DNA of 53,414 nucleotides from a virus. Its lineage: Duplodnaviria; Caudoviricetes. Within the stretch, counting starts at the first letter, position 1; each line of letters begins with the position of its first letter. The position numbers were made by a program, and so were the translations under genes. Of the stretch, positions 1-53,414 are shown in pieces. Location of the stretch: positions 1 to 53,414 of IMG/VR virus record IMGVR_UViG_3300014208_000053; one strand, 5' to 3'. The notes beneath the pieces were generated by a model that was not told the DNA's origin, made no database searches, and was given only the letters and a program-made list of their open reading frames with translations.

Positions 1-20
1 CGCAGCGAAATCAACCATGG

Positions 21-1298
21 TTAGAGGTCCAGGACAGCGTTGGTCGAGGGAGTGGTAACGGGTTCTTCGACTTCCACAGGAGCAGCCTTCACAGCCCGGA
101 TGTTGACTGGGAAGCGCTTCAGGAAGTCATGGATGCCAGGTTTGTCGCCGAGCGGCGGCAAGGGCGTCGGAGGCGGGGGCGGAGGAGGGAGCACTTCATA
201 CGCGACGGGCTTATCAGGCAGCGGCGGCAGGGGCTCGTAGACGGGCTTGGGCAAGCCGGCGCCGGCCTTCGACGTGGTGGGTGCAAGAATGCCTTCAGCG
301 TTGAGACGCATGACCGGCGAGCTGATGGGCTCGATGGTCTTCTCGATGTGGCCATGGGCGATCTGCAACGTAGTCAGCTGGGCTTCCAGCGCCCGGGCTT
401 CGACCTTGGCGAGGCCGGCTGCTTCGTTGTCCCCAGCGTTGGTGGCCTTGATGCTGCGCTCGACGGCGTCGTTGAAGGCCTTCAGCAGTCCTTCATTGCG
501 ACGGGTGAGATAGTTGCGGCGTGCTGAGGCCATGCGCTGGTTGCGTTCGATGGACGAAGCGTACTTCGCCAGCACCTCCTTGGGCCAGCTCTTGTTGAAC
601 CGGCAGCGCAGCGAGTTCATCGTGCGGCGCACGCGATCCGGGTAGAGGTTGCAGCCAGGCAGCTCGTCGAAGGTGTAGACCGCGAACATCTTCTCATAGT
701 CGATGCCCAAGAAGGTGGCGACGAGACCAGCCTTCTCAATCGCGGGAACCGTATTCCCACACAAGATGGACTTGCACAAAGTGTCAGAATAGAAGCGCCG
801 AAGGCCATTATAGAATGACACAGGACGCTTGGGCAGCGTAGTGAGCAGGGCTTCCCACTTCCTCTGGCGCAGGGCTTCCAGCGGCTTGAGATTCGCCCGG
901 ATGTCGAGCGTGGTGTTCGGCTGCGGAAGGACGACCTTGCGATTCAGCAAGGTGTCCAAGACATCGTAGTACCGCGCATCGATCCGTCCGTAGAGCTGCC
1001 GAAGCGTGTGCGAACGCATCGTCCTCTCGTAGCTTTGCTCAGACAGAGTCTGTGGATTCGTGGTGTAGGTCGCGATGTGCAGCAGGAACTTCTCGAACGG
1101 GAAGCCCATGCGATCGAACCAGGTCGTCCACGTCTTGTACGGCGGCATCGTGACGCCCTGCTGCCAGACGGCCCACAATTCGACCGAGATTGTCTCAGGA
1201 CGTTCGCGGGTCATGATGAAGGACTGCCAAGCTCCGGTGACGAACTTGGAGAGCTTCCCGCTGGTCTTCAGCTCTTCGAGATTCTTGTGTTGTTTCAT
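21..1298 (-). CDS. Hypothetical protein with degenerate XRE/Cro-like HTH segments and a Pro-rich C-terminus
   Basis: 425-aa ORF. Segments ISVELWAVWQQGVTMPP..RMGFP and LCKSILCGNTVPAIEKAGLVATFLGID resemble XRE-type HTH ends. 4-nt overlap with the upstream gene. Confidence 0.55.
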   Translation of the reverse strand: MKQHKNLEELKTSGKLSKFVTGAWQSFIMTRERPETISVELWAVWQQGVTMPPYKTWTTWFDRMGFPFEKFLLHIATYTTNPQTLSEQSYERTMRSHTLRQLYGRIDARYYDVLDTLLNRKVVLPQPNTTLDIRANLKPLEALRQRKWEALLTTLPKRPVSFYNGLRRFYSDTLCKSILCGNTVPAIEKAGLVATFLGIDYEKMFAVYTFDELPGCNLYPDRVRRTMNSLRCRFNKSWPKEVLAKYASSIERNQRMASARRNYLTRRNEGLLKAFNDAVERSIKATNAGDNEAAGLAKVEARALEAQLTTLQIAHGHIEKTIEPISSPVMRLNAEGILAPTTSKAGAGLPKPVYEPLPPLPDKPVAYEVLPPPPPPPTPLPPLGDKPGIHDFLKRFPVNIRAVKAAPVEVEEPVTTPSTNAVLDL

Positions 1299-1846
1299 GG
1301 GCTCACCATCAGTTCGGGATCAAAGATCCGAGGATTGGTTGGCATAGGAGGGATGACGAACCCCGGTGGGAAGATCGTCCGGCCCTTCTCATCACGAGGC
1401 AGGGGAGGCTGGCCGGATTGAGCACGAAGTTGAATGTAGTCTTTCTTATAGTCCCGGCGCCAACGGTACTCTTCAGCTTTCTCGGGTGTGACAGAAGCAG
1501 CGACACCTTCGGTGCGACGCTGCTTCATGCGCCAAGCAGCCTTCTTCTTGTCCTGGGCCTTGCGAGCTTCGAGGATAACGGCGATGTAGTCCTCGAGGGT
1601 GTGGAGGTCAGGGTGGTTGAGGAATCGAAGCGCCAGCATCACCGTCTTGTCATCGACGCCGAGGAGCTTCACAACAGCCGGAAGATCCTGAATCCAAGGC
1701 GCCCGACGGCCATACTTCCAGTTACGCCAGGTCTCCAAGGGAATAGAAGCAGGCTTCTTCAAGGTCTTGATGAAACGCGACCACAACTCGGTGCTCACCT
1801 TGGTGGGCAGCTCGTGGAAGGTCGGTTCGGTGTCAGCGGGTTTCAT
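1295..1846 (-). CDS. Putative XRE/Cro-like HTH DNA-binding protein
   Basis: ASIPLETWRNWKYGRRAPWIQDLPAVVKLLGVD fits the XRE pattern (t..nWe.Gr..P....l..ia..lgv); basic helical tail. Confidence 0.55.
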   Translation of the reverse strand: MKPADTEPTFHELPTKVSTELWSRFIKTLKKPASIPLETWRNWKYGRRAPWIQDLPAVVKLLGVDDKTVMLALRFLNHPDLHTLEDYIAVILEARKAQDKKKAAWRMKQRRTEGVAASVTPEKAEEYRWRRDYKKDYIQLRAQSGQPPLPRDEKGRTIFPPGFVIPPMPTNPRIFDPELMVSP

Positions 1847-1866
1847 AATCAGAATCGTGATCGTTA

Positions 1867-2088
1867 TCAGGGTTGGGGAAGGCGCGGACCTCGTTCAGAT
1901 TGGAACCGCACAGGCAGCGCCATGGTGGTCTTGTCGATGTGGATGACGCTGCCGCAGCGAGGGCAGATGATCGTCACGCTGCCACTGATCACCAGGCCGG
2001 CGCTGATGCCGAAGCCGATGTCCTCTTCGTAGCCGCAGCCGATGGTGGCGCAGCCGAAGTGGATGAGGGTTGAGTTACCGACAGGCAT
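1867..2088 (-). CDS. Small zinc-ribbon-like protein (73 aa)
   Basis: Start reassigned to ATG 2088, which overlaps the upstream TGA (TGATG). Contains CATIGC and CPRCG cysteine pairs. Confidence 0.55.
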   Translation of the reverse strand: MPVGNSTLIHFGCATIGCGYEEDIGFGISAGLVISGSVTIICPRCGSVIHIDKTTMALPVRFQSERGPRLPQP

Positions 2089-2531
2089 CAGACGGCCGTC
2101 TGGGACGAGGTGGTGACGACAGGCACCTGGAAGATGAAACCTTCCGGGTGGGCCTCGGTGTAGACCTGGATTGAAATGTTCCAGGCCAGGGCCAAGTCGT
2201 CGAAGGTCATGTCGGAGACCCACAGGCTGGTGACCCGCATGGTGGGGTCGACGGGCGGATCGCTCTGCAGGTCGAGCGTGCACTTCTGGAAGACGCCCTG
2301 GATCGCGAGCTTGGCTGCAGTGGGGTCGTTGAACCTGGTGCCCAGAAGGGCGCCGCGGATGTCGCTGCCCCAAGCCGGATCGAACTGGTCCTGGCCCGGC
2401 ACGGTCATCAGGTTCTTGTAGATCTTCTGCACCAGGTTGTAGGCCTGGTCTACGAAGTCGACGTTGGGCCAGGTAGCGGGGTAGAGGCGACCATCGGCGT
2501 CAGCCTGAACAATGAGAAGATCCAGCGGCAT
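2088..2531 (-). CDS. Baseplate wedge protein, T4 gp25/GPW-like
   Basis: 147 aa. IYKNLMTVPGQDQFDPAWGSDI matches the gp25 'l.T.pGe..f.P.fGs.l' motif; C-terminal beta strands. Confidence 0.7.
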   Translation of the reverse strand: MPLDLLIVQADADGRLYPATWPNVDFVDQAYNLVQKIYKNLMTVPGQDQFDPAWGSDIRGALLGTRFNDPTAAKLAIQGVFQKCTLDLQSDPPVDPTMRVTSLWVSDMTFDDLALAWNISIQVYTEAHPEGFIFQVPVVTTSSQTAV

Positions 2532-2671
2532 GGCTGTGGTCCTGTGAGGGGATGAACGGGACGATAGAGAGGACTCGTCAGAGTCAAGAGAGTCCTAATA
2601 AACAATAGACGCTCAGGCACCGGGTTTGAGTTCTCCACAGGTCGAGAGCGAAAAACAGGATCATTTACGTC

Positions 2672-3029
2672 GTACTCATATTGTCAGCGACGCCGTCTCT
2701 ATGGTTAGGAGAACGCGGGCATTTATACTACTAGACTTAGAACAAAATACTGGGGGAAGATGGCTACGGGGTCCATAGCCAGACTGAAAAAGATCTGTTC
2801 TTCTGTATGGACACAAAAGTGAGATTTTTATGAGTTCGTATGGAGTCTAAAATCAATACTGGCGAGTTCTGATCTTCAACCCTTTTGTGTCCATACACCC
2901 GAACAGATCTTTTCTCTTAGGGCTATGGAGCCCGTATCCCAGCTGAATGCACTTTTTCCTGTAAACCACTGCGCCACAAGTACCCCGTTCTCCTAACCAT
3001 AGAGACGGCGTCGCTGACAATATGAGTAC
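2672..3029. repeat. Segmented long inverted repeat in an AT-rich divergent intergenic region
   Basis: 2672-2715 is the exact reverse complement of 2986-3029 (44 bp). 2765-2780 pairs with 2921-2936 (1 mismatch). 2788-2819 pairs with 2882-2913 (3-nt internal mismatch). All share one axis at 2850/2851. Confidence 0.95.
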
Positions 3030-3225
3030 CATGTATTTTACTTATATCGATGACGATTTTTATCCTTTCGCCACCACTTCCTGGTCTCATTTTCGAGCAC
3101 CATAAACTTCTCCACGTCGCGGTGAGTTTTCCACAACGTTTCGTGCCCACTTCCGGGACACGTCACAAGATGCTTGCCATCTTCGTTAGTGCCCTAGTAT
3201 GAGCCCACCTCAACCTGGAATCCCT

Positions 3226-3801
3226 ATGACCGACCCCGTCGATCCCAACCTTGCTGAGCGCAACGCCGCGCTCGCTGAACTGACTGCCAAGCTGGCCCAT
3301 CTGGACGCCCAGATCGAGGCCCTCGGCGAGGCCGCCCAGGACAAGCGCCGGAAGCTCCGCGAGGAGTACCGCGCCGCCCACGAGAAGCGGTTCAGCGACG
3401 TCGACTACAAGCGCGCCCTGGTCGGCGCCAAGAACGAGCACGCCGTGACCGTGAAGGGTGTGGTCTCGTTCTTCATCCGTGCCCCGAACGCGGCCACGAC
3501 CCATGCGGTGGACAAGTTCATCGCCGAGCCCGTCCTGCAGGATGAAACCGATAAGACCAAGGGCACGCCCATGGGGCCTGTCACCGAGGCTGAGCGCATG
3601 CTCATGGCCTGGGTCGTCGCCGTGCACCTGCTGGCTGACCCGTCGGCCAAGCGCCAGGACATCGAGCAGCTTTCTCCCGGCCACCGCCTGCGCATGGTGC
3701 GCGGACTGCCTGAGAGCCTCATCCAGCGCGTCGCCGAAGAGTGCAGCCTGCTGCAGAGCTGGCTCAACGTGGTCCTGGAGATCGAACTGGGAAACTTCTA
3801 A
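3226..3801 (+). CDS. Putative tail assembly chaperone (gpG-like)
   Basis: Ends in the G GGA AAC slippery heptamer one codon before its stop; lies upstream of the tape measure gene. Alternative start at 3199. Confidence 0.6.
   Translation: MTDPVDPNLAERNAALAELTAKLAHLDAQIEALGEAAQDKRRKLREEYRAAHEKRFSDVDYKRALVGAKNEHAVTVKGVVSFFIRAPNAATTHAVDKFIAEPVLQDETDKTKGTPMGPVTEAERMLMAWVVAVHLLADPSAKRQDIEQLSPGHRLRMVRGLPESLIQRVAEECSLLQSWLNVVLEIELGNF
3789..3795 (+). other. -1 programmed ribosomal frameshift site GGGAAAC
   Basis: CTG GGA AAC TTC TAA: X XXY YYZ heptamer in the correct phase. The -1 frame (GKLLSDPFVWY...) is open to 4166. Confidence 0.8.
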
Positions 3802-4166
3802 GCGATCCCTTCGTCTGGTACGCGGTGAACGCGGACATCGATGGGATCGCGCCATTCTCAGAAGAGCCACGAGAACGCCTGCGCTTCATGGTCTACGAAC
3901 ACCGGATGTTCGTCGAGGCCCTGAAGACCAAGGCGTTGTTGATCGCCGCCATCAATCCCGAGCGCGCCGAGAAGGCTGCGCAGGATTACATGGAAGCCGC
4001 GATCCCGATCAGCGAGGAAGCGCGCGACGAGCAGATGCGTGCGCGTGAGCGTCAGCTCGCTGAGCTGGCTGACATGAAACCCATCCACCTGAGCCAGCTC
4101 AAGGCCGGCCCAGCGATGGAAGGCTCGAAGGAGTGGGTGGCGACGAGTATGCACCACCCACGCTAG
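3789..4166 (+). CDS. Frameshift extension of the tail chaperone (gpT-like part of gpGT)
   Basis: The -1 frame ORF has no convincing independent start and reads as a plausible protein only after the slippery site. Confidence 0.65.
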   Translation, partial: GKLLSDPFVWYAVNADIDGIAPFSEEPRERLRFMVYEHRMFVEALKTKALLIAAINPERAEKAAQDYMEAAIPISEEARDEQMRARERQLAELADMKPIHLSQLKAGPAMEGSKEWVATSMHHPR

Positions 4167-4420
4167 GCCTTTGCATTCACCGTCCGCTGCCATGGCGAAT
4201 CTCTATCGAGCTGCTTGATCTCCACGCCTTTCCTAGCACAGGCTGTGACGGTGTCCCAGCTCGAGAGGTTGAAGATGCAGCCTCCAGGCATGGTGATGAA
4301 GGCTTCCCATCGTTCCACATCCTGTCGGCGCCAGAATCCGTCTGCTGTTGAAATATCTTCTGCTTCACATGGGTAGCCCGCATCGGTTAGACGCTTTGCG
4401 AGACGTTGCTTTGGGCTCAT
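4163..4420 (-). CDS. Small hypothetical protein
   Basis: 85-aa ORF; ATGA overlap with the upstream gene; stop shares CTAG with the convergent gene. Confidence 0.6.
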   Translation of the reverse strand: MSPKQRLAKRLTDAGYPCEAEDISTADGFWRRQDVERWEAFITMPGGCIFNLSSWDTVTACARKGVEIKQLDRDSPWQRTVNAKA

Positions 4421-4647
4421 CTGGCAGCCATCGCTTGGTGCCGCTCGCAGGGTTCGTCCTCAGAGCAGCAGTCGGTGATGCCGTAGCGAACGCCATCGAC
4501 GATGCAGGGCTTCAACCACACGCGCTCACCGAAGGGATTGGTGACGAGCATGTCCTTCTGCCAGCGTAGCGCTGCGAGCAGTTCCTTCGCTTCATCCACA
4601 GTGGGTGGGGTCGCATCGAGCGACTGCACCATCTTCGACATTGTCAT
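4417..4647 (-). CDS. Small Cys-containing hypothetical protein
   Basis: 76 aa; GGAGG Shine-Dalgarno upstream; DCCSEDEPCERH C-terminus. Confidence 0.6.
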   Translation of the reverse strand: MTMSKMVQSLDATPPTVDEAKELLAALRWQKDMLVTNPFGERVWLKPCIVDGVRYGITDCCSEDEPCERHQAMAAR

Positions 4648-4656
4648 GTTGGCCTC

Positions 4657-4959
4657 CTAGTTCAGTGAGGGTTTGACCTGCTCCCAGGTGGGCGCAGGTC
4701 GATTGCGTGCGGCCTCTTCCGTAGCCATGCGCTTGATGATCTCGTCGACCACTGCAGCGTTGAGCGGCCTGGCCAGCTTTGCATCGAGGTAGGCGAACGA
4801 GTAGTGCTCGAGCCTCAGCCGCGCATCCACGGCCTTTGCCATCACCTCGTCGAAGACGAACAGCTCGGGCTCCACAGGATCCATGGCCATGATGGGCTTG
4901 CCACCACCAGCGATGACCGACGGCGCGTCACCGACGATGTCCCTGATGAATCGCATCAT
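4657..4959 (-). CDS. Small hypothetical protein
   Basis: Start reassigned to MMRFIRD at 4959 after an AAGGAG SD; first gene of a three-gene reverse-strand cassette. Confidence 0.55.
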   Translation of the reverse strand: MMRFIRDIVGDAPSVIAGGGKPIMAMDPVEPELFVFDEVMAKAVDARLRLEHYSFAYLDAKLARPLNAAVVDEIIKRMATEEAARNRPAPTWEQVKPSLN

Positions 4960-5131
4960 GCACTCCTTGGGGTTGCTGCTCTCCGTGGCGAAGAAGCGGA
5001 CGTGCCTGAGGCACGGATAGCTGGACATAAGATTGCTCCTTTGGGTTACTCTAACCCTTATCTCAGCATCCACGGTGGATTTCACCTCCCCATCGCTTTT
5101 CTTTACCTCTAGCGCCCGTATTCTCCAGCCC

Positions 5132-5335
5132 ATGGCCCCAACCCACCCCAGCGAAGCTGAAACCCGCCAGCTGCCCGCGTTGAAGAGCCCGTCGGCCGCC
5201 GAGCGCGACCTAATGGCCTTCCTCGAGTCAGCCGGCCAGGGCTGCATCAGCGGCAACGTCGCTGACTGGCCCCAGCTCAAGCCTGCCTGCCGTTGGGCTG
5301 CTGAAGAGATCAAGCGTCTGAGGGGTTTGAAGTGA
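5132..5335 (+). CDS. Small hypothetical protein
   Basis: MAPTHPSE... start 7 nt after TATTCT; GTGA overlap with the next gene. Confidence 0.55.
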   Translation: MAPTHPSEAETRQLPALKSPSAAERDLMAFLESAGQGCISGNVADWPQLKPACRWAAEEIKRLRGLK

Positions 5336-6030
5336 TCACCTCGGCGCTAGCCGTGCTCGATCAGCGGAAGCTGGCTGCCTGGGGTCGCAACGGTGTGGCA
5401 CCAGCACTGCTCGGCTTGGGCAGTGGGTTGCTGGGTGGCGCGCTGTTCGGTCACCTTGGCGCTGCTGAGCACCAGATGCCCCACCACGAGGTCGCTGCGG
5501 ACACGGCGTCGGACGACGCTGCTGCCTTCTACGCTGATCGCGACGTCGACATGATGCCTCGCGGCTTGCCTGAGCACGCTGGACCAGCCGGCCCGGCCCT
5601 GCCGCATGCTCTCGACCCCTACATCCATGATGGCAAGCCCGGTTGGCTGCCGCCGGTGACGAGCCCGAACGCTGTCGAGATCCTCAACCGCTACGGCACG
5701 CTGCCCGACAGCGCCAAGGTGACCGCGGTTGAGACGCTCACCAACACCTTCGACCCACAGCACACTGGCCATCCGACCATCGATGCTTCGTCGGCCCATG
5801 CACCCGAGACCGAGCACGCCATCCGTGACGCCCTCAATGAGCAGGGCGGGCGCTATTCGTTCGTGCCCAACAGCACGATCGATGCTAAGATCCACGAAGG
5901 CCTCCAACCGATCTGGCCGGTGCTGGACAAGACGACGCTGCCTGAAGAGCGCCAGCTGTCCGAGGTGCTGCAGGCCCACGCCCGGTCGCTGCCCGAGTAC
6001 CAGGCGATGCAGGGAAAGCTCCACTACTGA
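5332..6030 (+). CDS. Hypothetical protein with KLA motif followed by a Gly-rich hydrophobic segment
   Basis: 232 aa; RKLAAWGRNGVAPALLGLGSGLLGGALFGHLG near the N-terminus. Confidence 0.65.
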   Translation: MITSALAVLDQRKLAAWGRNGVAPALLGLGSGLLGGALFGHLGAAEHQMPHHEVAADTASDDAAAFYADRDVDMMPRGLPEHAGPAGPALPHALDPYIHDGKPGWLPPVTSPNAVEILNRYGTLPDSAKVTAVETLTNTFDPQHTGHPTIDASSAHAPETEHAIRDALNEQGGRYSFVPNSTIDAKIHEGLQPIWPVLDKTTLPEERQLSEVLQAHARSLPEYQAMQGKLHY

Positions 6031-6037
6031 GTGCCCC

Positions 6038-6065
6038 TTCCGTGAGGCCCCTAACAGCGTAACCT
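6038..6065 (+). promoter_or_regulatory. Putative sigma70-type promoter for a leaderless tape-measure mRNA
   Basis: TTCCGT-16 nt-TAACCT, ATG 7 nt downstream, no SD. Confidence 0.5.
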
Positions 6066-6072
6066 GTGGGCC

Positions 6073-9000
6073 ATGGCCATCGGCGACCAGAACCCGTTCG
6101 CGTTGAATCAGAGCGAACAGCTCTTGCGTGACATCCGTGACGAGCTGAAGACGTCCCGCCAGACCAGCGGCGCGTCTTCGACCTCGTCCGGCCGGCCCAG
6201 CCCTGCCTTCATCTCCGCCCAGCAGACCGTCGATCGCATGGTGGCTGGCGAGTGGGCCACCCTCGGTTGGGCCAACGCCTACCAGACGTCGATCAAGTCC
6301 TCGCTCGCCAATGACCTGATGGGCGCGATGAACCTGCGGGCCGCCCCGCAGTCGTTGTGGCAGCGCGAGTACGAGACGATGACGCGGTCGATGTTGACCG
6401 ATCGCATCGCCTCGTTCCCTGCTGACCTGATCATGCCCGGCTTTGGCCGCCGCTCTCGCGACATGGGCGCGCAGATCTACCAGCTCTCGAGCCGGTTCAA
6501 CCGCAGCGGCGACAACCTCGACACCAACTTCCATGCGGCCATGAACCTGGGCCGCGACCTGCAGATCGGTGCAGCCACCGACATGCGTCTCAGTGGTGGC
6601 GACTACAGCGCCATCATGCAGCAGAGCGCCAGTGCGGGCCAGTTCGACTTCGCTGGTGGCATCGGCGACGTGAAGACCCAGTTCACCGAACTGCGCAACG
6701 CCGTCGCTGACCTGACCAAGACGATGCGTCTTGGCGCCGGCGAGGTCGCCCAGACCATGGGCGCTTTCCGCCAGTTCGGCATCACCGACGTGGCTGACCA
6801 GAAGCGCATGGCCGAGCGCCTCGCGGTCTCAGCGCGCGTCGCTGGCATCTCGACGCCTGAGATGGCTGGCATCGTCCGCACGGGCATCGAGAACGGCATG
6901 CAGCTCGGGCTCGGCGCCCAGGGCTCAGCCGCTCTCGCTGAGAACCTCGCTATGGGCGCACGCACTGCGTCGCGCTCTGGCCTCATCTCCTCCCACGTCA
7001 TGGCTGCTGCTGGCGGCGTGCAGGGCATGGTGCAGGCGCAGGAGAACGCGATCAACCAGTTCGCTGGTTCTACCGCTGGTTTCTACACCTTGCTTGGTGG
7101 CGCGGCTGGCTCGACGGGCAATGCGCTCAACGACATCCTCTCCGGCATCGGAACCACCGGCGGCACGCTCGGTGGCATCGTCGCGGCCGAGTCGCGCCGC
7201 ATGGACCTGATGGGTGGGCTCAGCGGTGGCCAGCGGTCGCGCCTGTTCAATCGCAACATCCAGCAGCAGATGGGCATGCTCGGCATCGATCCCAACAGCG
7301 CCGAGGCGACCGATTATGCCTTCAGCCTGGTGCGCGGCCAGATGGGCGACGCAGCCGGCCTGGCCTATGCTCGCCAGAACTTCTCAGCTGAGGGTCGTCG
7401 CCAGCGCTGGGCTGATTCGTTCCGCACCGAGATGGGCGTCATCAACCAGGGTGCACAGCGCGACTACCAGCTGAAGATGGAGAATGAGACGATGTTCGGC
7501 CAGGTCCGTCAGATGACGGGCCAGCTCGGCGCCGGCGTCGCGGGCTTCGGTCAGGGTGCAGGCCGCGTGGCGAACTGGGTCGGTCGCCAGGTGGGCGGTT
7601 GGTTCAGCGACAGCGCCACCACCTTCGGCAACGCCGTCGACGCTCTCAACCTCAATGGTGATGACGCGCTCTCGGCTGAAGCGGCTGCTGGCGCGAGCAT
7701 GGAGGCATTCCGTTCGTCTCAGTCAGGCAACAGCCGCGAGCAGAAGATCCGCCTCACCGGTTCAGTCACCACCAGCCAGGCTCTGCTGGGCAACGCGCTC
7801 TCCATCGGCGGAGGTCTCGGCGGCGCCTACTTCGGTGCCAAGATCGGTGCTGGCATCGGCACGTTCGGCGGCCCAATCGGCACGATCGTCGGCGGCCTGC
7901 TCGGCGCCGGCGTCGGCTACATGGCCTCGGGCCTCATCGCTGGCCATGCCAAGCCCAACGAGATGGTCGGCGACGAGGCCTCGAACTATCTGCGTGCCTT
8001 CCAGGGCTCGACGGGCGGCATCAGCCAGCGCGCGTCGAACATCGCCAACGGCAACGAAGCCCAGGTGCTCAACGCACTCTCGGGAAACCAGGCGTTCAAG
8101 CAGCTCATCGAGAAGAGCAGCCGCGGCAAGCTCAGCGACAGCGAGAGCCGTGAGATGGCCCGCCTGGCTGGCGAGGCCGGCAAGGCCACTGGCGTGTCCA
8201 CTGACGACGTCATGGGCGTGGCCCGGTCGCTCGGTGTCGACATGCAGATGCAGGACAGCTACAACTCCGCATCGTCGGGCGCCAAGCGCTACGAGAAGAC
8301 GATGATGGATGTGATGGACGGCGTCGAGAGCAGCAAGCTCTCCATCGCCAGCAGCGAAGTCGCGTCTGGTGTGCAGAGCTACGCCAAGGCCGTCAACGAC
8401 ACCGAGCGCAACAAGGCCCGGGCGCAGCTCACCTCAGCCGGCATCACCGGCCGCGGCATGGACAACCTGCTCAAGGAGGTCGACAGCCTCGACACCAATG
8501 CGCGCAACCAGCTCGCCTCCGACGCCAGCGATTACGTCAGCCGTCGTGGCAGCACTGCTGTGAACAAGCGGCTCAGCGCGTTCAATCGCGTCGCTGAGAA
8601 CCTGGCCAGCGAAGCTGGTGCGATGAACCAGGCCGGCGGCATGGAGGCTTACAACCGCATCAAGGAGCTCGAGAAAGACCCGCAGGCGATCATGGACGTG
8701 GTCATGGGCCGCGGCGACCCCAAGGACGCTGCGCTGCGTGATCTGCTCATCCGCCAGGACGACACTGGCACGATGGGCAAGCTCAAGGAGCTGGGCTCGA
8801 TCGAAGACCTGATGGCGACCAGCTCGGACGACAAGCTGCGCACCATGGGGTTGAGCCCTGAGACGCTGAAGACGCTGCGTGATAAGATCGGTGAGAACAC
8901 CACGGCAACGCCGGCCCAGAAGAGCGCCGCGTTCCGCTCAGCCGCGGCCACCATGCTGATCGGCCAGAGCAGCGCGGTGAAGCAGGCCAGCGATCCGACC

Positions 9001-9096
9001 AACGTCGCAGCCAACAACATGCTGCTCGCCGCGAACATCCTGCGTGAGATCCAGAGCAAGATCTCGACCGACACCTCGACCAAGGGCAAGAAGTGA
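6073..9096 (+). CDS. Tail tape measure protein
   Basis: 1007 aa, Ala/Gly/Gln-rich and helical, with a glycine-zipper hydrophobic stretch (GGGLGGAYFGAKIGAGIGTFGGPIGTIVGGLLGAGVG); downstream of a frameshifting chaperone. Confidence 0.75.
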   Translation: MAIGDQNPFALNQSEQLLRDIRDELKTSRQTSGASSTSSGRPSPAFISAQQTVDRMVAGEWATLGWANAYQTSIKSSLANDLMGAMNLRAAPQSLWQREYETMTRSMLTDRIASFPADLIMPGFGRRSRDMGAQIYQLSSRFNRSGDNLDTNFHAAMNLGRDLQIGAATDMRLSGGDYSAIMQQSASAGQFDFAGGIGDVKTQFTELRNAVADLTKTMRLGAGEVAQTMGAFRQFGITDVADQKRMAERLAVSARVAGISTPEMAGIVRTGIENGMQLGLGAQGSAALAENLAMGARTASRSGLISSHVMAAAGGVQGMVQAQENAINQFAGSTAGFYTLLGGAAGSTGNALNDILSGIGTTGGTLGGIVAAESRRMDLMGGLSGGQRSRLFNRNIQQQMGMLGIDPNSAEATDYAFSLVRGQMGDAAGLAYARQNFSAEGRRQRWADSFRTEMGVINQGAQRDYQLKMENETMFGQVRQMTGQLGAGVAGFGQGAGRVANWVGRQVGGWFSDSATTFGNAVDALNLNGDDALSAEAAAGASMEAFRSSQSGNSREQKIRLTGSVTTSQALLGNALSIGGGLGGAYFGAKIGAGIGTFGGPIGTIVGGLLGAGVGYMASGLIAGHAKPNEMVGDEASNYLRAFQGSTGGISQRASNIANGNEAQVLNALSGNQAFKQLIEKSSRGKLSDSESREMARLAGEAGKATGVSTDDVMGVARSLGVDMQMQDSYNSASSGAKRYEKTMMDVMDGVESSKLSIASSEVASGVQSYAKAVNDTERNKARAQLTSAGITGRGMDNLLKEVDSLDTNARNQLASDASDYVSRRGSTAVNKRLSAFNRVAENLASEAGAMNQAGGMEAYNRIKELEKDPQAIMDVVMGRGDPKDAALRDLLIRQDDTGTMGKLKELGSIEDLMATSSDDKLRTMGLSPETLKTLRDKIGENTTATPAQKSAAFRSAAATMLIGQSSAVKQASDPTNVAANNMLLAANILREIQSKISTDTSTKGKK

Positions 9097-9302
9097 TCAA
9101 CATCTTCGGCAACGGCGTGCTCGTCTCGCGGCGCTCCCAGGTGTGGGGCACCGGAGCTGTGTTCACCAAGACCGGATCGCAGCAGAACGCCACGATCACG
9201 CAGCCCATCGACGAGGCCAAGACCAACATCTTCCCGATCAACAACCCGGGCGGCCAGTGGGGCGCCCAGTACCCCAAGCCCACCGCGACGAGCGGGAAGT
9301 AG
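9093..9302 (+). CDS. Small hypothetical protein
   Basis: 69 aa; GTGA overlap with the tape measure stop; typical codon bias. Confidence 0.6.
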   Translation: MINIFGNGVLVSRRSQVWGTGAVFTKTGSQQNATITQPIDEAKTNIFPINNPGGQWGAQYPKPTATSGK

Positions 9303-9308
9303 GATTCC

Positions 9309-10400
9309 ATGACCGATCTCGCCATCTCGCCTGTCGTCACGCCGCTGACGGCGACCAAGTCCGCCCCGATGGCCATCACCTTCGCGGCCAACGCGTCGGG
9401 CATCAACCCGCCCTTCACCTACGCTTGGGACTTCGGCGACGGCAACTCCTCGACCAATGAGACCGGCAGCCACAGCTACGTCGCCGGCGGCACCTACACC
9501 ATCCGTCTCGTCGTCACCGATTCGCTGGGACGCACGGCGTCGTGGTCTGAGAGCTACGTCGTCAACCCGGTGCTCGTCCCCAACTTCTCCGCCGTCGTCA
9601 CGATCGGTGTGGGCGGCACGAACAGCACGCAGTTCACCGACGCCACCGCTGGTGGCACTGCGCCATACACCTGGGCGTGGGAGTTCGGCGACGGCCAGAC
9701 CTCGACGGCGCAGAATCCGTCGCACGTCTATGCCGAGGCCGGCTCGTACATCGCCAAGCTGACCGTGACCGACACCGATGGCCACGTCGCTTCGGTGCGC
9801 GCGATGGTCAACGTCACCAACCCGATGACGGTGGCGATGACGGCCGAGCCTGTGCTGGGCTCCGAGCCGCTGCTGGTGAACTTCACCGCCTCGGCTGCCA
9901 ACGGCACGGCGCCGTACACCTACACCTGGGACTTCGGCGACAACACCTCCGGCACCGGCCCGGTCGTTTCGCACACCTTCGACTCCGACGGCGTCATCGA
10001 GGTCAAGGTCCACGTCGTCGATGCCCTCGGCCACGACACCAGCAACCGCATCGTGGTCGACATTCTGCAGCTGCTGGCCGTCGATCCTGACCGCATCCCC
10101 GAGAAGGGCACCGTTCCCTTCCCTGTCACCTTCTATTCCAACGCCAACGGCGGCGAGCGGCCCTACAAGTACCTCTGGGACTTCGCCGACGGCTCGACCT
10201 CGACCGAAGAGAACCCGGTGCACAACTTCCTCATTCCGGGCTACTACAACGTGCGCCTCACCATCATCGATGGCTTGGGTCGCCAGGCGACCAACGTCGT
10301 CGCGGTGGACGCCGGCCGGGCGCCGACGATCGTCTCGACCACGGTGTTCCTGAACTACATGACGATCTACGGCATCCCCTTCACCATCTTCGGGCAGTGA
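9309..10400 (+). CDS. PKD-repeat protein (4 PKD domains), putative virion surface protein
   Basis: Four Y.W(D/E)F(G/A)D repeats with 'NPSHVY..G.Y...L.VTD' signatures. Confidence 0.9.
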   Translation: MTDLAISPVVTPLTATKSAPMAITFAANASGINPPFTYAWDFGDGNSSTNETGSHSYVAGGTYTIRLVVTDSLGRTASWSESYVVNPVLVPNFSAVVTIGVGGTNSTQFTDATAGGTAPYTWAWEFGDGQTSTAQNPSHVYAEAGSYIAKLTVTDTDGHVASVRAMVNVTNPMTVAMTAEPVLGSEPLLVNFTASAANGTAPYTYTWDFGDNTSGTGPVVSHTFDSDGVIEVKVHVVDALGHDTSNRIVVDILQLLAVDPDRIPEKGTVPFPVTFYSNANGGERPYKYLWDFADGSTSTEENPVHNFLIPGYYNVRLTIIDGLGRQATNVVAVDAGRAPTIVSTTVFLNYMTIYGIPFTIFGQ

Positions 10401-10403
10401 GCC

Positions 10404-12770
10404 ATGGCCATCAACGTCACGCCTGTTCTCAACCCCGCGTCCGGCACCAAAGCCGCACCGCTCATCATGGACTTCGCCGGCGTGGCCGGTGGAACCTATC
10501 CTCCTTTTTCTTACCTCTGGCGCTTCGGCGACGGCTACACCTCGCAGCTCCCGGTGGGAACGCACGAGTACCTCCACGGCGGCACCTACGACGTATCGCT
10601 CGTCGTCACCGACGCGCTGGGTCACACCGCGAGCTGGTCTGAGAGCTACGTCGTCAACCCGGTGCTCGACGCGGCCTTCACCAGCGTGGTCACCAACGGT
10701 CCTGGCGGCACCAACAGTGTGCAGTTCACCGACGCCACCACCGGCGGCGATCCGGCCTACAGCTATGCTTGGGACTTCGGCGATGGTTGGACTTCGACCG
10801 CGCAGAATCCGTCGCACGTCTATGCCGAAGCTGGCAGCTACGTCGTGCGCCTCGTGGTCACCGACAGCCTCAGCCGCATCAGCCGCACGCTCGAGAACAT
10901 CGAGATCACCAACCCGATGACGGTGGCGATCACTGCTGTGCTGCAGCCGGGCTCCAACCCGCAGACCTACGACTTCACCGCGGCCGCTGCCAACGGCACC
11001 GGGCCGTACACCTACGCTTGGGACTTCGGCGACGGGCACACCGCCACCGGGGCGAGCGTCTCGCACAGCTACCCCAAGGGTGGCCAGTACGCCGCCTCGG
11101 TCGCCGTGGTCGATGCTCTGGGCCACGACACCGGTGCAGCCGCGTTCATCAACATCGTGCCGGCGCTCTTCGCCGATCCGGTGCGGATGCCCGAGCTGGG
11201 CAAGTCACCGTTCCCCTCGACCTTCTATGCGCGCGTCTCCGGCGGCCGCGGGCCGTACCGCTTCGCCTGGGACTTCGCCGACGGTGAGACGTCGACCGAG
11301 GAGAACCCGGTCCACTCGTTCAAGATGCCTGGGTTCTACAACGTCACCCTGGTCATCGTCGACAGCCGCAACACGCTGTTCTCCACCGTCGTGGCTGTCG
11401 ACGCTGGCGCTGGCCCGCTGCCCACCGAGGTGCCGCAGATCACCAGCCCGCTTGATGTGACTGCGCGCATCGGCGAGCCGTTCTACTACAAGATCACGGC
11501 GAACCACCAGCCCACGTCGTTCGGCGCTAGCGGATTGCCGGCCGGGCTCGGCTTCAACAGCCAGACCGGCGTCATCTCGGGCTATCCCACGACCTCGCCC
11601 ACCAGCTGCACGATCTCGGCCACCAACGTCGTCGGCACGGGATCGGCCACGCTGAACCTGCATTTCGCCCCGTCGATCAACTCCTCGCTTATCGCCAATG
11701 CCCCCGTCGGCTCGCCCTTCAGCTACCAGATCACGGCGCTGAACAGCCCGACCTCGTTCGATGCGTGGAACCTGCCGGACGGCGTCTCGGTGAACCAGAC
11801 GACCGGCCTGCTCTCTGGCACGCCGAGTGGGATCATCCGCACGAAGATCAAGGCGATCAACGGCGTCGGCTTCGACATCAAGGAGCTGGCGATCTCGCTC
11901 GCTCCGGGCGGCGGTGGCGGCGACTTCCTCACCGGCCAGGAGATCAACCTCCAGCAGGGTCTCGACCAGACCTTCACGATCGCCTACACCGGCACGCCGA
12001 CGATCATCGAGAGCGGCCCGCTCCCGGATGGCCTGACGCTCAACGGTAGCAACGGCAACATCTCGGGTTTGCCCACCGTTTATGGCGACTTCGTCGTCGC
12101 TGTCAGCATCACTTACTCGGACCACGTCTCTGCTGGTTCGATGATCCTGCACATCGCCCAAGCCTTCGTGCCCGAGTTCACGTTCATCAACGATCCGCTG
12201 ACCTGGCACGAGGGCGTCTACAACCAGCTCAACCTCACGCTGGCACCGAATCCGTTGCCGGTGACGTGGGACATCCAGAACCTGCCGCCGAACATCTACG
12301 ACTACCAGTACCCGAGCAGCGACCACATCATCTACGGCGTGCCCTACGGCTCCGGCGTCTTCGAGGTGTCGATCACCGCGACCAACTGGGCTGGCTCGAC
12401 CAACATCATCGTGCAGATCACGACCGACGTCTCGAGCTTCCAGGTCTCGAACACCGGCACGGCCTTCGACGACATCTACGCGCCCTCGGACCAGGGCTTC
12501 TACAGCCAGAACTACGACGGGGCTGGCCCGGTCGACTTCAACCCCGGTGGCTATGCCACGCCCGGGCCGGTGCGCGTCTACCGCGCGCAGAACGACAGCA
12601 ACAAGGCGATCTTCTACTTCGAGACCTACCAGTGCTGGCTGATCGACGACACCTCGACGTTCGTCGGTGGCCCGCCCTTCGCCGTGTTCCCGACCAACAA
12701 CCAGGCCTCGCCGCCCGAGGGCAGCTGGAACAACTCGCCGTTCCACACCGCGGTCGTCACCCGGGTGTAA
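10404..12770 (+). CDS. PKD-repeat plus putative Ig (He_PIG-like) domain protein
   Basis: Four PKD repeats, then several 'LP.GL.....TG.ISG.PT' Ig-like repeats and a unique C-terminal domain. Confidence 0.9.
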   Translation: MAINVTPVLNPASGTKAAPLIMDFAGVAGGTYPPFSYLWRFGDGYTSQLPVGTHEYLHGGTYDVSLVVTDALGHTASWSESYVVNPVLDAAFTSVVTNGPGGTNSVQFTDATTGGDPAYSYAWDFGDGWTSTAQNPSHVYAEAGSYVVRLVVTDSLSRISRTLENIEITNPMTVAITAVLQPGSNPQTYDFTAAAANGTGPYTYAWDFGDGHTATGASVSHSYPKGGQYAASVAVVDALGHDTGAAAFINIVPALFADPVRMPELGKSPFPSTFYARVSGGRGPYRFAWDFADGETSTEENPVHSFKMPGFYNVTLVIVDSRNTLFSTVVAVDAGAGPLPTEVPQITSPLDVTARIGEPFYYKITANHQPTSFGASGLPAGLGFNSQTGVISGYPTTSPTSCTISATNVVGTGSATLNLHFAPSINSSLIANAPVGSPFSYQITALNSPTSFDAWNLPDGVSVNQTTGLLSGTPSGIIRTKIKAINGVGFDIKELAISLAPGGGGGDFLTGQEINLQQGLDQTFTIAYTGTPTIIESGPLPDGLTLNGSNGNISGLPTVYGDFVVAVSITYSDHVSAGSMILHIAQAFVPEFTFINDPLTWHEGVYNQLNLTLAPNPLPVTWDIQNLPPNIYDYQYPSSDHIIYGVPYGSGVFEVSITATNWAGSTNIIVQITTDVSSFQVSNTGTAFDDIYAPSDQGFYSQNYDGAGPVDFNPGGYATPGPVRVYRAQNDSNKAIFYFETYQCWLIDDTSTFVGGPPFAVFPTNNQASPPEGSWNNSPFHTAVVTRV

Positions 12771-12771
12771 C

Positions 12772-12936
12772 ATGGCCGATCAGCCCCAGCCGCAGCAGCC
12801 CGCGCCGAACCCGGTCTTTATCAAGGCCGAGGGCGATGCTATGCTGCAGCTGGCCCAGACGCTCAAGGCGATGGTTGAGAGTCCTGCGTACGCTGACGCA
12901 TCCAATCCCTCCTGGTGGAAACGCCACTTCGGCTGA
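12772..12936 (+). CDS. Small hypothetical protein (54 aa)
   Basis: MADQPQPQQ... starts 1 nt after the upstream TAA. Confidence 0.55.
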   Translation: MADQPQPQQPAPNPVFIKAEGDAMLQLAQTLKAMVESPAYADASNPSWWKRHFG

Positions 12937-12944
12937 AAGATCCT

Positions 12945-13304
12945 ATGCTCTTCGCTGACGTCTCCTTGCTCAATGCCCAGGCCCAGGTCGTCCGCGACGC
13001 TGCGGTGAACGGCACGCTCATCCTCAAGAGTGGCACCGGACAGACCCTCGCCACGTTCGCTCTGGGGGCCGCGCCGTTCGCTGCTCCCATCAACGGGGTG
13101 ATCAACCTGGCCACGCCGCTCCTCGCCACCGCGGTCTTCACCGGCACCGCCACCTACTTCGAGCTCTACCGCTCGGATCTGTCGCTCATCCTGCGTGGCA
13201 GCGTCGGCATCGCCGCCGGCGACCTCGTCCTCACCGACACCGCCGTGGTCACGGGCTACAGCATCCGCATCGACACCCTGGCCTACGTTGCGCCCGAGGT
13301 CTGA
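12945..13304 (+). CDS. Small beta-rich phage structural protein
   Basis: LATFAL..F.....GTATYFEL......LRGSVG..GDLVLTDT.V..G..I.I resembles a common phage tail-associated family. Start reassigned to MLFAD. Confidence 0.6.
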   Translation: MLFADVSLLNAQAQVVRDAAVNGTLILKSGTGQTLATFALGAAPFAAPINGVINLATPLLATAVFTGTATYFELYRSDLSLILRGSVGIAAGDLVLTDTAVVTGYSIRIDTLAYVAPEV

Positions 13305-13307
13305 TCC

Positions 13308-13985
13308 ATGCCGCTCTTCAACACCACCCACCCGAGTTACCAGCCGCACTTCCTGCGCAACCTGGTCAACGATGTCACGCCCGATCCGAACGCTGGCCCG
13401 GTGCGGCCGCGAATCCGCACCGACTTCGGCCAGTCGACGCAGGCCTCTGCCATCGTTGCTGAGAAGCCTGCCAGCCTGTCGACCTACAACATCTCGGGCT
13501 ACTTCGCCACCGTGCGCGCCGCGCTCGTCATCAACGCCATCTCCATGGGCGCCTACGACGCCGGTGGCCTGCCGCGCTACCTGGCTGCCCAGCTGCCGAC
13601 GGCTGAAGACCCGTCGCCCACCACCGATGCGAACACCTCGGCCTATTCCGACCTGCAGGTGATGAGCTACTTGCCGCCGCAGACCGCGCCGAGCCAGGAC
13701 ACCTTCGCCAACCTCAACGACCCGACCAAGCGCGAAGCCGCGATGACCAGCCTGTCGGATACGATCCACCGCACCTCAGCGGCCCAGACGCAGAGCCTGG
13801 ACAACGTCATCCCCTCGAACCTGCCGCTCATCCCCTTCGTGCCGTCCGTGCCGCCGTGGGGTAACCTGCTCTGCAACCAGAGCCAGTTCGGGGTCACCAT
13901 CCAGACCAACGCGGTGGCGCTGAACCCGGGCACCGGGTCGACCGTGCTGCAGCCGTCCAACGTGCCGGGCTTCGTGAGCCAGTGA
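13308..13985 (+). CDS. Hypothetical protein, probably structural
   Basis: 225 aa; strong GC3 bias; TGA-TCC-ATG junction. Confidence 0.7.
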   Translation: MPLFNTTHPSYQPHFLRNLVNDVTPDPNAGPVRPRIRTDFGQSTQASAIVAEKPASLSTYNISGYFATVRAALVINAISMGAYDAGGLPRYLAAQLPTAEDPSPTTDANTSAYSDLQVMSYLPPQTAPSQDTFANLNDPTKREAAMTSLSDTIHRTSAAQTQSLDNVIPSNLPLIPFVPSVPPWGNLLCNQSQFGVTIQTNAVALNPGTGSTVLQPSNVPGFVSQ

Positions 13986-14023
13986 GCGCTTTGCTGCCCC
14001 GCTTCCGGGGGTAGACTCCCGCC

Positions 14024-14611
14024 ATGCCCGCTGATCCGTCGACCATTCCAGCCTCGGCGACGGTCACCAACCTGCTGACCGAGCCGCTGGCGCTGGCAGG
14101 CCTCAAGACCTTGGCCCCAGCAGAAGCCCGCCTTGTTGATCTGGCAGCCTTTCAGCTCGCCCAGCGTACGTTGGTCTGGAACGCGATCTGCAACGCCTAC
14201 CTGAAAAGCCTGGTGAACGTGAGCGGCACCCCGTTGGAGGTCGACGACCTCGCCACTGGGCAGCAGGGCGTCCAGAACATCGGCGGTCACGGGACCGGCC
14301 TCGACGTGGTCGACGTCCCCGGAGGCCTGGGCCTGCCGGCCTCGGTCACCATCACCAACCTGGGCACGACCCCGCTGGCCCTGGCGGGCATCAACCCCTT
14401 CCTGACCAGCGTCACCATCCATCTCTCGCTCCTGCCCATCAACCAGCAGTCGCAGATCTGGAACACCCTGATCGCAGCGCGCGATGCCGGGCTCATCTCG
14501 AGCCCGGGCCTCACCGTTGGAGTCCAGGTCGGCTTCACCGGCCACCAGGGCAATGACAACGCGGGTGGGCACGGCAACGGCGGGCAGCGCACGCTTCTGG
14601 TAGCGACCTGA
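14024..14611 (+). CDS. Hypothetical protein with an internal two-fold repeat
   Basis: PASATVTNLLTEPLALAG...VWNAI and PASVTITNLGTTPLALAG...IWNTL; TAGACT 6 nt before ATG. Confidence 0.7.
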   Translation: MPADPSTIPASATVTNLLTEPLALAGLKTLAPAEARLVDLAAFQLAQRTLVWNAICNAYLKSLVNVSGTPLEVDDLATGQQGVQNIGGHGTGLDVVDVPGGLGLPASVTITNLGTTPLALAGINPFLTSVTIHLSLLPINQQSQIWNTLIAARDAGLISSPGLTVGVQVGFTGHQGNDNAGGHGNGGQRTLLVAT

Positions 14612-16008
14612 TGGCCTCGTTCATCCAATCCCTAGCGGCCTTGTTTCAGGTGCCAAACTGGCGGTCTGCCCAGTTCACAATCGACACCACGAAGGCCGGC
14701 ACGCCATCGAACCAGTTCCAGCTGCCGTTGCTCGCCGCTGGCGCCTTCAACTTCTTCGTCAACTGGGGCGATGGCAACGAGGAGCAGATCACCGCGTATG
14801 ATCAGCCACAGACGCTGCATACCTACGCGTTGCCTGGCATCTACAATGTCAGCATCCGCGGCAACTGCGACGGCTGGGCGTTCAACAACACAGGGGACTG
14901 TCTCAAGGTGATGACGCTGTCCCATTGGGGCAGCTCGATCCGCTGGCGTGGCAACGGTCCCTGGTACGGCTGTGCCAACATGACGGTCACAGCGACGGAC
15001 GCGCCATACTTCGGCCACAACGTCGACATCTCTGACTTCTTCGACGGTTGTTCAGCCCTCACAACGCCGGTCAACCTTGCTGCCTGGGATATGAGAACCG
15101 TCGTTGCCGCTGCCGGAGCCTTCGCAGGATGCCCTCTCATAGACGCGAACCTCGGGGCTTGGGACATTCACCAGGTTGTCAACAAAAGTCGGTTCTTTCA
15201 AGGCGCCCACGCATTCAACAACGGGGGATCGCCATCGATCAACGATTGGTACCTGGGATTGACGACCGACTTGAGCTACATGTTCGATGCAGCCTGGGCG
15301 TTCGATCAGCCTATTGGAGATTGGAATACCGGGCTCGTGACAACCATGCGGGCGACTTTCCGAGATGCCCAAGCGTTTGATCAGAATATCGGCGTCTGGG
15401 ACACGCACAGCGTTCAGGACATGTCCGACCTGTTCAACGGGGCATTGGTTATCAACCAGCCAATCGGCGGGTGGGACGTCAGCCAGGTGACATCCATGGC
15501 TCGGATGTTCCGCCGGGCGTTGAAGTTCAACCAGCCTATTCGGGAATGGGCGACGGGGCAGGTTCAGGACATGACCGAGATGTTCTACCAGTGCCAGGAC
15601 TTCAACCAGCTCGTCGGGGACTGGGATGTTTCGAACGTTCAGGTCTTCGACTCTGCATTCTATCAGGCAACGGCATTCAAGCAGAACATCGGTAACTGGT
15701 GGCCAAAAGCCGCCACATCGATGGCCAACATGTTCTTCGGGGCAGACCTCAATGCCCCGAATAGTTCGACCAGCACGGTCAACTATTCCGCCCTGCTCAA
15801 GGGTTGGACCGGCTGGACCGGCGGCGCATTGGGCTCAGCCTCGAGCAAGGGGCTTGCCCTTCAGAATAATGTCGTCTTTCACGCCGGCGACTCGACGTAT
15901 TCGAGTCTCGACGCTGACGCGGTGGCTGCCAGGGCTTGGTTGGTCCTCCCTGTTGGAAGCGGAGGCAAGGGGTGGACGATCACGGACGGTGGTGCCGCGG
16001 CGTACTGA
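14611..16008 (+). CDS. DUF285/BspA-type (PARCEL) repeat surface protein
   Basis: About 25-aa repeats F(D/N)QPIG.W(D/N)(T/V)..V..M..MF; N-terminal NWGDG..HTY..PG.Y PKD-like domain; C-terminal KGWTITDGG. Confidence 0.9.
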   Translation: MASFIQSLAALFQVPNWRSAQFTIDTTKAGTPSNQFQLPLLAAGAFNFFVNWGDGNEEQITAYDQPQTLHTYALPGIYNVSIRGNCDGWAFNNTGDCLKVMTLSHWGSSIRWRGNGPWYGCANMTVTATDAPYFGHNVDISDFFDGCSALTTPVNLAAWDMRTVVAAAGAFAGCPLIDANLGAWDIHQVVNKSRFFQGAHAFNNGGSPSINDWYLGLTTDLSYMFDAAWAFDQPIGDWNTGLVTTMRATFRDAQAFDQNIGVWDTHSVQDMSDLFNGALVINQPIGGWDVSQVTSMARMFRRALKFNQPIREWATGQVQDMTEMFYQCQDFNQLVGDWDVSNVQVFDSAFYQATAFKQNIGNWWPKAATSMANMFFGADLNAPNSSTSTVNYSALLKGWTGWTGGALGSASSKGLALQNNVVFHAGDSTYSSLDADAVAARAWLVLPVGSGGKGWTITDGGAAAY

Positions 16009-16021
16009 CGGGGTGCCTCGG

Positions 16022-16049
16022 TTGCCTGTTAGCCCCCTCTAAGTAGGCT
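16022..16049 (+). promoter_or_regulatory. Putative sigma70-type leaderless promoter
   Basis: TTGCCT-16 nt-TAGGCT, ATG 7 nt downstream; shares CCTGTTAGCCCCCTCTAAG with 33412-33430. Confidence 0.6.
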
Positions 16050-16056
16050 GGTGCCC

Positions 16057-16584
16057 ATGGCCACCGCCGACGGTCTCGCGCCTCCCTACGACCAGTTTCC
16101 GTGGCTGCACGACTACCTCGTGGACCCGGTGCTGATCAAGACCGAGATACGCAACGACTACATCGGCCAGTTCACTGCCTATGTCTACTCGGACAACCAC
16201 GTCGAGACCGACCCGCCTGGACGCCCATTGTTCAAGGAAGACGCCCAACGGCAGCTCCTGGGGCAGAAGGCAGTCGCGAACGCTCCTGCCTTCCTGAAGA
16301 TCGCCAGGGGTGCTGAATCGCAGCCTGATCGCCCGGCTCTCCAGGCCGACGGCCGCCACGCCTCCAACACCCGCGTCATGGCCCCAGCCTTCGCCGACAG
16401 CATCGCCGGCCTCTCCGCCGTCACCGCGACCTTCACCTCGTCCAAGACCTACCGCGAATCGCTGGTCTCCCAGGTCGACCTGGGCGGCGTGGTGGTCGGC
16501 GACCGCGCCGGCACCCGCCCGGAGTTCGGCGGCGAGATCCAGATCGACGAACTCGAGCTCAACCAGCCCACCGGACTGAGGTAG
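16057..16584 (+). CDS. Hypothetical protein
   Basis: 175 aa from ATG 16057; first gene of a tightly coupled run. Confidence 0.7.
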   Translation: MATADGLAPPYDQFPWLHDYLVDPVLIKTEIRNDYIGQFTAYVYSDNHVETDPPGRPLFKEDAQRQLLGQKAVANAPAFLKIARGAESQPDRPALQADGRHASNTRVMAPAFADSIAGLSAVTATFTSSKTYRESLVSQVDLGGVVVGDRAGTRPEFGGEIQIDELELNQPTGLR

Positions 16585-16587
16585 GCC

Positions 16588-18951
16588 ATGGCCGACGTCT
16601 CTTCGCCGACCCAGGTCAACGTCTACAAGTCGATCCCCCAGATCATGGGCGAGAGCGAGGCCCACTACCAGGCCCGCATCCTCGCGGCCCAGCAGGTCAC
16701 CGGCGACCACAGCGCCGCGTCGATTGCGGCCGCAACCCGCTTCCAGGCGATGACCAACGAGGCGATCGATCAGCGTGACGCCACCGAGCGTGCCAAGGCT
16801 GCTGCAGTCAGGAAGGTCAGCTCCGTCGCGTCTGCCGTGGCCGCGAGCCTGGCCAAGGCCGCCGCACCGTTGACCAACCTGCTCAACCAGGCGCAGGCGA
16901 AGTTCAAGTTCACCCGCGCGTTCCGCGGCCGCACCGGCACGCCGTTCGCCAATGATCGTGGCGTCGATCCGCCGACCTACATCGAGATCGCCCAGATGCC
17001 GGCGAATCCGCAGAGCACGGCGGATGTGGCGACGGTGAAGTCCCTGGGGATGAAGTACAACGACTTCTTCATCACCGACACGCAGGAGATGGACGCGGAG
17101 AAGGCTGAGGTCTCCGAAACCTTCGGTGCGCCCCACGTCTTCGCCTCCGGCCGCTACATGCGCAAGGTGATGATCACCGGCATGTGCCGTACCGGTGCGG
17201 TGAACCCGGACCTGCTGACGTTCGGCCTGACCAACCCCTCGATGGCCGGCCAGCTCGCTGGCATGTCGGATCAGGACAAGGGCCGCTACATCGTCCCGCA
17301 CACGCTCGGCCTGCGCGTTCTCTACGACCGCGCCCTGCGAGCGTCGGAGCAGATTTCCCGCAGCCTGTTCACCCGCCTGATCGTGGACGGCGAGGTCTAC
17401 TGCGGCTGGTTCACCACGCTCAACATCGCACGCACCGGCGCCGAAGAGGGCTTCGCCCACTTCACGATGTCGATGCTCGTCTTCTCGCGCTACCACAAGG
17501 ACGAGGACTGGGCAGCCAAGCTGCTCAGCACCGGCAGCCTGCCGGCGAAGAACGCCTTCGACGACGCTGCAGCCTCCGCCACCCTGGCCAGCATGGCTGG
17601 GGTGATGACGCTGAAGCTCAGCGGCAGCAAGGCCGAGGTGCAGGGAACGATCGACGAGACGACCAAGACGACGGCCTTCAAGTCGCCGCTCTCGCTCACC
17701 GTCGACGGCGTCTCCCAGCCGGTGCAGACCCGCACCACGTTCAACAACGTGCCGCTGCAGGGCTTCTCGCTCCAGTTCGGCAACACCTCGAGCAGCCGCA
17801 ACCCGCTCAATGGTTCGACCACAGGTGTGGGCACCTTCGATCTCGTGCCGTCTGTCACCGACTTCGGCGCGCTGCTCACCAGTCTGCAGGCAGCCAATGG
17901 CGGAACGCCCATCAGCGGGAAGACCAACGTCCACTTCACGGTGGACATGAAGCCCGCCACGGGCGACGTGATTACCACGCTGGCCATCGACATGGTGGTG
18001 AACGCGACCCAGACGCCGACGGCTTCGGGCGTGACCACGCGTATCGGGGCGTCGACGGATGATCTCGGTGCCAGCGTCACCAAGCCGGCCGCCGAGATCT
18101 TCACGACCAGCACCGTCCCGCTCAAGGTCCGCTTCAACCTGGCTGCTTCTGGCATCCCGCTGATGCTGACTCCGACGCAGATCTCAGGCACGAAGCTGGT
18201 GCTGGTGCACCCGACGACCGGTGCTGAGCTGACGGACGATCACGGCCCGCTCGTCGAGGCCAAGGTCGGAACGCTCGGTGCCATCGAGCAGGCGGACATC
18301 GACATGGCCTCGAAGTCCGGGGCGGCCAAGGTCTCCGTTGCGGCAGCCCTGTCCTCGCCGCTCGACGCCTCTGCCCGCTACGAGCTGGCTGTCACCTTCG
18401 ATTACAGCCAGATGTCGTCCACGCTGCAGACGGCCAACCCGTTCGCGAGCGCGACTGACCTCGTCACCTCGTTCCGCTACCGGCTCAAGATCCCGGGCTA
18501 CAACGATGTCACCCTCGACCCGGTGTTCATCACCGCGCACTACACGACCAGCTGGATCACGAACCTGATCGCGAACATCGACTCGGTCATCGCCGAGCTG
18601 ACGTCCAACGCGGTGAAGACCTCGCGCATCATCCGCGTCACGTTCAACCTGAACCCTGCCTCCGCCAGTCGGAACGCTGACGCGGTGAAGCAGGCAGTGC
18701 AGATGATCGTGCGCAGCAGCTCCTACGACGCCTCGGTGCCCAACCTGATCCTGGCTGGGCGCCATGCCTTCGCGTCAGCTGATCTCGCCAACGCTGTCGT
18801 CACTGAGTTCACCGGAGCCCAGTGCACCGTTTCGGTCATGGACTTCGATGCCACCAACCCCGTTGAACGTTCCAAGGTGAACAATCTCCAGCTGGTCATG
18901 AACGTTCCGCAGGGAATCACCGTCATCCCCATGTACGACGCGGCGCGCTAA
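16588..18951 (+). CDS. Putative tail/baseplate structural protein
   Basis: 787 aa, Thr-rich beta C-terminal half, directly upstream of the hub-like gene. Confidence 0.6.
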   Translation: MADVSSPTQVNVYKSIPQIMGESEAHYQARILAAQQVTGDHSAASIAAATRFQAMTNEAIDQRDATERAKAAAVRKVSSVASAVAASLAKAAAPLTNLLNQAQAKFKFTRAFRGRTGTPFANDRGVDPPTYIEIAQMPANPQSTADVATVKSLGMKYNDFFITDTQEMDAEKAEVSETFGAPHVFASGRYMRKVMITGMCRTGAVNPDLLTFGLTNPSMAGQLAGMSDQDKGRYIVPHTLGLRVLYDRALRASEQISRSLFTRLIVDGEVYCGWFTTLNIARTGAEEGFAHFTMSMLVFSRYHKDEDWAAKLLSTGSLPAKNAFDDAAASATLASMAGVMTLKLSGSKAEVQGTIDETTKTTAFKSPLSLTVDGVSQPVQTRTTFNNVPLQGFSLQFGNTSSSRNPLNGSTTGVGTFDLVPSVTDFGALLTSLQAANGGTPISGKTNVHFTVDMKPATGDVITTLAIDMVVNATQTPTASGVTTRIGASTDDLGASVTKPAAEIFTTSTVPLKVRFNLAASGIPLMLTPTQISGTKLVLVHPTTGAELTDDHGPLVEAKVGTLGAIEQADIDMASKSGAAKVSVAAALSSPLDASARYELAVTFDYSQMSSTLQTANPFASATDLVTSFRYRLKIPGYNDVTLDPVFITAHYTTSWITNLIANIDSVIAELTSNAVKTSRIIRVTFNLNPASASRNADAVKQAVQMIVRSSSYDASVPNLILAGRHAFASADLANAVVTEFTGAQCTVSVMDFDATNPVERSKVNNLQLVMNVPQGITVIPMYDAAR

Positions 18952-18954
18952 CCC

Positions 18955-21195
18955 ATGGCACTCCCCCATCAGGTCGTCGTCTACATCAACGGGTATCGCT
19001 TCGACCCGGTCAACGTGACCGTGACCTTCTCTGCTCAAGAGGTCTGTACGTTCCAGGTCGATGTGCCGCCCGTGCCGGAGTGGGATCTGCTCCTGCCCCG
19101 CAGCCACGGCGCGGTGTTCTTCCTCGATCCGCTGACCAACGTCTACCGCCTGATGTGCGAGGGCGAATACGTCGGCCTCTCCCGTGGCAAGGTCGGCACT
19201 GGCCAGCGCACCCGCAGCCTGCTGTTCCGCGGTCTCCACGGCTTCATGGAGGACACGACCTTCTTCAACATCGTCGGCGTGATCGCCAGCTCCGGCGACA
19301 CCAACCAGCCGACCAGTGCGCTCGTGGCTGTCTCCGCTCGGGCCAACGGCAGCCTGATCAACCAGCCGATCACGGCCAACACCTTCAAGACCGTCGGCGT
19401 CGAGCAGATCATCAACAACGTGTCCCTGTCGGGCAATGTCTCGTCCGGCCTGCTCGAAATCCCGCGCCGCCTCATCGCGCAGACCCCTGTGGAGAGCTAC
19501 TACTTCTGGGCTCGCCGCATGGACCGGAAGATGTGGACCTTCCTCGACACCGATCTCAAAGCCGCAATGGACTACCAGCGGTGGTCTGACTTCCAGAAGA
19601 ACGCGCTCAACACCATGGGTCTCGGCCCGAGCTCGTCCCTGATGTCCGTGCTGCAGCGCTACGAAGAGCTGGCGTTCTACCAGCACCTGCCCATCCCGGC
19701 GCCGCCGCTCTACAAGACCAACGCGGTGAAGACCTCCGCTAATCCAGCGGACCAGATCACCGAAGCCGGCGCGCAGTCCTTCCAGGACAAGCTGGCAGTG
19801 GCCTATTCCTACTTCATCCCCGAGCTGCTGTTCGCGCCCTACCTCTACAACACCATCCCGCCGGCGTGCAACACGCTCTTCAACGATCAGATCAAGAGCG
19901 TGAGCGGCACGCTGGCGTTCGCCGCTGTCCCCACCCGACTCGTCGCCCAGCTCGCGCCGCCGGCCGCCTCGGTCACCGCGCTGCCGCTGCTGTACATGGC
20001 CAATGACCAGTACGACGTGCAGAACGTCTCCAACCAGGCCACGGGCATCAGCGCGCTCCAGCAGATCACCCACGGCATGTTCTCCGAAGAAGAGCTGGTC
20101 CGCGGCGTGCGAACGGTGTTCGATACCCTTCGCTATGAGAAGCTGCAGCCCAGTGGTGAAGGCTCCCTGGCGAGCGTGAACGCAGCCATCGCCCAGCGTG
20201 CCACGTTGCCGCGCACGATCGAGCTGATGGTGCGCCACGACTTCAACAAGGCCCGGGGCCAGAGCCGCGCGCTCTCCATCTCGTCAGTCTTCCAGCCCTA
20301 CCTGGTGCCTGGTTTCCCAGCGGTCATCGAGGACGGCAATCAGCCGTTCCGCTGCATGATCCAGACCGTGACCCACAGCATGTCTCCCGACGGCCAGCCG
20401 TCGACCACGATCGCGGTGACTCACGTCGAGGAACTGCTGCAGGTCGGCTCGGCCACGAAGACCGCGCCGCTGCCGGCCTACCTCAACTCGATCTACACCC
20501 CGGCCAAGATCGCGGACACCTACAAGAACCTGTTCGGCCCCAACCTGATGCAGGATGAGCAGACCCAGCCCTACGCCACGTCGGTGCCGCCGAGCCTGAT
20601 CAACCAGGCGCTCAAGAGCGACAACTTCGCCACCGACGTGACCAGCGTCGCCGGCTACACCATCCAGTCGGGCCAGGTGAACCTCGACAAGCTCCTCTCG
20701 GCCGTGGTCGACGTCCCCTACTACGACGACAAGGGCAACCGCCTGGGCAACGTGGCTGAAGCCGGTAGCTCGATCGGCAGTCAGCTGCGGCTCTCGGATC
20801 AGCCGCACGAGGCCTTCCTGAAGTATCAGTACCGAAGCGGCTGCAGCCTGCGGAACTGGATGATCATGCACAACCTGCAGACCAAGTCAGCGATCTCCAA
20901 CACCGGTATCGACCAGAATCCGCCGCTGAACATCGGCAACCCGATCTCCACCGACGGCGACGATGTCTTCGGTTCTCCCTCGTGGCTCGACCCCAACGTC
21001 AATCCCACGTCGCTCGAGAACTTCTCCTTCGAGTTCCCCCAATACGGCGCGTACAAGGCGGTCTCGAAGCCCTCCTTCCTTCCTGCCGTCGGACCCCAAG
21101 CTATCATCTCACCCATCCGGCAGCAGAAGACTTCGGCGATCCAGGCAGCCATCCTGCGTGGCGCGACGAACGACACCAAGCTGTCGGCCAAGTAG
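18955..21195 (+). CDS. Putative baseplate hub protein (gp27/GpD-like)
   Basis: N-terminal VYINGYRFDPVNVTVT..TFQVDVP; internal FQPYLVPGFPAVI...IQTVTHSMSPDGQPSTTI is typical of hub folds. Confidence 0.6.
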   Translation: MALPHQVVVYINGYRFDPVNVTVTFSAQEVCTFQVDVPPVPEWDLLLPRSHGAVFFLDPLTNVYRLMCEGEYVGLSRGKVGTGQRTRSLLFRGLHGFMEDTTFFNIVGVIASSGDTNQPTSALVAVSARANGSLINQPITANTFKTVGVEQIINNVSLSGNVSSGLLEIPRRLIAQTPVESYYFWARRMDRKMWTFLDTDLKAAMDYQRWSDFQKNALNTMGLGPSSSLMSVLQRYEELAFYQHLPIPAPPLYKTNAVKTSANPADQITEAGAQSFQDKLAVAYSYFIPELLFAPYLYNTIPPACNTLFNDQIKSVSGTLAFAAVPTRLVAQLAPPAASVTALPLLYMANDQYDVQNVSNQATGISALQQITHGMFSEEELVRGVRTVFDTLRYEKLQPSGEGSLASVNAAIAQRATLPRTIELMVRHDFNKARGQSRALSISSVFQPYLVPGFPAVIEDGNQPFRCMIQTVTHSMSPDGQPSTTIAVTHVEELLQVGSATKTAPLPAYLNSIYTPAKIADTYKNLFGPNLMQDEQTQPYATSVPPSLINQALKSDNFATDVTSVAGYTIQSGQVNLDKLLSAVVDVPYYDDKGNRLGNVAEAGSSIGSQLRLSDQPHEAFLKYQYRSGCSLRNWMIMHNLQTKSAISNTGIDQNPPLNIGNPISTDGDDVFGSPSWLDPNVNPTSLENFSFEFPQYGAYKAVSKPSFLPAVGPQAIISPIRQQKTSAIQAAILRGATNDTKLSAK

Positions 21196-21198
21196 CCC

Positions 21199-21981
21199 AT
21201 GACCTTCCGCCCTCTCCCCTCTGCCCCGATGTCAGAGACGCCTGCCCAGAAGGACACGCGCCTCTACGAGGAATGGCACGATGCCCCGACGGGTTGGACC
21301 AAGGACCAGGCCTTCGATCGGCTGACGAAGAACCTCGAGGGCGCAGTCATGTCGGCGGTCAACACTTACCGGGCTGCCCCGGTGCCGACGCAGACCATGG
21401 AACTCGAGGCCAAGCGCCTCGCCGGGCAGGCGATCAAGGACTGGGATCCGAAGGGAGGCATGCCCCTCGCCTCCTACATCGGAACCATGGTCCGCCAGCG
21501 TCTCTACCGCTGGGTCACCGCGCACCAGAACGTAGCGCGCATCCCCGAGGCTCAGGTCGGCCAGATCGGCCACTTCCAGCTCGCCATCAACGATCTCTCC
21601 AGCCGCTTCGGCCGCGAGCCGACAACCGATGAGATCGCCGAGCATATGTCGATCCACCCGAAGTACGTCAGCCGGCTGCGCCGCGCACTGCGCAGCGATC
21701 TCATCGCCAGCAACGCGATGGACGCTGAGGGCGACGAGGGATCGATGGCCGACAGCATCGAGGACATCCCGCATGACGTCGACTACGAGCGGGCGATGCT
21801 CGGCTATTACAGCCTGAATGAGCAGGAAAAGCACGTCTTCGACTACTCGCTCGGCGCGCACGGACAGCCCAAGCTGAAGCCCGGCGAGATCGCGGTGAAG
21901 CTGAAGCTCAGCCCGGCACGCATCAGCGCGCTGAAGGAATCCGTCGGCGCGAAGATCAAGCCGTACCTGCGGGCCGGCTGA
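21199..21981 (+). CDS. Sigma-70 family RNA polymerase sigma factor (regions 2, 3, 4)
   Basis: Region 2: AIKDWDPKGGMPLASYI..VRQ...VARIP. Region 3: FGREPTTDEIAEHM. Region 4 HTH: LNEQEKHVF...EIAVKLKLSPARIS. Confidence 0.85.
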   Translation: MTFRPLPSAPMSETPAQKDTRLYEEWHDAPTGWTKDQAFDRLTKNLEGAVMSAVNTYRAAPVPTQTMELEAKRLAGQAIKDWDPKGGMPLASYIGTMVRQRLYRWVTAHQNVARIPEAQVGQIGHFQLAINDLSSRFGREPTTDEIAEHMSIHPKYVSRLRRALRSDLIASNAMDAEGDEGSMADSIEDIPHDVDYERAMLGYYSLNEQEKHVFDYSLGAHGQPKLKPGEIAVKLKLSPARISALKESVGAKIKPYLRAG

Positions 21982-21982
21982 C

Positions 21983-24520
21983 ATGGCGTTCCTCGATCCG
22001 CTGGCCCAGAGCGACCTGCAAGGCTTCTCCGCGCTGCAGCAGGGAAGCGATGCCCTGCAGCGTCTCAGCGACAACGCGGCGCTGATCAACGGCTTCACCG
22101 ACACTGACGACCCGCAGGCCTTGATCGCGAGCATGGTCGGCGGCAGCGGGCTGACCGGCTGTCTCACCGAGCTGGTCACGGGCCTCGTGACCGCCCAGTA
22201 CGTCGGAGGCTACGGCGACTCGGCCTTCGGCGCCTACCTGCTCGACCTGCTCATCTCGCCCGTGGCCGAGTTCGGCAGCCTGCTTTCAGCGCTCTTCATC
22301 CCGGGCGGCAGCACGGTCCCTGACGACTTCGAGTTCTGGAGCGCTGCCAACCTGCAGAACATCGGGCAGGCCTTCCTGAATCCGTTCACATCACTGTGGA
22401 TGGGCCAGTTCAACGTGCTGGCCTCGTCCTTCGACGAGTTCGTTCGCGGCGTGTTCTGGGACAACAGCACGGACCAGACCGGCAACCAATCGCTGACGCA
22501 GCAGATCACCGATCGCGTCTCGCTCGCCGTGCACCAGCTGTTCCTCAGCGGCGAGAATGTCGTGGGCGGCATCGGCGGCATGCTGCTCTTCGCCATCTTC
22601 GAAGGCATCCCGGCCCTCGAGGCCGAGATCACCTACATCAAGAAGCTCAAGTCGTCGATGAACAAGTTGCTTGGCCAGGCGTGCAAGCTGCCGCCATCGA
22701 TGCTGCCCGGCCTGCCCAACGCGATCATCACCGAGCACCTGTGCCGCGCGCTCAAGGAGCTGGAGGTCGTCCGCAACACGCTCTCGCAGAATAACAAGCT
22801 CGACATCGGCCGGTTCAACACCGCGACATCCGAGACCTGCCTGGCGAAGGACTCGATCTACGACCCATCGAAGGGTCTCGACGGCAACCTCGCGGGCCAG
22901 TTCAAGAACCTGTTCGGGCTCGACGACAAGCAGTTCAACACCCTGCGTGATTTCAGCAAAGGCAAGGTCGGCGCGCTCATGCCCGATCCGCGCTTCCGGC
23001 TGCAGACGATCCTCGTGCAGAAGTACAACGGACTGATCCAGGCGACCGATCCGCAGCTCCTGAAGTTCCACGAGAACATGAAGGAGTTCAACGCCACCTT
23101 GGATGGCTTCGGCGCGCTCTACCTGGGCGACGTGTTCTCCCGCATCGTCGAGCTGCTGCGCCGGCAGATCCAGATGATCAAGACCCAGCTCGATGCTGAC
23201 GCGGCTGGATTTTCTGTCCAATCCGACGTGCAGAGCATCGCTGAGCTGCGGCCCTATGGCTCGGTGCGCCAGCAGTGGGATTACAACAACAACTGGGGTC
23301 CGGGCGTCGGCGGCACGACAGGCCTGCCCACGCAGAAGCCCTACGACCAGACCTACCAGCAGGCCAAGGCCAACACCGTCAACCAGTACGGCAATCCCAA
23401 CGCCAGCGCGCAGCAGGTCGACGAGGCGTTCAATCGCTCAGTGAATCAGAAGCCCGTCGATCCGTCGAACCCCAACTACAACTCCGACGGCTCGGTGCGC
23501 GTCGCCACCACGCAGACCGGCGCGCTGATGGTCAGCACCGACGTGCAGAGCCAGGGCTCGGACATCTACTCCTACATCTCCACCCAGGCCAATGCCTACG
23601 TCATCCTGACGAGCATGTGCTTCATCATGGGTCAGATGCAGAAGCTGTTCAAAGGCGTCCAGTCGATCCTGTCGGCCAACGACCGGGTCATGCTCGCGAT
23701 CAAGAAGTTCGTCTATAGCTATGGCGTGAACGCCTGCGGCGACCCGTACGGCGCCAATGACATCAACGCCAACGTGCTGAAGTTCATGCAGGTCGCCGAG
23801 GCCCGCCTGGCCGGCAGCGTGCGGACGAACCAGCCGGTGCAGGACGCCTACAAGGGCGTGGTCCTCGCCTGCGACAAGCACGAAAAGTTCCTGCTCTGCA
23901 TGCGCCGGGAGATCAACAACTTCCTCAAGTACCTGGGCCTGAGCACCCAGCTGATCGCAGCGCTGATGAACCTGATCGCTGTGGCGCGCACGGTCTACCA
24001 GCTCTACCAGGCGCTCGCCTCGCTCGACCTCCTGGGCATGTTCAAGTTCCGCTGGTCCCTCAGCCGGGCCAACATCCTCGACGTGCTGCTGAAGGCCCTG
24101 CAGTGCCTGGTCCTCCAGTGCAACAATCCCTTCATGTCCTCGCTGGCTCGCATGGCCGCGGCCCGGTTCCAGAGCCAGAAGAACAACGAGCGATCGAAGG
24201 CCGTCACCATGGCGATGATGGACGAGGGTCCGTCGGTGGCCCAGAAGATGGGCAACAACAACAGGCTGCAGGCCCTGTTCAAGCTGATCCAGGCCATCCA
24301 GAAGCTGACCTCGATCAACATCGACGACCTGTGCTCGATCAGCACCAAGGCAGTGCCCTCGTCGAAGACCCAGTCCGCGCAGTCCGCTGCGATCCAGGCT
24401 GCGACGGCCGCCGCGGCCGGCACCACCGGCATCGACACCCAGTACGACAAGCTGATCCTCGAGAACCAGCAGACCCAGCAGGCCGCCGGCGCGGCACAGC
24501 CCTTCACCGCGTTCGCCTGA
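21983..24520 (+). CDS. Large helical hypothetical protein
   Basis: 845 aa; clear coding bias; hydrophobic helices and a Q/N-rich insertion; no family recognised. Confidence 0.75.
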   Translation: MAFLDPLAQSDLQGFSALQQGSDALQRLSDNAALINGFTDTDDPQALIASMVGGSGLTGCLTELVTGLVTAQYVGGYGDSAFGAYLLDLLISPVAEFGSLLSALFIPGGSTVPDDFEFWSAANLQNIGQAFLNPFTSLWMGQFNVLASSFDEFVRGVFWDNSTDQTGNQSLTQQITDRVSLAVHQLFLSGENVVGGIGGMLLFAIFEGIPALEAEITYIKKLKSSMNKLLGQACKLPPSMLPGLPNAIITEHLCRALKELEVVRNTLSQNNKLDIGRFNTATSETCLAKDSIYDPSKGLDGNLAGQFKNLFGLDDKQFNTLRDFSKGKVGALMPDPRFRLQTILVQKYNGLIQATDPQLLKFHENMKEFNATLDGFGALYLGDVFSRIVELLRRQIQMIKTQLDADAAGFSVQSDVQSIAELRPYGSVRQQWDYNNNWGPGVGGTTGLPTQKPYDQTYQQAKANTVNQYGNPNASAQQVDEAFNRSVNQKPVDPSNPNYNSDGSVRVATTQTGALMVSTDVQSQGSDIYSYISTQANAYVILTSMCFIMGQMQKLFKGVQSILSANDRVMLAIKKFVYSYGVNACGDPYGANDINANVLKFMQVAEARLAGSVRTNQPVQDAYKGVVLACDKHEKFLLCMRREINNFLKYLGLSTQLIAALMNLIAVARTVYQLYQALASLDLLGMFKFRWSLSRANILDVLLKALQCLVLQCNNPFMSSLARMAAARFQSQKNNERSKAVTMAMMDEGPSVAQKMGNNNRLQALFKLIQAIQKLTSINIDDLCSISTKAVPSSKTQSAQSAAIQAATAAAAGTTGIDTQYDKLILENQQTQQAAGAAQPFTAFA

Positions 24521-24528
24521 TAGGCCCC

Positions 24529-24556
24529 TGGCCTGTCGGCCAGCACCGGCTAGGAT
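24529..24556 (+). promoter_or_regulatory. Putative promoter of the RNA polymerase gene
   Basis: TGGCCT-16 nt-TAGGAT, ATG 6 nt downstream. Confidence 0.45.
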
Positions 24557-24562
24557 CTCGCC

Positions 24563-27010
24563 ATGCCCGTCGATCCCGATGCCTTCAAGGGCACCTCCTT
24601 CGCAGCCGTAAATCGCGAACTGGTCGGTCGTACCATCGAATCGGTGGCGAAGATCTTCCCGATGAAGACCGAGGATGGGAAGCTCGAGGTCCGAGCGACC
24701 AACGTCAAGATCGATGACACCAAGCACGACCCCTACGACCTGAACGCCTGGCAGGCGGCCCGGGAGCAGGGCGGCTCGGTGACGGCGCCGGTGACGGCCG
24801 ATCTGGCCCTCTACCGCGACGGCAAGCGGGTGCAGACCCGCAGCAACGCCAAGATCGGTGAGCTGCCGCTCATGGGGTCCACCGGCACCTTCATGGTCGG
24901 CGGCAACGACTGGTTCACGCCCTTCGCCCAGTTCCGCCTCAAGCCCGGCATCTACTCGCGACAGAAGGTCAACGGCGAGTACGAGTCGTTCATGCCCATG
25001 CAGGGCGCCTCGATGACGGTGTGGATGGACCCGGCCAAGGGCCAGTTCAAGCTCTCCCACGGCTCGACCAACGTCGGGCTCTACCCGGTGCTCAAGGCCC
25101 TGGGCAAGACCGATGAAGAGATCATCCAGGCCTGGGGCGGCGACCAGCGGGCGCGCGAGCTGCTCGAGCAGAACAAGGTCGACCGCGGCGAAAAGGACAT
25201 CGACAAGCTGTTCGAATCCGTCTTCCACCTGAAGCAGAACCGCGACCTGCTCAAGGGTGGCGTCATCAAGGTCGATGAGAGCCTTTCCGGTGTCGACCAG
25301 GCGGGCAAGATCACCGCGCTCAAGCAGTGGATCGATTCAAAGCACCTCGACCCCTACGTCACCAAGAAGACCGTCGGCCAGCCGATCGACAAGCCGAACG
25401 AGACTGCCTTCATGCTGGCCTCGCGGAAGATCCTCGACGTGCAGCGCGGCGACGCCGACCCTGACATCCGCGACTCGCCCCATTTCAAGACGGCCCACAA
25501 CATCGCCGACCTGATGGCTGAGCGTGTCGAGCGCAACGCCTGGCGCATGCAGAAGAAGCTCTTCCAGCGCCTGCGGAAGGGCGACGACGTCACCCTCGGC
25601 GAAGCCATGGGTCCTGCCTTCCTCGAACCGCTCACCACCGGGTTCTTCGGCGGCGCCGGCGGCATCGAAGGTGGCATGGCCCACACGGCTGAGGGCGCGA
25701 ACCCGCTGGCCCTGGCCAGCGAGCAGTCCAAGACCACGTTCATGGGGCCTGGCGGCATCATGGACATGCACGCGGTTTCGAAGGAGTCGCGCCTGTTCCA
25801 GCCTGGTGCGCTGGGCTTCATCGATCCAGTCCACAGCCCGGAAGGTGCTGCCGTCGGACTGAACGTCCACGCGGTGGCCAACGCCCGCAAGTCGGGCAAC
25901 ACCCTCGTCGCCCGGTTCATCCCGGTGCTCAACGGCCGGGCCAAGTGGGACCAGCGCAGCGTGCTCTCCGTCGAGGACGCGAACGACACCACGATCGGAT
26001 ACCCCGAGTTCTGGGATGAGAAGACTGGCCTGCCGGTCGACCCCTACACCGGCGAGAAGAACCCGCAGACGGTGCGTGCGAACCGGGACAACGAGATCCT
26101 CGAGGTTCACCCGACCGAGGTGAAGTACCTGTTGCCCAAGGGCACCGACGCCTTCGACCATGTCGGCAACGCTGCCGGCTTCTTCGCCAACACGCACCCC
26201 AACCGCGGCATGATGGCTGGCAAGCACATCACCCAGGCCCTGCCGCTGGTCTACCGCGAGCTGCCCCTGTCGACGCTGAAGACCAGCGATGGCAAGGATG
26301 TGATGACTGTGCTCGGTCACGGCAGCACTGTGAGCGCCCGTAACCCCGGCACCGTGACCAAGATCACCGAGAACGGCATCTGGGTCGATGGCGTGAAGCA
26401 CGCGATCTTCGACCGCTACCCGATGCAGGCCAAGGTGTCGATCGACCACACCCCGGTGGTGAAGGTCGGCGACGTCGTCAAGAAGGGCGATCTGCTGGCG
26501 GACTCGAACTACACCAAGGATGGCCAGCTCGCCCTCGGCGTGAACCTCCGCTCGGCCTACATCCCGTGGAAGAACGCGTCGAACTACGAGGACGCGATCG
26601 TCATCAGCGAGACCGCTGCGAAGAAGCTCACCAGCGACCACACCCACCGCCATGAGCTGATCCTCGACGAGGGAATCAAGGTCGACCCCAAGCTGTTCAT
26701 TGCCCAGTTCCCGACCCTGCTGACCCGTGAGATGGTCGGAAAGCTCGGCACTGACGGTGTGGTCCAGGAAGGCCAGGAGGTCAAGCCCGGCGACGTGCTG
26801 ATCGCTGCCGTCCGTGCCCGCAAGTACGACGAGTACGACCGCTCAGCGAAGAACCTCTCCAGCATCCACAAGATGCTCGAGCGGCCGTGGCTCGACGCGA
26901 GCGTGAAGTGGGATGAGGACTACATCGGCAAGGTCAACCGCATCGTGCGGTCGCCGGACAAGATCGAGATCCACATCCAGACCGCTGAGCCCATGCGCGT
27001 CGGCGACTAG
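24563..27010 (+). CDS. rpoB: Multisubunit-type RNA polymerase beta subunit, N-terminal part (ends at an in-frame TAG)
   Basis: GELPLMGSTGTF, IDPVHSPEG..VGL, RGMMAG....QALPL, LALGVNL..AYIPW...NYEDAIVISE; ends MRVGD*. Confidence 0.92.
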   Translation: MPVDPDAFKGTSFAAVNRELVGRTIESVAKIFPMKTEDGKLEVRATNVKIDDTKHDPYDLNAWQAAREQGGSVTAPVTADLALYRDGKRVQTRSNAKIGELPLMGSTGTFMVGGNDWFTPFAQFRLKPGIYSRQKVNGEYESFMPMQGASMTVWMDPAKGQFKLSHGSTNVGLYPVLKALGKTDEEIIQAWGGDQRARELLEQNKVDRGEKDIDKLFESVFHLKQNRDLLKGGVIKVDESLSGVDQAGKITALKQWIDSKHLDPYVTKKTVGQPIDKPNETAFMLASRKILDVQRGDADPDIRDSPHFKTAHNIADLMAERVERNAWRMQKKLFQRLRKGDDVTLGEAMGPAFLEPLTTGFFGGAGGIEGGMAHTAEGANPLALASEQSKTTFMGPGGIMDMHAVSKESRLFQPGALGFIDPVHSPEGAAVGLNVHAVANARKSGNTLVARFIPVLNGRAKWDQRSVLSVEDANDTTIGYPEFWDEKTGLPVDPYTGEKNPQTVRANRDNEILEVHPTEVKYLLPKGTDAFDHVGNAAGFFANTHPNRGMMAGKHITQALPLVYRELPLSTLKTSDGKDVMTVLGHGSTVSARNPGTVTKITENGIWVDGVKHAIFDRYPMQAKVSIDHTPVVKVGDVVKKGDLLADSNYTKDGQLALGVNLRSAYIPWKNASNYEDAIVISETAAKKLTSDHTHRHELILDEGIKVDPKLFIAQFPTLLTREMVGKLGTDGVVQEGQEVKPGDVLIAAVRARKYDEYDRSAKNLSSIHKMLERPWLDASVKWDEDYIGKVNRIVRSPDKIEIHIQTAEPMRVGD

Positions 27011-27016
27011 CTCTCG

Positions 27017-30000
27017 ATGGGATCAGCTGCCAAGGGCACGATCGCAGAGATCACCCCCGACCACGAGATGCCGACCGATGAGAAGGGCCGGCCGCTCGAG
27101 GTCATCTTCAACCCCCACGGCGTCTCCGGCCGCATCAACCCGTCGCAGACGCTCGAGCAGGCCGTCGGCAAGCTCGTGCGCGACCACGGGGTGAAGTTCG
27201 ACCACGTCAACTTCGGCGACAACAAGGTCGCCGATCGCGTGCAGGCCCTGCTCGATGAGCACAAGGTGAAGCACGAGGAACGGCTGTTCGATCCGGTCGA
27301 GGGCCGGCACATCGAGAACCCCGTTCCGGTCGGCTACAACTACGTCTACAAGCTCGATCACCCGGTGCGCAAGAAGTTCAGCGCCCGCACGCGTGACGGC
27401 TACACGATGGACGAGGCGCCGACGGCCGGCCGCGGCAAGGGCGGCCAGTCCTTCGACGGCCTGCAGACCTACGCCCTGCTGGGCCATAACGCCCACGCCA
27501 TCCTCGGCGAGAGCATGGGCGTGCGTGGGGCGAAGAACGACGACTACTGGGTGGCCTACCAGGCGGGCGAGAAGCCGCCGGCGCCGAAGGTGCCGTTCGT
27601 CTTCGAGAAGCTGCGCGCGATGATGGCGGCCTCGGGTATCGACTCGCAGCAGCACGGCAACGCTCTGCACTTCATGCCGATGACCGACGCGAACACGTTG
27701 AAGCGTTCGAACGGCGAGATCCAGAAGGCGAGCCTGGTGCGCGCGAAGGACCTTGCTGAAGAGAAGGGCGGGCTGTTCGACGTCGCCACCACCGGCGGCC
27801 TCAAGGGCGACAAGTGGTCGCACATCGACCTCGGCCGCAAGGTGCCGCATCCGCTCTACGAGAAGGTCATCAAGGATCTCCTCGACCTGAAGACCGCCGA
27901 CTACCTCGGGGTCATCGGCCACACCCGGCACTACAACGCCGAGACCGGCGAGTTCAGCGACCAGCCTGGTTCGAACACCACGACCGGTGAGGCCGCTTTC
28001 CGCGCAATGTTGGACTTTGACCCTGCCGAGCGGTTCAAGGAGGTGCAGAAGAAGGCTCGCACCGCCAGCGGGTCAGACCTCAACCGGCTCAACCGGGCGG
28101 CGCGCTACCTGAAGGGGCTGCAGGACGTGCGGCAGAAGCCGTTCGACGCCTACATGATTTCTCAGGTACCAGTTATCCCTCCGATGTACCGCCCGGTCAT
28201 TGAGCAGCGGAATGGCGGCCTGCGGGTCGCGGACTCGAACCTGCTCTACCGCGACCTGATCCTCACCCGCGACACCCTGCAGAAGGGCGAACAGGAAGGC
28301 TCCCTTTCAACCCAGGACCTCGCGAAGGCCCGGGTGAGCCTCTACGACGCCTACGGGGCTTTGGTCGGCGTAGGGAAAAGCCTGACGCATCGCCGGGACG
28401 CCGACCTGCGGGGCTTCGTCGACGTCATCAAGGGCAAGAACAACAAGGAGGGGCTGTTCCAGCAGCAGCTCTCCCGCCGGCGCAACGACTACACCGGCCG
28501 GTCGACCATCGAATCGGATGCTACCCTCGGCCCCGACGAGGCTGCCATCCCCGAAGACATGGCCTGGAAGATCTACCAGCCGGCCATCGTCCGGCGCCTG
28601 GCCCAGCTGGGCTGGAAGCCCGCCGACGCGATGCGCGAGGTCGAGCGCAAAGGCCTCATCGCCCGCAACGCTCTCGATGAGGAGCTGCGCACTCGGCCCA
28701 TCCTGCTCAACCGCGCGCCGTCGCTGCACCGCTGGAGCGTGTTGGCAGCGATGCCGAAGATCCACAGCGGCAAGGAAGTTCGCATCAGCCCGTTCGTGCT
28801 CGGCCCGTTCAACGCCGACATGGATGGCGACACGATGTCGGTGTTCGCGCCGCTGAGCGACAAGGGCAAGCGTGAGGCCCACGACCTCCTGCCGTCGCGG
28901 AACCTGTGGTACGACAAGGACCGCAGCCTCGCCTTCGCCGTCGACAAGGACGTCATCACCGGTCTGTTCGCCCTGACCCGCCGCGGGGTCAACAGCGGCA
29001 AGACCTACCCGACGCGCCAGGCCGCCCTCGACGCCTACAAGAACAACAAGGACGGGCTGCGCATGGACAGCCTCGTCATGATCGATGACGAGAAGAATCA
29101 GAACCTGCAGGCCGTCGGCTGGATGATCTTCGAGGGCATCGTTCCCGTGCGGTTCCTCAGCGGCATCGCGCCGCCGATCGACGGTAAGAAGCTCGCCACC
29201 ATCCTCGATCGCATCGCGAAGGAATCGCCGGCCGATTTCAACAACCTGGGGCGCAAGCTCCAGTCGGCCGGCTTCGCTTTCGCGGCCCGTGCCGGCGGCA
29301 TCGGCGGCACGGTGCAGGAGCTGGCGATCGACCGCACCAAGATCAACGCGCTGCTCGGTCAGATCGATCGCGCTGTGAAGCAGGGCAAGGGCCTCGACGA
29401 GAAGCGAAAGCTCGCGCTCGAGACCTTTGCGAAGGTGAAGCCCGAGCTCGACTCGATCATCTCCGACCACCTCGACACCATCGGCCTCGGCGGCTCGGTG
29501 TTCCTGGCTGCCAAGCCGTCGAGCAAGCTCGGCATGGATTCCTACCGCCAGATGGTCGCCAGCCCGGTGATGGTCACCGACGCCCGCGACCGTGCTATCC
29601 CGTCGGTGATCAAGTCGAGCTACGGTGGCGGCATGCTGCTGAGCGACTACATCATGGCCACGCCCGGCGCGCGGTCGGGCATGGTCGACAAGGGTCTCTC
29701 CGTGGCTGGCCCTGGCTTCCTCACCAAGGAGCTGGCGGGCAACCTCGGCCCCGTGCGAATCGAGATCAAAGACTGTGGCACCCAGGAAGGTATCCAGATC
29801 CCGCTCGATCCGCCAGAAGGCGTGAAGCAGCACGACGCTGATCTGCTCGATCGTCACCTGCTGCACGACATCCCGGGCACGAGCTTCAAGCGCAACGACG
29901 TGGTCACGCCCGAGATGCTCGCGAAGATGCGCGATGCGAAGGTGACCAGCGTCATGGTCCGCAGCCCGATGACTTGCGAAGCGGATTCGCCGCCCTGCCA

Positions 30001-30925
30001 GATGTGCGCGGGCCGTACGCCCGACGGCAAGGTCCACCCGATCGGCGCCAACATCGGCTACAACTACGGCATGACGATCGGCGAACGGTCGACCCAGCTG
30101 ACGCTGAAGAAGTTCCATTCGGGTGGAACCGTTGGGCAGGGTTCCAACCTCGCCGACGGCTTCGCTCGGCTGCGCGAGCTGCTCGCTGTCCCAGAGACCG
30201 TGAAGGGCCAGGGAACGCTTGCTGACTCAACCGGTATGGTGACCTCGGTGAAGACCGCGCCCCAGGGCGGCCACTATATCCACATCCGGCCCGAAGGTCA
30301 GTCGCCTGGCCGCGCGGATTCCATCGAGCACTATGTTCTGCCTGGCCGCAACGTCGCGGTCGTCGAGGGTGAGAAGGTGAAGCGCGGTGATCGGCTCTCC
30401 GATGGCAGCTACCGCCCGCAGGAGATCGCAGAGAAGCAGGGCCTGCTCGCTGCTCAGTCCTACGTCGTCGATGAGATGCGGAAGGCCTTCCAGCAGGCCG
30501 GTGCGATCGTGCGCAAGCCGGTGCTCGAGGTCGCAGTCGCCGCGATGATGCGCTTCATGCGGATCACCAACGATGGCGGCGAGAAGGATCTGATGGTCGG
30601 TCAGATTCTGGCCGAGCAGGCCTTCAAGGCTCGGCAGCTGAAGAACCCCAAGATCCAGGGAACGCCCGAGCTTCCGGGGTTGTCACACGTTCCGCTGGTG
30701 CGTTCGAACGACATGCTCGAGCGCCTGAACTTCCAGCGCCTCGAGGACACCCTGCGCGAGATCCCGGCCCAGGGCGGCGTCAGCGATCTGAGTGGTGCGA
30801 AGTCACCGATCCCGGGCTTCGCCTACGGCGCGGCCTTCCGTCCCGGGCAGGCCAGCTTCGAGCTGACGAAGGACCGAATCCCGCAACAGGATTCGGCCTT
30901 CAACCGGCTCGCTCATTTTACCTAG
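27017..30925 (+). CDS. rpoC: RNA polymerase beta C-terminus fused to beta' (catalytic NADMDGD)
   Basis: beta motifs: NPHGVSGRIN, YKLDH...KFSAR, GGQSF. beta' motifs: GGLFD, VPVIPPMYRP, LLNRAPSLHR, NADMDGD (28811-28831), GARSGMVD bridge helix, IGERSTQLTLKKFHSGG trigger loop. Confidence 0.95.
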   Translation: MGSAAKGTIAEITPDHEMPTDEKGRPLEVIFNPHGVSGRINPSQTLEQAVGKLVRDHGVKFDHVNFGDNKVADRVQALLDEHKVKHEERLFDPVEGRHIENPVPVGYNYVYKLDHPVRKKFSARTRDGYTMDEAPTAGRGKGGQSFDGLQTYALLGHNAHAILGESMGVRGAKNDDYWVAYQAGEKPPAPKVPFVFEKLRAMMAASGIDSQQHGNALHFMPMTDANTLKRSNGEIQKASLVRAKDLAEEKGGLFDVATTGGLKGDKWSHIDLGRKVPHPLYEKVIKDLLDLKTADYLGVIGHTRHYNAETGEFSDQPGSNTTTGEAAFRAMLDFDPAERFKEVQKKARTASGSDLNRLNRAARYLKGLQDVRQKPFDAYMISQVPVIPPMYRPVIEQRNGGLRVADSNLLYRDLILTRDTLQKGEQEGSLSTQDLAKARVSLYDAYGALVGVGKSLTHRRDADLRGFVDVIKGKNNKEGLFQQQLSRRRNDYTGRSTIESDATLGPDEAAIPEDMAWKIYQPAIVRRLAQLGWKPADAMREVERKGLIARNALDEELRTRPILLNRAPSLHRWSVLAAMPKIHSGKEVRISPFVLGPFNADMDGDTMSVFAPLSDKGKREAHDLLPSRNLWYDKDRSLAFAVDKDVITGLFALTRRGVNSGKTYPTRQAALDAYKNNKDGLRMDSLVMIDDEKNQNLQAVGWMIFEGIVPVRFLSGIAPPIDGKKLATILDRIAKESPADFNNLGRKLQSAGFAFAARAGGIGGTVQELAIDRTKINALLGQIDRAVKQGKGLDEKRKLALETFAKVKPELDSIISDHLDTIGLGGSVFLAAKPSSKLGMDSYRQMVASPVMVTDARDRAIPSVIKSSYGGGMLLSDYIMATPGARSGMVDKGLSVAGPGFLTKELAGNLGPVRIEIKDCGTQEGIQIPLDPPEGVKQHDADLLDRHLLHDIPGTSFKRNDVVTPEMLAKMRDAKVTSVMVRSPMTCEADSPPCQMCAGRTPDGKVHPIGANIGYNYGMTIGERSTQLTLKKFHSGGTVGQGSNLADGFARLRELLAVPETVKGQGTLADSTGMVTSVKTAPQGGHYIHIRPEGQSPGRADSIEHYVLPGRNVAVVEGEKVKRGDRLSDGSYRPQEIAEKQGLLAAQSYVVDEMRKAFQQAGAIVRKPVLEVAVAAMMRFMRITNDGGEKDLMVGQILAEQAFKARQLKNPKIQGTPELPGLSHVPLVRSNDMLERLNFQRLEDTLREIPAQGGVSDLSGAKSPIPGFAYGAAFRPGQASFELTKDRIPQQDSAFNRLAHFT

Positions 30926-31350
30926 AGCGCCTGCAGAACGCGGATGGCCTCTTCGCAGCTCGCCGTCAGCGAGAGGCGCACGACCGTCGGCTTCTCGCCC
31001 TGGTTCGGCAGGATGTACTTCAGCTGCATCTTGAGCGTCGCCACCTGGCTCGCTGACAGGGTGAACTCGGTGGTCTGCTGCCGCCACTTCTCGGCCATCT
31101 GCTCGATGCCGATGCGCTGGGCGTCGTTCGGGTCTAGGCCTTCGACCGACCGGAGGGCTGCCGGGATGTCGACCTTCTTGTCCCCGACCTCGAGGATACA
31201 CGGGAGACTCCGCAAGGTCTTGACGAGATCGCAGCCCGTCAGGAACAGCTCGGGGGTGATCAGCGGCCCGGTTTCGGTGGCGATGGCGTTCAGCACCAGG
31301 CGTGCAGCGTTGGTGATCTTGAACGTGGCGGAATCAGAATCAGTGCTCAT
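30922..31350 (-). CDS. Hypothetical protein
   Basis: 142 aa; TAGCTT 6 nt before ATG; convergent CTAG overlap with the RNAP stop. Confidence 0.7.
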   Translation of the reverse strand: MSTDSDSATFKITNAARLVLNAIATETGPLITPELFLTGCDLVKTLRSLPCILEVGDKKVDIPAALRSVEGLDPNDAQRIGIEQMAEKWRQQTTEFTLSASQVATLKMQLKYILPNQGEKPTVVRLSLTASCEEAIRVLQAL

Positions 31351-31443
31351 GCCGCGAAGCTATCGGCGCTCGAGGTAAAAAGAAGCCACCCCTTGCGGGG
31401 CGTCTCCTCTCCCGACACCTTCCTCAGGTTGTCGTTGCTGCTC

Positions 31444-32355
31444 TCAGAGCAGCTGCAGCCGGCGGTTGCCCCCAGCGTTACGGGCGAACTCGCTCGCCTT
31501 GCGGCGATTGTCCGCCAGGCAGTCGAGGACCTCCCGGTGCGCCCGGAACGGCTTGCTCGTCCTGCCGCCACACACGACGGTCTGGTCAGCGGCGTTCAGC
31601 TCGCGCTGGCGCCGCTCCGTCGCGACCTCGGCGCTCTCGGCTGGGGTGCGATACATGGGGGACATGCGAATCCACACCATGCCATCGATGCTCAAGCACC
31701 CGGCGGGCCGGGGCTTGGCCTTGACGTGTTCGCCGTTGAGGACGAGCCACGCCTTGGCTTCAGCGACCGCGTCGGTGTGCAGCCCGAGGTGGGCGGCTTT
31801 CCGGGCGATCATCCGCTGCGTGTGCTCCGCGGCAGCACGACGTTCGGCCGAGTTCGGCTCGCTCAGCACGCGGTGCTTGAGACGGACCTCGTCAGTGCCC
31901 CAGCCGACCTCTCCGAGGCGGCCGGTCAGTTCGATCAGGTCCAGCGCCCACTTCGGTGGACGCAGGGTGCCCATCCGACGCAACACCGGAACCTGGCCGG
32001 CACAGCCAGCCATCACGGCCTGGTGGATGGTGCGCCATTCGTTACCGCTGAGGATCTGCAGCCGACCGCTACGTTCAGCCGCCAGGTCTTCGTGGGCGAA
32101 AGCGCTGGCGATGCGCAAGGCGCGACAGCACACCGACGCGGCGTGCAACTCCAGGGCCTGGCCCTGGAACGTGATGTCTCCGAGGAGGTGGTGGCATACC
32201 TCCATCAGGTGGGTCTTGGCTTCCGCCAAGCCCGGGGTGACCGCCATGGAGGGCAGTCGTTCGACGCTCGCGACCTGGGCCACCACGTCGGTGATGTTCT
32301 CACCGAGACGAGGGGCGAAGAGACGGATGTCGCGGGCGAAGTTGAGAGTGGTCAT
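31444..32355 (-). CDS. Hypothetical protein
   Basis: 303 aa, GGAG SD upstream, Arg-rich; no family recognised. Confidence 0.6.
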   Translation of the reverse strand: MTTLNFARDIRLFAPRLGENITDVVAQVASVERLPSMAVTPGLAEAKTHLMEVCHHLLGDITFQGQALELHAASVCCRALRIASAFAHEDLAAERSGRLQILSGNEWRTIHQAVMAGCAGQVPVLRRMGTLRPPKWALDLIELTGRLGEVGWGTDEVRLKHRVLSEPNSAERRAAAEHTQRMIARKAAHLGLHTDAVAEAKAWLVLNGEHVKAKPRPAGCLSIDGMVWIRMSPMYRTPAESAEVATERRQRELNAADQTVVCGGRTSKPFRAHREVLDCLADNRRKASEFARNAGGNRRLQLL

Positions 32356-32476
32356 GGAAATGCTCCGTGGGTAAGTCAGGCAATATGCCTGACGGGTTAG
32401 TGCGTCAAAGAACTCGACTGATGTTACAGATCACCGATGCCATCCATGGCATCCCTTTCGACTTGAAACGTTGCCC

Positions 32477-32507
32477 CGTGGGGTGGACCAATGCGGTCCA
32501 CCCCACG
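32477..32507. repeat. Perfect 13-bp hairpin
   Basis: CGTGGGGTGGACC-AATGC-GGTCCACCCCACG. Confidence 0.85.
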
Positions 32508-32528
32508 TCGTGCCTCAGAGGCTGAGCC

Positions 32529-33293
32529 TCAGAGTTCCTGCCGGCGCGGCAGGCACGCAGCGATGAACTGGGTCAGCTCGATCGACCCTTCCTGGGCCTT
32601 CGTGCGGTAGACCCAGTTCTTGGGCAGCACGTCCTGGCCTTCGAAGATCCCCTGGGTGAAGGGGGAGACCTTCTCGAAATCGGCCAGCGGCGCCTGACCC
32701 GCGACCATGAGCACATTGCCCTGGTGGTCGAAGATCTTGATGCCAAGCAGCGCGCTTCCCATCCCGGGCAGCGCACGGCTCACGAACGCGAACCCGAGGC
32801 GGCGATCCGCCTTCAGGTTCGGGGCGACCAGGGGGATCGCCTCGGGGGCGGTCTGGTCGACCATCGCCGGCGTGGTGGGCTTCACGAGCTCGAACACCAT
32901 GGTGGTGCCGTGCAGCTCGTGCAGCTTCCGCGCCGGGACCGGGATGAAGTGGAGGTTGGCCAATGCGGCCAGCTTCCACAGCGGCAGACCCTGCTGGCGC
33001 TCCAGCGGGGTCAGACGATCCCAAGCCGCTTCGGCCATGCGGCCCAGACGGATGGCCGCCATGGGGGCGGGCTTCCGGGGCTTCTGGTCGCGGCGCTTCT
33101 TCTGCTGGTTCTTGCGAACCAGGTCGCTCGTCGCCGCGCCCACCATCCCGACCATGGCGGTCTGGATAGCGGCGCGGGCAGTCGCCTCACGCTTCAAGTG
33201 ATCCTGGATCTCCAGGCTGTGCTTGACGCGGTCCTCGAGCCCAACAGGGGCGTCGATGACGGGGGTGGGGACGAAGCCGTTGTGAGTGGTCAT
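32529..33293 (-). CDS. Hypothetical protein
   Basis: 254 aa, AGGAGG SD upstream, basic internal stretch. Confidence 0.7.
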   Translation of the reverse strand: MTTHNGFVPTPVIDAPVGLEDRVKHSLEIQDHLKREATARAAIQTAMVGMVGAATSDLVRKNQQKKRRDQKPRKPAPMAAIRLGRMAEAAWDRLTPLERQQGLPLWKLAALANLHFIPVPARKLHELHGTTMVFELVKPTTPAMVDQTAPEAIPLVAPNLKADRRLGFAFVSRALPGMGSALLGIKIFDHQGNVLMVAGQAPLADFEKVSPFTQGIFEGQDVLPKNWVYRTKAQEGSIELTQFIAACLPRRQEL

Positions 33294-33404
33294 GTTATGA
33301 CCCTCCTACGCGGGTTAGCCAATGTGGCTTCCGCTAGAACTCCGCGCATGATGCGTGGGTTCTCCCTTTCTTATCACAGAGAGGGGGTCCATATTTCACA
33401 TGCC

Positions 33405-33432
33405 TTGCTCCCCTGTTAGCCCCCTCTAAGCT
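33405..33432 (+). promoter_or_regulatory. Putative sigma70-type leaderless promoter
   Basis: TTGCTC-16 nt-TAAGCT, ATG 7 nt downstream. Confidence 0.6.
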
Positions 33433-33439
33433 ACCGGCC

Positions 33440-33643
33440 ATGGCCTGCTCGACGTGCCCGGGATCATCGCCGCCAGCGAAGGCAGCGCCCCAGTCGTTCG
33501 CCAGGTCCGGGATGCGGGTCCGCGTAACCAACCAGGCCGAGATCACGAAGCTCATGGAACTGAATCCCGGCTACGCAGCGACGCAGACCGTCATCGGGCC
33601 GATGAACATCATGCTGACGCTGACGCCGCGAGCGAAGCGCTAA
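33440..33643 (+). CDS. Small protein with N-terminal CxxC
   Basis: MACSTCPG..., 67 aa; TAATG overlap with the spike gene. Confidence 0.6.
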   Translation: MACSTCPGSSPPAKAAPQSFARSGMRVRVTNQAEITKLMELNPGYAATQTVIGPMNIMLTLTPRAKR

Positions 33644-35130
33644 TGGCGAACCCAGCCTCGTCGATGTCCCTGCTCAGCGGCCGGGAGTCCGATTCGAAGG
33701 ACTTCATCACCCCACGGGTGCTGCGCGCCCGCGTGAGCAAGGTGAACTCGATCACCGGCGGGACCGGGAGCACGACCCTGCAGCCGACGATGACCTTTGA
33801 GGTCATCCCCGATGGCGGCAATCCGACGGCTTCGACGGATGGCGTCATCAAGGACGTCATCATGCTTCAGGCCGGCTTCAGCTCGCTGTCGGTCACCGAC
33901 TCGTCGCCTGGTGGCATCGTCTATATCCCCGAGGTCGGCTCCCAGGTGCTGATCATGCACGACGGTCGTCGTTGGGTGATCCTGGGTTTCTACACCGGGC
34001 CGTGCCAGACAGCACGGGAAAACGCGAAAGATCCCGAAGGTCAGCGCATCAGCTTCAACCCCGGCATCGAACTGCCGATGAGCCGCATGAATCTGCAGCC
34101 CGGTCTCGACAACACGCCACACTGGGCGTTCGTGGCAGAGTCCGGCGACGCGATCATGTCCAAGGGCGACGCCCGCGTGAAGGTCAACGGCCTCGGTGCA
34201 ATCATCGGTGCCAACGCGATGTGCTGGTCGATCTACAAGTCTGACGGTCTGACGCTCGAGCGATCGGTGATGCGCGAACACCGCATGGCCGGCTACCACT
34301 TCAAGCACTTCTTCAGCCCGGGCCTGGACGCCAACGCCATCGCGACGGCGCCGCCGGGGTCGCTGGCTGTTCCCAATCCGGGAGCCTACTTCTACCAGGC
34401 CGAAGTTCTCGATCTCGCCCCCGATCCGCTGTTGCTGAAGCCCTACTACCTCCGGCAGCGCGGGCATGTCGGTGGCTTCGATTACTACACCGGCCATCAG
34501 TCGGGACTGTCGCTGAACTCGACCTACAACGTCGCCAATGAATACGCCTCCAAGGTCTATTCAGTCATCCGGGACGCGATCGTTCAACCGCTGAAGCCCG
34601 TCGGAGGCCTGGCCCCTGGCGTCGAGCTGTTCCCGGGCCTCGCGTCATCCGCCGAGGTGTACGACTACCAGGTCGACGCCAACGGCTCCTTCCGGCTGCG
34701 GGCTGGCAACAAGGGCGTGGTGCCCGGCGGCCAGAGTCAGTTCCCGACCTACCAGATGGACCTGAGCATCGAGTACAGCGCGCTGCTCGGCGAGTATTCC
34801 ATCCGACTCGGGCCGGCTGGCTCTCCGGCAGCGCTGGTCAAGATCGCCGGGTTCTCAGCCGCGACCTCGAAGGTCTCGGTCCTGTGCAAGGATCTGGAAG
34901 CGACCCTGACCGGCGGGGCGACCATCCGGGCCGCCACTGGGGTGTCGATCATGTGCCCTGCCGGGATCTCGCTCTTCGGCCCCCTGAAAGTCTACGGGAC
35001 CATCACGGCGTTGGGGCAGATCACTGCCCCCAATGCGATGATCGGTGGGGTCAACTTCCTGGCCCACGTCCACAGCTACATCGCACCTCTCCTCCCCGCG
35101 AGCGCCGCGCCCACCTCTCCACCGCGGTAG
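33643..35130 (+). CDS. Baseplate central spike (GpV/gp5-like)
   Basis: N-terminal OB-fold motif YIPEVGSQVLI...WVILG; C-terminal beta-helix-like repeats ending FLAHVHSY (HxH metal-binding tip). Start reassigned to MANPAS. Confidence 0.75.
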   Translation: MANPASSMSLLSGRESDSKDFITPRVLRARVSKVNSITGGTGSTTLQPTMTFEVIPDGGNPTASTDGVIKDVIMLQAGFSSLSVTDSSPGGIVYIPEVGSQVLIMHDGRRWVILGFYTGPCQTARENAKDPEGQRISFNPGIELPMSRMNLQPGLDNTPHWAFVAESGDAIMSKGDARVKVNGLGAIIGANAMCWSIYKSDGLTLERSVMREHRMAGYHFKHFFSPGLDANAIATAPPGSLAVPNPGAYFYQAEVLDLAPDPLLLKPYYLRQRGHVGGFDYYTGHQSGLSLNSTYNVANEYASKVYSVIRDAIVQPLKPVGGLAPGVELFPGLASSAEVYDYQVDANGSFRLRAGNKGVVPGGQSQFPTYQMDLSIEYSALLGEYSIRLGPAGSPAALVKIAGFSAATSKVSVLCKDLEATLTGGATIRAATGVSIMCPAGISLFGPLKVYGTITALGQITAPNAMIGGVNFLAHVHSYIAPLLPASAAPTSPPR

Positions 35131-35135
35131 CGCGA

Positions 35136-35163
35136 TTGCCCGCCAAGCCCGAACCCATAGGAT
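35136..35163 (+). promoter_or_regulatory. Putative sigma70-type promoter
   Basis: TTGCCC-16 nt-TAGGAT, ATG 7 nt downstream. Confidence 0.5.
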
Positions 35164-35170
35164 CTCGATC

Positions 35171-36997
35171 ATGCTTTCCGACCTTTTCGTCCCGCCCCCG
35201 ACGATCGTCCCGTCGGAGTACCTCCCCGAAACGGAGGCGCGGAAGATCGCCGGCGTCCGCATGATGTCCCCGCCGTCGGCCTGGTCGGATGAGATCACGC
35301 AGAACCTGCTGCGTGACCACCCCTACATCCCGGCCGACCGGGTGGTGGTCAACTTCAAGAAGAAGGATGATGGCCAGGGCTACGCGTTCGGCTACGTCGG
35401 TATCGCCGGCGCCCCGCGCATCAGCATCCCCCTCATCATCAACAACCGCGAGCTGCAGCCCCTCGACGTCATGATCCTGCGCAAGCAGTCCGATCCGGGC
35501 GACGCCTCGCAGAACCAGGGCACCGGCGACATGGCCGATGATCAGGTCATGCCCCTGACCGAGTCGAACCTGGCTCAGGGCCTGGATGTCGGCGAGCCCG
35601 GCACCCTCATCCACGAATCGAAGCTCCGTGGTGCTGGCTGGACCGAAGACGGCAGCGCCCTGCGCCTGCCCTACCGCGGCCGCACCGTCCTCGCCTCGGT
35701 CATGGGCATCACCGCCGAGCAGCGCGAGGCCTACGGCAAGATCCTGGGCCAGAACAAGCATGCCCTTGCCGGCTTCATGCTCAATGGCACCGACGACGTG
35801 GCCGAGCAGTGGCTCAACGCGCCGGCCCCCGGCCGTACCGTGCAGGCCAAGCTGGCCTCGGCCGCCATCGATCGCGCCATCGCCTCCGTCCCCGTCGCCG
35901 TCCCGCTCGAAGCCGACACCAAGGATTTCCTCGCCGCCCGTGTCTGGATGGACGATGCGACTTCCAAGATCGCCGTGTCCTTTGACGCCCTCGACCTGTT
36001 CAACCCGACCGTCGGCGAGCAGCGCTTCATGGCGTTCGAAGACGGCACCTATGGCCCGGCCCCGACCAAGGTCGCTTGCGACGAGCTGAACGAAGGCGAG
36101 ACCGAAGCTACCCTGACCAGCCAGGTCATGGCCAAGCTCGCCACCGGCTCGCTGACCCGCGGCACCTCGGTGTCGCTGATGGCCGGCGAAGCCTTCACCG
36201 CTCCGGCGGTGCTGACCAAGCTCGCCACCCACGAGGGCAACGGCTCGATCCACCTGGAGCTGTCGAACGGCCTCCAGCAGGTCAACGTCGTGCTCGCCAG
36301 GGGCGTCAAGACTGCGTCCCGGATCAGCGACGGCAGCTGGATGCTCCCGCTCGACACCCAGGTGCTGACCCTCCGCCATCAGGCCGACGTTCCGCCCATG
36401 GCCCTCGACAAGGTCGCGTCCTTCCTCGACAAGCGCCTCCCCGACAGCTTGATCCTGACCAACGGCCAGTGGACCCTCAACGTCCGGGGTGAGAACTTCG
36501 GGTTCAACCAGGCCGACGAGAAGACCGCCTGCGCGACCCTGAATCACTGGTTCGAGAACGGATCCGAGATGGCAGAGATGGTCAAGCAGGCCGCCCTGTC
36601 CAACGATGGCAAGGGATGGCTGCGCTTCGACAGCGACCTGCCGGCGAAGGCTGAGAAGATCGCGGCTGCCGTGAAGACCCTCGAGGACTACCCGAAGGTC
36701 GCGTCGGCCAAGATCGCGTCCATCGCCATGCCCCTCGACAAGGCCGTCAAGCTGGCCGCGTCGATCGGCGATCCGCAGAGCGCCGACGCGGTGCTCGGCG
36801 CCGGCTTCCTCACCCCCGACAACCTCGCCGAGTTCGTCACCCTGCATGAGACCTTCGGCCAGTCGGTCCAGAAGCTGGCCCGCCTGCTCCTGGCGATCCG
36901 TATGGGGTTCCCCGGCGATTCCAGCGCGACTGCCGTCGCCATGAAGTCGCTGCAGCGTGTGAGCGAGGATCTCGAGAGCGCGATTCAGGAAGTCTGA
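35171..36997 (+). CDS. Hypothetical head-region protein rich in K-x-A motifs
   Basis: 608 aa from MLSDLF; KIAG, KLAS, KIAV, KVAC, KLAT x2, KTAS, KVAS x2, KIAA, KIAS, KLAA and others. Confidence 0.75.
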   Translation: MLSDLFVPPPTIVPSEYLPETEARKIAGVRMMSPPSAWSDEITQNLLRDHPYIPADRVVVNFKKKDDGQGYAFGYVGIAGAPRISIPLIINNRELQPLDVMILRKQSDPGDASQNQGTGDMADDQVMPLTESNLAQGLDVGEPGTLIHESKLRGAGWTEDGSALRLPYRGRTVLASVMGITAEQREAYGKILGQNKHALAGFMLNGTDDVAEQWLNAPAPGRTVQAKLASAAIDRAIASVPVAVPLEADTKDFLAARVWMDDATSKIAVSFDALDLFNPTVGEQRFMAFEDGTYGPAPTKVACDELNEGETEATLTSQVMAKLATGSLTRGTSVSLMAGEAFTAPAVLTKLATHEGNGSIHLELSNGLQQVNVVLARGVKTASRISDGSWMLPLDTQVLTLRHQADVPPMALDKVASFLDKRLPDSLILTNGQWTLNVRGENFGFNQADEKTACATLNHWFENGSEMAEMVKQAALSNDGKGWLRFDSDLPAKAEKIAAAVKTLEDYPKVASAKIASIAMPLDKAVKLAASIGDPQSADAVLGAGFLTPDNLAEFVTLHETFGQSVQKLARLLLAIRMGFPGDSSATAVAMKSLQRVSEDLESAIQEV

Positions 36998-37060
36998 GCG
37001 CTCACGGTAATGAAAAGCACCTGCTGCCCGCTGGACCCGAAGGTCCAGCGGGCGTTTGGT

Positions 37061-37312
37061 TCAGTAGTCCGTCTTGCAGTATTTCCGCTCCGAATCGACG
37101 ACGGGCGGAACTTCGTCCTTGGGCTTGGTGCGGCAGCGCAGCGATCCGAGGGTGAAAGCCCCCGAGGCGATGGACATGCCGAAAGCGAAGAGCAGCTCGC
37201 GAGAGCCGTCTTCATGGTGGGAGAAATGCACTCCGGCGGCGTGGCCGAAGAGCACAGCGGCGGCCACAGCGCAGATTGCGCAGAGGCCGAAACATACGAC
37301 GTTCTCGTTCAT
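37061..37312 (-). CDS. Small putative membrane protein
   Basis: 83 aa with two hydrophobic stretches; lower GC than neighbours. Confidence 0.45.
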   Translation of the reverse strand: MNENVVCFGLCAICAVAAAVLFGHAAGVHFSHHEDGSRELLFAFGMSIASGAFTLGSLRCRTKPKDEVPPVVDSERKYCKTDY

Positions 37313-37390
37313 GGTATATTCCCTGTACCCCTCTTATCCCAGGCAGATGGGTTTATTTTTACCCGCAGGCCCCTAACATAGATCGCCAGG

Positions 37391-38275
37391 ATGGTCCCAC
37401 ACCGCCGGATTCTTCAGGCAGTCGCCCTTGTGGCAATGGCTCGTGCGGATGGCCCGAAGCATGCTGAAAGCCTGTTGGCAGCACTGGATACCCGCTTTCC
37501 TTGTGCCCTGCAGGACTTCACGGCGGCTGAGATTCAGGGCCGGCTCCCGGCTGCCTTGGACGCCTGGTTCGTTACCACCGACATGCGGTCGACCATGGAC
37601 TACCGGCCCCTGTTCCAGGCCGCGACCATGCTTGGGCTGCGGGACATCATCACCGTCGGCCCATCTGGGCCGACCGTCCTTCTCCCCACTGGCATCCGGC
37701 GCCTGCGGGAGAATCAGGCGATTCGGACTATGCTCGAGACGAGCATCCTGTGCGAGATCGACTACGAGACGATCTGTGCCGACCTGAAGCAGATGTATGG
37801 CTGCGTCCTCGAGGAAGTCGATGTGCGCCGCTACGGGGAGCTGTTCGTTGACCGGGAGTACCTCGAGGGTGCTGCCTGGGAGCGCTACATGCTCTGCATC
37901 GGCAACGAAGAGGCTGTGTTCCGCCGTGGCCTGATCGGGCAGCCCAAGGACTTCGTCCGCTGGCGCCTGGGCGTGCCTGTGTCGCTGAACTCCGAGGCCG
38001 TGCTGGACCGCCTGATGAGCGATGCCTATTACACCGAGCGCCTGATCAAGCGCACGGTGGGCAACCTCGGTCTGAACATGACCAAGGACGAGCTGGCGCG
38101 CGTCAAGCTCGAGCGCGATACCATGTTCAAGGCGATGGAGATGCGCGGCAAGCTGCGCGATGCCTCAGGCGGCGACAGCGCCAAGAAGGCCCTGGCGACG
38201 CTCGCCGGCGTGGTCGCGAAGTACGAGTCACAGGACGCCCTGCTGACCAAGGATGAACTGGCCGCGATGCCATGA
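37391..38275 (+). CDS. Hypothetical protein, candidate terminase small subunit
   Basis: 294 aa, helical, overlaps the terminase large subunit start (ATGA). Function inferred from position only. Confidence 0.5.
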   Translation: MVPHRRILQAVALVAMARADGPKHAESLLAALDTRFPCALQDFTAAEIQGRLPAALDAWFVTTDMRSTMDYRPLFQAATMLGLRDIITVGPSGPTVLLPTGIRRLRENQAIRTMLETSILCEIDYETICADLKQMYGCVLEEVDVRRYGELFVDREYLEGAAWERYMLCIGNEEAVFRRGLIGQPKDFVRWRLGVPVSLNSEAVLDRLMSDAYYTERLIKRTVGNLGLNMTKDELARVKLERDTMFKAMEMRGKLRDASGGDSAKKALATLAGVVAKYESQDALLTKDELAAMP

Positions 38276-40038
38276 TGGAAAATACCGTCCGGTGCATCGA
38301 GGCCACCCCGTTCCAGCTCGCGCAGGATCTGCTCTGTCTCGGCGGCGAGCGCTTCAACCTCACGGACTACCCCTACCTCGAAGCCGTCTACAACACCCGC
38401 GCGTCGCGTGTGGGGTTGTTCACCGGGCGTCAGGTCGCCAAGAGTACCACGCTCGCCTCGAAGCTGGTGATCAACGGCGTCTGCCACCCCGGCAGCGTGC
38501 AGGTCTACGTCGCGCCGCTGCAGGAGCAGGCGATGGTATTCGCCCAGCAGCGCTTGCGTGACTTCATCTCTGGCAGCCCGATCATCCAGGACTGCTTCTT
38601 CGACGGCCCGGGCAAGGTCGATCAGGTGCTGCGCCGCGTCTTCAACGCTGGCGGCTCGATGATCACGCTGGGCTACGCCCAGCGCACGGCTGACCGTCTG
38701 CGTGGTCAGTCGGTAAAAGACGGCAAGATGCACACGGTCCTCGACCCGCGCACGGGTGAGCTGATCGAGGTTGGCGGCGCCCAGCTGACCTTCGATGAGA
38801 TCCAGGACATCATGCCGGACATCTATCCGGTCGTCGAAGAAATGGCCTTCCGTGCCAAGGCCCCGCGTTTCTGGTACTGCGGCACGCCGAAGTCGATGAA
38901 CAATCCGATGGAGGCCTTCCGGGCGCGCTCCACCGGCGCCGAGTGGGCTGTCCGCTGCACCAACATGGGGTGCAAGAAGTGGAACCACTCTTGGACTGAA
39001 CGAAACATCGGCGATCACGGCGTTATCTGCGAGTTCTGCGGAGTCCCGCTGAATACCAACGCCAACGGCCGATGGGTCGTGGCACGCAAGATGGATCTCG
39101 AGAAGGGCCGGCACGCGTCGGTCACGATGGAGACCTATCGCGTCCCGCAGCTGATCGTGAAGCCGGTCATGGATCGGCGTCAGAAGTGGATGGAGCTGCT
39201 CGACAAGCTGCGGAACTACTCGACCGAGCGGTTCCGCAATGAGGTGCTCGGCCTGCCCCACGATTCGGGCTCCGTTCCGGTAACGATCGAGCAGCTCAAA
39301 GCCTGCTGTAACCCTGACCGCAAGAACGAGGTTCCGAACCCGCGCAAGAACCGCTACCCGCCACTGGTCATGGGCGTCGACTGGGCTTTCAACGGCGAGA
39401 ACAGCTACACCTTCGTGACCATCGGCGGCTTCAACCCGTTCCCGGGCCGGTTCGACGTCTACTACTGGAAGATCTTCAAGGGTGTTGAGACCGACCCCCT
39501 GTACCAGATCGACTGGATCGTGAAGGCCGCCTCCTACGCCGGCGTCCAGCTGCTCGGCTGCGACTGGGGCTGCGGCCAGGTCCAGAACCTGCAGCTGATC
39601 AACCGCCTCGGTGACGACCGCGTCATCCAGATGTGGCACACCGGCATGCAGGGGACCGGCGCCGGCCGCGCCGCCCGCGTGAAGTGGGATCCGAAGGTCC
39701 GCAAGTGGCACCTGGCCCGCACCCGGGTGCTCACCGACACCTTCGAGATGGTCCGCACGAAGCAGATCACCTTCCCGCGCTCTGACGAGTGCCAGGAGCT
39801 GTTCGACCACTTCATGGCTGTCAGCCTGGAGTACAACGACAAGACCAACGTCCAGCGGTATGTGAATATCAAGCCCGACGATGGTCTCCATTCGGTCACC
39901 TATTCGACGATCGCCGGCGAGTTCCTGGTCCGGGGTGATTTCAAGGGTCACATGGGCAGCACGACCCAGAGCGAGGCCGCTGCGGCCGACATCTGGAACG
40001 AGACCCCGGACGAGCGAACTGACTCCCTTTACCGATGA
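38272..40038 (+). CDS. terL: Terminase large subunit
   Basis: Walker A TGRQVAKST, Walker B LTFDEIQD, coupling motif GTP, CxxxxC/CxxC Zn site, nuclease MGVDW and PDDGLHS. Confidence 0.92.
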   Translation: MMENTVRCIEATPFQLAQDLLCLGGERFNLTDYPYLEAVYNTRASRVGLFTGRQVAKSTTLASKLVINGVCHPGSVQVYVAPLQEQAMVFAQQRLRDFISGSPIIQDCFFDGPGKVDQVLRRVFNAGGSMITLGYAQRTADRLRGQSVKDGKMHTVLDPRTGELIEVGGAQLTFDEIQDIMPDIYPVVEEMAFRAKAPRFWYCGTPKSMNNPMEAFRARSTGAEWAVRCTNMGCKKWNHSWTERNIGDHGVICEFCGVPLNTNANGRWVVARKMDLEKGRHASVTMETYRVPQLIVKPVMDRRQKWMELLDKLRNYSTERFRNEVLGLPHDSGSVPVTIEQLKACCNPDRKNEVPNPRKNRYPPLVMGVDWAFNGENSYTFVTIGGFNPFPGRFDVYYWKIFKGVETDPLYQIDWIVKAASYAGVQLLGCDWGCGQVQNLQLINRLGDDRVIQMWHTGMQGTGAGRAARVKWDPKVRKWHLARTRVLTDTFEMVRTKQITFPRSDECQELFDHFMAVSLEYNDKTNVQRYVNIKPDDGLHSVTYSTIAGEFLVRGDFKGHMGSTTQSEAAAADIWNETPDERTDSLYR

Positions 40039-40071
40039 CCGGCGTCGAGTACCCTATCCCACGAGGTTCCT

Positions 40072-41382
40072 ATGTCCCACAAGGCCCGTCTGCAGCCGTA
40101 CATCGACGAGGTGAAGGCCGCAGGCCTCCGCGGCGAGTCGATGCAGGATAAGCTGGCGTCCATCGTCGACGCCCACGACCTGACCCCGCACGAGATCCGC
40201 CGCATCGCGGAGGACGCCAATCGCGGGGTGCACATCTCCCTCACCAAGAACGCGCACGCCCAGAAGAAGGATGCCCGTCTGCGGTTCGAGCTGGCCGACC
40301 CTGAGAAGCTGGTTGGCCAGGCACGCAAGAGCGCCGAGGCCAGCATGTACCGTGAGGGCTCGTCCAAGCTGGCAGCCATCGAGGAAGCCGGCGGCGACCC
40401 CTTCGCCCCGCTCCCGGAGGCCGGCGACGTCAAGCTCTCGATCTACGATCACCCGATGGACCCCTCGCTGGCCTACTCGCTCGAGGAAGCGAAGACCCGG
40501 TCGATGCTGCTCGAGCTGGACAAGACCCGCGCTGAAGTCGAGATCGTCCAGAATGAGGCGAAGTCCGCTGGTATCAGCGCCCTCTCCGAAGCCTCGGACG
40601 CCCACGATCGCATCATCCAGTCCGCCATCGACATGGTCATGTCCGGCGTGACCCTCCCCTCGCTCTACCGCGCTGTCATGGCGACCGTGAGCGGCTGCCG
40701 CCTCGACAACGAGAAGAACCCCGAAGAGCTGCGCGCCCTGCTGCGCATGGTCGTCGAAGGTTTGAAGTCGCGCGGCGTCCCGAACCACCGTCTCGGCTTC
40801 CGTTTCGCGGCGGACAAGAACGAGATCGACCAGCTCTCGATCGACGACATCGTCTCGATGTGCGAGAATGCCGTGGCCTACGACCGCGGCGCCTGCCCAC
40901 CCCCGGCGCTGACCAAGCAGGCCCAGTATTACCTGCAGAAGCAGCCCGACTACTCGAAGATGCACGAGACCGGCAAGCACCCCTACGAGGATGCGGCCAA
41001 CTGGTTCGAGAACCGCCCGTCCCAGGCTGACCACAAGCTGCCCCAGACCTACCTCGACGAGCGCAACACCGGCAATACCCCCGGCGGCACCCCGCGCATC
41101 GTCAACGGCGACAGTTCCTTCACCATCGCGGTGAAGGACCTCGTCGGTGCCCGCGACCGCCTCCTGAAGACCCACAACGCGCAGGAGTATCTGGGCCTCA
41201 AGCTCAAGGAAATCTCCGAGGCCACCGGCCAGCTCAAGCGCGCCCAGCACATCGCGGCCAAGCAGCTCGAGGCCAAGCTGGCCAACCCGTTGCTCGGCCT
41301 CGCGGCCCGTGCTATCCCGGCGGTGGCGTCAGCCATCGGCGCCGCGCCCAAGAAGACTGAGATGCAGGGAGCCGTGGCGTGA
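40072..41382 (+). CDS. Hypothetical head-region protein (K-x-A rich)
   Basis: 436 aa, GAGG SD; ends KLANPLLGLAARAIPAVASAIG. Confidence 0.75.
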   Translation: MSHKARLQPYIDEVKAAGLRGESMQDKLASIVDAHDLTPHEIRRIAEDANRGVHISLTKNAHAQKKDARLRFELADPEKLVGQARKSAEASMYREGSSKLAAIEEAGGDPFAPLPEAGDVKLSIYDHPMDPSLAYSLEEAKTRSMLLELDKTRAEVEIVQNEAKSAGISALSEASDAHDRIIQSAIDMVMSGVTLPSLYRAVMATVSGCRLDNEKNPEELRALLRMVVEGLKSRGVPNHRLGFRFAADKNEIDQLSIDDIVSMCENAVAYDRGACPPPALTKQAQYYLQKQPDYSKMHETGKHPYEDAANWFENRPSQADHKLPQTYLDERNTGNTPGGTPRIVNGDSSFTIAVKDLVGARDRLLKTHNAQEYLGLKLKEISEATGQLKRAQHIAAKQLEAKLANPLLGLAARAIPAVASAIGAAPKKTEMQGAVA

Positions 41383-41624
41383 ACACCCCGGCGACCGAAG
41401 CTCTCGAAGCGCGCAAGACCGCGGCTGGCATGGGTGACACCATCCGGTCGGGGCTCTCGCACGCGTGGAAGACCGACCCGGCCAACACCCTGATGGCTGG
41501 CGCCACTGCCGCCGGGGCGCTCAGCAGCGTCGCCGCGCCGGTGATTGCCAACATGACGGCGCCCGGTGCCCCCTCCCGTGGCCACAACCAGACCGGCGGC
41601 ATGATGCCGATGCCCGCCAACTGA
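41379..41624 (+). CDS. Small K-x-A protein with hydrophobic segment
   Basis: 81 aa, GTGA overlap; RKTAAG...LMAGATAAGALSSVAAPVIA. Confidence 0.6.
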   Translation: MNTPATEALEARKTAAGMGDTIRSGLSHAWKTDPANTLMAGATAAGALSSVAAPVIANMTAPGAPSRGHNQTGGMMPMPAN

Positions 41625-41626
41625 GC

Positions 41627-42514
41627 ATGCCCCGCTTCACCGACATCGCGAAGGTCGCCGTCAGCGTCGAGCTCGCGCAGGGTGGCCCCGTGCCTCCGGC
41701 GCCGACGGCTTCCGCGCCCTTCGGTGTCGCCCCGCAGCCTGGCCCGTCCATTGGCGGCTCCTCGACCGCCCAGGGTGGATCACCCACTGGCCTGACTGCT
41801 GGCGTGGCCCTGCCGCCTACCGGCCCCCTGATCCGCTCGGACCAGGCACAGCCGCAGCCTCGCATGCAGACCACCCAGTCGCTGCCGGAGACCAAGGCCC
41901 CAGGTGCGGCGAAAGCCTTCGTACCGAACAAGCAGACGACCCAGCAGGCCCCTGCGCTGCCCAAGCCCAGTGCGGCCCCCGCGGCCAAGCCGGCCCAGCC
42001 GACGCTGCTGGCTGGGAAGAAGGCCGGTCTCTACCCCCTCAAGCTCGCGACCGTTCTGGCGCCCGCTGCGCCAGGCCTCCTGAGCCACGTCACCGGCGGC
42101 CTGGGGATGCACCCCGAGATGTTCACCGGCGGTGTCGCCAGCAAGGCCCTCGGGGCGATGGACGCCTACGGCCGGGCCAACACCCTGTTCCACATCCCCG
42201 AGATGGTGGAGAACGGCGCGGACTGGGTCGGCGACCGCCTGGCCGGGACGCCTGCCAGCGACACCCTCGAGTCCCGCAAGGCTGCAGCCTTTGGCGTGCC
42301 GACCGAGCCCCTGCCGGCTGGCACCATGCCCCAGAGCCCGACCAGTGGGTTCATGGACGTGGTCGAGCCGTTGAAGCATCCGATCCAATCGGTAAAGAAC
42401 TTCGTCTCTGGTCTCGGCGACGAGGCCGATCGGCAGCTCACCATGTCCATGGTGGAGCGGCCGGTCGACGTCCATCAGCGGATGTACCAGACTCACCCGA
42501 CGATCACCAACTGA
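41627..42514 (+). CDS. Pro/Ala-rich K-x-A protein
   Basis: Start reassigned to MPRFTDIAKVA, 2 nt after the upstream TGA. Confidence 0.65.
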   Translation: MPRFTDIAKVAVSVELAQGGPVPPAPTASAPFGVAPQPGPSIGGSSTAQGGSPTGLTAGVALPPTGPLIRSDQAQPQPRMQTTQSLPETKAPGAAKAFVPNKQTTQQAPALPKPSAAPAAKPAQPTLLAGKKAGLYPLKLATVLAPAAPGLLSHVTGGLGMHPEMFTGGVASKALGAMDAYGRANTLFHIPEMVENGADWVGDRLAGTPASDTLESRKAAAFGVPTEPLPAGTMPQSPTSGFMDVVEPLKHPIQSVKNFVSGLGDEADRQLTMSMVERPVDVHQRMYQTHPTITN

Positions 42515-42520
42515 GGCGCT

Positions 42521-44176
42521 ATGACCACGCTCGCCACCAAGCTCGCCCGCAATGAAGCCGACCTGATCAGCGCTGCTGCCCAGGGCTCGGAGGTCTTCCA
42601 TTCGGTGATCTTCCAGAAGCTCGCAGCCCTCAAGCTCGACGTCGATGACCGCCAGGCGATCATGGACATGCTCACCGAAGAGCGCGAGAAGACCGCGGCT
42701 CCCGGTGGCTTCGGCATCGGTCACGCGCTTGCCCTCGGCTCGATCCTCGCGCCCATGGCGATCTCCGGCGCGAAGTGGCTGGCCAACCGCGGCTCCTACG
42801 ACGAGGGCTGGCACAACCTGCAGATGACCGCCCCCGATGTGATCCAGCAGGACCCTGCCCGGGCGAAGTCGATCTATGACCTCCTGCACTCGACGGCGCC
42901 GAACATCGCCACCAACCCGGTCGTCGCTGCGGACCTGATGCGCCAGATGACGGCCATGCCGATGGTCGACCTGGGCAGCGTCAAGACGATGTCCGATGTC
43001 GGCAAGAACATGGGCGCCATCCAGGACCAGCAGTACGGCGCTGAGAACCAGATGTTCGATCCGCTCGACAAGTACAAGGGTCGGTCGGAAGCGTTCCACA
43101 TGCTCACCGGCGGCAAGACCGCCTCGGTCAAGCTGGCTGTGCGCCACATCGCCAAGGACGGCACGCCCTGCGTGTTCGACTGGAGCACCCCCGCGATGAA
43201 GGAAGCCGGGATCACTGACGCCTTCACCTCGGGCTTCTCCGGCAACGGTTCCACGATGGACCAGGCCAACAACGCCACCCAGATGGAGCAGATGGCCGGC
43301 GGCCAGTCGTTGCTCCCGCTGGATGCCGTCGTGCGCGAACTGATCGCCAAGGAGATGGAACTGTCGCAGCGCGAGCAGGTGCTGCAGCAGCAGGAAATCC
43401 AGATGCAGCAGGCCATGCAGATGCAGGCCCAGATGGGCGGCATGTACCAGCAGCAGTACGGCGTCGACCCGGCCACCGGCATGCCCACCGGCCAGCAGCC
43501 GGAGGCAGGCGCTGAACAGGGCGAGGACCAGGGCGGCGAGCAGGGGCAGGACCCGAACGCTGCCCCCGCCGGCCAGGACCCGAATGCCGCTCCGGCGCAG
43601 GACCCGAACGCGGCTGCCGCGCCGGCTGCCCCCGCAGCGGCCCCCGGCCAGGACCCCAACGCCCAGCCGCATGTCGATCCGAACCAGGTCGCTCAGGACT
43701 CTGGACAGGGCCAGCCCCTGCCTCCTCCGACCGACGCGGGCGCTGCGCCCGCTAGCGACCCGGCCGCGGCTGCCGCTGCCGGCGCTGCGCCGGCGGGCGG
43801 CTCGGCTGCTCCGCCTGCCCAGGGCGAAGAGGGTGAAGACGCCGAAGGCGCCGATGCCGGCGCTGTGCCTCCGGGCGCGGCCCCGACGGATGCCGGAGTT
43901 CCCGCCGATCCGTCGGTTGGCGCGGCCCCGCCGGCCGATGTTGGTGGAACCCCGCAGGACGCGCTCATGGCGGCCGGCGGTGCACAGCCTGGCGCCATGG
44001 GTAGCCAGGGGATGGTCGCGACCTCCGACGGTCTGCACCTCGAGATCCCGCTGCCCTCGCTGCACATCCACATCAAGACGGCGGACGCGAAGGCCGATCT
44101 GGAGCCGCTGGAGAAGGAACGCCAGGAAGCCCTGACCACCTTCAACGATCTGTTCTCCGACATCTTCCGCCCCTGA
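42521..44176 (+). CDS. K-x-A protein with hydrophobic segment and a long disordered Q/P/A region
   Basis: 551 aa; EKTAAPGGFGIGHALALGSILAPMAISGAKWL; QDPNAAPA repeats. Confidence 0.75.
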   Translation: MTTLATKLARNEADLISAAAQGSEVFHSVIFQKLAALKLDVDDRQAIMDMLTEEREKTAAPGGFGIGHALALGSILAPMAISGAKWLANRGSYDEGWHNLQMTAPDVIQQDPARAKSIYDLLHSTAPNIATNPVVAADLMRQMTAMPMVDLGSVKTMSDVGKNMGAIQDQQYGAENQMFDPLDKYKGRSEAFHMLTGGKTASVKLAVRHIAKDGTPCVFDWSTPAMKEAGITDAFTSGFSGNGSTMDQANNATQMEQMAGGQSLLPLDAVVRELIAKEMELSQREQVLQQQEIQMQQAMQMQAQMGGMYQQQYGVDPATGMPTGQQPEAGAEQGEDQGGEQGQDPNAAPAGQDPNAAPAQDPNAAAAPAAPAAAPGQDPNAQPHVDPNQVAQDSGQGQPLPPPTDAGAAPASDPAAAAAAGAAPAGGSAAPPAQGEEGEDAEGADAGAVPPGAAPTDAGVPADPSVGAAPPADVGGTPQDALMAAGGAQPGAMGSQGMVATSDGLHLEIPLPSLHIHIKTADAKADLEPLEKERQEALTTFNDLFSDIFRP

Positions 44177-44183
44177 GGTTGCC

Positions 44184-45191
44184 ATGCTTCTCACGTCACA
44201 GATCATCGCCACCAACCTCGTTTTCGCCGGCAGCGTGTCGGTGGATCTCGACTCCCTCGAAGACGCCTACATCAAGGCCTACGGGGAACCGACGATCGAG
44301 CTCGGGGGCCTGATTGCCTACGCGCCGCTCAACGCTGGCCCGGACATCCTCCCACTCGACACCGCCGTCGACATCGGCGCGAGTGCGAGCGGCGGATCGT
44401 CCGTCGACGTCCCGGGCCTGGGTTCGGGCGGCCTCGATCTCCTCGGCCGCGGCGGGATGCCAGTCGGCAACGCCAACGTCTCCGGGTTCTTCAAGGGCCG
44501 GCAGAATGTCGGCACTGACTTCACCCTCGAGGCCCGGCTGATCCTCAGCATCCCCGGCGCTGTGCTGACCTCGCCGGCGCCGGCCGAGGGCCTGGTGCAG
44601 GGCTTGGCGATGTTCGAGACCCTGGCCACCGACGGCCCGGCGATCTTCTTCGGCGTCATCCAGCCGAACGGCGGGTCGAAGGAGCTGGCGATCTATCAGC
44701 GCGTGACCACCGGCGGAGCCTTGACCCGGCTGGCCGGCCTCGTGCCCGCCAGCTACGAAGGGCTGATGCTCAAGATCGTCCGCACCGGTGCGGCGCTCGC
44801 GTTCACCTACTCGCTCGATGGCGGGACCACCTGGCTCGCCCTGTCGGCCGCGGTCGGCGCGACGGCCTCGTCCTACCAGGTCGGTCTGTTCCTGAACAAC
44901 GGGAGCCAGACCATCGCCGACTCGCTGAACCGGCTGGTGGTCGACAGCACCGTGCTCCGCAAGGGCACCTTGGGCTACTTCACCATCCTCAACGCGGGCA
45001 CCGCGCTGATCCGCAGCCAGTCGCCGCACCAGTTCAGCCTCGATGGCAAGGTCGATCCCGAAGCCGAGAACAAGGTCAAGGGCTGGCTCACCGTCATCCG
45101 GCAGCGGCTCATCGATGCGAAGGCTGCTCTGCTCCTGCAGGAAAACCCGGTCAACGCCGCGACGGCCGGACTGAATACGGAACAGGTGTGA
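44184..45191 (+). CDS. Protein with a ConA-like lectin/beta-sandwich domain
   Basis: LMLKIVRTGAALAFTYSLDGGTTWLAL...YQVGLF matches the 'LrL.R.G..f..yyS.DG.tW' ConA/DUF1349-like signature. Confidence 0.6.
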   Translation: MLLTSQIIATNLVFAGSVSVDLDSLEDAYIKAYGEPTIELGGLIAYAPLNAGPDILPLDTAVDIGASASGGSSVDVPGLGSGGLDLLGRGGMPVGNANVSGFFKGRQNVGTDFTLEARLILSIPGAVLTSPAPAEGLVQGLAMFETLATDGPAIFFGVIQPNGGSKELAIYQRVTTGGALTRLAGLVPASYEGLMLKIVRTGAALAFTYSLDGGTTWLALSAAVGATASSYQVGLFLNNGSQTIADSLNRLVVDSTVLRKGTLGYFTILNAGTALIRSQSPHQFSLDGKVDPEAENKVKGWLTVIRQRLIDAKAALLLQENPVNAATAGLNTEQV

Positions 45192-45496
45192 ACCAGTTCC
45201 CCGCGATCGTGATTCTTGCAGCCAAGACCGCAGCAGCCTGCCACGTCAACAAGCGGCTGCCTGCGATCAAGGACATCACGCGCCCGGCCGGCGCCAAGCA
45301 GGCGAATCACATTGCGGCACCAGGGAATCCCCTGTCGGCCCCCACCACCGAGATCCTGCAGACCAACCTGGGTCATGACCCCAACCCGGCCGCGCGCATC
45401 GTCCCGATGGATATGAACGGAGGCATGGCCGGAAGCCGTTCAGGCTTCCAGGAAACCCACAACTTCCCGAACATGCTCCCTGGAGCCAGCACATGA
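45188..45496 (+). CDS. Small K-x-A protein
   Basis: 102 aa; overlaps both neighbours by 4 nt; AKTAA near the N-terminus. Confidence 0.6.
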   Translation: MNQFPAIVILAAKTAAACHVNKRLPAIKDITRPAGAKQANHIAAPGNPLSAPTTEILQTNLGHDPNPAARIVPMDMNGGMAGSRSGFQETHNFPNMLPGAST

Positions 45497-46878
45497 GTAT
45501 CGAGAAGCATGTTTCGACGACCTGGCAGATCGAGAACGTTCTCGACTCAGCCTCCAAGGTCGCGTGCTGGACGCCGCCCACCTACGTCCCGCCCGAGATC
45601 CAGGCCTTCATGGACCGGCTCAAGGAGCGTGGCGCTGATCCGCGCTTCACCTATGTCCACATCATCGCGATGACGGACGGCGATTACTATGGCCAGAACC
45701 TCAACGGCGACGTCTTCACCACCGATGAACTGACGGGCACTCAGTCGGCGATGGAGTCAGCGAAGAACACCGGCGATCTGGCGAACGTGCAGGTCCCCCG
45801 GTACAAGACCTTCGAGCAGGCCAAGTTCTACCGCAACCATGCTAATGGGCCGACTGACCCCTATTATGGCGACGTTCCCTGCGCGGCATGGAACGACCCG
45901 ATGCGCCGCGTCGAGCTGATCATCCGCATCGCCAAGCGTCCGGTGCCCGAGCTGGGCATGCAGGACGGCAAGGACATCATCATCAAGCTCGACCGTCGTG
46001 GTTACATCACGGTCAGCATGGGAACCCGCATTTCATACGAGCAGTGCTCGATCTGCGGTAACACCAACGAGTTCCTCCACGATCGCTGCGAACACCTCGC
46101 CAACCAGATGAACGACGTCCTGCCGGACGGTCGGGTCGTCAGCGCGAAGAACTTCGGCATGCGGTTCTTCGATCTCAGCGACGTCGGCGTCCCAGCTGAT
46201 CCTGGCGCCTATTCACTGGCGAAAGTCGCATCGCCCGACGGATCGCCCCACCTTCCGCCCAACGTGGCCTTCGACGCTGATGGCTACGCTGAATGGCGGA
46301 ACAAGCACAGCGAGCTGACCAAGCATGTTCCCTGCTCCGACCCTATTGCTGATCTGCTGCCTGTCGCTGACGCGACCCGTCGGACAGCTGACGAGCCTGC
46401 CGCTTATTCGGTCGATGAGCTGAAGAAGGCCGTCTACGAGGCCCAGGGTGACATCGACGTCGTCCTCTCGACGGCCGCCGCTGCTGGCATCGTTTTCTCA
46501 CCGACCGAGCTGTGCACGATCACGGCGCTGACCGAGCCTGACAAGATGGCGTCTGCGTCTTTCCAGGGCTTTCGGACCATCACCTTTGACAAGGTCGCGA
46601 GGTCGGTGTACGATGTGCTCCGTTCCAAGTTCGCCGATCGTTCTGGCTTCGTGGCTCCATGCTACGCCAGGGGGTGGGAACCGGCGAAGTTGGCTGAAGA
46701 GGGACACACGGTCGTCGCGGACTACTACGCGTTCTACCGAGACGCCCTCCGCTCTTTGTCGCGCTCGACGTTCGTCAAGGCTGCTCACCGGCTCCCGTAC
46801 TTGCGGGAGGTGGTCGACGCCGGAGGCGATCCCAAAGCAGCGATGAACCACCTGGCGTACGCGGGAATCCTCCCGTGA
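45493..46878 (+). CDS. Prohead maturation protease (HK97/herpes-assemblin-like fold) with Zn-finger insertion
   Basis: NLNGDVF, FYRNH (catalytic His candidate), VSMG (catalytic Ser candidate), CSICG..CEHL, FFDLSDVGVPADPGA; located upstream of the capsid gene. Confidence 0.75.
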   Translation: MSIEKHVSTTWQIENVLDSASKVACWTPPTYVPPEIQAFMDRLKERGADPRFTYVHIIAMTDGDYYGQNLNGDVFTTDELTGTQSAMESAKNTGDLANVQVPRYKTFEQAKFYRNHANGPTDPYYGDVPCAAWNDPMRRVELIIRIAKRPVPELGMQDGKDIIIKLDRRGYITVSMGTRISYEQCSICGNTNEFLHDRCEHLANQMNDVLPDGRVVSAKNFGMRFFDLSDVGVPADPGAYSLAKVASPDGSPHLPPNVAFDADGYAEWRNKHSELTKHVPCSDPIADLLPVADATRRTADEPAAYSVDELKKAVYEAQGDIDVVLSTAAAAGIVFSPTELCTITALTEPDKMASASFQGFRTITFDKVARSVYDVLRSKFADRSGFVAPCYARGWEPAKLAEEGHTVVADYYAFYRDALRSLSRSTFVKAAHRLPYLREVVDAGGDPKAAMNHLAYAGILP

Positions 46879-46917
46879 CGCATCCCGCTTCCCAACCCCC
46901 TCTCCTCTGAGGAAACC

Positions 46918-47739
46918 ATGTCGACCCAGACCCTCGCCTCCTACCTCAAGACCGCCGGCGTCAACGTCGCCCCCGCGGCCAAGACCGCTGCCGCCGCTCC
47001 CGCGCCGGCCGCTGCCGCCCCGGCTCCCGCCGCGGCCCCCGCGGCCAAGACCGCTGCCGCCGCTCCCGCGCCGGCCGCTGCCGCCCCGGCTCCCGCCGCG
47101 GCCCCCGCCAAGACCGCCGGAACCGAAGCCCCGAAGGCCGATGTGCTCTACAACCCCGAGGCCCTCAAGACCGCCGAGCAGAAGTGGCTCCTCAAGGAAC
47201 AGGGCATCCTGGTCCTCGACCCCACCAAGGCTGCCTCGCTCGTCGCGGGCATGCGCAAGACCGCCGAGGAGTCCAAGAAGGCCGAACTGAACAAGTTCGC
47301 CGCCGAGATGGAAGCCCGCGGCGTCCTGCAGTTCCACGGCATGATGAAGGAAAGCTGCGCCATGCAGCTCGCCAGCGGCGAAGCCAAGCCCTTCGACGTC
47401 ATCAAGACCGCGGCCTGGACCGGCTGCTCGGTGCAGGACATCATCACCCGCGCCAACGAGCTGAAGAAGATCGCCGAGCTGGCCGCCGCCAGCGGTGAGG
47501 CCGCCTTCTTCGGCACCGAGCGTGGCCGCGCCGCCCGCGCTGACGACAGCGAGGTCATGCGCGCCGCCGAGCGGAACCAGAACACCACCGCGTTCGAGCC
47601 CGAGGCCGTCGCCGGCACCCGCGCCGCGACCCGCGGCACCGATGCCAAGGAGCTCCGGTTCCAGGAGACCGTGACCATGCCCAACAACCCGGGCCTGAAC
47701 CACGGCCAGCAGACCGACAACGGCAAGAGCGGCGTCTAA
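46918..47739 (+). CDS. Ala-rich K-x-A protein, candidate scaffold or head internal protein
   Basis: 273 aa, GAGG SD, strong codon bias, many KTA motifs. Confidence 0.75.
   Translation: MSTQTLASYLKTAGVNVAPAAKTAAAAPAPAAAAPAPAAAPAAKTAAAAPAPAAAAPAPAAAPAKTAGTEAPKADVLYNPEALKTAEQKWLLKEQGILVLDPTKAASLVAGMRKTAEESKKAELNKFAAEMEARGVLQFHGMMKESCAMQLASGEAKPFDVIKTAAWTGCSVQDIITRANELKKIAELAAASGEAAFFGTERGRAARADDSEVMRAAERNQNTTAFEPEAVAGTRAATRGTDAKELRFQETVTMPNNPGLNHGQQTDNGKSGV
46969..47100 (+). repeat. Exact 66-bp tandem duplication (APAAKTAAAAPAPAAAAPAPAA x2)
   Basis: 46969-47034 equals 47035-47100, followed by a partial third copy. Confidence 0.9.
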
Positions 47740-47773
47740 CGCCCTCACCGTGATCGCTGCTTGAAGCAACGCG

Positions 47774-47808
47774 TCGGCCCCGGATCATTCCGGGGCCGAT
47801 TCGTTTCT
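47774..47808 (+). terminator. Putative intrinsic terminator or attenuator
   Basis: TCGGCCCCGGA-TCAT-TCCGGGGCCGA followed by TTCGTTTCT. Confidence 0.6.
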
Positions 47809-47833
47809 GATCCCCGAACACCCGGAGCCCACC

Positions 47834-48760
47834 ATGCCTCACGACGTCACCCACCGCATGATCGAACCCTCGGAGTTCTACCGCGCTCAGCTCGCGGCGA
47901 ACAAGGTGGCGGCCTGTCCCGAAGACATCGCCAAGTTCGCGGCAGCCCGGGGCATCCCGATCCACACGGCCAAGCTGGCCAAGCTCTACTTCGAGCAGCT
48001 GGCCCTGGACGGCGTCCGCTATGCCTCGGAAGACGAGCGCGCCGAGGACGCGATCAAGATGGCCACGGCCTACTTCGATCAGGCCGAGGAAGTCGCCAAG
48101 ACCGCCGCGGCCGTCGCGGACCTGGCGCTCACGAAGCTCGCGGCCATCGCCGAAGAGCTGATCAAGACCGAAGGCATCACCGGCGTCACCGTCTCTGAGC
48201 TGCTGAAGATCGCGTCGCTGCAGAACGATTCGAAGCATGAGTTCGAGATGATCGAGGCCACCAAGGCCGCGGGCCTCAAGCTCTCGGCGGCGAAGATCAA
48301 GATCACCGACGCGAAGCTCGCGAACGTCGTGGTCAGCAATATCCCGCGCGAGAACCTCTACGTCGGCGGCGTGGTCACGCCCGAGAGCCTGCGTCCCGAC
48401 GCGGCCCAGATGCTCGCCAAGCACCTCGGCTACGAAGGCGAGAACCCGGCCCAGCTGGTCGGCCAGCAGTTCGGCGTCCCGCACGACGACCCGATGTTCC
48501 GCGAACATCTGCACGGCGTTCTCCAGCACGGATACAACACGCCTGGCTCGACCGTCGAAGGCGCGGCCAAGTCCTACCTGTCGAATGCGCCGAGCCAGGG
48601 AAGCTGGGCTGCGCGCAACTCGAAGTGGCTGCTCCCGACGGGAATCCTCGGCGCCGGTGCGGCCTACCTGCTCTACCGGCACCTGAAGAACAAGGACAAC
48701 GAGAAGCAGCAGCAGCTCATGGCTGCGATGGCCCGCCGGCCGCAGCCCGCCATGGGCTGA
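47834..48760 (+). CDS. K-x-A protein with a C-terminal transmembrane-like segment
   Basis: 308 aa; KVAA, KFAA, KMAT, KTAA, KLAA, KIAS; C-terminal WLLPTGILGAGAAYLLYRHLK. Confidence 0.75.
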   Translation: MPHDVTHRMIEPSEFYRAQLAANKVAACPEDIAKFAAARGIPIHTAKLAKLYFEQLALDGVRYASEDERAEDAIKMATAYFDQAEEVAKTAAAVADLALTKLAAIAEELIKTEGITGVTVSELLKIASLQNDSKHEFEMIEATKAAGLKLSAAKIKITDAKLANVVVSNIPRENLYVGGVVTPESLRPDAAQMLAKHLGYEGENPAQLVGQQFGVPHDDPMFREHLHGVLQHGYNTPGSTVEGAAKSYLSNAPSQGSWAARNSKWLLPTGILGAGAAYLLYRHLKNKDNEKQQQLMAAMARRPQPAMG

Positions 48761-48807
48761 GCCTTTCCACGGCGGTTTTTCGACGTATCCTTGCCCCAGG
48801 ACTACAC

Positions 48808-49107
48808 ATGATCAACGCACGTCAGTCCCTCGATCTCCTGCTCTCCAGCGACAAGCTCGACGGTCTCCTCGCCGCTGCGCGATCCAAGGTCGCCAACATC
48901 GAGAAGAAGAAGCATCCTGCGGGCTGCACCGGCAAGCAGGCTTCAGAGCTGGCTGATCACGTCGAGCAGGTGAAGGAGATGAGCGCGAAGGCCGTGAAGG
49001 AACTTCGCGAAGCCCTGCAGGCGAAGTCCGCGCAGCGCGCTGAGAAGGTCGCCATCGTCCGTCACCTGCTTCACTTCGGCTCGAAGATCCAGCCCACTGC
49101 TGCCTGA
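48808..49107 (+). CDS. Small K-x-A protein
   Basis: Start reassigned to MINARQ after an AGGA SD; 99 aa. Confidence 0.65.
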   Translation: MINARQSLDLLLSSDKLDGLLAAARSKVANIEKKKHPAGCTGKQASELADHVEQVKEMSAKAVKELREALQAKSAQRAEKVAIVRHLLHFGSKIQPTAA

Positions 49108-49109
49108 TC

Positions 49110-49778
49110 ATGAGCCGAACCCACGCGATCTACGCGCACGTCAAGACCGCGGCTGGTGCCAAGGGGCCAGCTGTCAGCCACCACTTCGCTGGCGGCGAGA
49201 ACAAGCGTGCAGCCGCCGCGCTTCAGGACTACGTCAACTCGCAAGTCAAAGCACCGGCGAAAACCGCTGCAGCTGCATCGACCGTGGCGACGGGCTTGCA
49301 GCTTCGCGACGTTCTGGTATCTTCCTCTCTGTACGACGCCGGGAATGACATGCGAACCCTAGCGGGCAAGGTAGCAGCGACCCAGAGTGGCTCCGCTGAG
49401 ATCGACCCCTCGAAGATCGCATCCGCAGTCCTGGCGATCGACCGGCTGACCTCCTTGGTTGGCGACCTGCAGCAAGCACACGATTCCAGTGTGAAGGTTG
49501 CGGCGGCGCTGGCGGGTGCGGTGAAGCTGGCTCAGGATGGCGTGATCGACGTCGAGGACATCTTCGACATCGCTCGCGAGTCGATCGAGCGGGGCTCGGT
49601 CAAGCTCTCCACCATCGACGAGCTGTTCAATGAACAGCCTGGCGAACTGGTGGGAGACGAAGCCCCCGAGGCTGTCAAAGCAGCCACTGGACGCCCGGTT
49701 CCGGGCTTCGGTGATGCGAGCGGCCCGCACGGTTCGACTGACATCCTGACAGCAACTCTTCGTGGCCTCCGCCACTGA
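49110..49778 (+). CDS. Candidate capsid scaffold protein (K-x-A rich)
   Basis: 222 aa, helical, two genes upstream of the major capsid gene. Confidence 0.65.
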   Translation: MSRTHAIYAHVKTAAGAKGPAVSHHFAGGENKRAAAALQDYVNSQVKAPAKTAAAASTVATGLQLRDVLVSSSLYDAGNDMRTLAGKVAATQSGSAEIDPSKIASAVLAIDRLTSLVGDLQQAHDSSVKVAAALAGAVKLAQDGVIDVEDIFDIARESIERGSVKLSTIDELFNEQPGELVGDEAPEAVKAATGRPVPGFGDASGPHGSTDILTATLRGLRH

Positions 49779-49834
49779 GCTGCTGAGGCCCTTCCCCGTT
49801 CGTCCACCCCGTTTCCCCACAAGGAACATCCGTC

Positions 49835-50305
49835 ATGTCAGTCGAACTGCTGACTCCGTTCTCCATGGTGAACCGCCGCACCGCCATCAAGGGTGCCAAC
49901 GATGTCCTCACGGGCCGTTGGATCCAGCTTGATGGTGCCGGCAAGGTCACCGCCTCCGTCGATCCGACGAAGGGCGACAGCTACCTCGCGCTCGAGGGCA
50001 ACCTCCTGCACACCGGTGGCCCCGCCGACTTCTCCGGCGCGGCGTCCACCGTCTTCACCCGTCTCCCGTCCTCGGACGCGGTCGGCGCCCTGGGCATCGC
50101 CTACGGCATCTTCCGCTACCATGTGGGGCCGGAAGGCGTGCTCCAGTCGGATGCGGGTTTCGCCCCCGGCGTTCCCGTCTATCTCGACTCGGCTGGTCGC
50201 CTGATCACGACCGCCGGCTCCGCGCTCAAGGTGGGCGTGGTTGAGTCCGTCGTCGGTTCCACGAACGCGTGGACCGACATCACCATCCGCACCGTCAGCC
50301 AGTAA
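49835..50305 (+). CDS. Candidate capsid cement/decoration protein
   Basis: 156 aa, beta-rich, ends FAPGVPVYLDSAGRLITT....VGVV, directly upstream of the MCP. Confidence 0.6.
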   Translation: MSVELLTPFSMVNRRTAIKGANDVLTGRWIQLDGAGKVTASVDPTKGDSYLALEGNLLHTGGPADFSGAASTVFTRLPSSDAVGALGIAYGIFRYHVGPEGVLQSDAGFAPGVPVYLDSAGRLITTAGSALKVGVVESVVGSTNAWTDITIRTVSQ

Positions 50306-50317
50306 GGAGGCCACGTC

Positions 50318-51253
50318 ATGGAACTCGACCTCTTCAAGGCCGACACCGAAACCTTCATCAAGGAGGTCTCGGGACCGAACCAGGCCAAGGTGGCGGAAGC
50401 CGCCGGTCTGTTCATCGCCCAGAAGCTGCGTGAGCGTTCGTTCGCTCGCCAGATCATCACCCCGCGGGTCGTGACCCGCATGGACCTGCAGGTCGACACC
50501 GACCACGACCAGCTCATCTTCATCGATGAGAAGGAAGTGAACGTCGGCCCGGCCAAGGCCATCAACTTCAAGGCGGAGCCGGACGGCCGGTACGTCACCA
50601 CCCCGCGTTACAAGATCCCGATCTTCGAGATCGCGAGCGACATCTACGCCAAGAAGGAGATCGAACTCCTGGCGTCGACCCAGCCCGTGACCAAGCTGAT
50701 CGAGGAGAACACCGTCCGCGAGATCGAGGAGACCGAGGACAGCTACTTCCTGCAGTACGTCGACGCGGCGGCTGCGGCCAGTGGCAACCTCATCACCTAC
50801 TCGACCGGTGCGGGTGGTGCGCTGACCAAGGGTGCGCTGAAGGCCGGCATGAACCTGATCGACAGCAAGCGCCTCCTGGCTCGCACGGTCCTGCTCAGCA
50901 AGGTGACCTTCAACGACTTCATCACCATGACCTATCAGGACCTCGGTTCTGATCTGCTCAAGGAGGTGACCGTCGAGGGCTACCGCTACTACAACTTCGG
51001 CGGCCTGAAGCTGATCGTCTCGATCAAGGACAACCTCTTCCAGCACCCCACGCTGACCCTCGCCTCCGGCGACAAGGCCCGCATGGTGTACTTCTTCGCC
51101 GAGGAGAAGGCGCTGGGCCGGTTCCTGGTCCTCGATGCCACCAAGTTCGGTCTGCGTCGTGTTTTCACGACCATCGAATGGTTGGGGTGGGAGTTTATTG
51201 GCATGGGCCTGGGCAATACCAATGCCGTCGCTCGTGTCACTCTTTTGGACTGA
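50318..51253 (+). CDS. Major capsid protein (HK97 fold)
   Basis: 311 aa, AAGGAGG SD, strong codon bias, KLRERSFARQII..., IEETEDSYFL, terminal GMGLGNTNAVARV, followed by a terminator. Confidence 0.8.
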   Translation: MELDLFKADTETFIKEVSGPNQAKVAEAAGLFIAQKLRERSFARQIITPRVVTRMDLQVDTDHDQLIFIDEKEVNVGPAKAINFKAEPDGRYVTTPRYKIPIFEIASDIYAKKEIELLASTQPVTKLIEENTVREIEETEDSYFLQYVDAAAAASGNLITYSTGAGGALTKGALKAGMNLIDSKRLLARTVLLSKVTFNDFITMTYQDLGSDLLKEVTVEGYRYYNFGGLKLIVSIKDNLFQHPTLTLASGDKARMVYFFAEEKALGRFLVLDATKFGLRRVFTTIEWLGWEFIGMGLGNTNAVARVTLLD

Positions 51254-51288
51254 ACCTCGCGCAACCGCGTGAGCCACAAGAGCTTAGG

Positions 51289-51319
51289 AACCCGGCCGGT
51301 AACGGCCGGGTTTCTTTTT
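51289..51319 (+). terminator. Rho-independent terminator
   Basis: AACCCGGCCG-GTAA-CGGCCGGGTT followed by TCTTTTT. Confidence 0.9.
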
Positions 51320-51345
51320 GACTTTCTTGATTCGTTGGATATGGT
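51318..51345 (+). promoter_or_regulatory. Sigma70-like promoter for the HNH gene
   Basis: TTGACT-16 nt-TATGGT overlapping the terminator T-tract. Confidence 0.55.
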
Positions 51346-51378
51346 CTAGGTTAGTCACCAAGACCACGAAAGGTCCCC

Positions 51379-52305
51379 ATGATCCTCACCACTGTCCAGA
51401 AGTGGAACGTCCTCGGCCTTTGTCTCAGCTGCGGCGGCGTGCGCGACAACCACACTACTCGCTGCACTAGCTGCAAGACCAAGCACGGAGAACAGAATCG
51501 TCTTCGCCATCGCTCCCTCGCAGCCGAGCGCAAGGAGCAGGGACTGTGCACGCATTGCGGCAAGCCCGTTACAGGGGCTTCCCGTTGCCCGGACTGCGCT
51601 GCTAAGCATGCAGAGTCTAACAAGAAGAGCCAGAAGTCCCGGACGTCCTCGTGGGACAAGGCGGGACTCTGCATCCAGTGCGGCAGCCCCCGCGACAATG
51701 ACACCAAGCGGTGCACGGCCTGCCAGGTCCAGCACAACCTCGAGACCGCCGAAGGCAATAAGGCTCGGCTGGCCCAGCGTGCCGCTGACGGCGTGTGCAC
51801 CGGTTGTGGGGGACCTCGCGATCAGACCCACACGAAGATGTGCACGAAGTGCCTCCGTGAATACGCGTCCCGGAACTACCGCTCGCGGGCTATCGCGAAC
51901 GAGAAGGTCGGCGTCTGCCGCCGGTGCAGCCGCCCTGTCATTTCTACCGAAGCTGGGGTGTGCGCGTACCACTTCGCGTACGCCATCCTTCACAACTTCA
52001 TGGGCGCTGTCCCCTCAACTACCGTGGAGGCCGTTGCGGCCAAGCTCGAAGCCCAGGAGTTCAAGTGTGCTCTGACGGGCGTCCCGCTCGTCCCGGGGAA
52101 GAACGCGAGCCTCGACCATGTCCTCCCGCGCACCAAGTACCCGGAGCTGGCCACCGAGCTGACGAACCTCATCTGGGTCGACCACGCGGTCAACGTCATG
52201 AAGCAGAACATCACGCCCGAGGATCGCATGCTCGACGTCCTGTTCGCCCCTGCCCTCGTGGCCCGCATTCGCGAACTCGCTTCCAAGGTCATTCGTCCCC
52301 AATAA
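51379..52305 (+). CDS. HNH endonuclease with tandem Cys4 zinc-finger repeats
   Basis: Five G(L/V)CxxC...CxxC/H repeats; C-terminal KCALTG...SLDHVLP......NLIWVDHAVNVMK. Confidence 0.85.
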   Translation: MILTTVQKWNVLGLCLSCGGVRDNHTTRCTSCKTKHGEQNRLRHRSLAAERKEQGLCTHCGKPVTGASRCPDCAAKHAESNKKSQKSRTSSWDKAGLCIQCGSPRDNDTKRCTACQVQHNLETAEGNKARLAQRAADGVCTGCGGPRDQTHTKMCTKCLREYASRNYRSRAIANEKVGVCRRCSRPVISTEAGVCAYHFAYAILHNFMGAVPSTTVEAVAAKLEAQEFKCALTGVPLVPGKNASLDHVLPRTKYPELATELTNLIWVDHAVNVMKQNITPEDRMLDVLFAPALVARIRELASKVIRPQ

Positions 52306-52317
52306 ACTCAACGTTCT

Positions 52318-52791
52318 ATGAAAGCCATATTCTGGATCGGCAAGGTCGGCTTCTTCGGCACTCTCGTTCGCCTGTTCAAGCGTGACGGGATCAGCCACTC
52401 CGCCCTCTTGTTCTCCGACGGCTTCTGCGGCACGTCCCAGCCCGGCCGTGGCATCGTCCTCTACAAGCTCGCGCCGTTCAACACCGCTGACTGGTTCATC
52501 ATCGATCTCCCCTGCACACCTGAAGAAGAAGCCCGGGTGCGCTCATTCTTCGAAGTCGATGAGGCCGGCTGCAAGTACGACTGGCGCGGGATCGCCTTCT
52601 GCCAGGTGCTGCGGTGGGGCTGGCACTCGAACACGAGGTGGTTCTGCAGCGAGGCATGCCTCGCGGCCCTGCAGCGGATCTACACAGCACTGCAGGGGCT
52701 GAAGCCTTGGTACGTCGATCCTGCAGACCTCGCGACTGTGCTCGATGAACGCGTCGTCCCTCTCAATCGCACGGCAACACGCGTCGGTTGA
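52318..52791 (+). CDS. Permuted papain-like (NlpC/P60, YiiX/YebB-type) enzyme
   Basis: ISHSALLF (His) ... KYDW ... RWFCSEAC (Cys) in permuted order. Confidence 0.8.
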   Translation: MKAIFWIGKVGFFGTLVRLFKRDGISHSALLFSDGFCGTSQPGRGIVLYKLAPFNTADWFIIDLPCTPEEEARVRSFFEVDEAGCKYDWRGIAFCQVLRWGWHSNTRWFCSEACLAALQRIYTALQGLKPWYVDPADLATVLDERVVPLNRTATRVG

Positions 52792-52911
52792 CCCACTGGC
52801 ATCTTGCTCATATCCTACCTCCTGTTCGGATGCTAAGCTGCTCGAGGCCGCAGCCCGTCCTTCACGGGCTACGGCACGAGCCGTCCGCATCCATTACAGA
52901 GTAGGATTCTC

Positions 52912-53414
<503 letters not shown>

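Follow-up and report, generated by a model that had tools for sequence, protein, structure and literature searches.

In an uncultured, contractile-tailed phage of ~200 kb, a 370-bp imperfect palindrome occupies the junction at which two gene blocks diverge. Its most likely role is that of a symmetric control site bound by proteins, serving as a replication origin and/or a promoter switch. The window analyzed here is a stretch of 53,414 nucleotides, to which all coordinates refer unless the contig is named, and it lies on the phage contig C1 (200,168 bp, 63.5% GC). As a tentative model, we consider that the mirrored arrays of binding sites form a bidirectional origin coupled to divergent promoters. 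From the sequence we infer that the conserved blocks are protein-binding sites, which proteins might bind them, and that the element could be an origin rather than a mere transcription switch.

Anatomy and genomic setting of the palindrome

Three nested inverted-repeat pairs, as described in the original prediction, are present around one common axis at 2850/2851, with paired coordinates that sum to 5701 (Table 1). The pairing of block A extends beyond the perfect 44-mer to 2666–2718 and 2983–3035 (50/53 matched), past which the flanks pair at just 4/26 positions; they are thus unrelated to each other, which argues against a fold-back. The core of block B (2765–2780 and 2921–2936) is matched at 15/16 positions with one mismatch, and its internal dyad, in which 7/8 arm positions pair around a 3-nt center, makes it resemble an operator for a dimer. 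Identity between the two copies amounts to 100% for block A, 94% for B and 91% for C, and the arms are free of indels across 154 nt each. The two 43-nt spacers match at 13/43 positions, which corresponds to chance (shuffle mean 11.1; 31% of shuffles reach 13). The center carries an extra copy of GTATGGA as a direct repeat, 33 nt from the copy in block C. The shorter motif TATGG has 8 of its 26 window copies inside the gap (half-palindrome shuffle P ~0.001), an enrichment that is a lead only and, by our own estimate, fails correction over the 512 possible 5-mers.

Table 1 Features of the palindrome and of the flanking region (window coordinates)
Feature	Position	Strand	Description
425-aa ORFan	21–1298	-	N-terminal paralogue of the 183-aa protein
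183-aa ORFan	1295–1846	-	Candidate DNA-binding protein; weak helix-turn-helix lead
Small ORF, 73 aa	1867–2088	-	Cys-rich; overlaps the gp25-like stop codon with its ATG
gp25-like baseplate wedge / sheath-initiator protein, 147 aa	2088–2531	-	First gene of the leftward operon
Non-coding gap	2532–3198		667 bp; separates the divergent gene blocks; contains the contig's largest AT-rich island
DnaA-box-like TTCTCCACA	2631–2639	+	1 mismatch to consensus; outside the palindrome
Whole imperfect palindrome	2666–3035		370 bp; co-axial; largest inverted repeat of the contig
Block A, left copy	2672–2715		44/44 complementary to 2986–3029; mid-block 9-bp dyad GACGCCGTC
Left spacer	2719–2761		43 nt, 35% GC; unrelated to right spacer
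Block B, left copy	2762–2780		Dyad-symmetric GGCTACGG-GGT-CCATAGCC, operator-like; 14/19 positions self-complementary
Block C, left copy	2788–2819		32 bp, 34% GC; 29/32 with C', one contiguous 3-nt mismatch
AT-rich center	2820–2881		62 nt, 37% GC; asymmetric, 10/31 self-complementary
Block C', right copy	2882–2913		Pairs with block C
Block B', right copy	2921–2939		159 bp from B, center to center; 12/19 positions self-complementary
Right spacer	2940–2982		43 nt, 47% GC; unrelated to left spacer
Block A', right copy	2986–3029		Separate 44-nt contig in runs X1 and X2, twice as deep as the inner piece
DnaA-box-like TTTTCCACA	3127–3135	+	1 mismatch; outside the palindrome
First gene of the rightward block, 200 aa	3199–3801	+	Coiled-coil-like; GC3 0.85

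Under even decay at a uniform identity of 71%, 13 or fewer matches in 43 positions would have a probability of P = 2.6e-8, and a perfect run of 44 bases one of P ~4e-5. The combination of conserved blocks, equal-length spacers at chance level and arms without an indel therefore points to selection on sites and spacing and not to a recent duplication. The earlier proposal that conserved spacing with diverged spacers reflects symmetric protein-binding sites or a selected hairpin is supported by this contrast between blocks and spacers, by the indel-free arms and by the uniqueness of the element. Against protein-binding sites speaks that the 44/44 arm exceeds the needs of protein binding, which hints at DNA–DNA pairing or recombination.

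The position of the palindrome at a strand switch was confirmed by the directions of the flanking genes, which are leftward as far as 2531 and rightward from 3199 on. The gap between them (2532–3198) has no codon-position GC signal and is the sole large non-coding, AT-rich gap of the contig. Its AT-rich island (2561–3156; 596–611 bp, 46% GC) is the largest of the 200-kb contig, followed by one of 227 bp, and the original statement that this is the most AT-rich part of the window was, if anything, too modest. The second-best inverted repeat of the contig is a 22/24 hairpin located where the gene blocks converge. The two flanks share their composition, and the phage gene content on the two sides is complementary.

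Among the leftward genes, the gp25-like protein was assigned by its AlphaFold2 model (pLDDT 75.9), for which Foldseek retrieved T4 gp25 (5iw9_B; E 1.6e-4, TM 0.51/0.57), then other baseplate proteins and TssE-type chains; 15 metagenomic homologues with 70–88% identity were found among 5.8 billion proteins. The 183-aa ORFan and the 425-aa protein have an N-terminal motif in common (E 3e-5). For the 183-aa ORFan, the Atlas feature matches to HTH_3 and HTH_31 clusters (0.85 and 0.84) are leads only, its best match in the PDB (2ppx, E 0.37) is not significant, and it has 4 weak homologues in 1.84 billion representatives. A homologue search with the 425-aa ORFan found none, no family match was found for the two neighboring ORFans, and a PDB sequence search with the three left-hand proteins yielded nothing significant. 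Just past the window, after the 425-aa gene, a Dda/RecD-like SF1 helicase is encoded (AAA_30 1.8e-18, PIF1, UvrD_C_2), and the leftward operon holds both paralogous ORFans, with their weak helix-turn-helix leads, and this helicase within 4.1 kb. No terminator- or promoter-like site was found at 1750–2150. On the other side, all Pfam matches of the 200-aa protein are sub-threshold and indicate no family; the rightward block continues with virion, RNA polymerase and terminase genes. Among the phage's own products are a multisubunit RNA polymerase, with ≤31% identity to those of known phages, and a sigma-like protein.

Assembly support, orientation and relatives

In k=31 contigs of the public runs X1 and X2, which come from two different studies and either of which may be the source of the record, the locus splits exactly at the 44-bp arms. 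The resulting pieces cover 1800–2701, 2686–3015, 2986–3029 (at double depth) and 3000–4200. Arm and inner piece have depths of 23.8 vs 11.6 in one run and 40.8 vs 19.2 in the other, which corresponds to exactly two arm copies per genome. As these contigs contain its pieces, the palindrome was seen independently of the record, and the assembly chimera considered in the original prediction is unlikely. A further run, X3 (‘RNA?’, probably DNA), covers 3273–3913 only and stems from a diverged relative.

An artefact or a genome end, be it a chimera, joined inverted terminal repeats or a hairpin telomere with a protelomerase site, is extremely unlikely in our view. The k=31 graphs do join the flanks via the shared 44-mer alone, which makes the order of the flanks unprovable from the graph, and in both runs the depth is higher in the right-hand contig than in the left-hand one (14.1 vs 7.6 and 24.4 vs 17.7). 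Against an artefact, a 330-nt contig passes straight through the center at normal depth in both runs, and the flanks are alike in composition and complementary in phage gene content. Regarding a genome end, the tos/telRL site of the linear plasmid-prophage N15 consists of nested inverted repeats (L1–3/R1–3) around telO. The element resembles it in having several nested inverted-repeat pairs on one axis with unmatched stretches between them, but it lacks the perfect central dyad that a protelomerase site requires (10/31), and no ResT/TelK protelomerase domain was found (PF16684, 0 matches in the bin, which is 92% complete).

How the inner 270 bp are oriented with respect to the flanks is taken from the original assembly alone, since both orientations yield identical words in the k=31 graphs, which are hence blind to inversion. 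An invertible segment, one of the possibilities raised at the outset, would use the 44-bp arms as recombination sites and flip the 270-bp core, thereby re-aiming an asymmetric element between the two blocks. Perfect arms around a non-coding, AT-rich core between divergent operons represent the classic layout of a promoter inverton, and this is the arrangement found here. Repeated recombination would keep the outer arms alone perfect, a flip would change something given the asymmetric spacers and center, and the k=31 data do not speak against a population of mixed orientation. Promoter invertons such as fimS of E. coli, the Bacteroides capsule promoters and the flgB and cwpV switches of Clostridioides likewise have perfect inverted repeats that bracket a few hundred non-coding bases beside controllable genes. 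However, the mirror symmetry extends to the inner blocks B and C around the same axis, which an inverton does not need and which would make flips nearly neutral, and the assembler gave one orientation across the locus. Furthermore, no serine or tyrosine recombinase domain was found on contig C1, which may be incomplete; the recombinase profiles PF00239 (2 matches) and PF00589 (10 matches) match exclusively on other contigs of the bin, and a host enzyme is possible. Altogether, we regard an invertible cassette as unlikely. Its most far-reaching version, in which inversion works as a flip-flop switch that redirects an asymmetric promoter or unwinding element between the replication/early and the virion blocks of a jumbo phage, appears decidedly improbable. 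The catalyst of such a cassette could be a host enzyme, an unrecognized phage enzyme or homologous exchange, and the mirrored inner blocks would hold regulator sites in place in either state.

Blocks A, B and C have no further copy anywhere in the 3.88-Mb bin, neither in the 200-kb contig nor in its 121 other contigs. A search for a 24-mer of block A in 596 billion bases of prokaryote genomes and in IMG/VR found no occurrence, blastn against phage and plasmid collections gave no match to the palindrome, and short-word blastn of the gap against its own contig returned chance matches only (≤15 nt). This single-copy state also bears on whether the palindrome might be a selfish or decaying element, either inserted in the manner of a MITE or left by an old inverted duplication, and of no use to the phage. 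MITEs typically have long terminal inverted repeats and a less conserved interior, which the palindrome resembles, and it is flanked by TA on both sides if its ends are set to 2668 and 3033. Such a TA flank is, however, expected by chance. The lack of further copies in the phage contig and the bin, of the arm 24-mer elsewhere and of blastn matches in phages or plasmids, as well as the depth equivalent to exactly two arm copies per genome, all count against a selfish element, and neutral decay would not place 44/44 beside an indel-free 13/43. We consider this origin of the palindrome quite unlikely.

Related loci are few. Scans of IMG/VR with the two flanking proteins as single queries found nothing, and an alignment of the gp25-like family had no match in IMG/VR or GTDB genomes; in JGI metagenomes it matched just two contigs of ~1.2–1.3 kb. 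One of these (L004, with a gp25-like protein 73% identical) has at least 347 bp of AT-rich upstream sequence (36% vs 50% GC), which is unalignable and too short for both arms; the other one is without upstream sequence. The gp25-like gene occurs in 0/60 relatives of the host bin. A helicase alignment led to 9 loci in IMG/VR, none of which has an inverted repeat above 22/25 within 10 kb of the helicase. The gp25-like family was found in 0/5 helicase-related records searched, and this element in none of the 4 (of 9) scanned whole. Of these four distant relatives, G063 has no inverted repeat better than 18/21. G061 (41/45) and G062 (25/27) have in common a palindrome of ~290 bp, unrelated to ours, among same-strand genes near the terminase, and G064 carries an unrelated 51/55 palindrome inside its own largest AT island. 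None of the palindromes of G061, G062 and G064 lies at a divergent junction, in synteny with the element or at a skew turn. A full-text literature search, with supplements outside its scope, found no description of a comparable phage element.

As single-stranded DNA, the element has a predicted folding energy of -107.8 kcal/mol, compared to -38.0 ± 3.8 kcal/mol for 100 shuffles (z -18.2; 0/100 as good). This very strong predicted stability would suit a single-stranded hairpin, either a stem-loop in a leader RNA (processing or stability) or an ssDNA priming hairpin or injection stop in replication, packaging or injection, and base-pairing would select for perfect complementarity of the outer arms. 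The arms of the G061/G062 palindrome stay matched through changes on both arms, which suggests that long hairpins are maintained in the wider phage group. Nevertheless, we judge a hairpin function very unlikely. At a divergent junction no transcript is expected across the whole element, and the structured RNA of the original prediction finds no support in Rfam, where neither the window at gathering score nor 2400–3300 at E up to 1 gave a match. Extrusion from duplex DNA is disfavored by the 62-nt asymmetric center and the 43 x 43 internal loops. A partial parallel is the lytic phage T5, for which an injection-stop structure has been proposed in the iss region; this region is built of inverted repeat–spacer–inverted repeat units, with two 131-bp units ~3 kb apart and paired DnaA boxes inside each repeat (bioRxiv 10.1101/866236). 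Both cases involve a large non-coding region of a big phage and inverted-repeat units with DnaA-type boxes nearby, but the hallmarks of T5 (paired DnaA boxes inside the repeats, repeats kilobases apart) are absent here: the arms are adjacent, and the two box-like 9-mers are unpaired, outside the repeats and at chance frequency. Within 2666–3035, there is no DnaA-type 9-mer with ≤1 mismatch.

Possible replication origin or promoter switch

In the origin model, two mirror-image arrays of sites (A, 44 bp; B, 17–19 bp; C, 32 bp) would be held at fixed distances around the AT-rich 62-bp core. Phage-encoded proteins bound at the mirrored sites would wrap the DNA or form loops in it, and would open either the AT-rich core or the spacers. 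The two rapidly evolving paralogous ORFans encoded alongside the element are candidate binders, and the neighboring Dda-like helicase together with a nearby transcription start may help to launch forks both ways.

Several observations are in line with this model. The inverted sites flank an AT-rich core, with the GC contents of the center, block C and the left spacer given in Table 1 compared to 63.5% for the contig, and the least stable stretch is located at 3030–3070. Occurrence as a single copy is more readily expected of an origin than of a promoter or a regulon motif. At the homologous locus L004, the upstream sequence is AT-rich as well. The order C, B, A mirrored around a 62-nt core corresponds to the design of palindromic viral and archaeal origins, a match of form only. 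In oriL and oriS of herpes simplex virus and in the ORB origins of archaea, inverted initiator sites are arranged around an AT-rich region. The element shares with them inverted initiator-type sites, an AT-rich core, a location between divergent genes and a presence in one or a few copies, but it differs in having no initiator of a known family, an asymmetric 62-nt center, three types of site per arm and unmatched stretches of 43 and 7 nt. In Lactococcus phage c2, the origin is located in the gap where early and late genes diverge. There as well, an AT-rich, repeat-bearing, non-coding gap separates divergent blocks, with a coupling to an early promoter in c2, but the two are unrelated in sequence, and c2 is without a 370-bp co-axial palindrome.

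Along the contig, the cumulative GC skew has its maximum within the element, at C1 103,854. The check by GC skew proposed originally thus placed the maximum where an origin would have it, but the skew follows the direction of transcription, with every block co-oriented with its skew. At third codon positions, the coding-strand skew is -0.17 for the 184 co-oriented calls and -0.03 for all 26 calls against their block; about nine of the latter were judged real and have a skew of about -0.06 (our own reading of the list), the rest being mostly antisense shadows. The flip in skew is therefore explained by transcription. The sign of the strand skew, if anything, gives a C-rich ‘leading’ strand, opposite to the usual one. 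Three relatives with a nearly one-way gene order have no skew turn at their own palindromes.

Box-like 9-mers resembling DnaA sites do flank the palindrome at 2631 and 3127, as noted originally, but they do not exceed chance and fall outside the symmetry. The window holds 5 one-mismatch DnaA-like sites vs 2.7 expected (18/100 shuffles reach 5), and the two flanking ones, which lie 496 bp apart on the + strand, do not mirror each other. An oriC-type cluster of DnaA boxes was not found at the element, and neither was a repeated 13-mer-type unwinding element among its AT-rich stretches. In the host bin, no cluster of ≥3 DnaA boxes in 700 bp was detected (density 0.081 per kb). No recognizable initiator was found; the ORFans match no family, and the helix-turn-helix lead is below significance. 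Altogether, a bidirectional origin is plausible but unproven: the skew maximum falls inside the element, but the skew follows transcription, and the DnaA-like boxes are at chance level. The suggestion of a packaging site has no support, the terminase-like gene being 35 kb away.

A purely transcriptional switch, in which the arms are mirror copies of one promoter–operator module for both operons, is a somewhat less likely possibility. Block A might then be the core promoter or a common leader, with B and C as upstream regulator sites. Alternatively, two dyad B operators could loop out the AT-rich center and thereby shut or open the divergent promoters. As the genes on each side are tightly packed (stop/ATG overlap of the gp25-like gene), the promoters of both operons must fall within the 667-bp gap, and since they must sit there anyway, a purely transcriptional role needs fewer assumptions. 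An inverted repeat offers each divergent gene the same sequence in the same relative orientation; kept sites at kept distances with free spacers resemble a promoter with upstream sites, and block B is operator-like.

On the other hand, no convincing sigma-70 promoter was found in the arms (1 weak match of 9/12 vs 0.5 expected), and a relaxed scan gave weak candidates only, with 15-nt spacers and in the flanks outside the palindrome. Given its own multisubunit RNA polymerase and sigma-like protein, the promoters of this phage need not resemble the sigma-70 type. No block or sub-block recurs upstream of other genes in the 200-kb contig, a k-mer enrichment analysis over 28 upstream regions gave no shared motif, and the 44/44 identity and the 370-bp length exceed the needs of known phage promoter–operator regions. 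A comparable system is the early/late switch of Bacillus phage phi29, with its divergent promoters A2b/A2c and A3 and inverted repeats as p4 sites. Both are compact regions between divergent units with repeated dyad sites at fixed spacing, which in phi29 form a nucleoprotein complex. Unlike the ~220 bp with four similar sites in phi29, the element spans 370 bp and has three distinct mirrored blocks, including a perfect 44-bp pair.

To our knowledge, hardly any information exists on the sites and mechanisms by which uncultured jumbo phages initiate replication, or on the way in which their transcription programme is established. In a phage lineage without a cultured relative, one conspicuous non-coding site at the junction of the gene blocks combines three different mirrored sites at fixed distances, one of them a perfect 44-mer, which makes the site a concrete candidate for a master cis-element in a phage of this kind. 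If it is an origin, it would provide a sequence signature to locate origins in related metagenomic phages. If flipping were true, it would represent a new kind of phage switch, in which DNA inversion acts on the whole developmental programme.

The element and its setting

The window corresponds to C1:53314-106727 read on the reverse strand, where C1 is a phage contig of 200,168 bp (63.5% GC) in a bin of 122 contigs and 3.88 Mb. C1 looks like phage in every part examined. Its genes occupy the plus strand from 1 to ~38.9 kb, the minus strand between 39 and 103.5 kb, and the plus strand again from 104.2 kb to the end. The palindromic element lies at the divergent junction of these blocks and represents the largest inverted repeat of C1, within its largest AT-rich island. 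The second-largest inverted repeat, a hairpin at the convergent junction, is probably a two-way terminator.

The original prediction, nested repeat pairs at a strand switch sharing one axis (paired coordinates sum to 5701), proved correct. On this axis, blocks A, B and C match at 44/44, 15/16 and 29/32 positions, while the 43-nt spacers (13/43), the centre (10/31) and the 26 nt beyond the arms (4/26) are unmatched; the spacer value is at chance level (shuffle mean 11.1). Even decay does not yield this contrast, because it gives P = 2.6e-8 for the spacer and P ~4e-5 for the 44-base run. Each arm is free of indels over 154 nt. To judge from the sequence, a pattern of blocks that match perfectly or nearly so and keep their distances, while the spacers between them are randomised, argues for a function.

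Block B is dyad-symmetric (GGCTACGG-GGT-CCATAGCC), with 14 of its 19 positions self-complementary, and resembles a dimer operator; a distance of 159 bp separates the two copies. A 9-bp dyad also occupies the middle of block A, and AGATCT occurs in block C. Blocks A, B and C and the centre all contain the motif (C/G)TATGGA(C/G), with spacings of 33 and 73 nt; once the number of possible 5-mers is corrected for, this recurrence is no longer significant. GC content is lowest (34–37%) in the centre, block C and left spacer.

The fold energy of the element lies 18 standard deviations beyond shuffles. The 667-bp gap around it (2532-3198) showed no coding signal, no tRNA and no match in Rfam, and we regard a function as a single-strand hairpin as very improbable. 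No further copy of any block was found in the bin, and blastn of the element against phages and plasmids gave no match. That this single, strongly symmetric sequence is a selfish palindrome appears quite improbable. The tests speak against a mobile element (single-copy; a 24-mer of block A is absent from GTDB genomes and IMG/VR) and against a telomere site (no central dyad, no ResT/TelK domain).

Coordinates of the element and associated features (window coordinates unless prefixed)
Feature	Coordinates	Strand	Details
Palindromic element	2666-3035; C1 103,693-104,062
Outer arms (repeat search)	2666-2718 / 2983-3035		53 nt, 94%
Inner arms (repeat search)	2762-2819 / 2882-2939		58 nt, 81%, 62 nt between
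425-aa and 183-aa ORFans	21-1298 and 1295-1846	-	adjacent
Leftward cluster of three genes (85, 76, 218 aa)	4163-5313	-	interrupts rightward block
Sigma-like protein and split RNA polymerase	21199-21981, 24563-27010, 27017-30925		Sigma70_r3 2.9e-9; Rpb domains
Convergent-junction hairpin	C1 38,977-39,025		22/24, 1-nt loop, outside window
Three giant ORFs	C1 126157-143593		1771, 1938, 1528 aa, outside window
Second-largest low-GC non-coding stretch of C1	C1 132474-133185
Two full DnaA-domain genes of the bin	C2:36576-37052; C43:27339-27821		1.7e-62; 8.0e-49
Palindrome shared by records G061/G062	L026:1241-1489 (G061 61241-61489); L052:3035-3270 (G062 163035-163270)		~290 bp, 86% identity
Palindrome of record G064	L059:9736-9884 (G064 129736-129884)		51/55, 35-nt centre

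Recovery of the locus in public sequencing runs

Two groundwater runs from two different studies, X1 and X2, contained 99% of the sampled words, and one or the other may be the source. The locus is covered with zero differences by the k=31 contigs of both runs, in pieces spanning 1800-2701, 2686-3015, 2986-3029 (44 nt) and 3000-4200, which break exactly where the 44-bp inverted repeat must split a k=31 graph. In both runs, the 44-nt piece is twice as deep as the inner piece (23.8 vs 11.6; 40.8 vs 19.2). Arms and inner blocks are therefore real, as is the continuity through the centre, and each genome carries the arm twice; an artefact or genome end is hardly credible. As both orientations of the inner 270 bp give the same 31-mers, these contigs are blind to its orientation or to a mixture. 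An invertible cassette would be compatible with such contigs; no Resolvase or Phage_integrase domain was found on C1, and we consider this reading improbable.

In both runs, depth is greater in the contig lying right of the palindrome (window 3000 on, 6573 nt) than in the left-hand one (14.1 vs 7.6; 24.4 vs 17.7). The left-hand contig of X2 (155,633 nt) is ~59 kb longer than the part of C1 remaining on that side; the phage genome therefore either continues beyond the C1 end or joins up with the start of C1.

Neighbouring genes and relatives

The leftward operon starts with a gene for a 147-aa protein whose structure model (pLDDT 75.9) matches T4 gp25 (5iw9_B, E 1.6e-4) and other baseplate wedge or sheath-initiator proteins, which makes this a contractile-tailed phage. 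A 73-aa Cys-rich ORF begins with an ATG that overlaps the stop of this gene. The 183-aa and 425-aa ORFans share an N-terminal motif (E 3e-5), give weak helix-turn-helix leads and are almost without relatives: the former has four weak homologues among 1.84 billion representatives, and the latter, with a proline-rich tail, none among 5.8 billion clustered proteins, a search whose word filter was possibly swamped. A Dda/RecD-like SF1 helicase (AAA_30 1.8e-18) and many small ORFs follow.

Rightward, a 200-aa and a 141-aa ORFan precede the leftward cluster and a virion, polymerase and terminase block. The leftward cluster converges tail-to-tail on the 141-aa gene (4163/4166), and its other end is head-to-head with a 232-aa gene at 5332, separated by 18 bp. 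The window also encodes PKD/Hoc-like, He_PIG and DUF285 proteins, a weakly matching terminase-like ATPase, the sigma-like protein and a bacterial-type multisubunit RNA polymerase. The latter is unusually split over two proteins, one of 815 aa (Rpb2 domains 3 and 6) and one of 1302 aa, in which the end of Rpb2 domain 6 is fused to Rpb1 domains 1, 2 and 5; its nearest matches in known phages reach ≤31% identity. Elsewhere, C1 encodes a family-A DNA polymerase, thymidylate synthase, several helicases, an ATP-dependent ligase, an SMC/Rad50-like ATPase and radical-SAM proteins. Pfam searches of two of the three giant ORFs gave no match, and one of the three comes after the non-coding stretch that ranks second in size among those of low GC.

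Metagenomic relatives of the gp25-like protein number 15 (70–88% identity); the helicase has six relatives (61–72%). The locus is probably conserved in a small clade, because helicase relative P0019 and gp25-like relative P0002 are both on contigs of 66,086 nt, the longest listed for a gp25-like relative. Close-relative DNA was compared in two short contigs; in one, the sequence upstream of the gp25-like gene (at least 347 bp) is AT-rich as well (36% vs 50% GC), unalignable and too short for both arms.

Whole-record palindrome scans covered four of nine helicase-related IMG/VR records (helicase 35–40% identical), all four without the flanking genes and the element. Three have their own single outstanding long palindrome in non-coding DNA, at differing positions and never at a divergent junction. 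That of G061 and G062 lies between two same-strand genes, adjoining a Metallophos (Mre11/SbcD-like) gene and ~1.7 kb from the large terminase; differences between the two records fall at the same positions on both arms, keeping the arms matched. The G064 palindrome lies in a ~700-bp non-coding gap that is its genome's largest AT-rich island (318 bp, 37% vs 54% GC), with a perfect, inward-pointing TATAAT in each arm. These palindromes and the matched arms suggest that long palindromes seem to be maintained across the wider phage group.

A possible origin or transcriptional switch

The proposed origin was checked by GC skew, with a mixed outcome: the cumulative skew of C1 indeed peaks inside the element, at 103,854, but skew tracks gene direction. 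Third-position coding-strand skew averages -0.17 for co-oriented calls (n=184) and is -0.03 for calls against their block (n=26), or about -0.06, by our own reading, for the approximately nine of these judged real. The residual after gene direction has a sign opposite to that of the usual leading strand, and relatives with one-way gene order showed no skew turn at all. The DnaA-like 9-mers noted beside the palindrome both exist, but they are not above chance, not mirrored and outside the palindrome; no DnaA-box cluster was found anywhere in the bin. The two DnaA-domain genes may reflect a paralogue or a mixed bin, and consensus-type boxes occur beside the C43 gene only.

Sigma-70-like promoter candidates are weak, and the stronger of them lie beyond the arms, in the flanks; no common upstream motif was found within the contig. 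A purely transcriptional switch, acting at the divergent junction, ranks next after the origin reading and is rather unlikely. Tentatively, we favour a symmetric protein-binding site, possibly a bidirectional origin coupled to divergent promoters, leaving part of the probability unassigned.

The palindrome is real; it is highly non-random, occurs once and is sited where a master cis-site is expected. It fully matches none of the families considered and is outside every described family. By analogy, it would work most like palindromic viral origins or a phi29-type divergent switch.

Follow-up and report, generated by a model that had tools for sequence, protein, structure and literature searches.

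Two described groups of phage enzymes resemble the one reported here. According to Weinheimer and Aylward (2020; PMC7481178), mReC, the multimeric-RNAP-encoding Caudovirales (RNAP, RNA polymerase), comprises uncultured tailed-phage contigs, some longer than 200 kb, whose beta and beta' homologues are recognisable by cellular profiles, carry an NADxDGD motif and form an RNAP clade apart from cellular homologues. The phiKZ- and AR9-type phages have two-barrel RNAPs related to cellular beta and beta' and lacking alpha and omega, of which one set is packed in virions and serves early transcription; reviews describe these enzymes as four or five polypeptides, far more divergent in sequence, in two paralogous sets and without a sigma homologue (PMC7598289, PMC7824862, PMC13282480).

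We analysed a 53,414-nucleotide stretch of viral DNA (the window) together with its genome copy, a closed phage genome of ~200 kb whose first 158 bp match its last 158 bp at 98.7%. Like the mReC enzymes, the RNAP encoded here lies on an uncultured tailed-phage contig of that size, is recognisable in both its beta and beta' parts, has the NADxDGD motif and separates from cellular homologues, in this case 27 bacterial rows. It resembles the phiKZ- and AR9-type enzymes in its two-barrel kinship and in having no detectable alpha or omega; unlike them, it is one chain, present as one copy on the contig and accompanied by a recognisable sigma factor.

Layout of the single-chain polymerase gene

A single 2120-residue chain unites the two catalytic subunits of a bacterial-type RNAP, and the gene is whole in the organism. 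Translation of the window gives a frame of 2121 codons, final stop included, with no frame change (Table 1), and the genome copy (P0001) is uninterrupted, with a full product of 2120 aa. Pfam domains follow one another in the order Rpb2_3 and Rpb2_6 (beta), then Rpb1_1, Rpb1_2 and Rpb1_5 (beta'), the Rpb1_1 match being below its cut-off (28.5 vs 39.7 bits); this ordered set is what defines a bacterial-type two-barrel (multisubunit-type) RNAP. At E <= 1e-5, 193 solved chains match the protein, and it scores 381.6 against the NCBIfam rpoC model (cut-off 963.5) and 261.3 against rpoB (cut-off 896). The contig sits within the bin of a bacterial genome, and by BLASTP the beta of this bin matches residues 30-994 of the phage RNAP. 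The C-terminus of that beta aligns to residue ~1030-1036 and the N-terminus of the bin's beta' starts from the same point, with no linker between the two parts in this alignment. A first-pass annotation, made from the sequence alone, had read beta and then beta' motifs in order, with a junction near 27640-27670; Pfam and alignment recover all the motifs it named, and the aligned junction lies inside that interval.

All 14 aligned family members have the same four residues in the catalytic motif (D1419, D1421, G1422 and D1423) and the same lysines, K816 and K824, in the beta barrel, and the four cysteines of the second zinc site (C1738, C1805, C1812, C1815) are likewise invariant in the family alignment. 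The first-pass annotation was right about both the NADMDGD motif and the retained C-terminal zinc site, as it was about the loss of the beta' N-terminal zinc-binding cysteines: residues 60-91 of the bin's beta', a ribbon of 32 residues with four Cys, are absent from every one of the 14 members. The Arg-His pair of the beta active-site motif (GDK..GRHGNKG), kept in the bin's beta and in six of nine more distant aligned relatives, is lost in the subclade of the phage RNAP (5 of 14 aligned members lack it). Divergence is also seen in the counterpart of the beta region that in bacteria binds rifampicin and holds the resistance positions, which reads SEQSKTT in the phage RNAP vs THERRLS in the bin's beta.

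The enzyme had also been called minimised. This stands relative to the bin's bacterium, whose beta and beta' have 1253 and 1437 aa vs 2120 aa for the phage chain, the gap consisting mostly of two lineage-specific inserts and the zinc ribbon, all absent from the phage RNAP; the smallest cellular frames in the dataset are ~1066 aa (beta) and ~1193 aa (beta') measured stop to stop.

Table 1. Features of the polymerase locus, in window coordinates
Feature	Position	Strand	Basis or remark
Phage sigma-70-family factor, 260 aa	21199..21981	+	PHROG 351, Pfam Sigma70_r3, solved SigA/RpoS/RpoD chains
845-aa protein between sigma and RNAP	21983..24520	+	no family match
Single-chain beta-beta' RNAP gene	24563..30925	+	2120 codons plus stop; TAG at codon 816 in window record
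Beta-like part, residues ~1-1030	24563..27652	+	BLASTP, Pfam Rpb2_3 and Rpb2_6, alignment
Counterpart of bacterial rifampicin-binding beta region	25643..25756	+	alignment with bin's beta
Beta active-site motif GDKLSMGSAAKG	27002..27037	+	alignment
In-frame TAG, codon 816	27008..27010	+	window record only; AAG elsewhere
Beta/beta' junction, head to tail	27650..27670	+	alignment with bin's beta and beta'
Beta'-like part, residues ~1031-2120	27653..30922	+	Pfam, solved chains, alignment, NCBIfam
Site of deleted beta' N-terminal zinc ribbon (GGLFD...HIDL)	27767..27832	+	alignment
Clamp-helix region, residues 1212-1275	28196..28387	+	alignment to solved beta' chains; modelled phage-sigma docking site
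Catalytic motif NADMDGD	28811..28831	+	alignment
Second zinc site, Cys1738, 1805, 1812, 1815	29771..30013	+	alignment

A proposed sigma-directed phage polymerase

We think it likely, with a probability of about 0.7, that the single chain is the catalytic core of the RNAP of this ~200-kb tailed phage and that it is directed by sigma in the following way. The phage sigma, as suggested by complex modelling, would dock on the clamp helices of the single chain and direct the core to phage promoters, and phage transcription without the host core enzyme would thereby be made possible. The enzyme and its sigma may, as the cultured sister phage Arash suggests by analogy, travel in the virion and start early transcription, and the covalent link between beta and beta' may take over the assembly role of the alpha dimer.

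The predicted partner is encoded two genes upstream of the RNAP gene, in agreement with the earlier suggestion of an enzyme working with its own sigma. Its Sigma70_r3 match (E 2.9e-9, 37.3 bits vs a cut-off of 25.3) is the sole one on the contig; region 4 is matched weakly by Pfam (16.2 bits vs 24.1), no Pfam match to sigma region 2 was found on the contig, and every NCBIfam sigma model scores the protein far below its cut-off. Residues 77-215 nevertheless align with residues 173-308 of solved SigA, and 61 relatives were found. The 845-aa protein encoded between the two genes has 12 relatives; PHROG, Pfam and NCBIfam gave no family match for it and its fold model was too poor to use. A search for a phage-specific promoter motif found none. 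When sigma was modelled in complex with RNAP residues 1031-1430, the score was 0.72 vs 0.02 for the best control, passing a mark that 58 of 80 solved complexes attained, as did 2 of 110 mismatched pairs; at least 36% of contacts are shared between runs, the partner pLDDT is at least 66, and the modelled interface joins RNAP residues 1212-1275 to sigma residues 36-80 and 108-116. Since sigma on the clamp helices is an already solved textbook pair, this pass shows likeness and may reflect memory of the known structures.

It is possible, though on balance we find it unlikely, that the single chain still needs a host alpha dimer, and perhaps omega, for its assembly or work. Cellular fused beta-beta' enzymes are known to keep alpha, and fusion by itself is thus no proof of the alpha-independence that the first-pass annotation had thought possible. 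Such fusions do exist: frames of 2504-2800 aa occur in 11 of the loci examined, whose MAGs bear the labels Omnitrophota, Vermiphilus, Pseudomonadota and others, and two NCBIfam equivalogs are named beta/beta'. The first-pass annotation saw no alpha or omega gene in the window, and a six-frame Pfam search extended this to the whole ~200-kb contig (PF01000 and PF01192 at E <= 0.001, PF01193 at E <= 10), with profiles that would miss a very divergent alpha-like protein. Matches to the three profiles are confined to C30 and C33, two contigs of the bin, whose bacterium has both alpha and omega. Against a need for alpha stands the precedent of the phiKZ- and AR9-type enzymes, which work without alpha or omega (PMC7598289). 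An enzyme injected with the DNA, as hinted at by the Arash data (PMC10585845), should also act at once; this is a weak point, as host alpha could still join it.

A further alternative, which we judge rather doubtful, is that the phage sigma redirects the host core RNAP and that the phage RNAP uses another initiation factor or none. Jumbo phages lacking an RNAP often carry sigma homologues thought to serve the host enzyme, according to two reviews (PMC13282480, PMC7824862), and the complex model is unable to distinguish phage clamp helices from those of the host. The sigma gene, however, is the second one upstream of the RNAP gene, and a relative (L002) whose RNAP is 55% identical has kept the order sigma, ~800-aa protein, RNAP. 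Relatives of sigma and of the RNAP also recur together, in that the longest contigs are equally long in nine sigma-relative/RNAP-relative pairs. Finally, Arash particles contain both proteins: among the 116 detected, RNAP Gp206 was the most detected (3516 spectra), with 1210 spectra for Gp216 and 467 for sigma Gp10, although the authors caution that proteins abundant during infection may be contaminants of particle preparations (PMC10585845).

The in-frame TAG and the origin of the contig

The first-pass annotation had described one open frame of 2120 codons. The organism does have such a frame, whereas the letters of the window do not, a TAG there having been missed: at position 27008 the genome copy has A, as have contigs from two public runs. 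Under table 11 the frame falls into two ORFs in the window, 24563-27010 (815 aa) and 27017-30925 (1302 aa). Window and genome copy disagree at 25 positions, among them 27008 (T vs A), where the codon of the genome copy is AAG (Lys); the contigs of the two runs, which come from two studies and may themselves be the source of the analysed DNA, have A at depths of 10.7 and 20.8. The TAG stands in place of Lys816 of the GDK motif, which all 14 aligned relatives and the bin's beta have, and two relatives (L001 and L002) carry uninterrupted RNAP frames of 2119 and 2102 aa. The stop at 27008 belongs to the record of the window, and the gene of the organism is intact.

It seems improbable that the TAG is instead a genuine minority variant, whether an amber mutant or a decaying copy. 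Two further internal differences between window and genome do look like strain variation (a missense N/H change at 40999 and a change at 5736, synonymous in its likely frame), and if the base were real in some genomes, their RNAP copies would be defective, with a stop at the catalytic Lys. The contigs of the two runs, though contigs drop rare variants, both read A and lend the variant no support, and the window ends in ~90 bases of artefactual poly-C missing from the genome copy, which shows that the record does carry errors. TAG is an ordinary stop on the contig, ending 33 of 215 crude gene calls, and a tRNA search found none in the window and a single tRNA-Leu on the whole contig, giving no hint of TAG read-through.

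We give very little credence to a real stop that divides the enzyme into an 815-aa N-terminal beta polypeptide and a 1302-aa one that joins the remainder of beta to beta', restarting at the ATG at 27017. The two ORFs do share one frame, with this ATG six bases past the stop, and phiKZ- and AR9-type phages normally have split large subunits (PMC7598289). Yet the genome copy and both runs read AAG, the stop falls on the Lys that all 14 relatives and the bin's beta share, the Met at 27017 is an internal residue conserved across the subclade (LSM[GAS]S), no Shine-Dalgarno-like purine run was seen by eye ahead of it, and none of the 120 relatives listed suggests a break at codon 816, the frames of L001 and L002 being uninterrupted.

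Neither a cellular rpoBC gene carried by a bacterial contig nor a recently captured host gene is a credible reading, although the contig (G+C 0.635) sits in a bacterial bin of similar composition: genes matching terminase, Hoc-like, tail and protease families lie around the RNAP gene and the contig ends overlap, bearing out the earlier reading as phage-encoded, while C30 carries an rpoB and rpoC of the bin's own, just 24-29% identical to the phage RNAP, all 27 bacterial rows split from the phage family in both trees, the NCBIfam scores are one third or less of the cellular cut-offs, and no spacer-like matches were found between the phage contig and the rest of the bin.

The phage polymerase family and its known relatives

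Judged by sequence comparison, the RNAP is no one-off but belongs to a large, little-studied clade of environmental phages apart from bacterial RNAPs. Among 8000 proteins scored, 563 are relatives at E <= 1e-10; of the best 120 listed, 89 are single chains of 1900-2199 aa and 29 are longer than 2200 aa, mostly through intein-type inserts. The trees, drawn with 27 bacterial rows and leaving out archaea, eukaryotes and giant viruses, place 18 fused phage rows on one branch (SH-aLRT 100) and the bacteria on another (96) for beta', and separate 21 phage rows from the bacteria with support of 100 for beta. The family thus lies apart from the bacterial rows in both trees, the phylogenetic check that had been proposed at first pass.

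By the filters stated in the paper, this family is most likely mReC (Weinheimer and Aylward, 2020; PMC7481178). The phage RNAP lies on a tailed-phage contig, reaches the required 800 aa in both its beta and its beta' homologue, and has NADxDGD and a stop codon, as judged with Pfam and NCBIfam in place of the COG0085 and COG0086 profiles of the paper; the pieces into which the TAG splits the window frame, 815 and 1302 aa, would likewise satisfy the length filter. The main text does not state a one-protein beta/beta', uses 'fused' or 'fusion' for crAssphage only, leaves sigma unmentioned and names neither L001 nor L002. The terminase large subunit on the contig matches PHROG 675 and 2; the TerL family PF03237 gave no match there at E <= 0.01, nor did the major capsid protein family PF07068, for which the control was also silent in every genome. 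In the paper, PF07068 and PF03237 have matches in just 8 and 17 of 97 mReC contigs. The first-pass annotation had called the enzyme distinct, unless it should nest in an already described phage RNAP clade. Distinct was an overstatement, given a large public family, cultured sister phages and the fit to mReC, and because of that fit the nesting is probable: the RNAP is probably a further member of a phage clade already known and not a distinct kind of enzyme.

Cellular fused beta/beta' proteins (NCBIfam NF007172, NF011417) also join beta and then beta' in one chain, but they are 400-700 aa longer than the phage RNAP, which reaches 375.4 and 297.2 bits against fused models with cut-offs of 5372 and 4632. 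The five placed in our trees (L065, L067, L074, L080 and L097) branch within the bacterial side, and the cellular and phage fusions are thus independent events. Rhizobium phage RHph_TM30 (Kleczkowskaviridae) and Vibrio phage 1.031.O, with genomes of 150-208 kb, have a beta'-like protein ~25% identical over the middle, encoded, unlike that of the phage RNAP, by separate, unfused genes (1127 and 1263 aa). The two group together in the beta' tree (support 99) away from the fused family, in a placement that their long end branches (1.24 and 2.11) make unsure.

The cultured sisters are Salmonella phage Arash (OQ632216) and Vibrio phages D69, D181 and D148, which fall within the clade of the phage RNAP in the beta tree (support 100) and branch there outside the 18 fully fused rows (support 96). 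Arash gp206 (1525 aa) and the D69 CDS (4584 nt) comprise beta and, fused to it, the N-terminal portion of beta', which is cut once, its separate C-terminal piece of ~607-609 aa being encoded some kb downstream; the phage RNAP is uncut. The Arash enzyme is ~30% identical to it, and the ~181 kb Arash genome has a phage sigma too, with Gp10 encoded far from Gp206, unlike the close placement found here.

Reading frame and anatomy of the beta-beta' chain

The RNA polymerase gene occupies a single frame of 2121 codons including the final stop, with beta motifs followed by beta' motifs as the first-pass annotation had reported; that annotation missed an in-frame TAG, and the frame is not open in the window's record. 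The TAG, at codon 816, leaves two same-frame ORFs under translation table 11 (see table). Rpb2 domain 6 is divided between the two in Pfam, its first half lying after Rpb2 domain 3 on the first ORF and its second half ahead of Rpb1 domains 1 (a weak match), 2 and 5 on the second. Since the halves of Rpb2 domain 6 are found on both ORFs, the TAG lies inside a domain and not at a subunit boundary. The window corresponds to the minus strand of positions 53314-106727 of C1, the phage contig of the genome bin, and shows 25 mismatches to this genome copy: at 5736, 27008, 40999 and at 22 positions within its last ~90 bases. The mismatch at 40999 exchanges Asn and His in a + strand gene and that at 5736 is synonymous in the likely frame, while positions 53324-53414 form a poly-C tract with no counterpart in the genome copy. 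The window derives from another record of this phage, one of lower quality.

The genome copy has an A at 27008, giving AAG (Lys), and a six-frame search of it recovered an open 2123-aa frame with no internal stop. The A is also present in contigs from two public groundwater-metagenome runs belonging to two studies (depths 10.7 and 20.8), either of which may be the source of this DNA; as contigs lose rare variants, they are compatible with a minority T at this position. Lys816 is shared by all 14 aligned relatives and by the beta subunit of the bacterium in the same bin, the frames of two relatives on viral contigs, L001 and L002, are uninterrupted (2119 and 2102 aa, respectively), and the ATG six bases past the TAG encodes an internal Met conserved in the window's subclade. 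Recoding or read-through of the TAG was rejected: TAG is an ordinary stop on C1, where it closes 33 of the 215 genes in a crude call, and the tRNA set is empty in the window and consists of tRNA-Leu(gag) on C1. On all these grounds the gene is taken to be whole, and the TAG is, as far as the data go, a property of the record and not of the organism. For annotation, the record's stop is a one-base difference from the other copies and should not be taken as a split gene. All later analyses were based on the uninterrupted 2120-aa protein of the genome copy.

Aligned to the beta (1253 aa) and beta' (1437 aa) subunits of the bin's bacterium, the phage chain is 24-29% identical to them. The alignment with the end of beta runs out at residue ~1030-1036 and that with the start of beta' begins directly after it, which puts the junction at ~27650-27670, in agreement with the earlier placement near 27640-27670. 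Other details read from the sequence at the outset also hold: the N-terminal zinc ribbon of beta', a stretch of 32 residues with four Cys that was described as missing, is found in none of the 14 aligned relatives; all four Cys of the second, C-terminal zinc site, described as retained, are invariant in the family; and the catalytic motif is NADMDGD in the window's protein, with NADFDGD and other variants in relatives and the DxDGD triad invariant throughout. Four segments of at least 20 residues in the bin's subunits have no counterpart in the family (beta 204-232 and 859-980; beta' 60-91, which is the zinc ribbon, and 945-1121), and together they make up 360 of the ~570 residues by which the two subunits exceed the phage chain. 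The enzyme had been called minimised; it is indeed shorter than the bin's subunits, but only slightly under the cellular minimum, since cellular frames in the fetched loci go down to ~1066 aa for beta and ~1193 aa for beta', stop to stop.

In the region of beta that binds rifampicin in bacteria, the alignment sets SEQSKTT of the phage against THERRLS of the bin's beta, a stretch that includes positions 526 and 531, the commonest resistance sites in E. coli; the phage enzyme would thus be predicted to be insensitive to rifampicin. At residues 817-823 (27011-27031), in the beta active-site loop, 5 of the 14 aligned members, which make up the window's subclade, carry GDKLSMGSAAKG; GDK..GRHGNKG stands at this place in the bin's beta and most of the more distant family members, and its Arg-His pair is lost in the subclade. 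The Gly-Arg-His-Gly of this motif corresponds to residues 819-822 and its Asn to residue 823.

Features of the polymerase gene, its inserts in relatives and its surroundings (window positions unless C1 is named)
Feature	Position	Remarks
Hoc-like and tail proteins	9309-12767	
Sigma factor	21199-21978	260 aa; PHROG 351, Pfam Sigma70_r3
Protein between sigma and RNAP	21983-24520	845 aa; many invariant Cys; 12 close relatives
beta-beta' RNAP frame	24563-30925	
First ORF of the record	24563-27010	815 aa
In-frame TAG	27008-27010	codon 816
Second ORF of the record	27017-30925	1302 aa
Insert site 1	~25847	after residue ~429, following FIDPVHSPEG; 10 proteins
Insert site 2	~28831	residues ~1423-1426, within the catalytic DxDGD motif; 11 proteins
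Insert site 3	~30106	residues ~1848-1849, trigger-loop region; 5 proteins
Large terminase	38272-40035	
Head-maturation protease	45493-46875	
tRNA-Leu(gag)	C1 122388-122469	sole tRNA on C1, outside the window
Three consecutive very long frames	C1 126157-143590, + strand	1771, 1961 and 1533 aa; outside the window

Relatives, inserts and phylogeny

A search of a 5.8-billion-protein collection, with 8000 candidates scored, returned 563 proteins at E <= 1e-10. Among the best 120 of these 563, 89 are 1900-2199 aa long and 29 exceed 2200 aa, and many are encoded on contigs of 160-204 kb. Inserts of at least 100 aa (range 100-530 aa) are present in 28 of these 29 long proteins and recur at three sites, which are among the most conserved spots of the protein. 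Many of them contain Pfam families of the intein and LAGLIDADG type; no such insert is present in the window's copy.

Of 598 pattern matches in the GTDB species genomes, 406 proved to be relatives, and 79 loci were retained. Three of these resemble the phage family and come from MAGs with the labels Gemmataceae, Deltaproteobacteria and Aenigmatarchaeota; the other 76 are taken as probable cellular rpoB-rpoC, a label given to them as a group on 24-29% identity and ORF sizes. The relatives leave out three unannotated GenBank records of Staphylococcus/Enterococcus phages (at least 80% query coverage, 25-28% identity). The Gemmataceae-labelled MAG, on a 79-kb contig in a bacterial bin, carries a phage-type RNAP in the layout of Salmonella phage Arash and Vibrio phage D69, with frames at 2605-7086 (1494 aa, beta plus N-terminal beta') and 8711-12343 (1211 aa, C-terminal beta'). 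Single rpoB-rpoC frames of 2504-2800 aa occur in eleven of the fetched cellular loci (L024, L039, L055, L061, L063, L065, L067, L071, L074, L080 and L097), from MAGs labelled Omnitrophota, Vermiphilus, Pseudomonadota or 'bacterium'.

Trees were built on columns of family-derived profiles with a quick IQ-TREE run (LG+C20+F+G4 by PMSF, SH-aLRT only), from 14 of the 120 listed relatives, L001, L002, two further loci (L020 and L021), 26 of the 76 cellular loci, the bin's subunits and cultured phages; L021 and L099 are long rows, and both trees are unrooted and without an archaeal or eukaryotic outgroup. In the beta' tree (47 rows), 18 fused phage rows lie on one side of a branch with a support of 100 and 27 bacterial rows on one side of another (96), with Rhizobium phage RHph_TM30 and Vibrio phage 1.031.O grouped apart on long branches (99). 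In the beta tree (48 rows), 21 phage rows are separated from 27 bacteria (100), and a branch with a support of 96 sets off the 18 fully fused rows, with Arash, D69 and the Gemmataceae-MAG contig outside them. A phylogeny against cellular RNAPs, proposed as a check by the first-pass annotation, hence keeps the phage family separate from all 27 bacterial rows in both trees, and the subunits of the bin's bacterium are not particularly close to it. The cellular fused rpoBC frames (Omnitrophota, Vermiphilus, Pseudomonadota) fall within the bacterial side, which indicates that the phage fusion was an independent event; with eleven fused cellular loci, those in the trees lying within bacteria, beta-beta' fusion has also arisen several times in cells.

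Phage genome, sigma factor and neighbouring protein

The first and last 158 bp of C1 (200,168 bp) match at 98.7%, showing a closed or terminally redundant molecule, and C1 is a complete phage genome of ~200 kb, not a prophage, that was placed in a bacterial bin. The bin's bacterial rpoB, rpoC and rpoA are on one contig (C30) and omega on another (C33); C1 has no second RNAP. The window had been described as lacking alpha and omega genes, and the same is true of the whole of C1, on which the alpha N-terminal and omega families have zero matches (PF01193 tried to E <= 10). Two ORFs downstream of the polymerase gene (30944-31375 and 31393-32397) were considered as alpha- or omega-like partners and rejected, having no family match and being absent from the flanks of L001 and L002. 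A blastn comparison of the bin's other 121 contigs with C1 gave five short matches at chance level, no repeat array was seen around the two matches inspected between bin contigs and C1, and C1 is tied to the bin by G+C content only; 'host' in our comparisons means the bacterium of the same bin.

The sigma factor is the single Sigma70_r3 match on C1 (E 2.9e-9); its residues 77-215 match solved SigA, RpoS and RpoD chains, and many NCBIfam sigma models match it, all far below their cut-offs. The gene order sigma, ~800-aa protein, RNAP is kept in L002, whose RNAP is 55% identical. Nine of the 61 sigma relatives found have a longest contig as long as that of an RNAP relative, which suggests that relatives of the two proteins are on shared contigs. 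When sigma was modelled in complex with RNAP residues 1031-1430, the score was 0.72 versus 0.02 for the best control, a mark that 58 of 80 solved complexes and 2 of 110 mismatched pairs attain. Contact agreement between runs was at least 36%, and partner pLDDT at least 66. The modelled interface, sigma 36-80 and 108-116 on RNAP 1212-1275, corresponds to the textbook binding of the clamp helices by sigma region 2. The model shows likeness, which may stem from memorised solved structures, and does not tell a phage core from a host core. Enrichment of 7-mers in 92 upstream gaps of rough, crude gene calls yielded no usable promoter motif for the phage sigma, the best signal being a weak, C-rich word that occurred 6 times.

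The 845-aa protein between sigma and RNAP has no PHROG, Pfam or NCBIfam match, and its atlas feature matches, of at most 0.83, are to unnamed viral clusters. Its AlphaFold2 model, from 12 sequences, is all helical (mean pLDDT 48, pTM 0.32). Its role may be structural, or that of an accessory to the transcription module.

Proposed role and comparison with known systems

The gene, its frame, family, setting and synteny and the lack of a detectable alpha or omega are established here, and we infer activity, partnership with the sigma, independence of alpha, packaging and insensitivity to rifampicin. The polymerase is most likely the core of a two-protein phage transcription system, in which one beta-beta' chain and one phage sigma would make at least part of phage transcription independent of the host core. 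The enzyme may also be delivered in the virion. Particle preparations of Arash contain RNAP pieces and a sigma among 116 proteins, Gp206 being the most detected, and the authors give both packaging and carry-over as readings in the portions of their paper covered here (PMC10585845).

A tentative reading, to which we give some three chances in ten, is that the family is a self-sufficient, sigma-dependent holoenzyme of two proteins, the beta-beta' chain and the small sigma, lacking both alpha and omega, that it travels in the virion and is injected to initiate transcription, and that in the window's subclade its active site has been remodelled by the Arg-His loss. If true, this would be the simplest known enzyme still using the bacterial sigma mechanism. 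If active alone with sigma, the chain would provide a compact model for work on sigma-dependent initiation, a natural test of a covalent link as a substitute for the alpha platform and a probable route to host-independent, rifampicin-insensitive phage transcription.

The multimeric-RNAP-encoding Caudovirales (mReC) of Weinheimer and Aylward comprise 97 tailed-phage contigs, some of more than 200 kb, with beta and beta' forming a deep clade apart from cells; the window's protein passes the filters stated in the sections covered of that paper, the main text of which, in those sections, mentions neither fusion nor sigma for mReC (PMC7481178). The mReC marker families PF07068 and PF03237 have no match on C1, and the PF07068 control was silent in every genome. 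A single-chain beta-beta' phage RNAP, as first annotated, is right in kind, but the uniqueness implied by calling it 'distinct' was overstated: it is one more member of a large phage clade that has probably been named already. Reviews of jumbo-phage transcription deal, in the parts covered, with the split, sigma-less phiKZ/AR9 type and with sigma-only phages (PMC7598289, PMC7824862, PMC13282480). The mReC paper, these reviews and the P23-45 paper hold no description of the family's fused architecture, sigma or biochemistry, and a literature search for mReC follow-ups, fused phage rpoBC and fused multisubunit phage RNAP with sigma gave nothing further. Despite its probable earlier naming, we thus found no account of the clade's architecture and biochemistry in the portions of the literature covered.

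To our knowledge, the known phage relatives of cellular RNAPs are of two kinds, enzymes of many pieces without a sigma and divergent single chains. The phiKZ and AR9 enzymes consist of many pieces and have no sigma, whereas the window's family has one chain and a sigma; the crAss-like, YonO and P23-45 enzymes are single chains too divergent for direct comparison, whereas the window's family permits a residue-level alignment to the bacterial beta and beta' subunits. The family, which has neither an alpha nor an omega gene to accompany it, is intermediate between the split, sigma-less and the divergent single-chain phage RNAPs.
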